Assembly: GCA_964582845.1 (NCBI GenBank)
Contig: CAZOTW010000005.1
Span: forward strand, 1 to 37,839
Direction: 5' to 3'
Source of the DNA: an uncultured Gammaproteobacteria bacterium
GTDB lineage: Bacteria > Patescibacteriota > Microgenomatia > UBA10105 > UBA927
DNA length: 37,839 nucleotides
Part shown: piece by piece, positions 1 to 37,839 of the stretch
Numbering within the stretch: position 1 is the first letter of the stretch
Layout: the number at the start of each line of letters is the position of its first letter
Notes under the pieces: generated by a model
The model's database searches: none
What the model was told of the DNA's origin: nothing
What the model saw: the letters and a program-made list of their open reading frames with translations, nothing else
Made by a program: the position numbers and the translations under genes

Positions 1-96
1 GGGGTCGCGGTTGTGGTCGCGGTCGGGGTCGCGGTCGGGGTCGCGGTTGGGGTCGCGGTCGGGGTCGCGGTTGGGGTCGCGGTTGGGGTCGCGGTT
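1..96. repeat. 12-bp tandem repeat, 8 units (consensus ggggtcgcggtY), running off the left edge of the window
   Basis: Units at 1-12, 13-24 ... 85-96. Only unit base 12 (t/c) varies, plus unit base 2 once (g to t at position 14). All six frames are stop-free inside the array. Confidence 0.95.
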
Positions 97-150
97 GTAA
101 ATTTATTCAAAAACATCCCCGTCCAATCTCGTAATAAGCATAGAGCGATT

Positions 151-183
151 TCCCCGGTACGGACGGGCCGGGGAGTTTTTTTT
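151..183 (+). terminator. Rho-independent terminator (plus strand)
   Basis: tccccgg (151-157) pairs with ccgggga (168-174): a 7-bp GC-rich stem with a 10-nt loop, followed by g plus T8 (176-183). It lies 17 nt after a plus frame-3 stop (132-134) and directly before the SD of the 196 gene. Confidence 0.75.
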
Positions 184-195
184 GAGGAAAGTAAC

Positions 196-591
196 ATGAG
201 CGAAATTAAAAAATACATCTGCCTTGATACCATAAAAGTTCGAGAGATAATCAATGCAGAAAAAACGATATCGATCGATATTGATGCAAGCGGTATCTCT
301 GTTGGCGACATCATAGGGGTGCGTGAAGGATGGACGCCGTTTTATTATGGAGGCGAATACACATCAGTTGTTTACTCTGCCGACAAGATTGACAATACAA
401 AAACAGATATGTACTACAGAAAGTTGATTATGGTTTCGATTCCAGAGTCTAAAAGAAAAAAAATAACAGGAACCTTAGCTAATAACAACGAGGTTTTTTC
501 ACCTGAAACTCTGCCTGATGAGCTAGTGAGAATATTCCTAAGAGTTATATATGTAGGCGGTAGGATAGAAGCAGTAAGGGTAAATCAATAA
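196..591 (+). CDS. Hypothetical protein (131 aa)
   Basis: ATG at 196 is preceded by GAGGAAA (184-190). The ORF-track extension 13-195 reads through the tandem repeat and the terminator, so it is not credible. The segment VGDIIGVREGW is faintly ASCH/PUA-like; this is a weak impression only. Confidence 0.7.
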   Translation: MSEIKKYICLDTIKVREIINAEKTISIDIDASGISVGDIIGVREGWTPFYYGGEYTSVVYSADKIDNTKTDMYYRKLIMVSIPESKRKKITGTLANNNEVFSPETLPDELVRIFLRVIYVGGRIEAVRVNQ

Positions 592-651
592 GTGGCTTGT
601 TTTGGTGGTGATCAAACCAATTGCGGAACTTATAACAAAGGATAAAACTGC

Positions 652-1371
652 ATGCCTTTAAAAAAGTCTAATGGAAATATGTATCCGTGGGTTACGCACA
701 CACACGCGGAACTCGGAGGGGAATGTTCTCACAAATGTTCGTATTGTTATGTTGACAATCCAAGATTTGGACGCGCTACACGTTATTGCGGAGAAAAAAG
801 GATAATAGAATCAGAGGCTAACACACGACTCGGTTCTGGCAATGTGATATTCAAAGAGCATATGAATGACCTATTTGCCAAAGATGTTCCGAAGTTTATT
901 GTTCAAACTGTTTTGAATCATTGCCAGAAATGGCCGGATAATACCTATGTGTTCCAATCTAAAAATCCCGGAAGGTTCCAATTTTTTAATTACCCGCAAT
1001 CCAAGTTAATTTTTGGGACTACAATTGAGACTAACAGAAATATCGACAAATCGATATCGGTGGCACCACAGCCAATCGACAGATTTACCGAAATGTGCCA
1101 AAGCTCAATGAGGTTCGTAGATAAGTTCATCACCATCGAACCGGTAATGGATTTCGACGTTGATATACTTGCTTCATGGATAGATATAATCAGACCGAAG
1201 TTTTTGAATCTTGGTGCAGATAGTAAAAACCATAGGTTGCCTGAACCGACAATAGAAAAGATATTTAAACTTGTTGCAAAATTGAAGGAATATGGAATTG
1301 AATTGCGAGAAAAACACAACCTTTCGAGACTGCTCGACGGAAAAATCCACGACGGCGAGGTTCCGGCATGA
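652..1371 (+). CDS. Radical-SAM-motif protein resembling the phage Gp37/Gp68 (DUF5131-like) family
   Basis: CSHKCSYC is a CX3CX2C motif near the N-terminus. The downstream pattern VIFKEHMNDLFAKDVP...YVFQSKNPGRF resembles the Gp37/Gp68 core. AAGGA lies 9 nt upstream of the ATG. Confidence 0.85.
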   Translation: MPLKKSNGNMYPWVTHTHAELGGECSHKCSYCYVDNPRFGRATRYCGEKRIIESEANTRLGSGNVIFKEHMNDLFAKDVPKFIVQTVLNHCQKWPDNTYVFQSKNPGRFQFFNYPQSKLIFGTTIETNRNIDKSISVAPQPIDRFTEMCQSSMRFVDKFITIEPVMDFDVDILASWIDIIRPKFLNLGADSKNHRLPEPTIEKIFKLVAKLKEYGIELREKHNLSRLLDGKIHDGEVPA

Positions 1372-1769
1372 TTTATTTTGATAGAGGCAGATTCGAATAC
1401 ATGAAAAAATATTCGAAGGAGCTTATAATTAAACTTCTTGAGAGTGAGGTTTTTGTATCCATTCCAGAAAGCAAAATGCTGTTTTTCAAATGGAATATGA
1501 TAGAAGAGGAGCTTTCGAAGAAGCGAAAAGAACATCTCGAAAAAAGCTCTACCACAATACTAGAATACGCTAAATCTGCCGACGAACTCGCCAAAGAATT
1601 TAATAGTGAAAACGACGGTAAAAAGAAAATTGATATTTTAGATAGGCGCGAAGTTCTTCTTAAAAAAATAAACTACCACAACAATGAGTGGATGTTGATT
1701 AATAAAAAATACGAAGAGGGGCAACGAATATATAATATGGCGATGGAAATGCAGAAAAATGGCAAGTAA
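1368..1769 (+). CDS. Hypothetical charged / coiled-coil-like protein
   Basis: ATGA start/stop overlap with the 652-1371 gene. The sequence is Lys/Glu-rich. No family recognised. Confidence 0.65.
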   Translation: MIYFDRGRFEYMKKYSKELIIKLLESEVFVSIPESKMLFFKWNMIEEELSKKRKEHLEKSSTTILEYAKSADELAKEFNSENDGKKKIDILDRREVLLKKINYHNNEWMLINKKYEEGQRIYNMAMEMQKNGK

Positions 1770-1917
1770 GATAGATTATGCGGGAATAGCTCATGAAATA
1801 TGGGCAGCTTCACAGCTTGCACAAGATGAAGGAATAGAAGATAGTGTTGGTAGGATAGAGGAGATTTTGAGAAGGGAATTTGATAATGAAGCGAAAGGCA
1901 CTGTTCGAAAGACTTGA
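1759..1917 (+). CDS. Small hypothetical ORF (52 aa, not in ORF track)
   Basis: Hand translation gives MASKIDYAGIAHEIWAASQLAQDEGIEDSVGRIEEILRREFDNEAKGTVRKT*. The ATG overlaps the end of the upstream gene. It also overlaps the 1880 ORF by 38 nt, so one of the two may be wrong. Confidence 0.3.
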   Translation: MASKIDYAGIAHEIWAASQLAQDEGIEDSVGRIEEILRREFDNEAKGTVRKT

Positions 1918-2125
1918 AGACAAGTTCAAACAAGAGGAAAAAAATATTAATGAGTGCGCAAGAATTATATATTCTGGAATTGGATATCATGTTGAAGAAG
2001 GGTATGATTTTTCAACTGCAAACCACCCACAAGAAAAAGCGTGCTACGCACTCGCGATAAAAACATTTAACTTTTGGCAGGGCAAGTTAATGGTCAACGG
2101 CAAAAAAAAGGATAACGGCCGTTGA
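1880..2125 (+). CDS. Hypothetical protein (81 aa)
   Basis: Open frame whose stop overlaps the TTG start of the next gene (TTGA). No family recognised. Confidence 0.5.
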   Translation: MIMKRKALFERLEDKFKQEEKNINECARIIYSGIGYHVEEGYDFSTANHPQEKACYALAIKTFNFWQGKLMVNGKKKDNGR

Positions 2126-2502
2126 GTATAAAATCTCTTGCAGACATAGAAAATACCGGATACCCTGAATACATCAAGGAGCAGCTGCGCTGTGGATTCT
2201 CAGAAAAAAAGAGTCGAAATAGAGCTTCCGATACCACTTCCGACGTGGAACTTCCTTTTTGCCGCAAATCCGTTTGTAAGAATGCGAGTGCGACATTTAA
2301 TACATCTGTTCGTATCGATATATATTCTACCAGAAAACGAAAGACCGACATTGACAACATTTCTGGGAAAGCTGCACTCGATGGAATCATTGAAAGCGGT
2401 TTACTTGTCGATGATTCGCCCGACCAGATCGAAAGCTACCAAGTTCACAAGCCGAAAATATCGAACAAAGAAAAAACGTTAATAGTAATCGAACAAATAT
2501 GA
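2122..2502 (+). CDS. rusA: RusA-like Holliday junction resolvase
   Basis: RKTDIDNISGKAALDGIIESGLLVDDSPDQI matches the RusA catalytic core pattern (DxDN...K...D...DD) at the expected distance from the N-terminus. The TTG start is coupled to the upstream stop. Confidence 0.7.
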   Translation: MSIKSLADIENTGYPEYIKEQLRCGFSEKKSRNRASDTTSDVELPFCRKSVCKNASATFNTSVRIDIYSTRKRKTDIDNISGKAALDGIIESGLLVDDSPDQIESYQVHKPKISNKEKTLIVIEQI

Positions 2503-2580
2503 AGCGAATACTGTTCTATAATTGACAGATGCAGGTATTAAATTGCAAACATTTCTTTTACGCGATCTATTTTTATTTTT

Positions 2581-2739
2581 CTACGGCGCGATTTTATCAA
2601 GACCCGTTAGTACATCTTTGGCTATAAAAAATAAACAATTTTTGTCGTGCACAACAGGTAAACTACGACCGTATCTTACCGAGAAGGGCAATCTATTTAC
2701 TATGTACACGCGCCACTCCAATTCAAAAGCCGGTTTCAT
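2581..2739 (-). CDS. Hypothetical ORF (52 aa from ATG 2739), possibly a C-terminal extension of the 2723-2944 protein
   Basis: The frame is open from 2796. It has no convincing SD of its own. It overlaps the upstream stop at a TTT TGA site (see findings). Confidence 0.35.
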   Translation of the reverse strand: MKPAFELEWRVYIVNRLPFSVRYGRSLPVVHDKNCLFFIAKDVLTGLDKIAP

Positions 2740-2944
2740 TTCCGGCAGCGGCACACTTGGGGCATAGATGGTTCTTTTTGATAGACCACCCCCCATTTTT
2801 TAATAACTTACGCAATAAATCCCCTTTTGGTGTGCCCCTACATTTACCCGGCCCCCACGCGAGTCCGTTTCCGCACTTATCGCACTTGGCGACAGATTCG
2901 GCTACTTTGAGGCCTGATTTTTCGCATGTTGTGTACTGTATCAT
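2723..2944 (-). CDS. Small four-cysteine zinc-ribbon protein (73 aa)
   Basis: ATG at 2944 is preceded by AAGAGGGAG plus a 7-nt spacer. CDKC ... CPKC cysteine pairs are present. The ORF-track start at 3112 is an unsupported extension. Confidence 0.7.
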   Translation of the reverse strand: MIQYTTCEKSGLKVAESVAKCDKCGNGLAWGPGKCRGTPKGDLLRKLLKNGGWSIKKNHLCPKCAAAGNETGF

Positions 2945-3130
2945 TTTAACACTCCCTCTTAGGGAAGTTGCGTTACTTTTCGTAAAAACGACAATTAAAA
3001 AAGCGCCCCAGGAGATTCCGCTTAACAGGGATTTTACTCGCAAGACAGCTTGGACCATTGTTAACCTGGGAGGCCCACACCATAACGCTCCAACTATAAT
3101 ATAAAATAACAAATTTATTGCCTACAACGT

Positions 3131-3319
3131 TTACGTAGCGCGAAGTCGGCGCTTCGCCGGTTTGGGTGAAGTCTTCGGAGCCGCACTGCGTTTGTTGGTG
3201 GGCGTTTTTTGCGTCTCCTCAACGAACCTTTTTATGCGTTCGAATGAATCGAGAATTTTATTCGCAGCACCCTGTTTTTGCAGATAATAACTCACCCATA
3301 GAATATCTATGTTAAGCAT
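3131..3319 (-). CDS. Hypothetical basic-tailed protein (62 aa)
   Basis: ATG at 3319 is preceded by GGAGG plus TTTT. The C-terminus is Lys/Arg/Pro-rich. Confidence 0.6.
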   Translation of the reverse strand: MLNIDILWVSYYLQKQGAANKILDSFERIKRFVEETQKTPTNKRSAAPKTSPKPAKRRLRAT

Positions 3320-3361
3320 AAAACCTCCAATATTGTGAATTGCCAATTGCGTGCAACGTTT

Positions 3362-3477
3362 GCCAAACGGAAGCCATGCCGACCCATACTAAGGGCGTCC
3401 CCGTTTGCTGCTGGCTATCGACATTTTGGTACGGCCAGAAGTCGCGCGACTGGTAATCGGCATGGCTTTCCTTTGGC
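3362..3477. other. 116-nt inverted repeat / long hairpin with 21-bp arms
   Basis: gccaaacggaagccatgccga (3362-3382) pairs with tcggcatggctttcctttggc (3457-3477): 19 Watson-Crick pairs, one G-T and one mismatch, enclosing 74 nt. It lies in the 178-bp gap between the 3498 and 3319 genes. Confidence 0.7.
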
Positions 3478-3497
3478 TGTTGGTTGATGTAAAAATT

Positions 3498-3845
3498 TTA
3501 TTCCTTAATACCTTGCGGCGCTTCTTTCTTTTTTAGTGCATCCAAAATCAAATTGGTGCAATATGACAACATATGCAAAACTTCATACTCTTTGTAGCAT
3601 CCAGGACTTCGATGAGCATTGCCTGACATAGTGCAAGCGCATACTTTACAAATCCAATGTCCAGCACCTTCTGGATATCCCGGCCCGTGATCGTAAAAAG
3701 TAAGATCGTCGGTTTCAAATCTGCATGCTTCGCATTCTTCTGGTTTTTCTGTCTTCGTTTTCTTGCGCCGCCTATAATAAATTGTTTTCAAAACGGGCAT
3801 TTCGCATAACGGGTTGCCACATGCCGAAGTTGCAGCTTTGGGCAA
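3498..3845 (-). CDS. Cysteine-rich hypothetical protein
   Basis: Long open frame with CEAC ... CKVCAC ... C motifs. The start is uncertain (TTG 3845 or ATG 3800); neither has a clear SD. Confidence 0.55.
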   Translation of the reverse strand: MPKAATSACGNPLCEMPVLKTIYYRRRKKTKTEKPEECEACRFETDDLTFYDHGPGYPEGAGHWICKVCACTMSGNAHRSPGCYKEYEVLHMLSYCTNLILDALKKKEAPQGIKE

Positions 3846-3905
3846 TTTGGGGCGGCGCTTTGGCCGCCCGGCATGTGGCTGTTGTACGAAGTTCTGGCCG
3901 CCTCC

Positions 3906-4079
3906 TTATTGTTCTGCGCGCGCTTCTTCTTCGATTGCTTTTTTACGGGCAACGGCAACATGCTTGTGCTTGTAAACACGTTCGAGAAATTTATTGTATT
4001 TCTCATGATTGAGTTCCCCGCTTTTGACTTCGATGGCATAGCCTCCGCTTACATCAACAACAACCAATTCTACACTCAT
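3906..4079 (-). CDS. Small hypothetical protein (57 aa, not in ORF track)
   Basis: Hand translation gives MSVELVVVDVSGGYAIEVKSGELNHEKYNKFLERVYKHKHVAVARKKAIEEEARAEQ*. Its start overlaps the PAPS-reductase stop in an ATGA arrangement. Confidence 0.6.
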   Translation of the reverse strand: MSVELVVVDVSGGYAIEVKSGELNHEKYNKFLERVYKHKHVAVARKKAIEEEARAEQ

Positions 4080-4924
4080 ACAAAAACCTCCTTTGGTTCC
4101 TCAAAAATAAGGGTTTCTTGATTTTCGTTTGGCAATGAACCGGCCTGACCGGTTAGCCACCATCGCCAGTACTCTTCTGCTGTATTAATCCCATTAATAT
4201 CACAACGTTCGTCCCCGAACCGTTCGAACCACGCCTTTATCGCCTTTTCCCACGCGGCAACGATACGGGGATGCCACCGTCTGCTTTGTTCTTCAACTCC
4301 AGGGAGAGCGAGCGGACAAAGAACGCACCCGACACGTTTGAAGTTGAACGGTTCTTTGTAAAGAGGATTTATCGGAATGTTGTTTTCGTTAATATATTCC
4401 CACACCATTTCATCAGTCCAGTCGATGATGACATGGCAAAATCGTTTTGTTTTTGCCCGTATACACTGTTCGATAACTCGGTATCCTGATCGTCGCGCAG
4501 ATTCGGCGGCGCGAACCCCGGTAACAACCATATGTCCGGTTCCAAAATGTTCTTTGTAGTCCCGACAACACCATCTCCTGCCATTGCGAGAAGGAGGGGC
4601 AGTTCTTACTTGCTTTATTTTCTGAAGCAATGGAATTGTAGGGCGGTGTATTTCTACGTCGGGATATTCTTTCTTGATATGCCATATTGTTTCTGGTGCG
4701 TCTACGGTTGTAAGTGAATGATGGAACGTTGCCTTTACTCTAGCCGCCTTTGCAAGGTGGTAAATTACTGACGAGTCTTTCCCTCCTGAAATTCCAACCC
4801 AGTATCCGGCAGGATTCATGTTTAAAGCAATCGGTTCAAAAAGTTTCAACCGTTCTATTGCTATATTCACCATGTCACGTTCACCGAATAAATCGTTCGG
4901 GTGAAGTGCTGAATTTGTTTTCAT
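4076..4924 (-). CDS. Phosphoadenosine phosphosulfate (PAPS) reductase family / PP-loop ATPase protein
   Basis: PP-loop GISGGKDSS, the RRWCCRDYK motif and C-terminal GCVLCPLA are typical of phage PAPS-reductase-family proteins. Confidence 0.9.
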   Translation of the reverse strand: MKTNSALHPNDLFGERDMVNIAIERLKLFEPIALNMNPAGYWVGISGGKDSSVIYHLAKAARVKATFHHSLTTVDAPETIWHIKKEYPDVEIHRPTIPLLQKIKQVRTAPPSRNGRRWCCRDYKEHFGTGHMVVTGVRAAESARRSGYRVIEQCIRAKTKRFCHVIIDWTDEMVWEYINENNIPINPLYKEPFNFKRVGCVLCPLALPGVEEQSRRWHPRIVAAWEKAIKAWFERFGDERCDINGINTAEEYWRWWLTGQAGSLPNENQETLIFEEPKEVFV

Positions 4925-4990
4925 TCTTTTTTCCCGTCTTCGCGCGCGCCTATATTCTCAGCGGCCAGAATTTCGCACAACGTGTTGCGA

Positions 4991-5260
4991 TTACGCGCAG
5001 TGCGCGTCTTTTTGCGCATTGAGGCGCACATCGATAAATCTACTTAAATGGGCAACCTCTTCGGTTCCACTGTAACTTGATAGGAACTCACGAACGACTC
5101 TTTGCGCCGCCGCATAATCGTTGTTGGTGGTTGGTTTTAGAAACTCCTTAACGTCGTCAAATCTGACAAATACTCCGTTAATGAGACCACATCTTCCCTC
5201 ATCACCATGAGACACGGAAAAGCCAAAATGATAGAACTGTAAATTTGTCAGATTTGACAT
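4991..5260 (-). CDS. Hypothetical protein (89 aa)
   Basis: Open frame in the operon orientation. No family recognised. Confidence 0.55.
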   Translation of the reverse strand: MSNLTNLQFYHFGFSVSHGDEGRCGLINGVFVRFDDVKEFLKPTTNNDYAAAQRVVREFLSSYSGTEEVAHLSRFIDVRLNAQKDAHCA

Positions 5261-5311
5261 ACAATAAAGACCTTTCTAAAACTTGACACCAACTACCTCA
5301 ATGGTGAACTG

Positions 5312-5533
5312 TTACTTTTTATAAAACTTATCTATCTTAACATTTTCCAACGGCTTAACGTTTTTAAGCTTACGCGGATCTGGCAGCGAGTCATAAAATT
5401 GCTGCTGTTTTTTATTCGCAACATGCTCGATCCATGAATCAAAGAACTGCTCAAACGTCATCCCTTTTGCCCTGCACCACTTTTTTATTGTTCGGTGGGC
5501 ATTTTCCGATACGGGGATTGTTTTTAACATCAT
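5312..5533 (-). CDS. Ribbon-helix-helix (Arc/CopG-like) DNA-binding protein
   Basis: From MMLKTIPVSENAHRTIKKWCRAKGMTFEQFFDSWIE the sequence follows a beta-strand, helix, helix pattern typical of RHH proteins. Start placed at ATG 5533/5530. Confidence 0.6.
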   Translation of the reverse strand: MMLKTIPVSENAHRTIKKWCRAKGMTFEQFFDSWIEHVANKKQQQFYDSLPDPRKLKNVKPLENVKIDKFYKK

Positions 5534-5648
5534 CGTTCCATTTTCGAGAATGGCAAAATGGGCACACCTTTGGATTATCAACTCGGGCTTTCCAACTGTT
5601 TTTACATTTAAAACAGGTGCATAGCCATACTGTAATTTTCTTTATCAT
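5451..5648 (-). CDS. Small zinc-ribbon protein
   Basis: CTCFKC ... CPFC cysteine pairs lie within the first 35 aa. The ATG is 6 nt downstream of a TATATT hexamer. The 3' third overlaps the RHH gene in another frame. Confidence 0.6.
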   Translation of the reverse strand: MIKKITVWLCTCFKCKNSWKARVDNPKVCPFCHSRKWNDDVKNNPRIGKCPPNNKKVVQGKRDDV

Positions 5649-5654
5649 GATGAT

Positions 5655-5683
5655 AATATAACTAATAAATATTTTAAATGCAA
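5655..5683 (-). promoter_or_regulatory. Sigma70-like promoter, candidate leaderless transcript for the 5648 gene
   Basis: On the minus strand: TTGCAT (5683-5678), 17-nt spacer, TATATT (5660-5655), 6 nt, then ATG 5648. The geometry and -10 hexamer are the same as at 37759-37787. Confidence 0.4.
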
Positions 5684-5692
5684 ATTATTTTA

Positions 5693-5706
5693 CGACATTG
5701 ATGTCG
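5693..5706. promoter_or_regulatory. 14-bp palindrome CGACAT-TG-ATGTCG, candidate operator
   Basis: Perfect 6-bp half sites, 9 nt upstream of the -35 hexamer of the 5655-5683 promoter. Confidence 0.3.
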
Positions 5707-5727
5707 CATTGGTGCGGAAGGTGAAAA

Positions 5728-6144
5728 TTACAAGATGTTGGCCAGAGTCATGCTCATTTTGTTACTGTCTTGCGTTGCGACAGAAGAGGCGGCAGTGACG
5801 GTATGTTCATTGCTTTCAAAAGCCGGCCCGCTTCCTTCGTCAAAACCGGAGGGGGTAAAACGGAATTTAAATTTATTACCTACTGTAAACGTAGCCGCAA
5901 CGGTATACCGGAAAAGAAACGTCCAAGTGCGTGATTCGCCGGAGACCGACACGGACGGGCAATCGTAAAAATACTCATTTGCAATATCAGAGTACGGACG
6001 CTCAGGAATCGCGGTTGGATCAACCGCAGTGAGTTCCGAATACGCGCCGTACCCGGACCCGGTGTCAATCGCCATCTCAACCATGAATTGATCGACACCT
6101 TGAACCGTATCAGGCACGCTGATTCTTTTTCCAATTGCTGGCAT
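5728..6144 (-). CDS. Hypothetical protein (138 aa), last gene of the accessory arm
   Basis: TAATG overlap with the upstream gene. No signal peptide. No family recognised. Confidence 0.7.
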   Translation of the reverse strand: MPAIGKRISVPDTVQGVDQFMVEMAIDTGSGYGAYSELTAVDPTAIPERPYSDIANEYFYDCPSVSVSGESRTWTFLFRYTVAATFTVGNKFKFRFTPSGFDEGSGPAFESNEHTVTAASSVATQDSNKMSMTLANIL

Positions 6145-6989
6145 TATGGCCTCACATATTTTTTTACAAAAAGTGTGTGCGCTGTCGGAGCGGTATTAAA
6201 TACTCCAGCGGCGGTACGTATCCTTGACCTAAAATAATGATTGTAAAGCGTCGCTCCCACATCTGGAACGACAGCCCAAATAGAGTCAATTCCGGCAGTA
6301 TTAAACCATCTAGTAACTACCATTGGTATCGTCATTCCCCCATCGATCCAGGAGGTGCTTAGTGCCCCCGAATCGCCTATATCGGTGCAATAAAGGGTAA
6401 TGGTGTCAAGTATCCGACAGTAATCCCAATCGGTCGCCCGGCGAACGTGACAGCGGGCAGAATCTACGGATGGAATAGCAAGGGCGGTCAGCGTCAACGT
6501 AATATTGCTCGTGAGCACGGTATCAAGCGTATCTGGAACCCCGGCTACAACCGTTCCCCCTGGCCACGATCCGACGTATCCGGCGTCTACGGTGGCGATG
6601 AACGTCAAGGATGCTCCAGAGTCAGCCGTAAGGCCGTCAGGTGCGGTGATGAGGCTGTGGGCGTCGTATACGGTATCTGCGGCGTACTGAGGCGACCCTG
6701 CCAACTCGCTAAAAAATACGGAATCAATTCGATTTTCTGTAATACTGTAAACCATTACGGTGTCGGGATACCTGACAACATATCGAATGGCACCCACAGA
6801 AACAATCGAGTCGCACCTATCCCCCACATTTGCAACGGCAATAGTGGTGCATGCTGAGGCCGAATCAATAGTATCGACAGTAAATTCCTCGTCAAATTGT
6901 CCGAGACTTCCAAAACCAAAATAGAAATCACCTAAACCAGAGATGGCCGATACTGGCAGCAGTAGTGCAATCAATAATATTTTATACAC
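6144..6989 (-). CDS. Secreted hypothetical protein (signal peptide)
   Basis: GTG start with GAGGA SD. The N-terminus MYKILLIALLLPVSAISG has the n-h-c organisation of a Sec signal. Confidence 0.75.
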   Translation of the reverse strand: MYKILLIALLLPVSAISGLGDFYFGFGSLGQFDEEFTVDTIDSASACTTIAVANVGDRCDSIVSVGAIRYVVRYPDTVMVYSITENRIDSVFFSELAGSPQYAADTVYDAHSLITAPDGLTADSGASLTFIATVDAGYVGSWPGGTVVAGVPDTLDTVLTSNITLTLTALAIPSVDSARCHVRRATDWDYCRILDTITLYCTDIGDSGALSTSWIDGGMTIPMVVTRWFNTAGIDSIWAVVPDVGATLYNHYFRSRIRTAAGVFNTAPTAHTLFVKKYVRP

Positions 6990-6996
6990 ATTGTCC

Positions 6997-7980
6997 TCAA
7001 TACATTATTTTTAACGTGCCATTCGTATGGTACATTTGTCCATTCGAAACCCCGGCCGTACGGGCTGTAGCGCTATCAGCAAAATTACAGCTGTCCGCAA
7101 CCACCGATAAAAATACTCTTTTGTAAATGGTAACGTTACCATTTGGTTCGATGTAAACCCTACCTAAATTAGAGGTCCGTACGACCATGGGGTCAGCCCC
7201 TACTGTTCCAAACAAAGCGCCGTCCTGATCTGCGTAAAGTAGTGCGTTCCCATTTGCAAGCTGTATACTTCCTGCTGAACTGGTACTATATATATTACCG
7301 TCAAAAGAAACCGATCCAGTCCCCGATGTCCATTGACTTGACACCATGAGGTTGTTGCTTGCGTCATAATACCCGTTATACGACCTAATTCCGCCTCCGC
7401 CCACAACCAGGGATTGCGTATAATGGTTTTCAAGAGAGTCGTATTTTGCTGTGTCAAGAGCAATTCCTATGTTGCCGTTTCCGGCAACCATCAATCTGCA
7501 ATTATCACCGGTAAAAATTTGTACCGGGCTGTAGTCGCGCTGTCCAATTTGAAATGCACTGCCAACATGCCCTCCGACCCCTACAAAAAGGGCGGCCCCC
7601 TGATTGTACGGATTTCTACCTATCCTTCCCCTCCTGCCCGGCACAACCGCCGAGTCGGGCTCAAAATCAATAAATGAACTGGTGTATATGGAGGGAGTCA
7701 GTAAGATACCGGCATCTTGCGCCCCCGTACCGACTATTCGCAAAAGAAATTCATGCTCGGGGGTGGTACCCGATATTGTTAATACGTTGTCAAGCGAGCA
7801 CTTTCCATCAAAATGAAATCTCTCCGCATAATGAGTTAAGATCGAGTCGTACAGCCTTGCCCAATTGGGCAACGAATCCTTTGAATACCCATACTGCGGC
7901 AGTTTCCAATCTCCGACCTGATGGGACTGCCCGGCCGAAACTGCACACATAAACAGAATTGATAAAAAAATCTTTTTCAT
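6997..7980 (-). CDS. Secreted hypothetical protein (signal peptide)
   Basis: The N-terminus is MKKIFLSILFMCAVSAGQS. The body is Gly/Ser/Asn-rich and looks beta-rich. Confidence 0.75.
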   Translation of the reverse strand: MKKIFLSILFMCAVSAGQSHQVGDWKLPQYGYSKDSLPNWARLYDSILTHYAERFHFDGKCSLDNVLTISGTTPEHEFLLRIVGTGAQDAGILLTPSIYTSSFIDFEPDSAVVPGRRGRIGRNPYNQGAALFVGVGGHVGSAFQIGQRDYSPVQIFTGDNCRLMVAGNGNIGIALDTAKYDSLENHYTQSLVVGGGGIRSYNGYYDASNNLMVSSQWTSGTGSVSFDGNIYSTSSAGSIQLANGNALLYADQDGALFGTVGADPMVVRTSNLGRVYIEPNGNVTIYKRVFLSVVADSCNFADSATARTAGVSNGQMYHTNGTLKIMY

Positions 7981-7981
7981 A

Positions 7982-8272
7982 TTAACGATCCACCTCTTCG
8001 GATAAACTATCCAAGATCCTGTGAACCGAGGGTATCTCTAATAGGCATTTTTGAGCACCGATAGTTTTTTCCATGGAACTTATCAACTTTTTTTGTAATT
8101 CTATGAGACGCAGAAATTCCCCCACAGCGCCTATTATCGCCTTTTTATCTTGCTCGTCAATGCAATCTTTTGACATAATAGATGTTAAAGTACTATCAAA
8201 ACTATCGCCGAAAGGATTGTTTTGGCTAAAACATGCCCCTACAATAAGCAACACAGTCACAAATACTTTCAT
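7982..8272 (-). CDS. Small putative lipoprotein / secreted protein
   Basis: ATG 8272 is preceded by AAGGAG plus 7 nt. MKVFVTVLLIVGAC has a lipobox-like VGAC. The ORF-track start at 8323 is unsupported. Confidence 0.7.
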   Translation of the reverse strand: MKVFVTVLLIVGACFSQNNPFGDSFDSTLTSIMSKDCIDEQDKKAIIGAVGEFLRLIELQKKLISSMEKTIGAQKCLLEIPSVHRILDSLSEEVDR

Positions 8273-8283
8273 AGCATAGCTCC

Positions 8284-11200
8284 TTATGGTGTAAGTACCG
8301 CAGTCCCGCAACCGGTCCCGCAAATAATGTTTGTCGTTCTTGTATACCTCTTAATAGCAAACACAGCTCTAACCGATCCTGTGGTATGAAGGGCGCATGT
8401 TGTCGTTGCGTCTTCAAGATCGGTAATCTCGATTGTACCTGTCAATACTTCCCACTCAACAAAATCATATCCGGCCCCGTCGGTTGCCGTTAAATTAAAC
8501 CAAACTGCGCTATCATGCACTGTCGTTCCAGCAGGGTCAACAGATCCGCCACCAGAGACGGAGGTAGTAAGATTATATTGCGGTACATCCTCTTCATCCC
8601 CAAGCGATATCAAAGCAAGTACGGTGTCCACCCACAATGTATCTCCACCGGTGGCTCCGATATAGCTGGGAATTGTTACTCCGTCGAGATAGGGATGATT
8701 TCCTCCAATACCGCCATTGGCAACTGTCAAAGATCCATTTACGGTATGCGCGTTTCGAGTTTTTAGGTCACTGTTGGTATACAGCAAATTCCCGGCGTCA
8801 TATGCTTGTAAAAAATGTAAAATAGAACGTGAGTATCTCGTATTATACTCCGCCAATGTCAACCGATTTCCTTCATCCCCTGAGTAACCGAGATAAAAGA
8901 TCTGATCACCAACAGGATCTTCTCCATAAGGAAGATATCGATAGGTGTAATTGTTCCCGAGGTGCACAGAATCGTACCTCGCATAGCTATCGGAAGAGTA
9001 CGGCCTAGTGACGGTATAAATAGATTTATCCCATCCGTCTATATTGCGGCAAGAGTCATTTATGTTGTTGTACATGTATACATATGATAGTGTCTCTGGC
9101 GTCGTAACATCAGAAATATGGTCATTAGTATTATGCACCTGAATAACTACCCACGGTGCACGGTATATCGTATTGTTGTAAAAACACTGACGATAATTTG
9201 TAGCTTCATCGGCAGCTGTGCCCGTTATTGCGATAGAACAAGCTTTGAATATGTTATGATGCACCTGGGCAAAGTCGGTGCGCACATTGAGCGCCCTATA
9301 ATACGTCGTCCAATAATTGTGATGAACATTCACCCCGTAATATTTATAGTCATCTTCGTACCCTTCATCGGCCTGATCACGTCCGCATAAAATTCCTTCG
9401 TTTTTATCGTGGTAGCCATTAAGTGCGTAACCGAAATAATTGTACCTGATCGTGTTTCTTATGCGTGAACAACCAGGACCAGTATATGTAAAGCCGGTGT
9501 CGTACAAGGAATGTTCCTTGTAGTCACCAAATATTAAGATATGTCCGGGATTGATGTCATCGATCGGCGGAAGGCATCCATTTGAATCAAACATACAATA
9601 TTCGATTATGCACGAATCGTACAGATACCCTCGAATCCCAGCAGGGTTCTCTCCGGCCGACCCGCTCAGGTTGTTAAATATTTTCAGATGGGTAAATTTG
9701 AATGGACCAATATCAAGACTGATTCCTGCCGCGTCAATATTATCAACTTCCGCCCCGCCGGTTATTCCAAGAGAATCTATCTTCCAAAATGCAACCCCTA
9801 CAACGTCGTATGTACTATCCTGGCCATCCGTAATGGCCCCTATCTTTTGTCCAGTGTCACCACCATTAATTGTCGCCCATTCGCCAGAATAAGATTTCAA
9901 CAAGTTGTAATTTCCATCAATCCAGGCGGTTCCATTTTTTGCAGAAGGCAACGTCACTTTTTCGAAGTACGTTCCGGCTCGAACCAGTATGTGGTCTCCA
10001 GCGGCCATCTTATTAACAGCCCACTGGATGCGCCGGTAACATTGTTCCGACCCGCCAGAGCACGATCTCGTCGCGGGATTATATGTTGCGCAGCTATCGG
10101 TTATTGAGCTATCTGCATATATCGTGTCAATTGTCTCGGCAGCATAATACGTAAAAGCGCTTGCCAAAGTATCCCGCATACCATCGCTATTTTCGATGAT
10201 GACGTTCACCGCGCCGGCCGCATGAGCGGGGGCAATAAATCCGACCACTTCGTCCGACCACCAATACTCAGTTACTGCAGCACCATCGACTAATACGTAT
10301 CCGTCCCCTTGTGCTGCTTTAAATTTTGCACCTATCAAGTCAATCCTTGGCCCCCCGCCAGTTGGGCTGCATAACCACGCTGCCCGGGCGACAACAGGCG
10401 TATCAAGGGAGGCACCGCCCCCGGCCGTACGAACTGTATCCATCAGCGTCGTATCGTGCAGGGTCGTGGTCCCGTTGCTCAATCCATCAGTTATTGTCTT
10501 ATACCAATATTTTGTTCCCGCGGTGAGTGAGGCAGCTGCCATTGTCTTATTTTCTCCGGCAACGACAGTGTCGCTATCGGCAACGGACCATGCAGACAGC
10601 GTGTCCGCAGTTACCATAAGCCGTACCTTCGCTGTATCCCCTGTGAACCAACTATTCAGAGAAAGAAAACTCGGCGTATAGTTGCTGTTATTGTGTCGAA
10701 AACTAACGGCTATTGAACAGGCAACAGAAAATCCGTTTTCGGTAATCCCAGAAGTGTCTCCAAGATTGGAGAGATACTTTTTTGATCCTATGTTTGCGAA
10801 TGTAGAATTGCCTTTGTGGTAGTTCCAGATCCCGTCGTCAAGCAAGAACGACGACCCCCTGTTATAGAAGGTATCGGTAAAAACAATTCCTAAATTAACG
10901 GTAGTATCAAAAGCAGTATTAAATTCTGTCAACGACGAATCAATAGTCGCTCCATGCGTTTTCCATATTCCGATATCTCCAGAATCCAAGAAAAGGCATT
11001 TTTCAATATTTATATTCCAAGACGAGTCGTCGTTTGCGTTATTTGCGACATTGAGCATATAAATATCGTTACGACCACTAAAAGAAGTGTTTCTGATTGT
11101 TAAATTATGTATGGACGTGTCCGCACCGGTTTCATTCTGATGTATGTAAACGTTTCCCGATGACGACCCATGCAGAGTGTCCCACATGGTCACGCCATCT

Positions 11201-12051
11201 ATGATACCGTCATGCCATCCATCGGGGCAGATAAATACGTGCCCCATATTGACAAACGTACAATTAATAACGGTATCGTTATGACTATAAACATCCGTAC
11301 CGTCCCAGGTAATAAACTCGCCGGACGCAGACGACACGGTTTGGTCAAACCAACAGTTTGAAAATTTTATCTTTCCCGCATATACCATTGCAGTATTCTC
11401 GTATCCACCAGCAATAAATACGCACGAATCGAACTTCCACGCCTGCCCCATATTCACAGACGTGGAATCAAATACGCATTTTTTTACTGTTACATTTGTC
11501 GCAGTTTCCGATGAATCTACATTGCCTCTAATCCCTTGATAAATGCGCTGAAAGTAGCAGCCATAAAAATTTGTTGGTTCGATTACGGTTGATCCATTAG
11601 CACGGGTTAAGAAGCACCCACGCTTATTCTCGTTGATATCATCTCCAAGGTGTATGAAGCGCACATTGTCAAACCTATGGCCACCCCACCCTTCCGGGGC
11701 GGTTCGAAAGATATAATTGGCACCTGATGCTTCCCCGGACGCGTATAGAATGTTTACGTTTTGAAACCGTATGGTATCCGCTTCGTAGGCATAAAAATTA
11801 ATTATGCCTGTAAGGGTATTTAGCGTGCAACTATAGGTATTACCCGGGGCCGAACGAACCAGAATTCTATTTCGATCAAATATTACCATGGCAGTATGAG
11901 ATATGTCTGACACGAGCTGAATCGTATCGCCGGCCGACGCCGCCGCTTCGGCTAGATTAATAGTGGCATACGTACCGCCGCTACCGGTGGTGAGGATTGC
12001 AGCGGAAGAAAAAGTGAACAGCAGTATCATTAATGTCAGAAACTTATTCAT
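8284..12051 (-). CDS. 1255-aa secreted multidomain protein: two right-handed parallel beta-helix (pectate-lyase-fold) regions, an IPT/TIG-like domain and a C-terminal InlB-B-repeat-like domain
   Basis: AGGAG SD 6 nt upstream of the ATG. Signal peptide MNKFLTLMILLFTFSSAA. AGDTIQLV and later AAGDHILVRAGTYFEKVTL are typical beta-helix entry motifs. PRIDLIGAKF...VNVIIENSDG is IPT/TIG-like. YNLTTSVSGGGSVDPAG...GYDFVEWEV forms the C-terminal repeat. Confidence 0.9.
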   Translation of the reverse strand: MNKFLTLMILLFTFSSAAILTTGSGGTYATINLAEAAASAGDTIQLVSDISHTAMVIFDRNRILVRSAPGNTYSCTLNTLTGIINFYAYEADTIRFQNVNILYASGEASGANYIFRTAPEGWGGHRFDNVRFIHLGDDINENKRGCFLTRANGSTVIEPTNFYGCYFQRIYQGIRGNVDSSETATNVTVKKCVFDSTSVNMGQAWKFDSCVFIAGGYENTAMVYAGKIKFSNCWFDQTVSSASGEFITWDGTDVYSHNDTVINCTFVNMGHVFICPDGWHDGIIDGVTMWDTLHGSSSGNVYIHQNETGADTSIHNLTIRNTSFSGRNDIYMLNVANNANDDSSWNINIEKCLFLDSGDIGIWKTHGATIDSSLTEFNTAFDTTVNLGIVFTDTFYNRGSSFLLDDGIWNYHKGNSTFANIGSKKYLSNLGDTSGITENGFSVACSIAVSFRHNNSNYTPSFLSLNSWFTGDTAKVRLMVTADTLSAWSVADSDTVVAGENKTMAAASLTAGTKYWYKTITDGLSNGTTTLHDTTLMDTVRTAGGGASLDTPVVARAAWLCSPTGGGPRIDLIGAKFKAAQGDGYVLVDGAAVTEYWWSDEVVGFIAPAHAAGAVNVIIENSDGMRDTLASAFTYYAAETIDTIYADSSITDSCATYNPATRSCSGGSEQCYRRIQWAVNKMAAGDHILVRAGTYFEKVTLPSAKNGTAWIDGNYNLLKSYSGEWATINGGDTGQKIGAITDGQDSTYDVVGVAFWKIDSLGITGGAEVDNIDAAGISLDIGPFKFTHLKIFNNLSGSAGENPAGIRGYLYDSCIIEYCMFDSNGCLPPIDDINPGHILIFGDYKEHSLYDTGFTYTGPGCSRIRNTIRYNYFGYALNGYHDKNEGILCGRDQADEGYEDDYKYYGVNVHHNYWTTYYRALNVRTDFAQVHHNIFKACSIAITGTAADEATNYRQCFYNNTIYRAPWVVIQVHNTNDHISDVTTPETLSYVYMYNNINDSCRNIDGWDKSIYTVTRPYSSDSYARYDSVHLGNNYTYRYLPYGEDPVGDQIFYLGYSGDEGNRLTLAEYNTRYSRSILHFLQAYDAGNLLYTNSDLKTRNAHTVNGSLTVANGGIGGNHPYLDGVTIPSYIGATGGDTLWVDTVLALISLGDEEDVPQYNLTTSVSGGGSVDPAGTTVHDSAVWFNLTATDGAGYDFVEWEVLTGTIEITDLEDATTTCALHTTGSVRAVFAIKRYTRTTNIICGTGCGTAVLTP

Positions 12052-12175
12052 TTTTATCTCCTGTCGGGCAATAAAAAAGGGACAAATACGATGGTTACGG
12101 CACCGTACTGCCCCTTTTAAATCTTACGATCACCGGCCCGCTAAAGCCGATTATCGCCCGAAAATTCTTACTCTA

Positions 12176-12415
12176 CTATTTCTCCGGTCCGAACCCACCA
12201 GACTTATTTGTAAGCGCACTTTTTATCAAGTACGCAATTCCTGCCTTTAGAGAGAACGCGCCATAGCTTATCCACTGCGCCGTTGTCGGAAAAACTCCTG
12301 TCGATAATACAGGCGTAATGGATGGCGCAACCTCGATCAGCATGAAAATTCCAATGACAGAAAGAGAATGCATCATATCTCTAAACCCAACCGTAAGAAA
12401 TTTTGATCGTTCCAT
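12176..12415 (-). CDS. Holin-like membrane protein (79 aa, two predicted TM segments)
   Basis: The two hydrophobic segments are LSVIGIFMLIEVAPSITPVL and WISYGAFSLKAGIAYLI, followed by a charged C-terminus. GAGGAG SD. Confidence 0.65.
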   Translation of the reverse strand: MERSKFLTVGFRDMMHSLSVIGIFMLIEVAPSITPVLSTGVFPTTAQWISYGAFSLKAGIAYLIKSALTNKSGGFGPEK

Positions 12416-12439
12416 TATCTCCTCAGTTCTTGGTAATAC

Positions 12440-13306
12440 TCAATTTATACAGTTATCAAATGCATAGTTCAAAGCATTGCGAACCACTAAATATTCACCC
12501 GTGGATCCATCGCTCGCACGGTAATACTCATCGGCCCTAATTGACGTATCAACAATCATTGACGCAACCTGGAATCGGCAGGAATGGTTTATCGCTTCCG
12601 CCGGTCCAAGTTTTTGAAGAGCAAGATCCGGTAGCTCGTACTTGTTACCAATATCAACCCCGTTGCGCCAACCGAATGGACTATTGTCATCGCGCAGTAA
12701 GTCGGTAGTTATGGGATCTCCAGGCTGCTCAAATCGAGTCACGGTCATCGGGCAGTGCGAAGATTGAAGAAAGCCAGAAAGCTCCAATTCATGTCCGCGC
12801 TTAAAATATGGCGGACACGCAAATAGATTTGCCTCTACCTTGCGTGTAGGGTAGTGTCTGGAAAGCAGCAAAAGGACCCGCTGCATATATCCAGAGCCCT
12901 GCGAGTGCGACCCGGTAACGAATACTTGGTATTGTTCTAAAACACCCTCTGATTTTAGCCACTCGAAAAATTGATTTCCAGCATTCTGAAACCCGTTATG
13001 CTCCCCGTCTTCACCGCAAACCAAGTTTAAGTCATATTTAAGCCATGATTTTGCATTCGCCGATTTTGTATCGCCAGCCGTTCCCCTACCAATAAGGTAG
13101 CATATTTTGTAAATCTCGTCAATCACGTAACCGAATTTAAGTGCTCCGTTCTCACGCGACTCAAATTTACATCTAAAATAACTTGCTTCGCCTCCGCGAA
13201 TACCGATAATTTTTTCAAGCATGTCATCGGTTCGATAAGATAGAAAGGCAAACGCTGCCGCAGTAGCCGCAGTACGACTGATTGGCGGTAGTTTTTTTTC
13301 GCTCAT
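12440..13306 (-). CDS. Class-3 lipase-like alpha/beta hydrolase
   Basis: YLIGRGTAGD ... HNGFQNAG ... VFVTGSHSQGSG follows the Lipase_3 pattern (RGT, H-x-GF, nucleophile elbow xHSxG). The start is coupled by ATGA to the upstream micro-ORF. Confidence 0.75.
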   Translation of the reverse strand: MSEKKLPPISRTAATAAAFAFLSYRTDDMLEKIIGIRGGEASYFRCKFESRENGALKFGYVIDEIYKICYLIGRGTAGDTKSANAKSWLKYDLNLVCGEDGEHNGFQNAGNQFFEWLKSEGVLEQYQVFVTGSHSQGSGYMQRVLLLLSRHYPTRKVEANLFACPPYFKRGHELELSGFLQSSHCPMTVTRFEQPGDPITTDLLRDDNSPFGWRNGVDIGNKYELPDLALQKLGPAEAINHSCRFQVASMIVDTSIRADEYYRASDGSTGEYLVVRNALNYAFDNCIN

Positions 13307-13419
13307 AGTTTCCTCACAAAATCACCAACAGTGGCATCGCTAAAATCTCCAGTGTCGTGCAGGGAGATTGTTATCTCCCCGTCGATAGAATTCGCCTTTA
13401 TTACTGTGCCGGTGATCAC
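13303..13419 (-). CDS. Micro-ORF (38 aa, not in ORF track)
   Basis: GTG start preceded by GAGGAGG plus 8 nt. It has a GTGA overlap upstream and an ATGA overlap with the lipase gene. Translation: MITGTVIKANSIDGEITISLHDTGDFSDATVGDFVRKL. Confidence 0.4.
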   Translation of the reverse strand: MITGTVIKANSIDGEITISLHDTGDFSDATVGDFVRKL

Positions 13420-13616
13420 CGCTTTTTCCTCCTCAATTCTTTCTCGATTATTCCGTTCAGTTCGTCATTCGTCCCGGTGTAGTATTGGCACTCGGGATTT
13501 TGACAGGTATAGCCATGCCCATCCTTTTTCCACTTGTGCTCGCATATCATCTGCTTTTGCATCGTGGATATATCCGTCATTATTGCAACAGCGACGTGCC
13601 GACTTGATGATTTCAT
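13416..13616 (-). CDS. Hypothetical small Cys/His protein (66 aa)
   Basis: Contains CEHKWKKDGHGYTCQNPEC. ATGA overlap with the upstream micro-ORF. Confidence 0.55.
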   Translation of the reverse strand: MKSSSRHVAVAIMTDISTMQKQMICEHKWKKDGHGYTCQNPECQYYTGTNDELNGIIEKELRRKKR

Positions 13617-13762
13617 ACTGCATCACCCGTAGAGACGGGCGGAAACGAAAATGCGTCGTCCGCTATCTCAAGAGCCTCATGAATAATTTCGTCATCTATT
13701 GGCCTTAATTCACTTAACAACTGTATTGCTGTTTTTCCTGCCGGCAACATAGATTTACTCAT
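13613..13762 (-). CDS. Micro-ORF (49 aa, not in ORF track)
   Basis: ATG 13762 is preceded by GGAGG plus 5 nt. Translation: MSKSMLPAGKTAIQLLSELRPIDDEIIHEALEIADDAFSFPPVSTGDAV. Confidence 0.5.
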   Translation of the reverse strand: MSKSMLPAGKTAIQLLSELRPIDDEIIHEALEIADDAFSFPPVSTGDAV

Positions 13763-13809
13763 GCGCCCCTCCGTTCGAAACGAACAATTTCCACCCCCTA
13801 AATATACCC

Positions 13810-14040
13810 CTAATCGTCCACTGATTTTACAGCATTTTTAACCAATGCCGATATTTTGCGCAGCTTCTCATCTCTAATAATTTTGTCAATCTGCCCCTCT
13901 AACCGTTTTGCCAGCCATATGCGCCCAGCCGCATAGTCCCCCTCATCATCATATGCACACTCCATGCCACCCTCGCACAACATGGCTATGGCGTTATTGT
14001 AGGCGTCCATTTTTGCTTCGTATGATACTCGTTTGCCCAT
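13810..14040 (-). CDS. Hypothetical acidic protein (76 aa)
   Basis: Open frame in the operon. No family recognised. Confidence 0.6.
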   Translation of the reverse strand: MGKRVSYEAKMDAYNNAIAMLCEGGMECAYDDEGDYAAGRIWLAKRLEGQIDKIIRDEKLRKISALVKNAVKSVDD

Positions 14041-14044
14041 ACTC

Positions 14045-14131
14045 TCAAATATACCCCATTATCGACGCCGCTGCCACGATACCAGCTACCAGTGCCCACG
14101 GCCACCAACGACAAGAAATGTTGATGTCCAT
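14045..14131 (-). CDS. Micro-ORF, single-TM peptide (28 aa, not in ORF track)
   Basis: Translation: MDINISCRWWPWALVAGIVAAASIMGYI. TGATG overlap with the upstream ORF. Confidence 0.35.
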   Translation of the reverse strand: MDINISCRWWPWALVAGIVAAASIMGYI

Positions 14132-14256
14132 CACCGCGCCACACCAGTAAAAGCAATATATATCACCCTGCCAACGAACATGAGGATGGCACTCCCCCAA
14201 CATGTTAGCATCACAGTAAATACGATGTTGATCCTACTTTCTCGTTTAACGCACAT
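14131..14256 (-). CDS. Micro-ORF, single-TM peptide (41 aa)
   Basis: ATG 14256 lies 2 nt after the upstream stop. Translation: MCVKRESRINIVFTVMLTCWGSAILMFVGRVIYIAFTGVAR. Confidence 0.4.
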   Translation of the reverse strand: MCVKRESRINIVFTVMLTCWGSAILMFVGRVIYIAFTGVAR

Positions 14257-14258
14257 TC

Positions 14259-14441
14259 TCAACCGCCTTTTTTTACGACAAACGTGTCGAATAGGTATCC
14301 GATAATGGCGAGGAGCTGCACGAACGATGCGCCGATTACAATCCATATTTTATTTTCTATCGAATCAACGCGCCTATCAACAGCGATATGCTTTTGATCG
14401 CAAAGCTCTTTGGCTAGCTCCTTTTCCTTTTCTGTTGTCAT
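14259..14441 (-). CDS. XhlA-like / holin-associated membrane protein (60 aa)
   Basis: An N-terminal charged helix is followed by a C-terminal TM segment (IWIVIGASFVQLLAIIGYLF), the same architecture as XhlA-family lysis proteins. AGGTGGA SD. Confidence 0.6.
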   Translation of the reverse strand: MTTEKEKELAKELCDQKHIAVDRRVDSIENKIWIVIGASFVQLLAIIGYLFDTFVVKKGG

Positions 14442-14525
14442 CTGTCCACCTATCGTTTTGCTCCGTATCCGGGAGCGTGCCTCGAATTGAACCCCTGTCG
14501 GCGTGAGGCTTTTATGTGCCGGGGG

Positions 14526-15638
14526 TCAGTATGTCAAAAATGTTCCGCAATGATCGTCAACTGTTCCTACGGTAATCGGTACACCTCCACAAGCATCGTT
14601 TAAGATTCCGATGGTGAGAGTGTCACATTGAGGAACTGAGTACACACTCCTCAATATCCTTCCCCCGCTTGTTCCGGCAACAGCTATTCCATTCCCTAAA
14701 TATTTTACAGAACGAATACTTGTTTGGCCAAACTGCTGCCCAAGGCTATCCCAAGTAACCCCATAGTCGGTCGACCTTAATATCTGGCCGTTGGATACCG
14801 TTCTTGATGTTCCAGCTACAACTATTCCTCCACCCATGTTTGCAATTGAATAGATAAAGTTTTGTGAATATTGCTGTCCAAGACTTGACCACGTTGAACC
14901 CGAGTCGGTTGACCTTAAAATGACTCCACTATTAGCACTACCAGCAAGCACCACTCCGTTACCTAATGTCTCAAACGACATGACTGCAAGTAAACCAAGC
15001 GAGTTTCCGATGCTATCCCATGTCACTCCGTAATCAACGGATCTACAAATATATGCATCGTAACCGGTTGCGGTAACATAAGGACCGGCCAAAGCTACCC
15101 CGTTTCCAACATTACATAACGACCTAATTTCAGGTTGAGCACCCATATTATACGGTCGCCCGATGCTATCCCATGTCACTCCGTAATCAATGGACCTGAG
15201 TATAAATCCACTCGAATAAGTTCCAGCAAGAACTATGCTGTCGCCCAACGATTCTACCGAGTAAACAATACTTTGCCCGTATGGTCTGACTGCGTACCCC
15301 CACGTTGCACCGTAATCGGTTGACCTAATTATGGTTGTGTCGTAGAAGGTTATCCAATTCATACCAGACGCAACAACAATTCCACTACCCGCGTTGGTGA
15401 TACTAAATACAACATCTAAATGTTGCGCACCTAAGTCAGTCCAGTTGGCTCCATAGTCAATTGATCTAAAGATGTGGCCATCGCCATCGCCAGCAATAAC
15501 TATTCCGCCGCCAACATCCTCAATAGTATAAATAGCGTCTGTTGCTATTTGGCCAAGGTCAACCCACACCTCACCCTGTCCCCACCCCACCCCGACTATC
15601 GCAAGGATGCTAATTAAAATGTAAATTGACTTAGTCAT
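14526..15638 (-). CDS. Secreted BNR/Asp-box beta-propeller protein
   Basis: Signal peptide MTKSIYILISILAIVGVGWG. Six S-x-D-x-G-x-(T/N)-W boxes (RSIDYGANW, RSTDYGATW, RSIDYGVTW, RSVDYGVTW, RSTDSGSTW, RSTDYGVTW) occur at roughly even spacing. A near-identical ~30-nt DNA segment occurs twice, near 15010-15045 and 15163-15200. Confidence 0.9.
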   Translation of the reverse strand: MTKSIYILISILAIVGVGWGQGEVWVDLGQIATDAIYTIEDVGGGIVIAGDGDGHIFRSIDYGANWTDLGAQHLDVVFSITNAGSGIVVASGMNWITFYDTTIIRSTDYGATWGYAVRPYGQSIVYSVESLGDSIVLAGTYSSGFILRSIDYGVTWDSIGRPYNMGAQPEIRSLCNVGNGVALAGPYVTATGYDAYICRSVDYGVTWDSIGNSLGLLAVMSFETLGNGVVLAGSANSGVILRSTDSGSTWSSLGQQYSQNFIYSIANMGGGIVVAGTSRTVSNGQILRSTDYGVTWDSLGQQFGQTSIRSVKYLGNGIAVAGTSGGRILRSVYSVPQCDTLTIGILNDACGGVPITVGTVDDHCGTFLTY

Positions 15639-17133
15639 GTAGATAGCTCAATTCAAATCTTGCACTTTTTATTACCGGGTCAGTCCCGTCGGTGTTACAG
15701 GTTATTTGCATTAATACCATATCGCCTGTTGTAATTTCTAAATATATAGGCTGAGTAACACATTGAATGTTGCCTACTCCGGTAGTTGATGGTATATTAT
15801 CTTGGCCAACAGAATCGGATTGCGTAACGTTGTAAAAACGAATTGAAAAATCTTTCCCATCTAATGCAGAGTAACAAATCTTTGCAGTGCCGTGATAAAC
15901 CCCGCCGTGTGCGAATATCATCGTATCACCACTTAAAAAAATTCCGTCATGCTCTTCTCCACCCCAAAGAGTATGCGCCGCATTGGTTACCTGTTGCCAA
16001 TCGTTTGCAGATGTAATTGATATAGTAACGGAACTATCTCGGAAACCCCCGTATGCGTGCCAGATTGAATCTTGAAAAACCCGATAAGAACTAATGTGCC
16101 CATTAAATACAGATAGTGGAGTATTGTTTACTATGTGGTCGTAATTGAATGACCCGGTATCAGCAGAAAAAAGAAGTAGCGTTCTCCCTATTTGTATATC
16201 TGATCCGGTAGTAAAAGCCTGAGATATCCTCAAGTATTTCAAAGTGTCTCTTGAAAATAAATGAAAGCCATCATGGGAAACGTTATTCCAATAAAGACGC
16301 AACCCATCATCGGAAGAGGTGCCACCCTCGTAAGACAAATTTAGGTCCACAGCACCACCAGACACCACGGTTTTAGTTCTCCACGTTGAGGCTATTATTG
16401 CATCGGCGCTGTCGCTCGATTGTAAAATAGCAGTCCCCTTTGATGCCCCTTCACAACCGTCTAAAAGCAAGTACGACCCGCGACTTGAAACACCCCCACC
16501 GTAAGTACTTATATATAGTGCAGTACGATCTAAATTTACATCAGAATAAGTGCCAAGCGCACCCATGTAAAGAGATATAACCCCTGTAGTGGTATCACCT
16601 AAATAAAAATTGCGCGGAAAGAAAACATCTCCGTATGCAGTGTCGTACCTCATGTTGGTAGTTCTCCATAACCTACCTCCGAGCGACACTGGAATTCTTA
16701 AAGCTGTTACGTGGTGGTTTAGGCTATCGGGTAGTGTTGTTGATGTATGTAAATGATATGATGGATTAACGGTAGGAAACATTGAGTCGCATCGCGAGAT
16801 TGTAAACATTGAATCGTTACGCCACATAACGAACGTGTCGCAATCGGATGTTGTTGAGTAAGTCATAGCATTACCTGCGGTAAGGGCATACCCGGCGGTA
16901 TCGGCATACGGGACGGAATCGGAGGTAGGCACATGAAGCGCAGTATCTGCAACGTGGGCAGCGCGTACTGAATCGCGCTTTTGAAATTTTCCAGCCGCAT
17001 CGGTTCCTACAACCATTGCATTTCTTAGACTGTCAACCTTCAAAGAGTCTCGAAATCTTCCACTTGCCGTATTGGTAACATATGCAGAAAAGGCAGATGC
17101 CGCCATAACCAAAATTAAAAACATTGACCTCAT
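15631..17133 (-). CDS. Tail-fibre-like protein with N-terminal signal-peptide-like segment
   Basis: ATGA-coupled to the upstream tail gene. N-terminus MRSMFLILVMAASAFSA. This is followed by an Ala/Asp-rich fibre-shaft-like segment (AAHVADTALHVPTSDSVPYADTAGYALTAGNA). Confidence 0.8.
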   Translation of the reverse strand: MRSMFLILVMAASAFSAYVTNTASGRFRDSLKVDSLRNAMVVGTDAAGKFQKRDSVRAAHVADTALHVPTSDSVPYADTAGYALTAGNAMTYSTTSDCDTFVMWRNDSMFTISRCDSMFPTVNPSYHLHTSTTLPDSLNHHVTALRIPVSLGGRLWRTTNMRYDTAYGDVFFPRNFYLGDTTTGVISLYMGALGTYSDVNLDRTALYISTYGGGVSSRGSYLLLDGCEGASKGTAILQSSDSADAIIASTWRTKTVVSGGAVDLNLSYEGGTSSDDGLRLYWNNVSHDGFHLFSRDTLKYLRISQAFTTGSDIQIGRTLLLFSADTGSFNYDHIVNNTPLSVFNGHISSYRVFQDSIWHAYGGFRDSSVTISITSANDWQQVTNAAHTLWGGEEHDGIFLSGDTMIFAHGGVYHGTAKICYSALDGKDFSIRFYNVTQSDSVGQDNIPSTTGVGNIQCVTQPIYLEITTGDMVLMQITCNTDGTDPVIKSARFELSYLHD

Positions 17134-17411
17134 TCGTCTACCTCAAAATTAAGCGGCAATCGCCTGTTGTGTCGCGACCCGTCCGGCCACAACATGTATT
17201 TGAAATCGTAGTCATTATAAATATAATACTCTTTAACGTATCCTGTCGGGGGAATCGGTACGAGCGAATGATTTAAGTAGATAGGTGTCCCATTTACCGA
17301 TTGAGCAGAGACCCTAACCACACCCATATCAAGCAATTCCAATATGCGATAGATGTCGTTAATGACCTTGTCGGTTGATGGGCTCCCCGTTGTTTTTCTC
17401 TGGTATTTCAT
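17130..17411 (-). CDS. Hypothetical tail-region protein (93 aa)
   Basis: Open frame coupled to neighbours. No family recognised. Confidence 0.65.
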   Translation of the reverse strand: MKYQRKTTGSPSTDKVINDIYRILELLDMGVVRVSAQSVNGTPIYLNHSLVPIPPTGYVKEYYIYNDYDFKYMLWPDGSRHNRRLPLNFEVDE

Positions 17412-17420
17412 GGTTCTATT

Positions 17421-17876
17421 TTACGCATTATTTACGATATACCAATAGTTTCCAGAATAGACAAGCATTGCAGATTCGTTGGCAGCAATGCTGTAGGTCG
17501 ATGAGCTATATTTTATTGCAGCATATCCGGAGGACGGCGCTTCGTTTATGCTTAATACAACTATTCCAGAGCCAATATTTATCAAAACTATTTTATTTGA
17601 CGCGCTTCTTCCAGTAGTACTGATTGCGTGGATGGTTATAAGCCCTCCAGCTTCCGGGTTTTCTGGATCGTATACGGGGGGATCAAAAAGGAAGGTGTCG
17701 TATTCTGATCCTATATCAAGCTCATAATCTGAATCTGGTGTAGGCTCAGTTAACGAACCTCCATCGGCAATACCACCCCCCTGATGCTGTATTCGTATAT
17801 TTTCTTCGATTCTTATCAAATCACCGTCCCCTACGTTCTCGCTATCCCAATTAGTTTTTGGTGTAATATAACTCAT
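17421..17876 (-). CDS. Tail fibre / baseplate-associated protein
   Basis: The N-terminal PKTNWDSENVGDGDLIRIEENI resembles the PKT(D/N)W...D.NRIE.N motif seen at the N-termini of prophage tail-fibre-associated proteins. Confidence 0.65.
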   Translation of the reverse strand: MSYITPKTNWDSENVGDGDLIRIEENIRIQHQGGGIADGGSLTEPTPDSDYELDIGSEYDTFLFDPPVYDPENPEAGGLITIHAISTTGRSASNKIVLINIGSGIVVLSINEAPSSGYAAIKYSSSTYSIAANESAMLVYSGNYWYIVNNA

Positions 17877-19870
17877 GATTGTATGTCAACCGCCTTTCTC
17901 GCTGTTAGCCTGCACCGTAACCCGTCTTCAAAGGAAAATTGCTGCCTGTAAGATAAAAAACTATCTGTAACACTAATCCCGGTACTGCTTGGAGTGTATA
18001 CTGGGACGGTTACGCAATCTCCAATTTCAGCAGCCGGATTTCCTCTCCATTCAACCTCAACGTCACGCCGCAAATTCTTATATGTATCAAGGAGCACCAG
18101 CGCAACAACTAAAGACAACGCTGCGTTTTGAAGGAGCGGATTAATATTGTACTTGTACTCACGCAACCCATATAGCGCAATAGAGTCTTGATCCGATTCG
18201 GTTACTTCTGATATAGATTCTGTCTGCAATTTTTTTCCGGTAACCAAGACTTCAAATGTTCCAGAAGTTCCAGTTGCCTTGTGGAAAGATATCGTGCATC
18301 CCCATGGGTAAAATATCTCATATGTCTTGTACACTGTTATGTCGGCTTGGTTCTGAATTGCTGCAACACCATCAAGAACTACTTCGTCTCCCCATTCGAT
18401 AGTTACTGTTGTATCGTCAATGCCTTCAGCCATTGATACTTCAGTCGTTGAAATTTCTGATGCCTCGATCTCAGGGATAGTTTCGGCAACTGGAACTATT
18501 ACCCTGTTTTTCAGGCCCTCACTTTTTGATTTTTGGCTACGATTAAAATAATTGTCTCTTGTTATTGCATAATCAGGAATTTTTGCTTCATTTGCAGTAT
18601 AAGATTTTATAATCAATACATCGTTACGATCCATGTAAATATATCCCATGCAAGCAGCGGATATTTTTGCAAGAGCATCCATATATGTAGTTTTTCCAAG
18701 CCATGCATAGGGTATAATAAAATCTAGTAATGATGTGTCAATACTCCATACGAGGTCGTTCATAGGAATATTTTGCTTTGCATGGTTAAGAATAAATTCA
18801 GCGTATGTATACAAGGTAACATTTAACAATACCTCGTCGGCTCTAAATTCAACTTCCCGCAATAACTCCAATCTGTCACGACAAGACACTTGAACGCTGA
18901 AATTCTTTTCTTCGGTTGTCCAGTCATTAGTCCAGAAGACGCCCATTTTTACATATTCAATTTCCTGATCTGAATTTGGCAATTGAAAACCTATATATGG
19001 AGTGATCCTGACGTTTGGTGTTAAAGAATTGGCAACGTATGAACCTGAATTATTCGGAAAGAACGGATCAATAAACGATTCGCCATTTTCACGTATTATT
19101 GAAATATTTTGAAGCTCAACATCACATTCGTTGCAAGACACGTTTCCCGTTGGAACGGTGCCGTTTTCAACTTCTCTTTCCTCCAAAATATTTAACGAAA
19201 CGATATCATCGGTATAAAACACATCGCTTATTGTTCCGTAAAATTCAACTATTTTAGCCATTGTTCCGCCGGAAGACCATTTAATAATGGTAAGCTTCAT
19301 GCTTCCGGCTGCGTTTATATTTTCAGAAGTAAGATCTATAATCGTTTCAACCGAACTACCTGAATATTGATGGTTAAAAATTTCGATGTCGTCGCCGTCG
19401 TAAATTGTCACCTCAAAAACTTCAGGATATTCTTCGCGTGTTGGTTCTCCGCAAACAACTATGCGTCGTATTGCCCTCGCCTCTGCAAACGAAACAGTTG
19501 CTTCAGGATATGGCTCCGAAAAGTCACCATCAGAATCCCCCACAGACGCAGTATACCATCCAACCTGATTATTTTGTTGTCCGGCGACCGAAGAAGGAAC
19601 GGTAAAAAACGTTCCATCACTAGAGCACGTTCCGTCAGTAGACAAGTATTTATGTGGAGTCGATCTTTTTGTGTCAACCAAGTGAGGATCGTGCCATGAG
19701 CCAGGAACGTAGTAATCTTGCCCTAAATCGCCCATCCTATTGTAATCATTTGACGTTACAACCATACCCGAATTAATAAAAGGGTCAGTCCATAGCACGT
19801 CAATTTTAACCCGTGGGATTCGCGTTTCCGCTGTAACCTGTTCGGTAAATTCTTGAGATACTGCTATCAT
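17873..19870 (-). CDS. Tail hub / tail-associated (Tal-position) protein with galactose-binding-like (discoidin-like) insert
   Basis: 665 aa, two genes after the tape measure. The segment GWYTASVGDSDGDFSEPYPEATVSFAEARAIRRIVVCGEP...FEVTIYDG looks like an F5/8 type C domain. Confidence 0.75.
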   Translation of the reverse strand: MIAVSQEFTEQVTAETRIPRVKIDVLWTDPFINSGMVVTSNDYNRMGDLGQDYYVPGSWHDPHLVDTKRSTPHKYLSTDGTCSSDGTFFTVPSSVAGQQNNQVGWYTASVGDSDGDFSEPYPEATVSFAEARAIRRIVVCGEPTREEYPEVFEVTIYDGDDIEIFNHQYSGSSVETIIDLTSENINAAGSMKLTIIKWSSGGTMAKIVEFYGTISDVFYTDDIVSLNILEEREVENGTVPTGNVSCNECDVELQNISIIRENGESFIDPFFPNNSGSYVANSLTPNVRITPYIGFQLPNSDQEIEYVKMGVFWTNDWTTEEKNFSVQVSCRDRLELLREVEFRADEVLLNVTLYTYAEFILNHAKQNIPMNDLVWSIDTSLLDFIIPYAWLGKTTYMDALAKISAACMGYIYMDRNDVLIIKSYTANEAKIPDYAITRDNYFNRSQKSKSEGLKNRVIVPVAETIPEIEASEISTTEVSMAEGIDDTTVTIEWGDEVVLDGVAAIQNQADITVYKTYEIFYPWGCTISFHKATGTSGTFEVLVTGKKLQTESISEVTESDQDSIALYGLREYKYNINPLLQNAALSLVVALVLLDTYKNLRRDVEVEWRGNPAAEIGDCVTVPVYTPSSTGISVTDSFLSYRQQFSFEDGLRCRLTARKAVDIQS

Positions 19871-20259
19871 TACACTTCCTCGAAAACTATTGTCGATCCC
19901 TTGTATATCTTTGTGCTACGTCCCGGCATAAAATCTGTTGAACCAAACGGGTTGATCCTTACTATAGGGCAGTTTCCGTCGAAATTTGTAAAGTAATTTG
20001 ATCCTGAAATGTACATCCTCAAATTAAGACCCTCATCAAACCCATACTTTTCCATTATTATATCGAAAACTGACTGATTAATATATTCGTAAAGAATGCT
20101 AAATTTATATTTTCTTGAAACTATGTCTTTGACAAGTCTTCCGCTTGCAGTTCGACCAGACCTACCTATCTCTTCAAACTCACGCAACACCTCCTTGGCG
20201 TGAGTAGAGATAAGATCCTCGTCGCTGTCTATCCCGATATAAATATCGCCTTCGGCCAT
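19870..20259 (-). CDS. Distal tail protein-position small tail protein (129 aa)
   Basis: It lies immediately after the tape measure with a TAATG overlap. The assignment rests on position only. Confidence 0.55.
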   Translation of the reverse strand: MAEGDIYIGIDSDEDLISTHAKEVLREFEEIGRSGRTASGRLVKDIVSRKYKFSILYEYINQSVFDIIMEKYGFDEGLNLRMYISGSNYFTNFDGNCPIVRINPFGSTDFMPGRSTKIYKGSTIVFEEV

Positions 20260-22388
20260 TATCTTACCGCTCCCACCCGCGTTCTTTCTCTTTCAAATTC
20301 ATCCATAAACATTCTTGTTACATCCTTGATGTGTGACCTATTTAAAAATACAGGACCGTCAAAATGCTGGTGAAAATGTGGTTCCGAATACCCGCGCTGT
20401 CCACCAATTATTGATCCATTGCTTGAGCTGGTACTGCCAATTCCGTAATTTATTCTACTAAGAGTATTGTCAAGCTTTTTTGATGTTTCTCCAGCAACAA
20501 CCCTTTCACCTTTTTTCAAAAGCCACGTACCGGTTTCAGGAATACTGTCGATACCATCGTGGGCAAGACCGGCAAGTGCAAGTCCAGAAACGGCAGCAGC
20601 CATAGGCTCAGTTGCCGCCAATGCTGCCGCCATTGCTCCTGGAGCCAGTACCCATCCTGTATATGGAATAGCTGCCGCTGACGCATATGCGTTTATTCCT
20701 GCAAGCAGGGCTCCGGCCTGGGCGTTTGCTATTAACGATGGAATTGCTGCGGCCTGAACTGATTTATCAACAGCAGTTTTTGTAACTTCGTAAACTATCC
20801 ATTGGGCTATCATTTTTCCTATAGCCGAAAGCATAGATGACGCCATTTCGGTAGCCAATTTTTTGAATGCCTCCCCAGCTTCTTCGTTTCCAATTATTAC
20901 ATCAGATAAAAAATTTCCAAACTTAGAAGTCAAATCATCAAGCGATCCACCAACAATTTCATCCATGCTTACTATACTACTTTCAAGTGACTCTGAATAG
21001 CCAGACCAATAATCACTGTTGGCCACTATCGCAGCACGTTCGGCGGCTTGCGCCCTTTCTATTTCGGTAAGTTCAGCAGAACCTTCTTCGTACAACTGTT
21101 TTAATTTTTCGTATTTGTATTCGTGAAGGGCTAATTCCCTTTCAACGTTGTCAGTTATGTTGTTAAGTTCGGCCAAATTCGCTTGGTCAACGAGTTGGCG
21201 ATACTCTGCATCCTTGGCGATATCTGCTTGTAGCTGCCTGTCGTTTTCAGCCCTGATTGCAAGGTTCGACGACTTGATTATTTCGAGTCTCTGCTTGTTT
21301 GTTTCCGATGTTGCCTCGATTATTTTTTTCAAATCATCCCATGAAGTATCTTGGGGTTTTTCCAAAGATAACGGCGGTGTTGAAGGCTTGGACGGCCCGC
21401 CATTTTTTGCAACATTAAGTTGATTAATACTTTCTGTCAATGTCTCAACATTGTTTTTAGCTTGCACTAATTGATCAAGCTCACCCGGAAGCAGATACCC
21501 TTTTTGCGCCTGCATTGCAGTGAAGGTTTCTTCTGTCTGCTTGAATTCGTATCTCAATTCTTCAAGCGCCGCAATTTCAATATCAATTTCGCTCACATGA
21601 CCGCCACCAAAAAACTTAGCGGTGCTTTCTGACAACTTCAATATTTGTTCGGCCACCTTCTGGATTGTAGGGGCAAAATTAAGAACTGCCGTTGTTAACT
21701 GAGCGCCTATAACCCTTGACAACGTCTCAAGCTTATCGCCAGCTTCATCGGCATTTTTTATTAATTGTGAATCTATTACAATCCCGAGCGATTGCGCTTC
21801 TTTTCTCAGTGTTTCGTAATCGTCGGCAAGAACAGAAAGTTTAACACCAGAGCGACCAAAGGCGGCGGCGGCAAGGGCCGCTCGCTCAGATTCGTTCGAT
21901 ACATTTTTCATCGATTTGAATATCAGATTCAATGCATCATCGGTTGAATTAGCGCTTCTGACTTGATCCAAAAGCCCCTGATCAACCTTTTTGAGATATG
22001 AATACAGCGAACCAGATCCGGCACGGGCTTCGCCTACGCTCTTGTTGAATTTCAGTAGGCTTCCGTCAAGTTCATCAAAAGATATTCCGGATAGGCTTGC
22101 CGCGTGTCTCATCTCCTGCAACGTATCGGTAGACATGCCTGCAGCTTTTGCAACGTCATTTATTGCTGATGCGGCTTCAATGCTTTTTTTGGCAAATGCC
22201 ACCACCGTCCCGGTTGCGACAACACCTAAACCAAAGCCCAATTTTGTTACCGATTTCAAAGAATCAGAAAACGAATCACTTACGTCTTTTGACGTCTTTT
22301 TCGCCTGACGACCAGCCTTATCGAGCGGACCGACAAAGCTGCCAGTCTTCACTACAAGATCGATAGTAAGGGTTCCGAGATTCGACAT
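20259..22388 (-). CDS. Tail tape measure protein
   Basis: About 709 aa. The protein is long and helical. It has an N-terminal tape-measure core (AINDVAKAAGMSTDTLQEMRHAASLSGISFDELDGSLLKFNKSVGEA) and Ala/Gly-rich hydrophobic C-terminal segments. ATG 22388 lies 1 nt after the T-frame stop. The ORF-track TTG start at 22415 is an alternative. Confidence 0.9.
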   Translation of the reverse strand: MSNLGTLTIDLVVKTGSFVGPLDKAGRQAKKTSKDVSDSFSDSLKSVTKLGFGLGVVATGTVVAFAKKSIEAASAINDVAKAAGMSTDTLQEMRHAASLSGISFDELDGSLLKFNKSVGEARAGSGSLYSYLKKVDQGLLDQVRSANSTDDALNLIFKSMKNVSNESERAALAAAAFGRSGVKLSVLADDYETLRKEAQSLGIVIDSQLIKNADEAGDKLETLSRVIGAQLTTAVLNFAPTIQKVAEQILKLSESTAKFFGGGHVSEIDIEIAALEELRYEFKQTEETFTAMQAQKGYLLPGELDQLVQAKNNVETLTESINQLNVAKNGGPSKPSTPPLSLEKPQDTSWDDLKKIIEATSETNKQRLEIIKSSNLAIRAENDRQLQADIAKDAEYRQLVDQANLAELNNITDNVERELALHEYKYEKLKQLYEEGSAELTEIERAQAAERAAIVANSDYWSGYSESLESSIVSMDEIVGGSLDDLTSKFGNFLSDVIIGNEEAGEAFKKLATEMASSMLSAIGKMIAQWIVYEVTKTAVDKSVQAAAIPSLIANAQAGALLAGINAYASAAAIPYTGWVLAPGAMAAALAATEPMAAAVSGLALAGLAHDGIDSIPETGTWLLKKGERVVAGETSKKLDNTLSRINYGIGSTSSSNGSIIGGQRGYSEPHFHQHFDGPVFLNRSHIKDVTRMFMDEFERERTRVGAVR

Positions 22389-22389
22389 A

Positions 22390-23078
22390 CTATACCGCTT
22401 TTCTCCAATCATCAAGTGTCACTTCTGGCGCATCAAGATGAGGGGCAAAGTCGTAAATCTTGAAAGGTGTAGACCCGTCTTTACGGTATCTATTAGCAAA
22501 CATGCTTGCAAACATGGCTATATCGTGCTCCATTCTTAACCCAAAATTAAAACTTCCACGCATATTTCGATACTTGACCCAACGGACAAACTCTTCATAG
22601 CTAATATTGCGCTGCGCTTCCTCAATTGTTCTTCCACCGATTCCGCACAAGACAAGTTCGTGCCATATTTCGTCGATTTCCGTCAGGTCTTCACTTCCCC
22701 CGATATTGAATTGACCTCTGCAATAGCGCTAAGCAGTGCAATGGTAAGATTGTGATCGAGCGGGCCGCGCTCAATTATCGCTATTTTCCTTTTCTTTTCT
22801 GCTTCGGTATCTTTTTCCGATTCGACAACGTACCCGGTAATGTCCTCAACGGAAAATACCGGAATTCCTCCCTTATCGCAAATACACGCCGCAATGCGTC
22901 CCGCAATCACGTCCTTTCCGAATTGCTTTACATCGGAAACGGCGCTTTTGTACGACAACTTCCGAACGTAGGCAGTCGCAGAAAGCTCTTTTCCGTCCTT
23001 ATTCCATTTTATTTCTTTCTCAACGGGGCAACCAGTGAACGCTCCGGCTGCCTGAAGAGAATTAAGATTCAATTCCAT
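22390..23078 (-). CDS. Tail assembly chaperone G-T fusion (predicted -1 programmed frameshift)
   Basis: The -1 frame is open from 22728 to 22393. It contains GGRTIEEAQRNISYEEFVRWVKY (lambda gpT-like) and has no start signal of its own. A G5 run on the coding strand (plus-strand c5 at 22697-22701, TCG GGG GAA G) lies in the overlap. Confidence 0.6.
22683..23078 (-). CDS. Tail assembly chaperone (gpG-like)
   Basis: 131 aa, positioned between the major tail and tape measure genes. It is followed by an overlapping -1 frame. Confidence 0.8.
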   Translation of the reverse strand: MELNLNSLQAAGAFTGCPVEKEIKWNKDGKELSATAYVRKLSYKSAVSDVKQFGKDVIAGRIAACICDKGGIPVFSVEDITGYVVESEKDTEAEKKRKIAIIERGPLDHNLTIALLSAIAEVNSISGEVKT

Positions 23079-23089
23079 TGCCGTTCTCC

Positions 23090-23554
23090 TTACGTGCTTG
23101 ATGCAACGAAGTTCGAAACCCCTGATTTGCGAATCGTTACCGTTGACACGACTTTGGTGTTAACAGCAAAGTCAAATGGGCAGTCCTTTACGAAACCTGA
23201 AAGGGTGTACCAAGTCCTTGTTGACGGCAAAACAAAGCCATCAGAATCTGCGGTCGGAGCAGTTGTATCGTCAGACCATCCTGCGGCCCAATCGACAACA
23301 GTACCAGCCGTAAACAGCTCAAATATCCTTACGTGGCTTGCGTTTGTCGGATCGAAGTTCAACTCTATCGTAGCTTCCGTTGGCGACCTTAATCCCGGTA
23401 AATAAGTCTTGTCGGTATCCGTAAGCGAGGTGGTTTCAATTTCATCAAAAGGTGCGCCGCCAGGATTAAAATTGGTTACTCCGGTAACTTCGACAACGGA
23501 ATCATCGACCGGCTCAATGAAATAGACCTGAGTTCCCTGCGTCTTGATAGCCAT
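23090..23554 (-). CDS. Major tail (tube) protein
   Basis: 154 aa at the canonical position. The N-terminal MAIKTQGTQVYF...VTGVTNFNPGG...ETTSLTD pattern is typical of siphovirus tube proteins. Confidence 0.8.
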   Translation of the reverse strand: MAIKTQGTQVYFIEPVDDSVVEVTGVTNFNPGGAPFDEIETTSLTDTDKTYLPGLRSPTEATIELNFDPTNASHVRIFELFTAGTVVDWAAGWSDDTTAPTADSDGFVLPSTRTWYTLSGFVKDCPFDFAVNTKVVSTVTIRKSGVSNFVASST

Positions 23555-23566
23555 GATGGTTTCTCC

Positions 23567-23932
23567 TTATCTGGCTGTTAAAAAGTTTACATCGAAAGAG
23601 TATCTATAGTGCTGAGTTTCAGCGTCTTTACTTTCTCCGCGCCAAGAAACTACATGCGCATTAGGTTCAATGGCGTCGCGTAATGTTTCCGCAGAATTTC
23701 TTGCCGAAGCCGCCGTTTTTCCGTACACGTCAACCTGAACCAAATACGTATCCATGTCGGGAGAGTTACCCATATAGTTTTCAGGGGTACCGCCTACGAC
23801 CTGCCAAACAGCATACGGAAGCACCGTCATTTCTGGTGCCCCCCCGAATGGAAAAACCCTTACCGGACTTGTCCCGAACGATGTCTGAACATCGCCGTCA
23901 ATTGATACTATTGCAAACAGTGGCGGATACAT
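23567..23932 (-). CDS. Tail terminator / tail completion protein (DUF3168-like)
   Basis: 121 aa. VFPFGGAP...LPYAVWQVVGG...VQVDVYGKT resembles the DUF3168 / gpU-position family. Confidence 0.7.
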   Translation of the reverse strand: MYPPLFAIVSIDGDVQTSFGTSPVRVFPFGGAPEMTVLPYAVWQVVGGTPENYMGNSPDMDTYLVQVDVYGKTAASARNSAETLRDAIEPNAHVVSWRGESKDAETQHYRYSFDVNFLTAR

Positions 23933-24408
23933 TACGCCGCCACCTTTGCCGCTTTTTTTATTGCGCGGTCGATTGATTTTTTGTACTGTTCGACAAATTC
24001 GCCGGTAGCCGAAGAAATATTACTTTCAAGCGCTGGCCTCATAAACGGATCTGCTGGCATTCTTTCAGTTCCGAATTCCAATAGTCGCCAGTGCGGAGTT
24101 GGTGCGTTCGGCGAAACATCTCCACCATCCTTCAAAAGTGACCCGTGCTTTACTCCTACGCGAAACATAAGATTTCCGTTTCGCTTGAAGGTCCGATTGC
24201 TAAATCTTACGGCGATATTGTCGGAAATACTTCTGCCTGTTTTCGGATCATCGATTCTTTCCGCACCTTGCTTTGCTGCCTTGGCAACAACGTTTGCCGC
24301 TCTCCTGAGTGCAAATCTTCCACCCTTATATTTAACATCGTTTGTTATCGATGCAAACCTGCCTAATAATTCATCGATTCCTTGCAGCCCGAATTCTGTT
24401 TTATTCAT
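23932..24408 (-). CDS. HK97 gp10-like neck protein
   Basis: RRAANVVAKAAKQ ... HWRLLEFGTERMPADPFMRPA matches the gp10 family signature (EFGT...PF.rPa). Confidence 0.8.
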   Translation of the reverse strand: MNKTEFGLQGIDELLGRFASITNDVKYKGGRFALRRAANVVAKAAKQGAERIDDPKTGRSISDNIAVRFSNRTFKRNGNLMFRVGVKHGSLLKDGGDVSPNAPTPHWRLLEFGTERMPADPFMRPALESNISSATGEFVEQYKKSIDRAIKKAAKVAA

Positions 24409-24739
24409 CTGTCACCTCTGCAAGCATCAGCGTTAAATATTCAAGCCCGGATTCCTTATCCGGCAGCGGTGGCCCGACTATCTCATACAATTTACTTCGG
24501 AAAGAAATACGCATTGCAGCGGTTACGTCAGAACGGTAACGAATAACGGAGCGTACCGACGTTTGACTCTGATTACTCGATGCTGCAATAAACTCCTTTG
24601 TTGAATACGGCTCAAACGATCCCCACACAATCGCAAGTTCCGACCATACTGTTTCCATATCGCCAGTATCTGAATCCTGCTCCTGATCCAGTTCAAGTAT
24701 CGTTAAACGATGCCTTAATTTTCCTGCTTCAAGCGGCAA
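24401..24739 (-). CDS. Head-tail adaptor (head closure, HK97 gp9 / SPP1 gp16-like)
   Basis: GKLRHRLTILE...VWSELAIVWGSFEP...VIRYRSDVTAAMRI...LYEIVG follows the Phage_H_T_join pattern. Confidence 0.8.
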   Translation of the reverse strand: MPLEAGKLRHRLTILELDQEQDSDTGDMETVWSELAIVWGSFEPYSTKEFIAASSNQSQTSVRSVIRYRSDVTAAMRISFRSKLYEIVGPPLPDKESGLEYLTLMLAEVTDE

Positions 24740-25439
24740 CGTTCACCCCGCTGATAATCCATTTTTTATAAATATCAATATCATTTCCAATCCAAGATCT
24801 TAAATCCATTGGATCGCCGAATGTATCTCGATGTCCTACCCCTATACCCTTCCTGCCGGGCAACCCTTTTATACCAACAACCATGCGGGTATTTTTTATA
24901 ATTTTTTTACTCCCCTTGAACATTCTCCATAAATGTATGTCAATAAATTTATGGTTGATTTTTGCCATACCTTTAAAACAATTTATCGCATTACCCTTCA
25001 TAGCGGTACTGCAAAGCCCTGAATGGATATCATTATCGCACAATCTACCACGTCCAGTGCTAACGTTATAATAAGCAGCCGGAGATTCACCAACAAGGTC
25101 AAAATTTAAAATATTTTCATAAACTACGCTTAAATATTCCGGCGAATACCAGTCGTCATCTTCAATAACAACCAGCCTGTTTTCGTTTTTAACAAGTCCT
25201 AAACACGCAAGAATATTTCTCGCCTGTGTATTTGATCCGGTTTTCCAAAACGGTTTAGGCCGAACTGACTCTATGGTCCATCCTTGTCTTAAAAATGTAA
25301 TTGGTTGTTCGATTGTACCGTCATCGACAACAATCCATCGTACTGATCCTGTAAACGTCTGTCTAAACATCAGAGATTCACAAATAGACCACGCTTCTGG
25401 ACGTTCCCCTGTGGTTGTCAACAGTGTCAAATCTTCCAT
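24729..25439 (-). CDS. GT-A fold glycosyltransferase (family-2-like)
   Basis: RWIVVDDGT and LVVIEDDDWY (DXD) motifs. Its stop overlaps the adaptor start by 11 nt. Confidence 0.75.
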   Translation of the reverse strand: MEDLTLLTTTGERPEAWSICESLMFRQTFTGSVRWIVVDDGTIEQPITFLRQGWTIESVRPKPFWKTGSNTQARNILACLGLVKNENRLVVIEDDDWYSPEYLSVVYENILNFDLVGESPAAYYNVSTGRGRLCDNDIHSGLCSTAMKGNAINCFKGMAKINHKFIDIHLWRMFKGSKKIIKNTRMVVGIKGLPGRKGIGVGHRDTFGDPMDLRSWIGNDIDIYKKWIISGVNVAA

Positions 25440-26053
25440 TACAATACGTCCTTTAATTCAGCGCGGTAGTACAGCGGTAAAGATGTTTCACGCGAACAAT
25501 TGATTACCATAACTCCAAGTCTTTTAAAATCACTATATGCGGCAGTAAAATGATCAATCCATTTCGGAAAATTAAAATCCTTTCTGAGTGGATCTTCGTG
25601 CGCACCGTGCCAATGGGCCGTCCCGTATTTATCGTTCATATCGTAGCCAAGCAGTATTATTTTTTTTGCACCGAATTGATGTGCCAACCCTACAGCGCAA
25701 AAACCAGAGTTTCCACCCCAAGAAATAATACCTGGCTTATTGCTCAAACCTTTAATTTTTTTATTGTACGGACAATGATGAATATAGTCGTTTATGTACT
25801 CACTATACCCTGTCCATAGCTCACCTTTACATGTGTTCATTATATCTCGAAAATGAACATTCCACCAGTCGTGATCGCTTGAGTAATGAACATTGGCCCA
25901 TGGAGCTAGCCTGTACGTTGAATTTACAGTAATAACCTTTGCTTTATATCTACAATACTCAGCGTCCTCGCTTGTCATGCTTGGCCCGCTTGCCATGCAT
26001 ACAACCGTCTCGCCTCTCCATCGCTTCCAATATTTACGATCAAATTTTATCAT
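25439..26053 (-). CDS. Maf / CstII-like (DUF115, MptE-like fold) putative glycosyltransferase, paralog 1
   Basis: The motif series is VCMASGPSMT, VITVNS, GGNSGFCAVGLAHQFGAKKIILLGYDM and HWHGAH. It shares an identical 18-nt stretch (25598-25615) with paralog 2 (26792-26809). Confidence 0.65.
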   Translation of the reverse strand: MIKFDRKYWKRWRGETVVCMASGPSMTSEDAEYCRYKAKVITVNSTYRLAPWANVHYSSDHDWWNVHFRDIMNTCKGELWTGYSEYINDYIHHCPYNKKIKGLSNKPGIISWGGNSGFCAVGLAHQFGAKKIILLGYDMNDKYGTAHWHGAHEDPLRKDFNFPKWIDHFTAAYSDFKRLGVMVINCSRETSLPLYYRAELKDVL

Positions 26054-26624
26054 TGCAAAAATTCCTATCAGGCTTTTTGGCTACTGCAAAAATTTGATGC
26101 GGAGCATTTTTTAAAAAAATAGTATCATCATGATTCTTTAAATGAAGAACTTCGTTTCCACCATATTTTGTATTTATGTCAACAAATCCTGCATCTGAAA
26201 GCAGCGTTTTTAAACCTGAATCAGTATACCTGTAATAATCATCTGGGTAGCCATGAACATGAAAGCAGAACAGAGTGGTAATAATTATTGTTCCGCCGGG
26301 CTGAAGAACTCGGAACATCTCTGGAATTGCAATCCACGGTCTTTTGACGTGCTCCAAAACCTCAGAGCATAATATACCTGTAAATTTATTTGACCAATCG
26401 ACAGGAAGCGAATGGGTGTCGGCAACAACATCAACACCATACCCTTCCTGCATATCAATTCCGGTCCAATTTCCTGTTGCTAAATCATGATTATTTATCC
26501 ACCAGCAATCAGGATTATGAAGCCTACTGCCAACTTCGAGAACATTATCGCCAAGTTCAGATGAGAACCTCTCAATCCACCACCGTATTCGTCCGCGAAT
26601 GCTATCAATTGGCATTTTGTTCAT
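26040..26624 (-). CDS. Class I SAM-dependent methyltransferase
   Basis: VLEVGSRLH (motif I-like), DVVADTHSLP, ILCSEVLEHV and LQPGGTIIITT follow the Methyltransf_11-type pattern. Confidence 0.8.
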   Translation of the reverse strand: MNKMPIDSIRGRIRWWIERFSSELGDNVLEVGSRLHNPDCWWINNHDLATGNWTGIDMQEGYGVDVVADTHSLPVDWSNKFTGILCSEVLEHVKRPWIAIPEMFRVLQPGGTIIITTLFCFHVHGYPDDYYRYTDSGLKTLLSDAGFVDINTKYGGNEVLHLKNHDDTIFLKNAPHQIFAVAKKPDRNFCNDKI

Positions 26625-27163
26625 ACAAGCATCTCTTCAAGGTTTGCTTGTTCAAAACAACTAAGCTCAGTATATCTGCTACAATTATAAATTTTTATTC
26701 CTTGCTTTTTTGCTATATCAGAAACACGCTTAAATTGATCGTGCCATTTCTCAATTTTCGATACTGTCGGATTCCTCAAAACCGGTTCAGTGTGCGCACC
26801 GTGCCAATGAATGCCGTTTTTAATAGAACAATCGTACCCGAGAAGCGCAATTGATTTAAAGCCCTTTGACATCCCGAATTGTATCGCCCGCATTCCAGAA
26901 TTGTACGGTCCTGCGGCAATGTGGTAGTGCAATTTATATGTGTTAGCGGCTCTGTCGGAGCACGTCCACTTTTCGGCTGGTATATTTATTTTTGAAAAAT
27001 TTGCTTTCCACCATTTAGCGTCACCGGCATATAGGTAGGTGCAAGACTGCGCCATTTCCCATGAATTATTTACAGCAACGGTTTTTATTCCGCTTTTTTT
27101 AACAAGCTCACAATCTGAGGCTGTTAAGCTCGGACCCGATGCTATGCAAAAAAGATCAATCAC
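26621..27163 (-). CDS. Maf / CstII-like (DUF115, MptE-like fold) putative glycosyltransferase, paralog 2
   Basis: GTG start. It carries the same motif series as paralog 1: CIASGPSLT, VAVNNS, YNSGMRAIQFGMSKGFKSIALLGYD and HWHGAH. Confidence 0.65.
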   Translation of the reverse strand: MIDLFCIASGPSLTASDCELVKKSGIKTVAVNNSWEMAQSCTYLYAGDAKWWKANFSKINIPAEKWTCSDRAANTYKLHYHIAAGPYNSGMRAIQFGMSKGFKSIALLGYDCSIKNGIHWHGAHTEPVLRNPTVSKIEKWHDQFKRVSDIAKKQGIKIYNCSRYTELSCFEQANLEEMLV

Positions 27164-27195
27164 GGTATATCTGCCTTAGTTCAATAAATTACTAA

Positions 27196-27804
27196 TCACA
27201 AAAAAGTATCACGCAGAATACAGCTTGATAAAAGATTCGACACTGTTTTGTTTATTTTATAGTCTTCGCTCTTTAAAACTTGGCCCTCTCTGTTTGCATA
27301 CAAGTCGCCACAAATTAATTTAATGGCCTGTTTGTATTTTTTTGGAATCGACGATACTTCGTCGCTATCGTATTCCCACCCGCAGACAAACCGTATTTCG
27401 ATCGGATTTGACGGATACTCGGTAAATGACGGCCATGTGGCGCCATGTGGCAAAACTATTTTACCACACTGATCACCATTCGTCTCGACAATGTAATCGG
27501 TTCCTGCGGTCATAGTCGTTACGGTTCCAGCCGAATCGGTATATTTTACGTGGGCAACACTTTGAAGGTTTCCAAAAGGTATTTTTACATAATTGCTACT
27601 TGGAAAGGCATCAATAAAGTAATTCCACGTTTGAGTAAACAGCTTACGCGAAGTTATGTCTTCTACAATTTCCCTTGCAGCCTCTATTATAGCTAAAAGT
27701 TCAGCGCCGGAATCAGAATCGTACTCATCTATGCGTAAATGAGCAGCCAATTCGGTTAATGAGACGGGTTCTAATCCCGGCGCTGTTTCAATGACAAGAA
27801 CCAT
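27196..27804 (-). CDS. Head-tail connector (gp6-like, Phage_connect_1-type)
   Basis: PVSLTELAAHLRIDE...LLAIIEAAREIVEDITSRKLFTQTW is the typical N-terminal signature. Confidence 0.8.
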   Translation of the reverse strand: MVLVIETAPGLEPVSLTELAAHLRIDEYDSDSGAELLAIIEAAREIVEDITSRKLFTQTWNYFIDAFPSSNYVKIPFGNLQSVAHVKYTDSAGTVTTMTAGTDYIVETNGDQCGKIVLPHGATWPSFTEYPSNPIEIRFVCGWEYDSDEVSSIPKKYKQAIKLICGDLYANREGQVLKSEDYKINKTVSNLLSSCILRDTFL

Positions 27805-27807
27805 ATA

Positions 27808-28347
27808 TTATACTGCGGATTCCGCGTAGGCACCTGTTGACATAGGGACATAAAACAAGTGGGCGGTAGCTGTTATTGTTGCAGCCTGTGAAGCATCACT
27901 TGATTGCATACCTATAACCCCGACCGTATTTGCTCCTGCTGATGTTATTCCACCAAGAATGTGTATTTTCCCTGCCGTTTCAACATCCGACAGCCCTGCC
28001 GAATCAGTAATTACGGCAGCAGTTGCAACAGCGCCACCAGCTAAAACGATTCTTCCATATGCCTCAAGGTTTGCAATACTTGCACATTTGCCACACATGG
28101 CATTTAGGGTGATGACTGGGGTTGTAAATGTCGCATAAAACAATACTTGTGTAGCGTTAGCATCGGCAGCGGCCGTAAGCTCTATAAAAAGCTGTTTTAC
28201 TGCAATGCGTCCGTAAATATTAAACAGACTGGTATTTACTCCGCCAGTGGCGAAGTTAGCGGCAACCAACCCGCTGTTGGTTGTTGAAACACGCAGACCT
28301 AAAATCATGTCCGCTATCCTGTCTCTTGTGGATTGATTATAGTTCAC
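27808..28347 (-). CDS. Ala/Thr/Gly-rich hypothetical head-module protein (179 aa)
   Basis: GTG start with AAGAGG SD. It lies between the capsid and connector genes. No family recognised. Confidence 0.7.
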   Translation of the reverse strand: MNYNQSTRDRIADMILGLRVSTTNSGLVAANFATGGVNTSLFNIYGRIAVKQLFIELTAAADANATQVLFYATFTTPVITLNAMCGKCASIANLEAYGRIVLAGGAVATAAVITDSAGLSDVETAGKIHILGGITSAGANTVGVIGMQSSDASQAATITATAHLFYVPMSTGAYAESAV

Positions 28348-28456
28348 TTTTTACCTCTTTCTTGTCGGCTTTTTTTGGTGAAGAAGATTCTTTGCTTTTG
28401 TTAATCTCCTCTTTTACGATATCCCTGATTCTTTCGAGATCGGTTGCGTCTAACAT
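28337..28456 (-). CDS. Micro-ORF (39 aa, not in ORF track), Lys/Glu-rich
   Basis: ATG 28456 is preceded by GGAGGATATAAA. Translation: MLDATDLERIRDIVKEEINKSKESSSPKKADKKEVKSEL. Confidence 0.4.
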   Translation of the reverse strand: MLDATDLERIRDIVKEEINKSKESSSPKKADKKEVKSEL

Positions 28457-28503
28457 TTTATATCCTCCAAAAAGTATGCGGGATGTTACTCCCGCAAGTT
28501 AAA

Positions 28504-28977
28504 CTACTTCAGAGCAGTTACGGAACGGTTGCCGGTATAGCGAGGTTCAAGAACTGCAACGCAGTGACAAATGCCGGATGATCCTGCTGCCACCGTAACG
28601 GTAAGCCACGGTTTGCTTGCTGCCATTGCCGAAGCGCTGATTTCAACGACGGCCATGAGATTGCTTGCGGCGGTAATCGAAGCCGCAGAAGCGTGAGTAG
28701 TCCACGCAGCGAGAACATCGCACGATGACGCGCTGCCTAGCACTGCCGTACCTATTGCGGCCCCACCCTTTGCGTACTGCAACGGCACTGCGGTTGTTTT
28801 TGCGGCTTCCGTCGCTCCGCACGTCGGGGTGATGGTAATGTCAGTTGTCACAGCGCCGAAGGTAAAAATAAGCGTCGCTCTGTGATAATTTGCCATATTG
28901 ATGCTGTCGCAATCGGTCCCGGTACTCACGTTTGCGCTGTTGAGAATGGGAACGATTTTAAGTTTTTCAGAGAACAT
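28504..28977 (-). CDS. Ala/Thr/Ser-rich hypothetical head-module protein (157 aa), candidate decoration protein
   Basis: AAGGAG SD 7 nt upstream of the ATG. It lies immediately downstream of the major capsid gene. Confidence 0.7.
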   Translation of the reverse strand: MFSEKLKIVPILNSANVSTGTDCDSINMANYHRATLIFTFGAVTTDITITPTCGATEAAKTTAVPLQYAKGGAAIGTAVLGSASSCDVLAAWTTHASAASITAASNLMAVVEISASAMAASKPWLTVTVAAGSSGICHCVAVLEPRYTGNRSVTALK

Positions 28978-29033
28978 TCTAAGGCTCCTTTTTATTTTGT
29001 TTGAAATATCCGGGGTTTCCCCCTGATTATTAA

Positions 29034-30344
29034 TTACGCCCTTGCGTCGAGAGTGATGAAATGTGACAACGTATTGCTACCCTTATGCGGGGTGAGCGGA
29101 GTTGCGCGCCACGGCTGACCGTCGAGACGAAGTACAAACCGAAGTACCGTTTCGTCGTTGACAAATTTTACATGTATTGAAACATCACTCTGCATTCCGC
29201 CCTTTTCAGCGACAATGTACCCATCCTTGAAGTTTGCAAGGATGATGTCGCCCTTGTCGCCGAGCGTCGAACACTGCTCAATGGCATATGCCGGACGACC
29301 GAGTATCGTGTTATACGGGGCGTTGTTAAGGCCGCCAGCAGGCATGAAAACAGGGATTCCGGCGGTACCAGCTGCGATTGTCATGGTAAACAGCTGCGGC
29401 TCGATGTCCTGATTGTAATACCATGCGTAATTCGCCGTTTGTGCAGCAAACCGACGTGAATATATTTTGATAATGTTTTCGGCAAGAATCGTGTCGGCAC
29501 CCTGTCCAGCTTCCTTTGCAACTGAAACGAGACTCCCGGCATTCATAATGCCGAGCATGTTATTTGCCCCTGTTCCGTTAACAAGATCGCCCTGAACCTT
29601 GAAATCAAAAGCGGATCCGAAAGCGTTAGAAATGCGAGCTTCCATTGCGGCAACGTCCATGCGCAGTTCATCGGTAAGATACACCAGACCGATGTACTTT
29701 TTCAACTTCAGTTCGACTTGGCGGAACTTCGGCTTCGACGCAGTTTTTTCGTCGGCCTCATCATTGTTGTAAATGGTAATTCCGCCGAACGTATTTGATG
29801 CCCTGCTGGTTTCATCGTATCCATTGATCGTGATGGAATTGGAATTCGCGGAAATGGGAATTCTTTCGCACTTGCCGAGTATCAGGCTGTTGTCGAAAAG
29901 GTTTTCAGTGAGCTTGTCTGCGTAATCTTTCTGCAACAGGTAACCACCATCGCTCGGAACGGTCTCGCCCATTCCGGTAGCAGCATTGTGCAACCTCGGA
30001 TCAAATGCACCGCCTGGACGACTTGCATTGATCATGGCAGCGATATTTTCACCAAGTGAACCAAACTTGTCTTTCGATCTGCTGTCGCGACCGATATCCA
30101 CACGCTCCGTTTTCGGAACAGTCATTGCATCGCCGGGTTGATTGATTGCATCGGCGATACGGATTTCGCGCTCACGCACCTTGATTTCGTCCTGGATCTC
30201 TTCAACTTTATCGAGAAGTTGATTTTTAAGAGACTTTTCAGCCTCCAAAAGACCGCGATTTTCAGCAGTTGCTTTTGCATCGATATCCGCCGAAGCCTTT
30301 AACAGTTGCTTCAATTCGTCCTTAAGCTGAGTAATAGTTTTCAT
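29034..30344 (-). CDS. Major capsid protein, HK97 family, with N-terminal coiled-coil delta-like domain
   Basis: VPSDGGYLLQKDYADKL..., ...YIGLVYLTDELRMD and the C-terminal GGMQSDVSIHVKFVNDETVLRFVLRLDG follow the HK97 MCP pattern. The first ~100 aa are charged and helical. Confidence 0.93.
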   Translation of the reverse strand: MKTITQLKDELKQLLKASADIDAKATAENRGLLEAEKSLKNQLLDKVEEIQDEIKVREREIRIADAINQPGDAMTVPKTERVDIGRDSRSKDKFGSLGENIAAMINASRPGGAFDPRLHNAATGMGETVPSDGGYLLQKDYADKLTENLFDNSLILGKCERIPISANSNSITINGYDETSRASNTFGGITIYNNDEADEKTASKPKFRQVELKLKKYIGLVYLTDELRMDVAAMEARISNAFGSAFDFKVQGDLVNGTGANNMLGIMNAGSLVSVAKEAGQGADTILAENIIKIYSRRFAAQTANYAWYYNQDIEPQLFTMTIAAGTAGIPVFMPAGGLNNAPYNTILGRPAYAIEQCSTLGDKGDIILANFKDGYIVAEKGGMQSDVSIHVKFVNDETVLRFVLRLDGQPWRATPLTPHKGSNTLSHFITLDARA

Positions 30345-30349
30345 ACAGC

Positions 30350-31327
30350 TTACTCCTTTTTTGTGATTTGTTTTGTTTTTTCCAACAACTCGACGACTGG
30401 ATCAACCAATTTTTTTGCCTGTTCGATATGGTCAACCTCGTCCACCACTTCTGCTTGTGGCTGCTCACCAGCATCTCGCTGATCGGCACCGGCCTCAGTT
30501 TGTGCATCTCGCACATCATGAGTTTCCGGTTCGCTTCGGGCGTCTCGCTCGTCACGAAAAACCTTTGCCACTATATTTTTAGCTCGATTACGGGAATAAC
30601 CGGCATCTCGCAGGTCTTTCTCTAAATCGCGCTCGTTAATCTCTTTTTCATCACCTGAATTCACCTTACTTCGCGCTCGCATGATTTCCGGCACGTTATT
30701 ATATATCGAAAGGTCGTATTTGTTTTCGACCGGATCGCCATCGTATACTCGATCCACAAGGCCAATATCAAGCGCCTCCTGAGCGGTAAACCATGTTTCT
30801 TTGTTCATATAATCAAGAAACTCGGAGGCTTCTTTTCCGGTCTTTTTTGCGTAATCGTTGGCTATTGACTGATTTATTTTTCCGTGAAGATCTATTTCCT
30901 TGCTAATTGTTTCTGCAATTTTATTAAGGTCATCAATGTTGAAATAACCTAACAGGTCGAGAAACGATAGTGCATTGTGAATCATCAAAAATCCGCCATC
31001 AACAATTTCAACCTCATCGGCACCCATAATGAGAAATGATGCCGCAGAAGCTGCGAGACCGTCAACGTGCGCGATTACCTTCGATTTATGCTGCATTATA
31101 GCTGTTTTCATTGCCCGCGCCGTAAAAATGTCGCCGCCGCCAGAATCAACGCGAAGATGGATGGTTTTTGCGGTAATTCCGTTTAACTCCTTGATAAACT
31201 CAGTCGAATCAATCCCAAACCATCCTCCGATGTCACCATACAAGTAAATGGTTGCCTCATCATCTTTGTTCTGCACGTTTATCTTGTTGTCAATTTTTCT
31301 CGATGCCATTTTTCGCATTGTAATCAT
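30350..31327 (-). CDS. ClpP-related (S14/S49-type) prohead maturation protease with charged C-terminal extension
   Basis: IYLYGDIGG ... LRVDSGGGDIF ... VDGLAASAASFLIMGAD ... MIHNA form the protease core. ERDLEKDLRDAGYSRNRAKNIV is the tail motif common in phage proteases. Confidence 0.9.
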   Translation of the reverse strand: MITMRKMASRKIDNKINVQNKDDEATIYLYGDIGGWFGIDSTEFIKELNGITAKTIHLRVDSGGGDIFTARAMKTAIMQHKSKVIAHVDGLAASAASFLIMGADEVEIVDGGFLMIHNALSFLDLLGYFNIDDLNKIAETISKEIDLHGKINQSIANDYAKKTGKEASEFLDYMNKETWFTAQEALDIGLVDRVYDGDPVENKYDLSIYNNVPEIMRARSKVNSGDEKEINERDLEKDLRDAGYSRNRAKNIVAKVFRDERDARSEPETHDVRDAQTEAGADQRDAGEQPQAEVVDEVDHIEQAKKLVDPVVELLEKTKQITKKE

Positions 31328-31341
31328 TTTGAAGTCCTTTT

Positions 31342-32667
31342 TTATGTTGCAAAAAGTCTCATTTTTTTACCGTTTTTAGTTACCGAATTATCATCGATAT
31401 CGTCGGTTTCTTTTTCTGTTTTTACCGATGAAGTATTTTGATTTTTGCTTAGATATTCAGAAAACTTGCTTAATGGTATATTGCCGGTAGGTGCCCATAG
31501 TTCATCGGCAAGTGGATCATCACTCGGATTCATATCCTCTTTTTCCCTTGCCTCATTAGGGGTCATCATCGTATTACCGATCATAATTTTATAGAATTCT
31601 GCCCGTTCTTTGGAGTTTGCCCTTAAAAGCCCTTCTAAGACATGCTTAAAATACAGACCCGATTCATATTGCCTTTTATTTAAAAGCTGAGTGTCGTATA
31701 TTTGCTCAAGGTGAATTGCCCAAGGTAAAATAGTGTCGATTACGTAAGACGCATTTTCAGCCTCAATATTGTTGAAAGACGATTTCGACATATCTTTCAG
31801 TTTATGCGGTGGAATATTAAACCACCGCGCAACATCGGTGATATGATGCTGTTTTGACTCTAAAAACTGCGAATCTTCAGGGGAAAAACCAAGGCTTTTT
31901 ATCTCCATGGCTTCTTCAAGAAGCATTAGTTTATGAGAATTTCCTAAACCGCTATACGTTTCTGTCAGTGACCTTTTTAAATTGTCATGTGCTTGCGCCG
32001 ACATTGCCGGGCCTGGGTGAGACACTACAACCCCAGGATGAGTACCCTTTCCAAAAAAATTGGAAGAGTACGTTTCCATTGCCATTCCCCACCCGATATT
32101 TTTACGTGCCATCGAAATAGGTGAATATCCGACAAGTCCGTCAAAACCAAATCCAGCAATATGTAGTATTTTGTCACGTTTTAGAGGAATATCCTCATTT
32201 CCAACCCTGACTACGTATATAATTTCCCCGTTTTCCATCTTTGGGGATACTCTATTCGGAGTTATCGGCCATAGCTCGACTATATCACCCATGCCATTTG
32301 TTACCTTTTCGGCATACCCATTGCCCCATGTAAGTACATGTGACATCAGGCATTCACGTCCTATTTTTGCGGTCATAAACGGATTGAATTGGGTATGCAT
32401 CACGCGATAGAGACTATTTTCAGTAGCGTATCGCGTCTTTCTTGCCTTGTGTTGTCGTAAATGGAGTGGCAAACTGCCAGAAGTAGATGAAATTTGGTAT
32501 ACAGCGTTCCAAACCGCGCTGTATGTCATCGCGTTGTATTCGTCTACATTTTCACCGGCAGGGGTTTGTGATCCGAAGGTATTCCAAAACGCAGAACTCC
32601 ACGCCTTCGGATCATTAAGGGCAATATCGTTTTTGAACAGCTTTTTAATATTTCCAAAAAATCCCAT
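31342..32667 (-). CDS. Portal protein, HK97 family
   Basis: NPFMTAKIGRECLMSHVLTWGNGYAEK, GYSPISMARKNIGWGMAMETYSSNFFGKGTHPGVV and ITDVARWFNIPPHKL are portal signatures. Confidence 0.93.
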   Translation of the reverse strand: MGFFGNIKKLFKNDIALNDPKAWSSAFWNTFGSQTPAGENVDEYNAMTYSAVWNAVYQISSTSGSLPLHLRQHKARKTRYATENSLYRVMHTQFNPFMTAKIGRECLMSHVLTWGNGYAEKVTNGMGDIVELWPITPNRVSPKMENGEIIYVVRVGNEDIPLKRDKILHIAGFGFDGLVGYSPISMARKNIGWGMAMETYSSNFFGKGTHPGVVVSHPGPAMSAQAHDNLKRSLTETYSGLGNSHKLMLLEEAMEIKSLGFSPEDSQFLESKQHHITDVARWFNIPPHKLKDMSKSSFNNIEAENASYVIDTILPWAIHLEQIYDTQLLNKRQYESGLYFKHVLEGLLRANSKERAEFYKIMIGNTMMTPNEAREKEDMNPSDDPLADELWAPTGNIPLSKFSEYLSKNQNTSSVKTEKETDDIDDNSVTKNGKKMRLFAT

Positions 32668-32775
32668 TAAGTACGCTCAATGATTAAAATGACCTTAATC
32701 GGTCAATTTAACAATAAACATACTTTAAAGTGTACAAATTAAGGATAATTCAATACACTCATGTATAAAAACTGT

Positions 32776-32804
32776 GAAATTTTAGGAAATTTTAGGAAAT
32801 TTAG
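32776..32804. repeat. Three tandem ~10-bp direct repeats (gaaattttag x2 plus gaaatttag)
   Basis: Units at 32776-32785, 32786-32795 and 32796-32804, spaced one helical turn apart. They lie between the terminator and the portal gene. Confidence 0.85.
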
Positions 32805-32808
32805 AGAT

Positions 32809-32841
32809 AAAAAAAAGCCGGTATAAATTAATTTACCGGCT
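32809..32841 (-). terminator. Rho-independent terminator (minus strand) after the terminase/HTH unit
   Basis: agccggta (32816-32823) pairs with taccggct (32834-32841), with a 10-nt AT loop. On the minus strand it is followed by T8 (plus-strand A-run 32809-32816). It lies 19 nt after the stop at 32860. Confidence 0.8.
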
Positions 32842-32859
32842 AAATGCAGATTGGCAATT

Positions 32860-33057
32860 TTACTTTTTATTAAATCTACACCGAATAATCGACTCCCTAG
32901 AAACACGAACAGATCCGACAATCTTTTCACTCGAAAGATGCCCATGCTCAATCCAAAGCCGTATAGTTCGCTCGGTAACGCAGAAATAATCGGCTACCTC
33001 TGGAATATTAAACAAGCTTTTTTTCGGCAGAAGCGAGTCTTCGTTTTCTTCAGTCAT
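32860..33057 (-). CDS. Excisionase/MerR-type (HTH_17-like) DNA-binding protein, copy 2
   Basis: LFNIPEVADYFCVTERTIRLWIEHGHLSSEKIVGSVRVSRESI. ATGA coupling to copy 1 (start at ATG 33057). Confidence 0.7.
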   Translation of the reverse strand: MTEENEDSLLPKKSLFNIPEVADYFCVTERTIRLWIEHGHLSSEKIVGSVRVSRESIIRCRFNKK

Positions 33058-33326
33058 ACCGGACGTCTCGAATTGAACTTGCACATTGTAATTGATAGCA
33101 TAGGTATACGTCTGTTTTTCTCTTCTAAATGGCCGTGGTCAATCCATATTTTTATTGTTGATTCTGACGTTCGGAGGTGCTGTGCTGCTTCGAAATGAGA
33201 AACTAACTTCTCTTCTTCTGGTTCTGATGTGATGGAATTCTGTTGCAAACCACGTTCTATTTCAGTCTTTTTGATATTGGCAATTGTTTCATCTGATTTG
33301 TTTTTACTTCCTTTTGGTCGTGACAT
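33054..33326 (-). CDS. Excisionase/MerR-type (HTH_17-like) DNA-binding protein, copy 1
   Basis: LVSHFEAAQHLRTSESTIKIWIDHGHLEE is parallel to copy 2 (TI+xWI+HGHL). The N-terminal tail is basic. Confidence 0.65.
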   Translation of the reverse strand: MSRPKGSKNKSDETIANIKKTEIERGLQQNSITSEPEEEKLVSHFEAAQHLRTSESTIKIWIDHGHLEEKNRRIPMLSITMCKFNSRRPV

Positions 33327-33343
33327 TATTCCTCCTGTTTTTA

Positions 33344-35080
33344 TTACAAAGACATCCTATTGAGAATCTCATTGTATTCCATTTCCTCATAAACTGATTT
33401 TACAGGATCTTGATTTTCAATTGTAATTCCTATAGCCATAAGCAGTGCAACCATATCATCTATTTTATCTACAGATTTTTTTCGATCGGGTGCCATATTA
33501 AGATTTACATCTCTACGGGCAACGATGTTCGACGCGCACCAATTTAATACCGGGTCGCCGCCGTGCTTTATCTTACCAGATACGTATAGCTCTTCAAGTT
33601 TTTTCATCGCCGGGTGAAAGCTTTTCGTGCCTTGGATGAACTCTACCAATTTCATTCCGCTCTTTGTTAAATTATTTGCCGTCCCTGCCGCATTCCACGT
33701 ATCGAAGGCTATTTTCTGTATTTTAAACCTCGAATCAAGTTCTTTTATGTCGTTTTCTACTACTTCGTAATCAATTACGTTCCCTTCTGTCCGCTTGATC
33801 AATCCAGTGTTTACCCATGCAGCATACGGAACGGTCCCGCGCTCGGTGCGGTACTTTATTGCATCTTCAGGACACCAGCGCCAGCCGTGAGTATAATACA
33901 TCCCCTCCACATCCCATAGTAGCCTGAATGCCGCTAAATCCATTGTACTTGCCAAATCGAGACCACCATAACATGGATAACCCTTTAGAAACTCAAGGTC
34001 AATTTCTGACGAACAGGCCCGCCATTTGATAAGATCAATCCATCCTCCAGCGGTAGAGGCTTGACGGTTAAGTCTTTTAATCTTAAATTCTGCAAGCTTT
34101 GACGGCATCTGCTTTGCTTCGATCGCTTCTTTACGTATCGCCGTCAGAAGATTAGGATTCGATTCAATCAACGGATTGGCTTTTACCCATACGGATTCAT
34201 CGAAGTCGTCATCGGCTTTTATTCCGGCCGACTTGTCTTCATCGTCAACAGCCCAGAACAAAGCGAGAAAATGATCGGCGTCATTACCGAAAACGCCAAG
34301 AAGTAATTTTTTTGCGAAATCGCGCAGTTCCCCCCACGGTCCCGGCGAAGTGTATCCCTCTGTGGTGGTATAAAGCCACAGCGGATTAGACCGCGCTCCT
34401 GCCGCCGATGTCAATACGTTTAACAGGTCTGCCGTTTTGTGGGCGTGGATTTCATCAAGCGCGGTATGGGAAGGGTTAAGCCCGTCTTGAGTGCTTGCCT
34501 TTGCATGGATCGGCTTAAAGCTACTTCCTGTTTCAATCCTTGTAATCGCCTTTGACCATACTTCAAGCCCGAATGCCTCTCTTAAATCAGGGGTTTTTTC
34601 CACCATCTTTTTTGCTATTGTAAATATTATTGCAGCCTGTGGAAAGGTAGTTGCCGCGCTCAATAGTTGCGCCCCTGGCTCTTCTTCGCAGCATTTACAA
34701 TAAAGCATTATTGCCGCTGAAATAGTTGATTTGGCACTTTTTCTTGCTGTTGCAAACAATGCAGAAGTAAAACGCCTATAACCTGTCTTTTTATCACGGA
34801 ATCCGAATAGTTGAACAATAAAAAAACACTGTGCCGGGATAAGTATGATTGTTGGAGAATCCCATTTACCCTCAACGTGTGGCAGTTTTTCTATAAAATC
34901 ACAGGCATTATCGCCGTTCCATTTATCAAACTTAAAGTTACATTCTTTCGCTTTCGATCTCTTTAGGTCATCAATGAACCGCTGTGCCGCTAATCGTATC
35001 CATCGGCCATGCCGCTTATTTTTTTTATCGGCAATGGCAGCTTTAGCGTATTCTATAGCTATGGATGCGTAATCTTTCAT
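33344..35080 (-). CDS. terL: Terminase large subunit (Terminase_1 type)
   Basis: GKWDSPTIILIPAQCFFIVQLFGFRDKKTGYRRFTSALFATARKSAKST (Walker-like region), LDEIHAH, and a C-terminal nuclease region. The ATG at 35080 overlaps the TerS stop (TGATG). TTG 35086 is an alternative start. Confidence 0.93.
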   Translation of the reverse strand: MKDYASIAIEYAKAAIADKKNKRHGRWIRLAAQRFIDDLKRSKAKECNFKFDKWNGDNACDFIEKLPHVEGKWDSPTIILIPAQCFFIVQLFGFRDKKTGYRRFTSALFATARKSAKSTISAAIMLYCKCCEEEPGAQLLSAATTFPQAAIIFTIAKKMVEKTPDLREAFGLEVWSKAITRIETGSSFKPIHAKASTQDGLNPSHTALDEIHAHKTADLLNVLTSAAGARSNPLWLYTTTEGYTSPGPWGELRDFAKKLLLGVFGNDADHFLALFWAVDDEDKSAGIKADDDFDESVWVKANPLIESNPNLLTAIRKEAIEAKQMPSKLAEFKIKRLNRQASTAGGWIDLIKWRACSSEIDLEFLKGYPCYGGLDLASTMDLAAFRLLWDVEGMYYTHGWRWCPEDAIKYRTERGTVPYAAWVNTGLIKRTEGNVIDYEVVENDIKELDSRFKIQKIAFDTWNAAGTANNLTKSGMKLVEFIQGTKSFHPAMKKLEELYVSGKIKHGGDPVLNWCASNIVARRDVNLNMAPDRKKSVDKIDDMVALLMAIGITIENQDPVKSVYEEMEYNEILNRMSL

Positions 35081-35598
35081 CAACAAGCCTGAACATTTAC
35101 GTTGTTGTAAAATTTATTTTGTTTACGCTGTGAATTTACATCTTTAGTTTTTGTTCTGCTTGATGGCGTCATCCCAAACTCGCTTAAAAATTTATGACAA
35201 TCCCTTCTCGCCGTATTCGCTATATTTAGAAATGGAGAATTTATCACATTGCCGTTTTTCGTTACCATTATAAGGCCGGTTTTAATGCTGGTTCCATCGG
35301 AAGTTTTCATAGATATAAACGTTTTCTTCATTAGTTCGTCGGCTTCTCTGAGAACACCCCATGCCTGACAATAGATTTCAAATTCTGCGTAGTCTAATTG
35401 TGTCAACAATCCGTTATTATATAAAACTTTCGACATTCTCAACCATTCGACTTTTGCGTGATCCGTCAAATGCGCTGGTGGTAGTGGTATTTCACTATCT
35501 ATTTCTGGTGTAGGTTCATTTTCGTTGCGGCGGCAGGGGCGGTCTGTGCCGTTTATGACGTGGAATTGTGTCGGTTTTCGTTTTCGGCCTGCGGTCAT
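35080..35598 (-). CDS. terS: Terminase small subunit, P27 family
   Basis: GRKRKPTQFHVINGTDRP...PPAHLTDHAKVEWLRMSKVL...LTQLDYAEFEIYCQAW...FGMTPSSRTK follows the P27-family pattern. Confidence 0.85.
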   Translation of the reverse strand: MTAGRKRKPTQFHVINGTDRPCRRNENEPTPEIDSEIPLPPAHLTDHAKVEWLRMSKVLYNNGLLTQLDYAEFEIYCQAWGVLREADELMKKTFISMKTSDGTSIKTGLIMVTKNGNVINSPFLNIANTARRDCHKFLSEFGMTPSSRTKTKDVNSQRKQNKFYNNVNVQAC

Positions 35599-35654
35599 AT
35601 CATCAATTCCGCGATGTATTCTAACTCAAAATACATATTTTTATTAAAAACAGG

Positions 35655-35683
35655 TTGATTTTTTAATGGTTTATAGCTATATT
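35655..35683 (+). promoter_or_regulatory. Candidate sigma70-like promoter (plus strand)
   Basis: TTGATT (35655-35660), 17-nt spacer, TATATT (35678-35683). The region is AT-rich, so chance matches are likely. Confidence 0.25.
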
Positions 35684-35752
35684 TAATTATAATTTTTTCT
35701 TAGTTCTTTTTCAGTACCCTACCACATCTCACAATACGCGCACGACTATTAT

Positions 35753-35826
35753 GCCCGTATTTAATCGCACCATTCCCTTTCGTGGTAGGGGGGGAAAGGA
35801 AAGTCTGATTAAATACGGGCTTTTTT
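35753..35826 (+). terminator. Long nested hairpin with U-tract (terminator-like on plus strand) in the non-coding region upstream of terS
   Basis: gcccgtatttaatc (35753-35766) pairs perfectly with gattaaatacgggc (35807-35820) and is followed by tttttt (35821-35826). An inner helix (35773-35781 with 35794-35801, one bulge) is also present. The apical loop gtggtaggg (35782-35790) is complementary to ccctaccac (35717-35725). Confidence 0.5.
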
Positions 35827-36023
35827 ATTTGTATCTCAAACCGGATTAGGTAAAGACAAATAGGCTTGAGCAAGTCCACAAACCTGGAAATCATGTTAGG
35901 GGTCATCGGTTTCGTGTCGAAAACTGCGGTGTCAGATCGACTTTTCAAAACTCTCCGCACTGGGGGGTTTTGAGGTGTCTCTTTCAACAGTATCAGTTTA
36001 ATTTCTTTAACAGGAGGTTTTGT

Positions 36024-36188
36024 ATGGCCAAGGTAACAAGAGAACATTTCATAACAGCAAAAGAAAAAGGTTGGGGCATAAAAGAAATTGCCACGGCTTG
36101 TGGTGTGTCGAAACAGGCTGTTATTCACATGCGCAAAAAATACTTTCCTCAAGGTTTTCCACCTTCCGAAGAAACCGCAGGAAAATAA
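36024..36188 (+). CDS. Small helix-turn-helix protein (54 aa), the only plus-strand gene in the right 35 kb
   Basis: AGGAGG (36012-36017) lies 6 nt before ATG 36024. GIKEIATACGVSKQAVIHMRKK is a classic HTH. The 3' end overlaps the convergent PAPS-reductase gene by 40 nt. Confidence 0.6.
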   Translation: MAKVTREHFITAKEKGWGIKEIATACGVSKQAVIHMRKKYFPQGFPPSEETAGK

Positions 36189-37033
36189 ACCCTTCTTTCC
36201 ATTTTATCAAAAATGCCAGGATCGTTTTTGTACGGTTTTGGCATTTCTTCATTCCATGCTTTTAATTTTTTCCACATATCAGGATAATATTTACAAAGTT
36301 TTGCAAGGTCTGTTTGATTTTGAAGTGGACAACACCAGCACGACACCCGACTAAAATGATCGTATAGTCCTGACCATCTATAACCTCGGTCAAAACAGTA
36401 TTTTAGGCAATCCTTTTCAGTCATGCCCCATTCAACCAGCGGGTATTCGTTTGACTGGAAATGATCGTGCGTTACATGGAATCCCTTTTGTGCTGCCTTA
36501 ATTACTCGTTTTGGTTCATCAACTGCAAACCCAAAATAAAAAATATATGGCCTGTATTCTCTTAACGCCTGCCTGATTGTTAATAATTTAAGCAGCGTAC
36601 ACCAACGCATCATCGGTGTTGGCCACCCATTAATTTCTTTGTTGTTTGGCTGCAATGTTTTGGCCATATCATAAAAATCTACCTTATGCTTAACTCTTTG
36701 TATTTTAATACCAGTATTTTTTTCTACAAGGTTTATATGCTCTGCCATTTGAGGCCATTCAAAAGAACCACAGTCAAAATATATTACCTTGTCCACCCTT
36801 CTTTTTTCTTCGATAAGCTTTAGAAGCATTGCGGTAGAATCTTTGCCCCCAGAAAAAGAAACTATTCGCATAGCATCATTTTCAATCTCTCTTTTCTTCT
36901 CGTAAAAACCAGACCTCTTCTCACAAACCTTACACCACGCCCAATGACCATCCGGCGCTTTGGTGTTTTTGTTAAACATCGAAATCGGTTTTCTTTCCTT
37001 GCAGAACATGCATTCTTTAAGGCTCAAATTCAT
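36149..37033 (-). CDS. PAPS reductase family / PP-loop protein with N-terminal zinc-ribbon (IbrA / DndC-like)
   Basis: CMFCKERK...WCKVCEKR, PP-loop SFSGGKDST, RWCT, and a C-terminal CWCCPL. Confidence 0.88.
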   Translation of the reverse strand: MNLSLKECMFCKERKPISMFNKNTKAPDGHWAWCKVCEKRSGFYEKKREIENDAMRIVSFSGGKDSTAMLLKLIEEKRRVDKVIYFDCGSFEWPQMAEHINLVEKNTGIKIQRVKHKVDFYDMAKTLQPNNKEINGWPTPMMRWCTLLKLLTIRQALREYRPYIFYFGFAVDEPKRVIKAAQKGFHVTHDHFQSNEYPLVEWGMTEKDCLKYCFDRGYRWSGLYDHFSRVSCWCCPLQNQTDLAKLCKYYPDMWKKLKAWNEEMPKPYKNDPGIFDKMERRVYFPAVSSEGGKP

Positions 37034-37610
37034 GGCCGCACTCCGGACAGATGCATTTCTTTATTGTGTTCTTGTCTGGTTTTTTTTCTTCGGGAACTTC
37101 TACTTCTGGTTTTGGAGAGAGTCCAAGTTCCCATTCATCAAAACCCCATTCAATCAAATCATTTAATTCAAAACCACCTGCAAGGCTTTCCCAATTCCAC
37201 GAACCGCCCGAAATGTTATCCTTGATAACAAATTCCTGTTTTTCATCTTCGGTAAAATCGTCGGCACAAATCGCCCATCCTTCAGGAAATATCCCACGAA
37301 ACAGCGGCTCAAGGATATCGATATTACCGGACAGATCTTTGGTTGCGGTCGATTTCTCTTTGAGTATAGATTCAATCTTTGATCTGCCTTTTTTGGATAT
37401 ATCAAGCATGGCTTCATACCGCATATTGCCGCCCAAGATCATACCAGTTTCGTCATATATCACCTGACGTTTTGATGACATTTTAGGAAAAAAAATGATA
37501 GAGTTGACCAGTTTCTTAAACTTTTCATCCTTGATTATGCGGGGGTTCTTCGGGTTTTTATGGATTGCATCCAGTGGGACCATTTTGATTTCTGGCAATG
37601 AATTATTCAA
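37017..37610 (-). CDS. ParB-like nuclease domain protein (IbrB / DndB-like) with C-terminal zinc-ribbon
   Basis: VPLDAIHKNPKNPRII...LVNSI...ILGGNMRYEAM is the ParB N-terminal-domain pattern. The C-terminus has CICPECGHEF. The TTG start is preceded by GGAGG plus 8 nt; ATG 37583 is an alternative. Confidence 0.85.
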   Translation of the reverse strand: MNNSLPEIKMVPLDAIHKNPKNPRIIKDEKFKKLVNSIIFFPKMSSKRQVIYDETGMILGGNMRYEAMLDISKKGRSKIESILKEKSTATKDLSGNIDILEPLFRGIFPEGWAICADDFTEDEKQEFVIKDNISGGSWNWESLAGGFELNDLIEWGFDEWELGLSPKPEVEVPEEKKPDKNTIKKCICPECGHEFEP

Positions 37611-37752
37611 TTTCTTTACCTCCCGACTCGTTTATCTTGTCTAAAATAGCTTTTTTGGCGAAATTATTGCGTAATACTCCAAATTTTTTACAAGCAGCAA
37701 CAAACTTGGCGTGTTCGACTTCAGACATTTTGATGGATACCGTTTTTTCCAT
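37603..37752 (-). CDS. Ribbon-helix-helix (CopG/Arc-like) protein (49 aa, not in ORF track)
   Basis: Hand translation gives MEKTVSIKMSEVEHAKFVAACKKFGVLRNNFAKKAILDKINESGGKEIE*. Its stop overlaps the ParB-like start. Confidence 0.65.
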   Translation of the reverse strand: MEKTVSIKMSEVEHAKFVAACKKFGVLRNNFAKKAILDKINESGGKEIE

Positions 37753-37758
37753 ATTTTA

Positions 37759-37787
37759 AATATAATTAATAAATTTTTATAATGTAA
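37759..37787 (-). promoter_or_regulatory. Sigma70-like promoter, candidate leaderless transcript for the RHH-ParB-PAPS reductase operon
   Basis: On the minus strand: TTACAT (37787-37782), 17-nt spacer, TATATT (37764-37759), 6 nt, then ATG 37752. Confidence 0.4.
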
Positions 37788-37839
37788 TTTAAATATTTTT
37801 AAAGGGGGGTCTAAAATTTCGGCCGTGGAAAAAAGTGAT

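Follow-up and report, generated by a model that had tools for sequence, protein, structure and literature searches.

The window, i.e. the whole analysed stretch of 37,839 nucleotides from an uncultured tailed phage, with 45 predicted proteins, carries on its minus strand a late operon in which tail-tip genes are followed by six genes with predicted export signals (SP1 to SP6) and a lysis-like cassette. The features are as follows (a slash marks the predicted cleavage site).

17130..19870, minus strand: tail-tip genes upstream of SP1, without signals; a 665-aa tail protein (phrog tail families), a 151-aa and a 93-aa protein
15631..17133, minus strand: SP1, 500 aa, fibre-like, in tail-fibre position; predicted signal MRSMFLILVMAASAFS/AY
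14526..15638, minus strand: SP2, 370 aa, BNR/Asp-box (Sortilin-Vps10-like) beta-propeller; predicted signal MTKSIYILISILAIVGVGWG/QGE
12176..14441, minus strand: lysis-like cassette, seven genes without signals between the two SP blocks, including the next four entries
14259-14441, minus strand: 60-aa protein with C-terminal TM segment
minus strand: small ORFs of 76, 49 and 66 aa
12440-13306, minus strand: 288-aa Lipase_3-like protein
12176-12415, minus strand: 79-aa two-TM protein
8284..12051, minus strand: SP3, 1255 aa, giant protein with beta-helix-like repeats, TIG and a C-terminal InlB B-repeat (Flg_new_2); predicted signal MNKFLTLMILLFTFSSAA
7982..8272, minus strand: SP4, 96 aa, small, predicted exported
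6997..7980, minus strand: SP5, 327 aa, orphan, predicted exported; signal MKKIFLSILFMCAVSAG/QSH
6144..6989, minus strand: SP6, 281 aa, GTG start, orphan, predicted exported; signal MYKILLIALLLPVSAISG/LGD
5728..6144, minus strand: 138-aa ORF without signal, last in the operon

The start sites and N-termini given for the six ORFs in the original prediction, which was made from the sequence alone, all match and all lie on the minus strand; likewise, SP1 does overlap the 93-aa gene before it by ATGA, and SP2 does overlap SP1 by 8 nt. The six do not stand in a row, as had been claimed, but in a 2 + 4 layout, with SP1-SP2 and SP3-SP6 parted by the seven signal-less genes at 12176-14441. Shine-Dalgarno-like tetramers precede 27 of the 45 starts (60%) versus 10.7% of random positions, which supports the annotated starts; the ATG of SP4 at 8272 has AAGGAG 8 nt upstream (the longest ORF begins at a TTG, 8323), and GAGG lies upstream of the GTG of SP6. 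A convincing internal start was looked for in SP1 and none was found. Hence, the proviso that the true starts might lie downstream of the hydrophobic segments is disfavoured.

The cassette comprises two holin-like membrane proteins and the Lipase_3-like protein, and contains no recognisable peptidoglycan hydrolase; relatives have Amidase_2 at this position (contig L039). The 288-aa protein has homologues at the syntenic place in L008, and its L034 counterpart matches Pfam Lipase_3 with E = 4e-4, just below the cutoff. In the window and in L008, L032, L034, L036 and L039 the cassette is always flanked by signal-bearing genes. All six SP genes are translationally packed into the late operon, with SP3-SP6 at its end after the cassette. 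No convincing internal promoter was found, the only terminator candidate is a weak hairpin-like element (12085-12109), and the window and the examined parts of a related 55-kb contig showed neither an integrase nor a repressor. The label 'moron' that had been attached to these genes is thus not supported.

Sec-type N-termini and their conservation

Tailed phages build their virions in the cytoplasm, and tail fibres are expected to lack signal peptides. Our signal scan, a heuristic of our own (charged n-region, uncharged hydrophobic core, -3/-1 rule) rather than a trained predictor, nonetheless returned a tripartite Sec-type N-terminus in exactly the six predicted ORFs among 45 proteins, with scores of 4.16 (SP1), 4.2 (SP2), 4.36 (SP3), 4.69 (SP4), 4.34 (SP5) and 4.71 (SP6). 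The best score among the 39 other proteins is 2.26, none of these being signal-bearing, and none of 7,271 internal 40-residue windows scores at least 4. All six fall among the 13 genes of 5728-17133 (hypergeometric P = 2e-4). Their hydrophobic cores comprise 12-14 residues followed by peptidase sites; the suggestion that they are membrane anchors for fibre assembly is therefore unsupported, since such cores are too short to span a membrane. Glutamine occupies the predicted +1 position in three of the six (SP2, SP4 and SP5). For SP4, which matched nothing in family searches, the alternatives are a signal peptidase I site CFS/QNN following the Q-rule or a lipobox-like VGA/C with Cys14, so that it is a possible lipoprotein. 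The Q-rule is known from Bacteroidetes and from some relatives, e.g. Ignavibacterium (PMC5837995).

The signal assignment draws on this heuristic together with conservation across homologues. As the original prediction had asked, every homologue compared keeps a hydrophobic N-terminus, the sequence behind it sometimes being unrelated: all 11 SP1 homologues from a word search (P0002-P0012) have signal-like N-termini even with an unrelated domain behind, and homologues of SP2, SP3, SP5 and SP6 in L007, L008, L002 and L036 keep their signals. In L007, a signal-bearing propeller follows an SP1-like gene; the 1901-aa SP3 homologue of L008 has a homologous signal and N-terminus, and the SP3 orthologue in the 55-kb contig variant has 2086 aa and an identical signal. 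The SP5 homologue P0015 (72% identical), which sits in the P22-portal-type phage contig L036 and is followed there by an SP6-like 177-aa gene, has a different signal that retains Q at +1 (MKKFLFLLVLSSGLFA/QSH). The large proteins encoded downstream of the tail-tip genes in L008, a distinct phage, and in the syntenic relatives L032 and L034 all have signal-like N-termini; this was judged by eye, and some score below the heuristic cut-off.

The SP1 head family comprises 315 members, and 57 of 135 full-length representatives (42%) carry a signal. Glutamine follows the cleavage site in 20 of the 57 (best site) to 28 of the 57 (any compatible site), the background Q frequency being 2.9%. In about 58% of the representatives there is no signal; that the head domain is common to many signal-less proteins, presumably ordinary fibres, counts against export.

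O-glycosylation sequons

The sequon D-(S/T)-(A/I/L/V/M/T) is a mark of proteins outside the cytoplasm, with enrichment found chiefly in Bacteroidota (PMC12871550, PMC8550257). The six SPs contain 60 sequons versus 15.5 expected (about four-fold, z = 12.2), and each is individually enriched (observed/expected: SP1 16/3.5, SP2 6/1.8, SP3 19/6.5, SP4 2/0.4, SP5 6/1.1, SP6 11/2.1); seven control motifs in the same proteins are all at expectation. The enrichment is confined to these proteins: the other 39 of the window have 19 sequons versus 22.7 expected, including the cassette (0 versus 0.6), the 665-aa (2 versus 3.0), 151-aa (0 versus 0.7) and 93-aa (0 versus 0.3) tail-tip proteins, and the 138-aa protein (1 versus 0.6), for which family searches gave no match.

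The same holds in relatives, with observed versus expected counts of 15 versus 3.7 for the fibre and 42 versus 10 for a 1428-aa protein of L032, 21 versus 3.1 for a 461-aa protein of L034, 55 versus 13.5 for the 1901-aa protein of L008 and 18 versus 4.6 for the fibre of L039; enrichment is absent from two signal-bearing family members, L043 and L044. Across the head family, the observed/expected ratio is 1.91 for signal-bearing and 0.91 for signal-less members (Mann-Whitney P = 8e-7). One L036 protein is rich in sequons but had been annotated as signal-less; the export predicted from its sequons held at the level of the coding sequence, where an in-frame upstream start encodes MRKILLLVTFFTSISSA/YD. 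In the cultured control, Bacteroides phage B40-8, signals are absent from the tail fibres, as is sequon enrichment (8 versus 6.0 expected); a 201-aa membrane-anchored, spanin-like protein of this phage has 5 versus 0.8.

Competing interpretations of the six proteins

In SP1, the signal is followed by a conserved N-domain rich in sequons, a middle part that varies and, at the C-terminus (approximately residues 360-500), a TNF/C1q-like head, to which the confident part of its AF2 model is restricted (pLDDT 60-81). The modelled head matches the tail fibres of cyanophages A4 and A-1(L), BxpB/ExsFA, TNF and C1q, as well as a lactococcal RBP structure. SP2 matches Pfam BNR_6 and Sortilin-Vps10 and phrog_8700, and weakly, below cutoff, the NCBIfam F510_1955 glycosylhydrolase; SP3 matches Pfam TIG and Flg_new_2; a B-repeat-like segment is common to SP6 and the C-terminus of the 2086-aa SP3 variant; and the AF2 model of SP5 has a pLDDT of 31. 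It is thus plausible that the SPs are of glycan-binding or glycan-degrading types (TNF/C1q-like head, BNR propeller, beta-helix, TIG, InlB B-repeat).

Three independent signatures read from the sequence, i.e. the kept hydrophobic N-terminus, Q at +1 and the sequon enrichment, point to real export. We therefore favour, as a reasonably probable account, that the six are true substrates of Sec, encoded by a phage of a host with Bacteroidota-type envelope biogenesis, and that they are late, host-glycosylated, glycan-targeting proteins released at lysis. Of the earlier proposal that they are exported and act on surface glycans, the first part is supported by the signal character, Q at +1 and sequons confined to the six; the second is plausible from the domains. 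The host would probably be a Shine-Dalgarno-using Bacteroidota lineage; no relative turned up in two scans of 185,579 species genomes. Shine-Dalgarno-like motifs before 60% of genes are atypical for class Bacteroidia, an observation that counts against the favoured account.

It is possible, albeit rather unlikely, that SP1 and perhaps SP3 are virion fibres that mature outside the cytoplasm, being exported, cleaved and glycosylated before joining fibre-less tails when holin and lysis mix the compartments. SP1 and its relatives stand last in their tail modules, with coupling by ATGA or 8 nt, in sipho-like phages (the window, L032, L034, L003, L005 and L008) and also in the sheath-bearing, myo-like L039; downstream of the tail-tip genes there is no other fibre candidate; and the 93-aa gene, homologues of which precede the fibre in L003, L005, L032 and L034, co-occurs with the SP1-type N-domain across two tail-tip gene sets. 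A conserved N-domain with exchangeable heads is likewise tail-fibre-like, as is the resemblance of the head to cyanophage tail-fibre and lactococcal RBP structures, and a protein that must survive outside the cell would be well served by so dense a set of sequons. However, sequons make up the invariant positions of the supposed docking N-domain, and their glycans would fit a protein-protein interface badly; an SP1+SP2-like pair is also found between terminase and portal; and the 665-aa tail protein, which in its L034 orthologue gives a weak match to F5/8 type C, could alone bind the receptor. Sec-exported virion parts are without a precedent known to us among tailed phages, and we found no report of phage fibres taking a Sec-export/glycosylation route. 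The position of SP1 in the canonical tail-fibre slot, translationally coupled to tail-tip genes, counts in turn against the favoured account.

Equally tentative is the view that the six are purely non-virion accessory proteins, which either mask or destroy the receptor on the infected cell after export (against superinfection and re-adsorption to debris) or serve as lysogenic-conversion adhesins, the classical morons. SP3-SP6 occupy the usual place of accessory genes past the lysis cassette, plasticity is high (the 55-kb variant has its 2086-aa SP3 in place of SP4-6), TIG, InlB B-repeat and BNR domains are typical of bacterial surface proteins, and Q-rule signal-peptide proteins of P. gingivalis prophages provide a precedent (PMC10367356). 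Yet the missing integrase and repressor make lysogenic conversion doubtful, a surface-sorting signal is absent, the weak hairpin is not accompanied by a convincing internal promoter, and head-swapping mosaicism resembles the host-range evolution of receptor-binding proteins.

Phage enzymes glycosylate virions in the cytoplasm in mycobacteriophages, and the phage's own MptE/Maf-like and methyltransferase cluster (24729-27163), kept as an MptE/Maf-like cluster in L032 and L034, could in principle glycosylate, which counts against the favoured account. That this cluster rather than a host periplasmic system underlies the sequon enrichment is nevertheless improbable: the motif that is enriched matches the Bacteroidota periplasmic sequon exactly and coincides with signals and Q at +1, signal-bearing proteins of L036 and L039 are also enriched with no such cluster in the partial stretches examined, and capsid and tail proteins beside the cluster are not enriched. 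Most improbable is that the N-termini have no export role, as signal mimics, trimerisation or baseplate-insertion helices or products of misplaced starts: although the target proteins of phage DGRs do not carry the signals found on their bacterial counterparts (PMC6199706) and fibres, like those of B40-8, are expected to be signal-less, Q and sequon enrichment have no cytoplasmic explanation, mimicry would select neither a cleavage-site Q nor a periplasm-specific sequon, signal character persists on non-homologous N-termini, and the evidence on start sites given above speaks for the annotated ones.

Known systems and a proposed route

Spanins and Llp/Cor-type lipoproteins are phage-encoded substrates of Sec and signal peptidases, and their genes lie next to lysis or receptor-binding genes. 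SP4 is likewise small, with a lipobox-like VGAC, but has no adjoining i-spanin-like gene; moreover, spanins and Llp/Cor are small, are lipoproteins or sit in the membrane, and have defined partners, whereas five of the six SPs are large and soluble with glycan-binding or enzyme-like folds. PblA and PblB of Streptococcus mitis phage SM1 are tail-fibre-like, lack a signal peptide and act off the particle after release by phage lysis. They resemble the proposed SPs in working away from the particle, but reach the surface by lysis only, without periplasmic maturation or glycosylation.

With the TNF/C1q-headed fibres of cyanophages A-1(L) and A4 and the RBP of lactococcal phage 1358 (PDB 8ke9, 9k09, 4l92), SP1 shares the jelly-roll head, and with conventional fibres the gene position after tail-tip genes and the modular N-anchor, shaft and head. 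Conventional fibres, however, fold and assemble in the cytoplasm without a cleavable signal; the signal, Q at +1 and sequon enrichment set SP1 and 42% of its head family apart from known fibres. Closest in export are the 'Nixviridae' prophage proteins of P. gingivalis (PMC10367356), phage-encoded proteins of unknown function whose Sec/SPI signals expose an N-terminal glutamine, which the authors regard as an adaptation to the Bacteroidota export pathway. Those were reported as temperate-phage cargo, whereas no lysogeny genes are seen here, and that study draws no link to tail-fibre position, receptor-binding-type folds or O-glycosylation sequons; in the present phage the whole fibre and beta-helix arm, positional tail fibre included, carries signals. 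Bacteroidota O-glycosylation substrates (PMC12871550, PMC8550257, PMC8729774) are likewise non-cytoplasmic and bear the same sequon, the enrichment of which is a hallmark of the phylum, but those described are all cellular, and a review (PMC12871550) does not mention phage among them; here, phage late proteins are enriched about four-fold.

Under the favoured account of host-glycosylated Sec substrates, the six proteins would be translated late from the tail/lysis operon, exported via SecYEG and cleaved by signal peptidase I (SP4 perhaps by peptidase II), with a new N-terminal glutamine in three that is expected to become pyroglutamate. The general O-glycosylation system of the host would then modify many sequons in the periplasm, SP1 forming a trimeric fibre with a TNF/C1q-like head and the others propeller, giant and small partners. 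No outer-membrane sorting domain or T9SS CTD was found in the six, which leaves action on the cell surface before lysis unexplained and from which we infer accumulation in the periplasm until release by the adjacent lysis cassette. Once released, the proteins would act on host surface glycans outside the cell, and SP1 may additionally dock onto released tails. Taken with the density of the Bacteroidota sequon, the export signals suggest that this phage probably sends sugar-binding proteins out of the cytoplasm for glycosylation by its host.

Six late genes with signal-like N-termini

The window is a siphovirus-like phage contig of 37.8 kb with nearly all genes on the minus strand, in the order small and large terminase, portal, protease, capsid and a head-tail block, followed by the tape-measure protein, a 129-aa protein, a 665-aa tail protein, proteins of 151 and 93 aa, and the region of the six signal-bearing genes SP1 to SP6. 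Translation of the window yields the six ORFs with the start coordinates and N-termini of the original prediction, and likewise the ATGA overlap of SP1 with the 93-aa tail-tip gene and the 8-nt overlap of SP2 with SP1. The statement that the genes stand 'six in a row' has to be corrected: they are not contiguous, with seven signal-less genes lying between SP2 and SP3. From SP3 through SP6 to the 138-aa ORF that closes the series, the genes are separated by gaps of -1 to 11 nt.

Features of the signal-bearing region
start 17133, minus strand: SP1, 500 aa, fibre-like protein with a C-terminal TNF/C1q-like head
start 15638, minus strand: SP2, 370 aa, BNR/Asp-box propeller
12176-14441, minus strand: seven signal-less genes, including two holin-like membrane proteins and a 288-aa class 3 lipase relative
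start 12051, minus strand: SP3, 1255 aa, beta-helix-like repeats, TIG domain and InlB B-repeat domain
start 8272, minus strand: SP4, 96 aa, no family match
start 7980, minus strand: SP5, 327 aa, no family match
start 6989, minus strand: SP6, 281 aa, no family match

Signals were called by a heuristic scan of n-region charge, uncharged hydrophobic core and the -3/-1 rule. All six proteins exhibit the features of Sec/signal peptidase (SPase) I substrates: the n-region is basic, the hydrophobic core is free of charges and 7-15 residues long, and positions -3 and -1 hold small residues. They score between 4.16 and 4.71; the best of the other 39 window proteins reaches 2.26, and a score of 4 is not attained by any of 7,271 internal windows. 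The cleavage sites are predictions, precise only within a few residues. Shine-Dalgarno-like tetramers are found upstream of 27 of the 45 starts, compared with 10.7% of random positions, and precede all six SP starts, including the ATG of SP4 at 8272 (in preference to an upstream TTG) and the GTG of SP6 at 6989. A dual start, giving a cytoplasmic SP1 isoform, was rejected, since no internal start preceded by a ribosome-binding site was convincing. Cysteine content was likewise discarded as an export marker, because cysteines are just as abundant in the cytoplasmic tail protein and in the terminase.

For SP4, the sequence V-G-A-C (Cys14) matches the SPase II lipobox ([LVI][ASTVI][GAS]C, with Cys at about positions 15-35) only in relaxed form and at a borderline position, and the SPase I site CFS↓Q fits equally well. 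In spanins, the lysis cassette encodes an outer-membrane lipoprotein that either pairs with an inner-membrane partner or is embedded in it; SP4 follows SP3 at a distance of 3.9 kb from the holin-like genes and lacks an adjacent partner with an N-terminal transmembrane segment, so that we do not regard it as a spanin.

Megablast with 5-25 kb of the window returned no cultured relatives at the DNA level, nor did tblastn for SP2, SP3 and the SP1 head. The large terminase (33344-35086) is the sole window gene with cultured relatives, being 63-68% identical to that of Pseudomonas phages TC7, phi2 and Psp6; we ascribe this isolated likeness to mosaicism, which makes it misleading for host inference. 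A piece of host chromosome, or a prophage with flanks, was also considered and rejected, since a related 55-kb contig contains only phage replication genes beyond the window. Further features were observed along the contig. Four minus-strand genes at 24729-27163, inside the head-tail joining module, encode proteins of 180 aa, 194 aa (a SAM methyltransferase), 204 aa (MptE/Maf-like) and 236 aa; the cluster is kept in the syntenic phages L032 and L034, and could serve the modification of virion proteins in the cytoplasm, e.g. by glycosylation. Two PAPS-reductase-family genes (4076-4924 and 36149-37033), an ORF at 37017-37610 which overlaps one of them by 17 nt and whose N-terminus appears ParB-like by eye (no Pfam match), and a DUF5131/radical-SAM-like gene (652-1371) might form a DNA-modification module. 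The contig opens (1-97) with a GC-rich 12-mer, GGGGTCGCGGTT, repeated eight times in tandem, which yields a spurious VAVG-repeat ORF (13-591); the array may represent a genome terminus or an assembly artefact.

Folds, lysis genes and related phages

The AF2 model of SP1 has a mean pLDDT of 47.5, and its only reliable part is the head formed by the C-terminal 140 residues (60-81). The head matches TNF/C1q-type jelly rolls, namely tail-fibre domains of cyanophages A4 and A-1(L), Bacillus BxpB/ExsFA, TNF ligands, C1q and the receptor-binding protein of lactococcal phage 1358. SP1 is thus probably organised as a trimeric fibre bearing a head for receptor binding, a fold assignment based on one moderately confident domain. 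Consistently, SP1 has the layout of a tail fibre: it (i) sits at the end of the tail module, (ii) is coupled to the tail-tip genes, (iii) possesses an N-domain conserved in five other sequences, and (iv) carries exchangeable C-terminal heads. It departs from what defines a tail fibre in one respect, however: assembly in the cytoplasm goes with the lack of a cleavable export signal, and in SP1 such a signal is present and conserved. The AF2 model of SP5 (pLDDT 31) is unusable. Neither the SP1 family nor SP3, SP5 or the 288-aa protein gave a meaningful match in a sequence search of the PDB, and a word-based homologue search with SP3 recovered only SP3 itself.

No peptidoglycan hydrolase could be recognised in the window. 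A Lipase_3-like alpha/beta-hydrolase (GHS/SHS motif) occupies, by position, the lysis cassettes of five phages (window 12440-13306; L008 12651-13382; L032 12760-13569; L034 13207-14016; L036 4797-5534), homology to the window protein having been tested for L008 and the others matched by position. By analogy to LysB, it could act as a lysis esterase on an envelope lipid.

A word-based search with SP1 yielded 11 homologues, and all 11 have a signal-like start even where the next domain is unrelated to that of SP1, so that the property is conserved rather than the sequence. Comparison with related phages, which the original prediction had proposed as a check, bears this out at the fibre position and around the lysis cassette. 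The same layout recurs in the syntenic L032 and L034, the partial loci L005 and L003, the different siphovirus L008, the sheath-bearing, myo-like L039 (low GC, no Shine-Dalgarno motifs) and the P22-portal-type contig L036; in these relatives the gene at the fibre position and the large genes that surround the lysis cassette carry signal-like N-termini, part of which were called by eye, being below the heuristic cut-off, and the capsid, tail-tube, tape-measure and tail-tip genes do not. The SP5-SP6 pair also occurs in L036 (SP5 identity 72%), and in L007 an SP1-like and propeller pair lies behind the terminase gene. The 55-kb contig (IMGVR_UViG_3300025325_000026, L002), 99.7% identical to the window across the structural genes, encodes at 15146-21406 a 2086-aa SP3 orthologue with the same signal that replaces SP3 to SP6. 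The end of the operon is hence highly plastic, and the exported arm is a recombination hot spot. The 2086-aa protein contains extra PKD-like and repeat modules, and the holin-like gene of L002 differs as well (123 aa versus 60 aa in the window).

An exhaustive HMMER search collected 315 representatives of the SP1 head. Among 135 full-length members, 57 possess a signal-like N-terminus and 78 do not, and many of the signals resemble textbook Bacteroidota signals (MKKILL...FAQ). The gene neighbourhoods of seven more members with a signal (P0005, P0010, P0012, P0086, P0110, P0074 and P0115) were inspected: most of them sit at the end of phage tail modules, the contexts L043 and L044 being less clear-cut on account of their many signal-bearing neighbours, and no host-chromosome genes were recognisable around these seven. 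P0083, which has no signal, is flanked in an SU10-like phage by the portal gene on one side and a 540-aa gene, probably the terminase, on the other.

Glutamine at +1 and the O-glycosylation sequon

In Bacteroidetes and some relatives (e.g. Ignavibacterium), Gln is exposed on most SPase I substrates (PMC5837995). Q occupies the predicted +1 position in three of the six proteins (SP2, GWG↓Q; SP4, CFS↓Q; SP5, SAG↓Q) and in 20-28 of the 57 signal-bearing head-family members, to be compared with a background of 2.9% Q and with the higher value of ~71% reported for Bacteroidetes (PMC5837995).

The motif D-(S/T)-(A/I/L/V/M/T) is the site of periplasmic O-glycosylation on non-cytoplasmic proteins of Bacteroidota, and its enrichment is found mainly in that phylum (PMC12871550, PMC8550257). 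This sequon is enriched in the signal-bearing proteins of the window, taken together and for each of SP1 to SP6 singly.

O-glycosylation sequons in window proteins (expectation from own composition)
Six signal proteins: observed 60, expected 15.5, z 12.2
Other 39 proteins: observed 19, expected 22.7, z -0.8

Seven control motifs occur at expectation in SP1 to SP6; they comprise reversed and permuted forms, versions with E, N or G substituted for D, and D[ST] with a non-sequon residue behind it. The invariant columns of the fibre N-domain are sequons (RDS-x, VDSL, DS-x-R). The enrichment is reproduced in the signal proteins of the relatives, and within the head family the observed/expected ratio is 1.91 with a signal versus 0.91 without (P = 8e-7). 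Sequon density also proved predictive: a 659-aa Flg_new/Flg_new_2 protein of L036 (~7840-9990), annotated without a signal, contains 21 sequons versus 4.7 expected, from which export was predicted; its called start is wrong, and an in-frame start 171 nt upstream encodes the signal MRKILLLVTFFTSISSA↓YD. In the cultured Bacteroides phage B40-8 (L045), serving as control, the tail fibres show neither signal nor sequon enrichment, and an N-terminally anchored, spanin-like 201-aa protein (15801-16406) has 5 sequons versus 0.8 expected. Periplasmic proteins of known Bacteroides phages may thus also be host-glycosylated. At L043 (1907-13213) and L044 (1440-12993), nearly every gene of the operon with the head-family member has a signal-like N-terminus and the sequon is not enriched; these may reflect a different host lineage, or a secreted-protein cluster instead of a tail module.

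Proposed export, host type and fate of the signal-bearing proteins

One set of proteins, and no other in the genome, combines the signal architecture with Q at +1 and a periplasm-specific sequon. As judged from sequence, the simplest explanation for this co-occurrence is that the proteins are truly exported, cleaved and O-glycosylated by a host of Bacteroidota type, and signals that do not function appear very improbable. The frequent Shine-Dalgarno motifs argue against the class Bacteroidia and for another lineage with these traits. Two scans of genome contigs, with the fibre N-domain and tail-protein alignments, gave no match, the window encodes no tRNAs, and a metagenome scan added just two partial loci.

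Morons and lysogenic-conversion cargo belong to temperate phages and have their own promoter and terminator around the gene. No integrase was found in the window or in the inspected parts of the 55-kb contig, and the genes are tightly packed, with one weak terminator-like hairpin before SP3. Type IX secretion of SP1 to SP6 was rejected, since no C-terminal sorting domain (Por_Secre_tail/TIGR04183-type) is detected in Pfam or NCBIfam; we infer from this that the proteins would wait in the periplasm and be freed by the adjacent lysis cassette. The folds, together with the mosaic swapping of heads, suggest that the targets are glycans of the host surface.

As regards the fate of SP1, docking on tails is favoured by the place of its gene, by the translational coupling and by the fact that the 93-aa gene occurs alongside it, although the N-domain is predicted from its sequons to be glycosylated and the cassette is also found outside tail modules; we consider attachment to the virion conceivable but doubtful, and a purely non-virion role can be entertained only tentatively, too. 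With the same reserve it is tempting to speculate, against the odds as we see them, that in a set of uncultured phages of Bacteroidota-type hosts receptor-binding fibres are Sec-exported, trimmed by SPase, capped by pyroglutamate, coated with host O-glycans in the periplasm, and joined to the tail only at lysis.

Tailed-phage particles are thought to be built wholly in the cytoplasm, and lack of a signal peptide even serves as an argument for the phage origin of a protein. Phages are known to encode Sec substrates, for example spanins and exclusion lipoproteins. Virion fibres are expected to be devoid of signals, as stated explicitly for phage DGR targets (PMC6199706). Prophages of P. gingivalis are described as encoding Q-rule proteins, i.e., proteins with Gln at +1 (PMC10367356). 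Our literature search retrieved no report of fibre-position genes with Sec signals, nor of phage proteins as substrates of Bacteroidota O-glycosylation, and a recent review of the latter does not mention phage (PMC12871550). Here, a whole set of late proteins of fibre, propeller and beta-helix type, including the one in the tail-fibre slot, bears marks of export and host glycosylation of three independent kinds, and sipho-, myo- and podo-like contigs show the pattern again. Maturation of a virion component outside the cytoplasm, to which we give a less than even yet substantial chance, would be categorically new: if true, it would constitute the first extracytoplasmic step in tailed-phage virion assembly, and would let a phage clothe its fibres in glycans of the host.

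If our reading is correct, the Sec, Q-rule and O-glycosylation pathway of Bacteroidota would be open to hijacking by phages, and the combined sequon and Q-rule signature would allow uncultured phages to be assigned to Bacteroidota-type hosts, and their exported proteins to be found, from sequence only; one mis-called start has already been corrected in this manner. It would also raise the testable question whether a virion component can mature outside the cytoplasm. Finally, receptor-binding proteins may then be glycoproteins, which would bear on host-range prediction, recombinant production and immune recognition.

What the first reader, a model, noticed from the sequence alone, without database searches (positions are those of the whole stretch)
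24729..27163. Four-gene glycosyltransferase/methyltransferase cassette translationally wired into the head-neck operon
Seen in sequence:
- Four genes sit between the gp6-like connector (27196-27804) and the head-tail adaptor (24401-24739), a junction that is normally contiguous in HK97-like phages.
- The genes are a Maf/CstII-like paralog (26621-27163), a class I SAM methyltransferase (26040-26624), a second Maf/CstII-like paralog (25439-26053) and a GT-A glycosyltransferase with DDG and EDDD motifs (24729-25439).
- They are chained by start/stop overlaps: ATGA at 26621-26624, 14 nt at 26040-26053, 1 nt at 25439, and 11 nt into the adaptor gene. They must therefore be co-expressed with the late structural genes.
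- The two paralogs share ASGPS(M/L)T, xNSG...K(K/S)I(I/A)LLGYD and an invariant HWHGAH, plus an identical 18-nt DNA stretch (25598-25615 and 26792-26809).

Established knowledge: the GxGPSL ... GxD layout is characteristic of the DUF115/MptE-like fold used by flagellin nonulosonic-acid transferases (Maf) and CstII-type sialyltransferases. To my knowledge, virion glycosylation by structural-operon glycosyltransferases has so far been reported in some actinobacteriophages.

Inference:
- This may be a virion-protein glycosylation and O-methylation system using host nucleotide sugars, since no sugar-biosynthesis genes are present in the window.
- Candidate substrates are the Ala/Thr/Ser-rich proteins at 27808-28977 or the tail tube.
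- DNA hypermodification is an alternative.
- A Maf-type version embedded in a head-neck module would be undescribed as far as I know.
Basis: partly seen in the sequence, partly recalled or inferred. Interest (0 to 1): 0.8.

Follow-up and report, generated by a model that had tools for sequence, protein, structure and literature searches.

The report
Sugar-adding gene island in phage neck
Four enzyme genes wedged between two neck genes of an uncultured phage most likely attach a methylated sugar chain to a virion protein. The same kind of island, with no function reported in the literature I could search, occurs in hundreds of phages of Gram-negative bacteria, including the classic phages P1 and D3.

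Summary
Four overlapping minus-strand genes (24729-27163) sit between the Ad1 connector and the Hc1 head-closure gene, with the stated overlaps, motifs and 18-nt repeat.

- 24729-25439 is a GT-A glycosyltransferase with an invariant EDDD motif (AlphaFold model pLDDT 94; Foldseek against the PDB 7e-9).
- 26040-26624 is a class I SAM methyltransferase.
- The two paralogs are small single-domain members of the DUF115/MptE-like superfamily (phrog_4603, the P1 PmgO family). No link to CstII was found. The best PDB fold matches are weak hits to thiamine pyrophosphokinases.

The cassette is a real insertion: relatives with 43-60% identical Ad1 have Ad1 abutting Hc1. It is not unique. DUF115-like-led islands occur in more than 585 IMG/VR loci and in D3, PAJU2, P1, CcrColossus and Eowyn. 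Their partners vary: GT-A, GT2, GT9-like and TOD1 transferases, and FkbM/TylF-type O-methyltransferases.

Best reading (about 0.5): late, cytoplasmic glycosylation plus O-methylation of a virion protein, using host sugar donors. I found no published function for these genes. It is a new variant of a known kind, and testable in P1 and D3.

The parts
27196..27804 (-). Head-tail connector/adaptor Ad1 (gp6-like); upstream flank of the insertion
   Evidence: PF05135 2.9e-8; phrog_442 1.7e-20. In the cassette-less relatives L090-L092 and L094-L099 this gene abuts or lies close to Hc1.
26621..27163 (-). DUF115/MptE-like paralog A (180 aa; phrog_4603; P1 PmgO family); always the first gene of such islands; proposed initiating sugar transferase
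   Evidence: phrog_4603 3.9e-51. PF01973 only 15.7 bits, below the cutoff. 52% identical to PAJU2 gp10 and 44% to P1 PmgO. AlphaFold2 pLDDT 95.2, Rossmann-like alpha/beta fold. BFVD neighbours labelled MptE-like/DUF115, TM 0.63-0.80.
26040..26624 (-). Class I SAM-dependent methyltransferase (194 aa); proposed O-methylation of the glycan
   Evidence: PF08241 7.7e-9, 36.5 bits against a cutoff of 21.2; weak UbiG-like O-methyltransferase hit. Orthologue in the Lysobacter prophage L100, 9.5e-80, next to the same GT-A family.
25439..26053 (-). DUF115/MptE-like paralog B (204 aa), about 33-35% identical to paralog A; keeps all 24 invariant family residues
   Evidence: phrog_4603 1.9e-40; PF01973 3.7e-6, below the cutoff. 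BLASTP against paralog A 1.5e-27. Included in the A1 invariant-column analysis.
24729..25439 (-). GT-A fold glycosyltransferase (236 aa) with invariant DDG and EDDD motifs
   Evidence: AlphaFold2 pLDDT 94.2. Foldseek PDB: WrtF fucosyltransferase 7.3e-9, SpsA, TarP, GlcAT-P, TM 0.5-0.6. Invariant D39 D40 G41 and E93-D96. PF00535 only 15 bits, below the cutoff.
24401..24739 (-). Head closure/completion protein Hc1; downstream flank; its start overlaps the GT gene by 11 nt
   Evidence: PF05521 9.5e-24; phrog_25 6.4e-30. Overlap verified.
23090..24408 (-). Neck1 (23932-24408), tail completion/terminator (23567-23932) and tail tube protein (23090-23554). This D3-type module co-occurs with the island in nearly all surveyed loci. 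The tail tube protein is a candidate acceptor (inference only).
   Evidence: PF04883 and phrog_5 for Neck1. Homologues of all three lie next to DUF115-like genes in most of the 80 loci. Tail tube C-termini mostly end in short Ser/Thr tips.
25598..25615 (.). 18-nt stretch identical to 26792-26809; encodes the HWHGAH motif of paralog B
26792..26809 (.). 18-nt stretch identical to 25598-25615; encodes the HWHGAH motif of paralog A

Best explanation
The segment is an accessory 'glycan island' inserted between the Ad1 and Hc1 neck genes of an HK97-like siphophage known only from metagenomes.

Shown:
- It encodes two small DUF115/MptE-like-superfamily enzymes, a class I SAM methyltransferase and a GT-A glycosyltransferase.
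- All four are soluble proteins.
- The genes are chained by start/stop overlaps to each other and to Hc1, with no internal terminator.

Inferred: they are made late, in the cytoplasm, together with virion proteins.

Proposed mechanism (inferred):
- The DUF115-like enzymes act as sugar transferases, by analogy with Maf, the one glycan-related branch of that superfamily. One of them starts a glycan on Ser/Thr of a virion protein.
- The GT-A enzyme extends the glycan from a host nucleotide sugar.
- The methyltransferase O-methylates a sugar.
- The result is a short methylated glycan on the virion surface, with the tail tube or capsid protein as the likeliest acceptor.

The island is one instance of a very large, modular class of DUF115-like-led islands in structural operons of phages of Gram-negative bacteria.
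For: - Gene identities.
- Coupling and absence of a terminator.
- No transmembrane segments.
- Insertion status: relatives with Ad1 abutting Hc1.
- Glycan context from homologous islands, in which the DUF115-like gene comes first:
  - GT2 + GT2 + TOD1/MUCI70 in the same Ad1|Hc1 slot (L004, L008).
  - A DUF115-like-FkbM methyltransferase fusion + a TylF-type O-methyltransferase + GT9 (L018).
  - A DUF115-like-TylF fusion in the same slot (P0317).
  - A DUF115-like fusion to the PAJU2 gp11-like domain (P0241, L033). The profile of that domain best matches heptosyltransferase II and CcrColossus 'family 9 glycosyl transferase'.
  - CcrColossus gp126-gp131: DUF115-like, NDP-sugar transferase, methyltransferase, GT9.
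  - Lysobacter prophage L100: DUF115-like - methyltransferase - GT-A, with the same methyltransferase and GT-A families as here.
- These islands sit within or next to structural gene modules in most contexts examined: neck in D3 and PAJU2, end of the tail genes in CcrColossus, beside a late promoter and the tail/baseplate genes in P1. In jumbo phage Eowyn the neighbouring genes are unannotated.
- Precedent: phage-encoded glycosylation of the C-termini of capsid and tail tube proteins in mycobacteriophages (Freeman et al. 2023, as summarised in PMC12619734).
- PAJU2 ORF010, the DUF115-like protein, is labelled 'structural protein' by its depositors. This hints at physical association with virions.
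Against: - No direct evidence for any glycan, acceptor or donor.
- The DUF115-like model has no convincing solved-structure neighbour. The best PDB E-value is 1.7e-3 and TM is at most 0.45. The most consistent matches are thiamine pyrophosphokinases, not Maf or CstII. The only biochemically defined small member of PF01973 is a pyrophosphokinase (MptE).
- PF01973 and PF00535 scores of the window proteins are below Pfam's cutoffs.
- P1 pmgO, pmgP and pmgQ are dispensable for plaque formation (PMC10695390). The P1 virion proteome paper never mentions them or glycosylation of virion proteins (PMC9024508).
- The Ser/Thr tips of the tail tube protein are not universal among island-bearing phages.
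- The host is unknown.
Confidence: 0.5

Rival explanations
1. The island does modify something with a glycan, but the DUF115-like proteins are not glycosyltransferases. They would be MptE/thiamine-pyrophosphokinase-like (pyro)phosphotransferases that activate or phosphorylate a sugar or an acceptor hydroxyl. The GT-A enzyme alone would transfer sugar.
For: - The best consistent PDB fold matches are thiamine pyrophosphokinases (prob 0.99-1.0, TM 0.43-0.45).
- PF01973 is named after the pterin diphosphokinase MptE.
- The family has three invariant Asp (D17, D48, D111) and a G-x-D-x-S element, LLGYDCS, reminiscent of the GDxDS motif of pyrophosphokinases (the motif comparison is from memory).
- P1 places a Ser/Thr phosphatase gene (ppp) between pmgP and pmgQ.
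Against: - The fold matches are weak and cover a generic Rossmann-like core.
- The gene is constantly first in islands otherwise made only of glycosyltransferases and sugar-type O-methyltransferases. It is also fused to GT9-like and TylF/FkbM domains. Both facts fit a transferase more simply.
- The invariant HWH motif is compatible with the catalytic His of metal-independent CMP-sugar transferases (established for CstII His188; from memory).
Confidence: 0.15
2. The enzymes act on the host envelope (LPS core or another surface glycan) late in infection rather than on the virion. For example, they could mask receptors so that progeny are not lost on debris, or they could act as a serotype-conversion module.
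For: - The partner repertoire (GT9 heptosyltransferase-like, GT2, methyltransferases) resembles LPS-core and O-antigen gene sets.
- All cultured carriers infect Gram-negative bacteria.
- D3 is a serotype-converting phage (record description).
Against: - Serotype-conversion genes are normally expressed from the prophage, with their own promoters, and include membrane proteins. Here the genes are translationally chained into the late neck operon, have no promoter excess and encode soluble proteins.
- Lytic jumbo phages also carry the island.
- Newly made LPS would have little time to reach the surface before lysis (inference).
Confidence: 0.1
3. The island hypermodifies phage DNA (glycosylation and methylation of bases).
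For: Phage glycosyltransferases are classically DNA-modifying (summary in PMC12619734). The window carries two PAPS-reductase-like genes of unknown role elsewhere.
Against: - No hydroxymethyl-pyrimidine or other base-activation genes lie next to the island.
- The location is in late structural operons, not replication modules.
- P1 and D3 carry homologous genes, yet glycosylated DNA has not been reported for them (own knowledge).
- The methyltransferase is a small-molecule/O-methyltransferase-like class I enzyme, not a DNA methyltransferase family.
Confidence: 0.05
4. The DUF115-like proteins are primarily structural or morphogenetic neck/virion components with a degenerate enzyme fold.
For: - PAJU2 ORF010 is one of only four ORFs labelled 'structural protein' by its depositors.
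- P1 homologues were named 'putative morphogenetic'.
- One relative is fused to Ig-like Big domains (P0274).
Against: - There are 24 invariant, mostly polar or catalytic-type residues across 46 sequences.
- The genes are absent from close relatives whose necks are complete.
- They are dispensable in P1 and not mentioned in the P1 virion proteome paper.
- The context of P0274 is a rearranged prophage remnant beside an invasin gene.
Confidence: 0.07

Closest known systems
Uncharacterised homologous islands in cultured phages: Pseudomonas D3 orf7/orf12/orf13, PAJU2 gp10-gp12, Escherichia P1 pmgO/pmgP/pmgQ, Caulobacter CcrColossus gp126-gp131, Klebsiella Eowyn
   Same: - Same DUF115-like family (PAJU2 gp10 52% identical, PmgO 44%, D3 orf7 1.5e-35, CcrColossus gp126 1.5e-22).
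- P1 also has two paralogs (PmgP 9.6e-9).
- The DUF115-like gene is accompanied by a methyltransferase and a glycosyltransferase-like gene.
- The islands lie within or beside structural gene modules.

   Different: - The partner genes differ. D3, PAJU2 and Eowyn use a GT9-like gp11 family and a PF13489 methyltransferase. PmgQ and CcrColossus gp129 are not in the window's GT-A family.
- The slot differs: Hc1|Neck1 in PAJU2, split in D3, outside the neck in P1 and in the jumbo phages.
- I found no reported function for any of them.
Virion glycosylation of mycobacteriophages (Freeman et al. 2023, Cell Host Microbe)
   Same: Phage-encoded glycosyltransferases are proposed or shown to decorate virion proteins, with glycans on the C-termini of capsid and tail tube subunits (as summarised in PMC12619734).
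   Different: - The hosts are actinobacteria there; all cultured carriers of this family infect Gram-negative bacteria.
- No DUF115-like component is known there (own knowledge, not tested).
- Here nothing has been shown biochemically.
Maf (motility accessory factor) flagellin nonulosonic-acid transferases, DUF115/PF01973
   Same: Same Pfam superfamily signal, namely an N-terminal G-P-S loop and a C-terminal G-x-D segment. Both would be protein O-glycosylating enzymes acting in the cytoplasm before assembly (established knowledge for Maf).
   Different: - The window proteins are 180-204-aa single domains rather than multi-domain proteins of about 600 aa.
- There is no flagellin or CMP-pseudaminic/legionaminic acid gene context.
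- No Maf structure appears among the top PDB matches.
MptE (archaeal 6-hydroxymethylpterin diphosphokinase) and thiamine pyrophosphokinase
   Same: Small Rossmann-like domain. PF01973 takes its name from MptE. Thiamine pyrophosphokinases are the most consistent PDB fold matches.
   Different: TM is only 0.43-0.45. There is no folate or thiamine gene context. Every genomic neighbour points to glycan chemistry.
CstII-type (GT42) sialyltransferases; the PHROG label 'alpha-2,3-sialyltransferase'
   Same: Only the PHROG annotation and a faint fold match to a GT29 sialyltransferase of a giant virus (TM 0.49, E 0.026).
   Different: There is no Pfam CST-I hit, no PDB sequence match and no CstII among the top 50 PDB fold matches. 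The label should not be taken as a function.

Membership tests
PF01973 MptE-like / DUF115 superfamily (paralogs A and B) | Match to the Pfam model above its gathering score (34.6 bits) | tested here: not met
   Paralog A scores 15.7 bits and paralog B 27.3 bits. However, 42 of 46 family members give sub-threshold hits (best 3.5e-8). Tandem-fused close relatives P0251, P0261 and P0270 score 41.5-44.6 bits.
PF01973 MptE-like / DUF115 superfamily (paralogs A and B) | Shared fold with proteins assigned to the family | tested here: met
   The AlphaFold2 model (pLDDT 95.2) matches BFVD proteins annotated MptE-like or DUF115 at TM 0.63-0.73, E 1.8e-6 to 1.5e-4.
Maf flagellin glycosyltransferases | Multi-domain architecture of about 600 aa with the DUF115 domain in the centre | tested here: not met
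   The proteins are 180 and 204 aa, and the model is a single alpha/beta domain.
Maf flagellin glycosyltransferases | Gene context with flagellin and CMP-nonulosonic-acid synthesis genes | tested here: not met
   None was found in the window ORFs scanned or in the 80+ related loci.
Maf flagellin glycosyltransferases | Transfer of a CMP-activated sugar to Ser/Thr of a protein | not testable with these tools
   This needs enzyme assays.
CstII / GT42 sialyltransferases | Sequence or fold match to CstII-family proteins | tested here: not met
   No PF06002 hit at E<=1. The profile search of PDB sequences found nothing relevant. No CstII among the top 50 Foldseek PDB hits.
GT-A fold glycosyltransferases (24729-25439) | GT-A fold | tested here: met
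   Foldseek PDB found 235 hits at E<=1e-3. The top hits are WrtF, SpsA, TarP and GlcAT-P, with TM 0.5-0.6.
GT-A fold glycosyltransferases (24729-25439) | Conserved acidic DxD-type metal/nucleotide-sugar motif | tested here: met
   E93-D94-D95-D96 and D39-D40 are invariant in 43 homologues.
GT-A fold glycosyltransferases (24729-25439) | Pfam Glycos_transf_2 above its gathering score (23.3 bits) | tested here: not met
   The score is 15 bits, E 0.025. Some homologues carry a precomputed PF00535 hit.
Class I SAM-dependent methyltransferases (26040-26624) | Pfam methyltransferase-domain match above its gathering score | tested here: met
   PF08241 scores 36.5 bits (cutoff 21.2) and PF13489 30 bits (cutoff 27).
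Phage virion-glycosylation systems (actinobacteriophage type) | Glycosyltransferase genes inside the structural (late) operon | tested here: met
   The genes overlap each other and Hc1, with no terminator between them.
Phage virion-glycosylation systems (actinobacteriophage type) | Glycan covalently attached to capsid or tail proteins | not testable with these tools
   This needs MS or glycoprotein staining of virions.

The most novel reading that the evidence does not exclude
DUF115-like-led islands are a general virion-glycosylation system of phages of Gram-negative bacteria. It would be mechanistically distinct from the actinobacteriophage one. Small Maf-like transferases would start a glycan on tail tube or capsid proteins from CMP-activated ulosonic acid, with CMP-Kdo as the donor. 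GT9-like, GT-A and GT2 enzymes and O-methyltransferases would then extend and cap it. Virions, including those of P1 and D3, would thus wear an LPS-core-like, phage-lineage-specific glycan. The Kdo idea rests only on my own knowledge that CMP-Kdo is the one CMP-sugar common to the known hosts, and on the recurrent GT9-like partners.
Probability: 0.12. Interest if true: 0.85.

Novelty: new variant of a known kind. Interest (0 to 1): 0.55.

Why it matters
If these islands glycosylate virions, surface glycosylation would be common in phages of Gram-negative bacteria. The DUF115-like family alone has about 7,100 sequence clusters at 50% identity, and it includes model and therapy-relevant Pseudomonas, Klebsiella and E. 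coli phages. So far virion glycosylation is documented only in actinobacteriophages, where it affects antibody recognition. It would also give the first function to the long-unassigned P1 genes pmgO, pmgP and pmgQ and to D3 orf7, orf12 and orf13. It would define a minimal, single-domain branch of the DUF115 superfamily. It would also explain a recombination hot spot in HK97-type neck modules. The question is directly testable in P1, where the genes are dispensable.

Tried and rejected
- DNA-level search of the region against 50,697 phage genomes found no match.
- Profile searches of PDB sequences with the DUF115-like and GT-A alignments, and with the tandem relative P0270, found nothing useful.
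- NCBIfam gave no family for either paralog or for the GT. The only hint was PmgP against the Kdo transferase WaaZ at E=0.1, which is too weak to use.
- The Foldseek PDB search with the paralog A model gave no confident neighbour, so 'sialyltransferase' could not be confirmed.
- I tested whether the window's GT-A family equals P1 PmgQ or CcrColossus gp129. It does not at HMM level.
The 179-aa protein also occurs in cassette-less relatives. Neither that protein nor the 157-aa protein has any Pfam, PHROG or NCBIfam hit.
- I looked for a compositional anomaly. Cassette GC is 0.39-0.41 against 0.434 for the window, which is within the range of other structural genes, so it is not diagnostic.
- Literature searches for pmgO/P/Q, DUF115 + phage, sialyltransferase + phage, PAJU2 and virion glycosylation found no functional study of this family.
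- The PAJU2, D3 and Freeman et al. primary papers are not held.
- The DUF115-like-Ig-domain fusion (P0274) looked like evidence for virion display, but it sits in a rearranged prophage remnant beside an invasin gene, so I set it aside.

Full report
**1. What is in the sequence**

The region 24401-27804 carries six consecutive minus-strand ORFs:

| Coordinates | Size | Identity | Evidence |
|---|---|---|---|
| 27196-27804 | 202 aa | Ad1 connector | PF05135; phrog_442/40 |
| 26621-27163 | 180 aa | paralog A | phrog_4603 |
| 26040-26624 | 194 aa | methyltransferase | PF08241 |
| 25439-26053 | 204 aa | paralog B | phrog_4603 |
| 24729-25439 | 236 aa | glycosyltransferase | GT-A fold |
| 24401-24739 | 112 aa | Hc1 head-completion | PF05521; phrog_25 |

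These identities come; the GT-A fold comes.

- The 18-mer is the in-frame HWHGAH codon string of both paralogs. Given the shared residues it has P of about 0.01 under the contig's codon usage. It is real but of little consequence.
- Upstream lie terminase, portal, protease, HK97-type capsid (PF05065) and two unassignable Ala/Ser/Thr-rich proteins.
- Downstream lie Neck1, a tail-completion protein, the tail tube protein, chaperones and the tape measure.
- No minus-strand terminator of note lies inside the cassette, and promoter-like sites are not in excess over shuffles.
- None of the four proteins has a transmembrane-like stretch. Their GC (0.39-0.41) is only slightly below the window mean of 0.434.
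- Proteins identical to the window's paralog A (HJZ06332.1), and close cluster mates of its GT and capsid proteins, are deposited under a 'Patescibacteria group bacterium' MAG, on a contig of about 55.5 kb. IMG/VR holds a 55.3-kb viral contig whose paralog A and Ad1 are 99% identical. The window is therefore an uncultured phage, probably mis-binned, with an unknown host.

**2. The four proteins**

GT-A glycosyltransferase (24729-25439):
- The family has more than 457 homologues.
- D39 D40 G41, E93-D96, H139, a KGxPGR loop and H203 are invariant.
- The AlphaFold2 model (pLDDT 94.2) matches GT-A glycosyltransferases: WrtF fucosyltransferase at 7.3e-9, then SpsA, TarP and GlcAT-P, with TM 0.5-0.6.
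- This confirms the GT-A fold and a DxD-type motif, although the Pfam GT2 score is below the cutoff.

Methyltransferase (26040-26624):
- It passes Pfam thresholds for class I SAM methyltransferases.
- It resembles small-molecule O-methyltransferases such as UbiG only weakly.

The two paralogs (BLASTP 33% identical over 192 aligned residues, 35% in the family alignment):
- Both hit phrog_4603, labelled 'alpha-2,3-sialyltransferase', at 3.9e-51 and 1.9e-40. Both hit PF01973 (MptE-like, formerly DUF115) only below the cutoff.
- In a 46-sequence alignment, 24 columns are invariant in both paralogs: the ASGPS loop, D17, N32, Y45, W51 W52, N88 G90, G109 D111, H119 H121 and N160-C-S. Both therefore look catalytically intact.
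- The paralog A model is confident (pLDDT 95.2), but it has no convincing neighbour in the PDB. The best E-value is 1.7e-3 and TM is at most 0.45. The most consistent matches are thiamine pyrophosphokinases. Neither Maf nor CstII is in the top 50. Sequence-profile searches of the PDB are empty.
- Against predicted viral structures, the model matches phage proteins annotated MptE-like or DUF115 at TM 0.63-0.73. It matches a giant-virus GT29 sialyltransferase only faintly (TM 0.49, E 0.026).
- 42 of 46 family members give weak PF01973 hits. Tandem-fused relatives pass the Pfam cutoff.
- Conclusion: these are small single-domain members of the DUF115/MptE-like superfamily. 'CstII-like' is unsupported, and 'Maf-like' holds only at superfamily level.

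**3. How common the island is, and what travels with it**

- The DUF115-like profile finds 7,146 clusters (at 50% identity) at E<=1e-3, and more than 585 loci in IMG/VR.
- In GenBank phages it occurs in 69-78 records, all from Gram-negative hosts. These include Pseudomonas D3, PMG1 and PAJU2; Escherichia P1 and P7 (PmgO); Citrobacter phiNP; giant Caulobacter and Brevundimonas phages; and jumbo Klebsiella, Serratia, Xanthomonas and Stenotrophomonas phages.
- I annotated the 80 closest IMG/VR loci with HMMs of the window's proteins. The DUF115-like gene sits in the neck module, either between Ad1 and Hc1 (as here) or between Hc1 and Neck1 (as in PAJU2). It is the first gene of a variable set.

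Arrangements seen:

| Arrangement | Where |
|---|---|
| DUF115-like - methyltransferase - DUF115-like - GT-A (the window's own) | L005, L006, L007, L017 |
| DUF115-like - GT-A - GT2 - TOD1/MUCI70 | L004, L008, L011, L012 |
| DUF115-like - PAJU2 gp11-like - PF13489 methyltransferase | about 45 loci; also D3, PAJU2, Eowyn |
| DUF115-like, DUF115-like-FkbM methyltransferase fusion, TylF-type methyltransferase, GT9 | L018 |
| Versions with radical-SAM or 2OG-oxygenase genes | L030, L043 |

Further points:
- The gp11-like family is fused to the DUF115-like domain in some phages (P0241, L033).
- The gp11-like profile best matches heptosyltransferase II (1PSW, E 0.41, across the nucleotide-sugar domain) and CcrColossus 'family 9 glycosyl transferase'.
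- A DUF115-like-TylF fusion sits in exactly the Ad1|Hc1 slot.
- A Lysobacter sp. Root96 prophage carries Hc1 - DUF115-like - methyltransferase - GT-A - Neck1. Its methyltransferase (9.5e-80) and GT-A (8e-119) are orthologous to the window's.
- CcrColossus has, after its tail genes, DUF115-like, an NDP-sugar transferase, a methyltransferase and a GT9.
- P1 has two DUF115-like paralogs (PmgO 1.5e-60, PmgP 9.6e-9) plus PmgQ, annotated as a glycosyltransferase. They lie downstream of a late promoter and next to tail and baseplate genes.
- Conversely, nine loci whose Ad1 is 43-60% identical to the window's have Ad1 abutting or close to Hc1, with no cassette. They also lack the D3-type Neck1 and tail tube genes.

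The cassette is thus an insertion, the slot is a recombination hot spot, and the island tends to travel with the D3-type neck and tail module.

**4. Mechanism**

Shown:
- enzyme classes;
- late-operon chaining;
- soluble products;
- a glycan-type gene neighbourhood in many independent lineages.

Inferred:
- The island builds a short glycan, with at least one O-methyl group, on a protein made at the same time and place, that is, a virion protein.
- The fixed first position of the DUF115-like gene, and its fusions to GT9-like and sugar-type O-methyltransferase domains, suggest that it performs the first, acceptor-specific transfer. This would parallel Maf on flagellin (established knowledge).
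- The GT-A enzyme would extend the glycan and the methyltransferase would cap it.
- Two paralogs could mean two sugars, two linkages or two acceptor sites. P1 shows the same duplication.
- No sugar-nucleotide synthesis gene was seen in the window ORFs scanned, so host donors are implied.
- Speculation, from my own knowledge: CMP-Kdo is the only CMP-sugar common to the known hosts, and GT9-like partners recur, so a Kdo/heptose-type glycan is conceivable.
- Candidate acceptors:
  - The tail tube protein co-travels with the island and mostly ends in Ser/Thr tips, though not always.
- An unexplained lead: PAJU2's depositors labelled only four ORFs 'structural protein' (capsid, tail tube, a tail fibre-sized protein and the DUF115-like ORF010). 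The P1 virion proteome paper does not mention PmgO, PmgP or PmgQ at all (PMC9024508).

**5. Rivals**

- A pyrophosphokinase-type chemistry for the DUF115-like proteins cannot be excluded, given the PDB fold matches and the name-giving enzyme MptE.
- Modification of the host envelope is argued against by late-operon coupling and the soluble products.
- DNA hypermodification is argued against by the location, the absence of base-activation genes, and the presence of homologous genes in P1 and D3.
- A purely structural role is argued against by the invariant catalytic-type residues, dispensability in P1 (PMC10695390) and absence from close relatives.

**6. Comparison and novelty**

- Virion glycosylation by phage enzymes is documented for mycobacteriophages (Freeman et al. 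2023, as summarised in PMC12619734).
- I found no study of the DUF115-like islands. In databases they are 'hypothetical', 'putative morphogenetic', 'structural protein' or the unverified PHROG label 'alpha-2,3-sialyltransferase'.
It is not true for gene content, because D3, PAJU2 and hundreds of uncultured phages carry it.
- I classify the finding as a new variant of a known kind: probable virion glycosylation with a different enzyme set and host range. This window is one ordinary instance of a large, unexplored class.

**7. Verdict**

- The best explanation has a confidence of about 0.5.
- Interest is 0.55. The value lies less in this locus than in the class it belongs to, which is directly testable in P1 and D3.

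Noticed in passing
window 4076-4924 (-) and 36149-37033 (-): Two separate PAPS-reductase-like genes lie in the non-structural parts of the contig (phrog_424 6e-31; PF01507 50.2 bits). Their role is unknown. Such genes in phages are sometimes linked to DNA or nucleotide modification.
   Followed up: no
window 652-1371 (+): A DUF5131 (phage Gp37/Gp68-type) protein, just at the Pfam cutoff (29.0 against 28.9 bits), with a faint radical-SAM-like N-terminus.
   Followed up: no
window 27808-28347 (-) and 28504-28977 (-): Two Ala/Ser/Thr-rich proteins between the capsid gene and Ad1 have no Pfam, PHROG or NCBIfam match. A terminator-like hairpin (28496-28477, minus strand) lies between them. The 179-aa protein also occurs in relatives that lack the cassette (L090, L097, L099).
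   Followed up: partly
window 23090-23554 (-) and homologues in L001-L084: Tail tube proteins of island-bearing phages mostly end in short Ser/Thr tips (...VASST, ...KSSS, ...KSTS, ...LST). This recalls the C-terminal glycosylation sites of mycobacteriophage tail tubes. Some end in ...IPKV instead.
   Followed up: partly
L104 / L085 (PAJU2 AP009624, ORF010 at 7780-8349 of the record): The DUF115-like protein is one of only four ORFs that the PAJU2 depositors call 'structural protein'. The label seems to have spread to Klebsiella phage Eowyn. The primary paper could not be read.
   Followed up: partly
L003 (P1, record 79592-82150): P1 pmgO and pmgP are both DUF115-like. They are separated from the glycosyltransferase-like pmgQ by ppp, a lambda-type Ser/Thr phosphatase. 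All are reported dispensable.
   Followed up: partly
L001 6516-7343 (PAJU2 gp11) and 22 homologues (alignment A4): A widespread family of about 275 aa, with no Pfam hit, has an N-terminal GLGD motif and four invariant C-terminal Cys/His residues. It looks like a divergent GT9 (heptosyltransferase-type) enzyme and is sometimes fused to the DUF115-like domain.
   Followed up: partly
whole window; NCBI proteins HJZ06328-HJZ06335: The phage contig is deposited as part of a 'Patescibacteria group bacterium' MAG. Its D3-like tail module and Gram-negative-type relatives make a binning error likely.
   Followed up: no
L107 2029-3699: A DUF115-like domain is fused to Big_1/Big_13 Ig-like domains. It lies next to a 487-aa GT2 and lysis genes, beside transposases and an invasin-like gene. 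It is possibly a rearranged prophage remnant.
   Followed up: no
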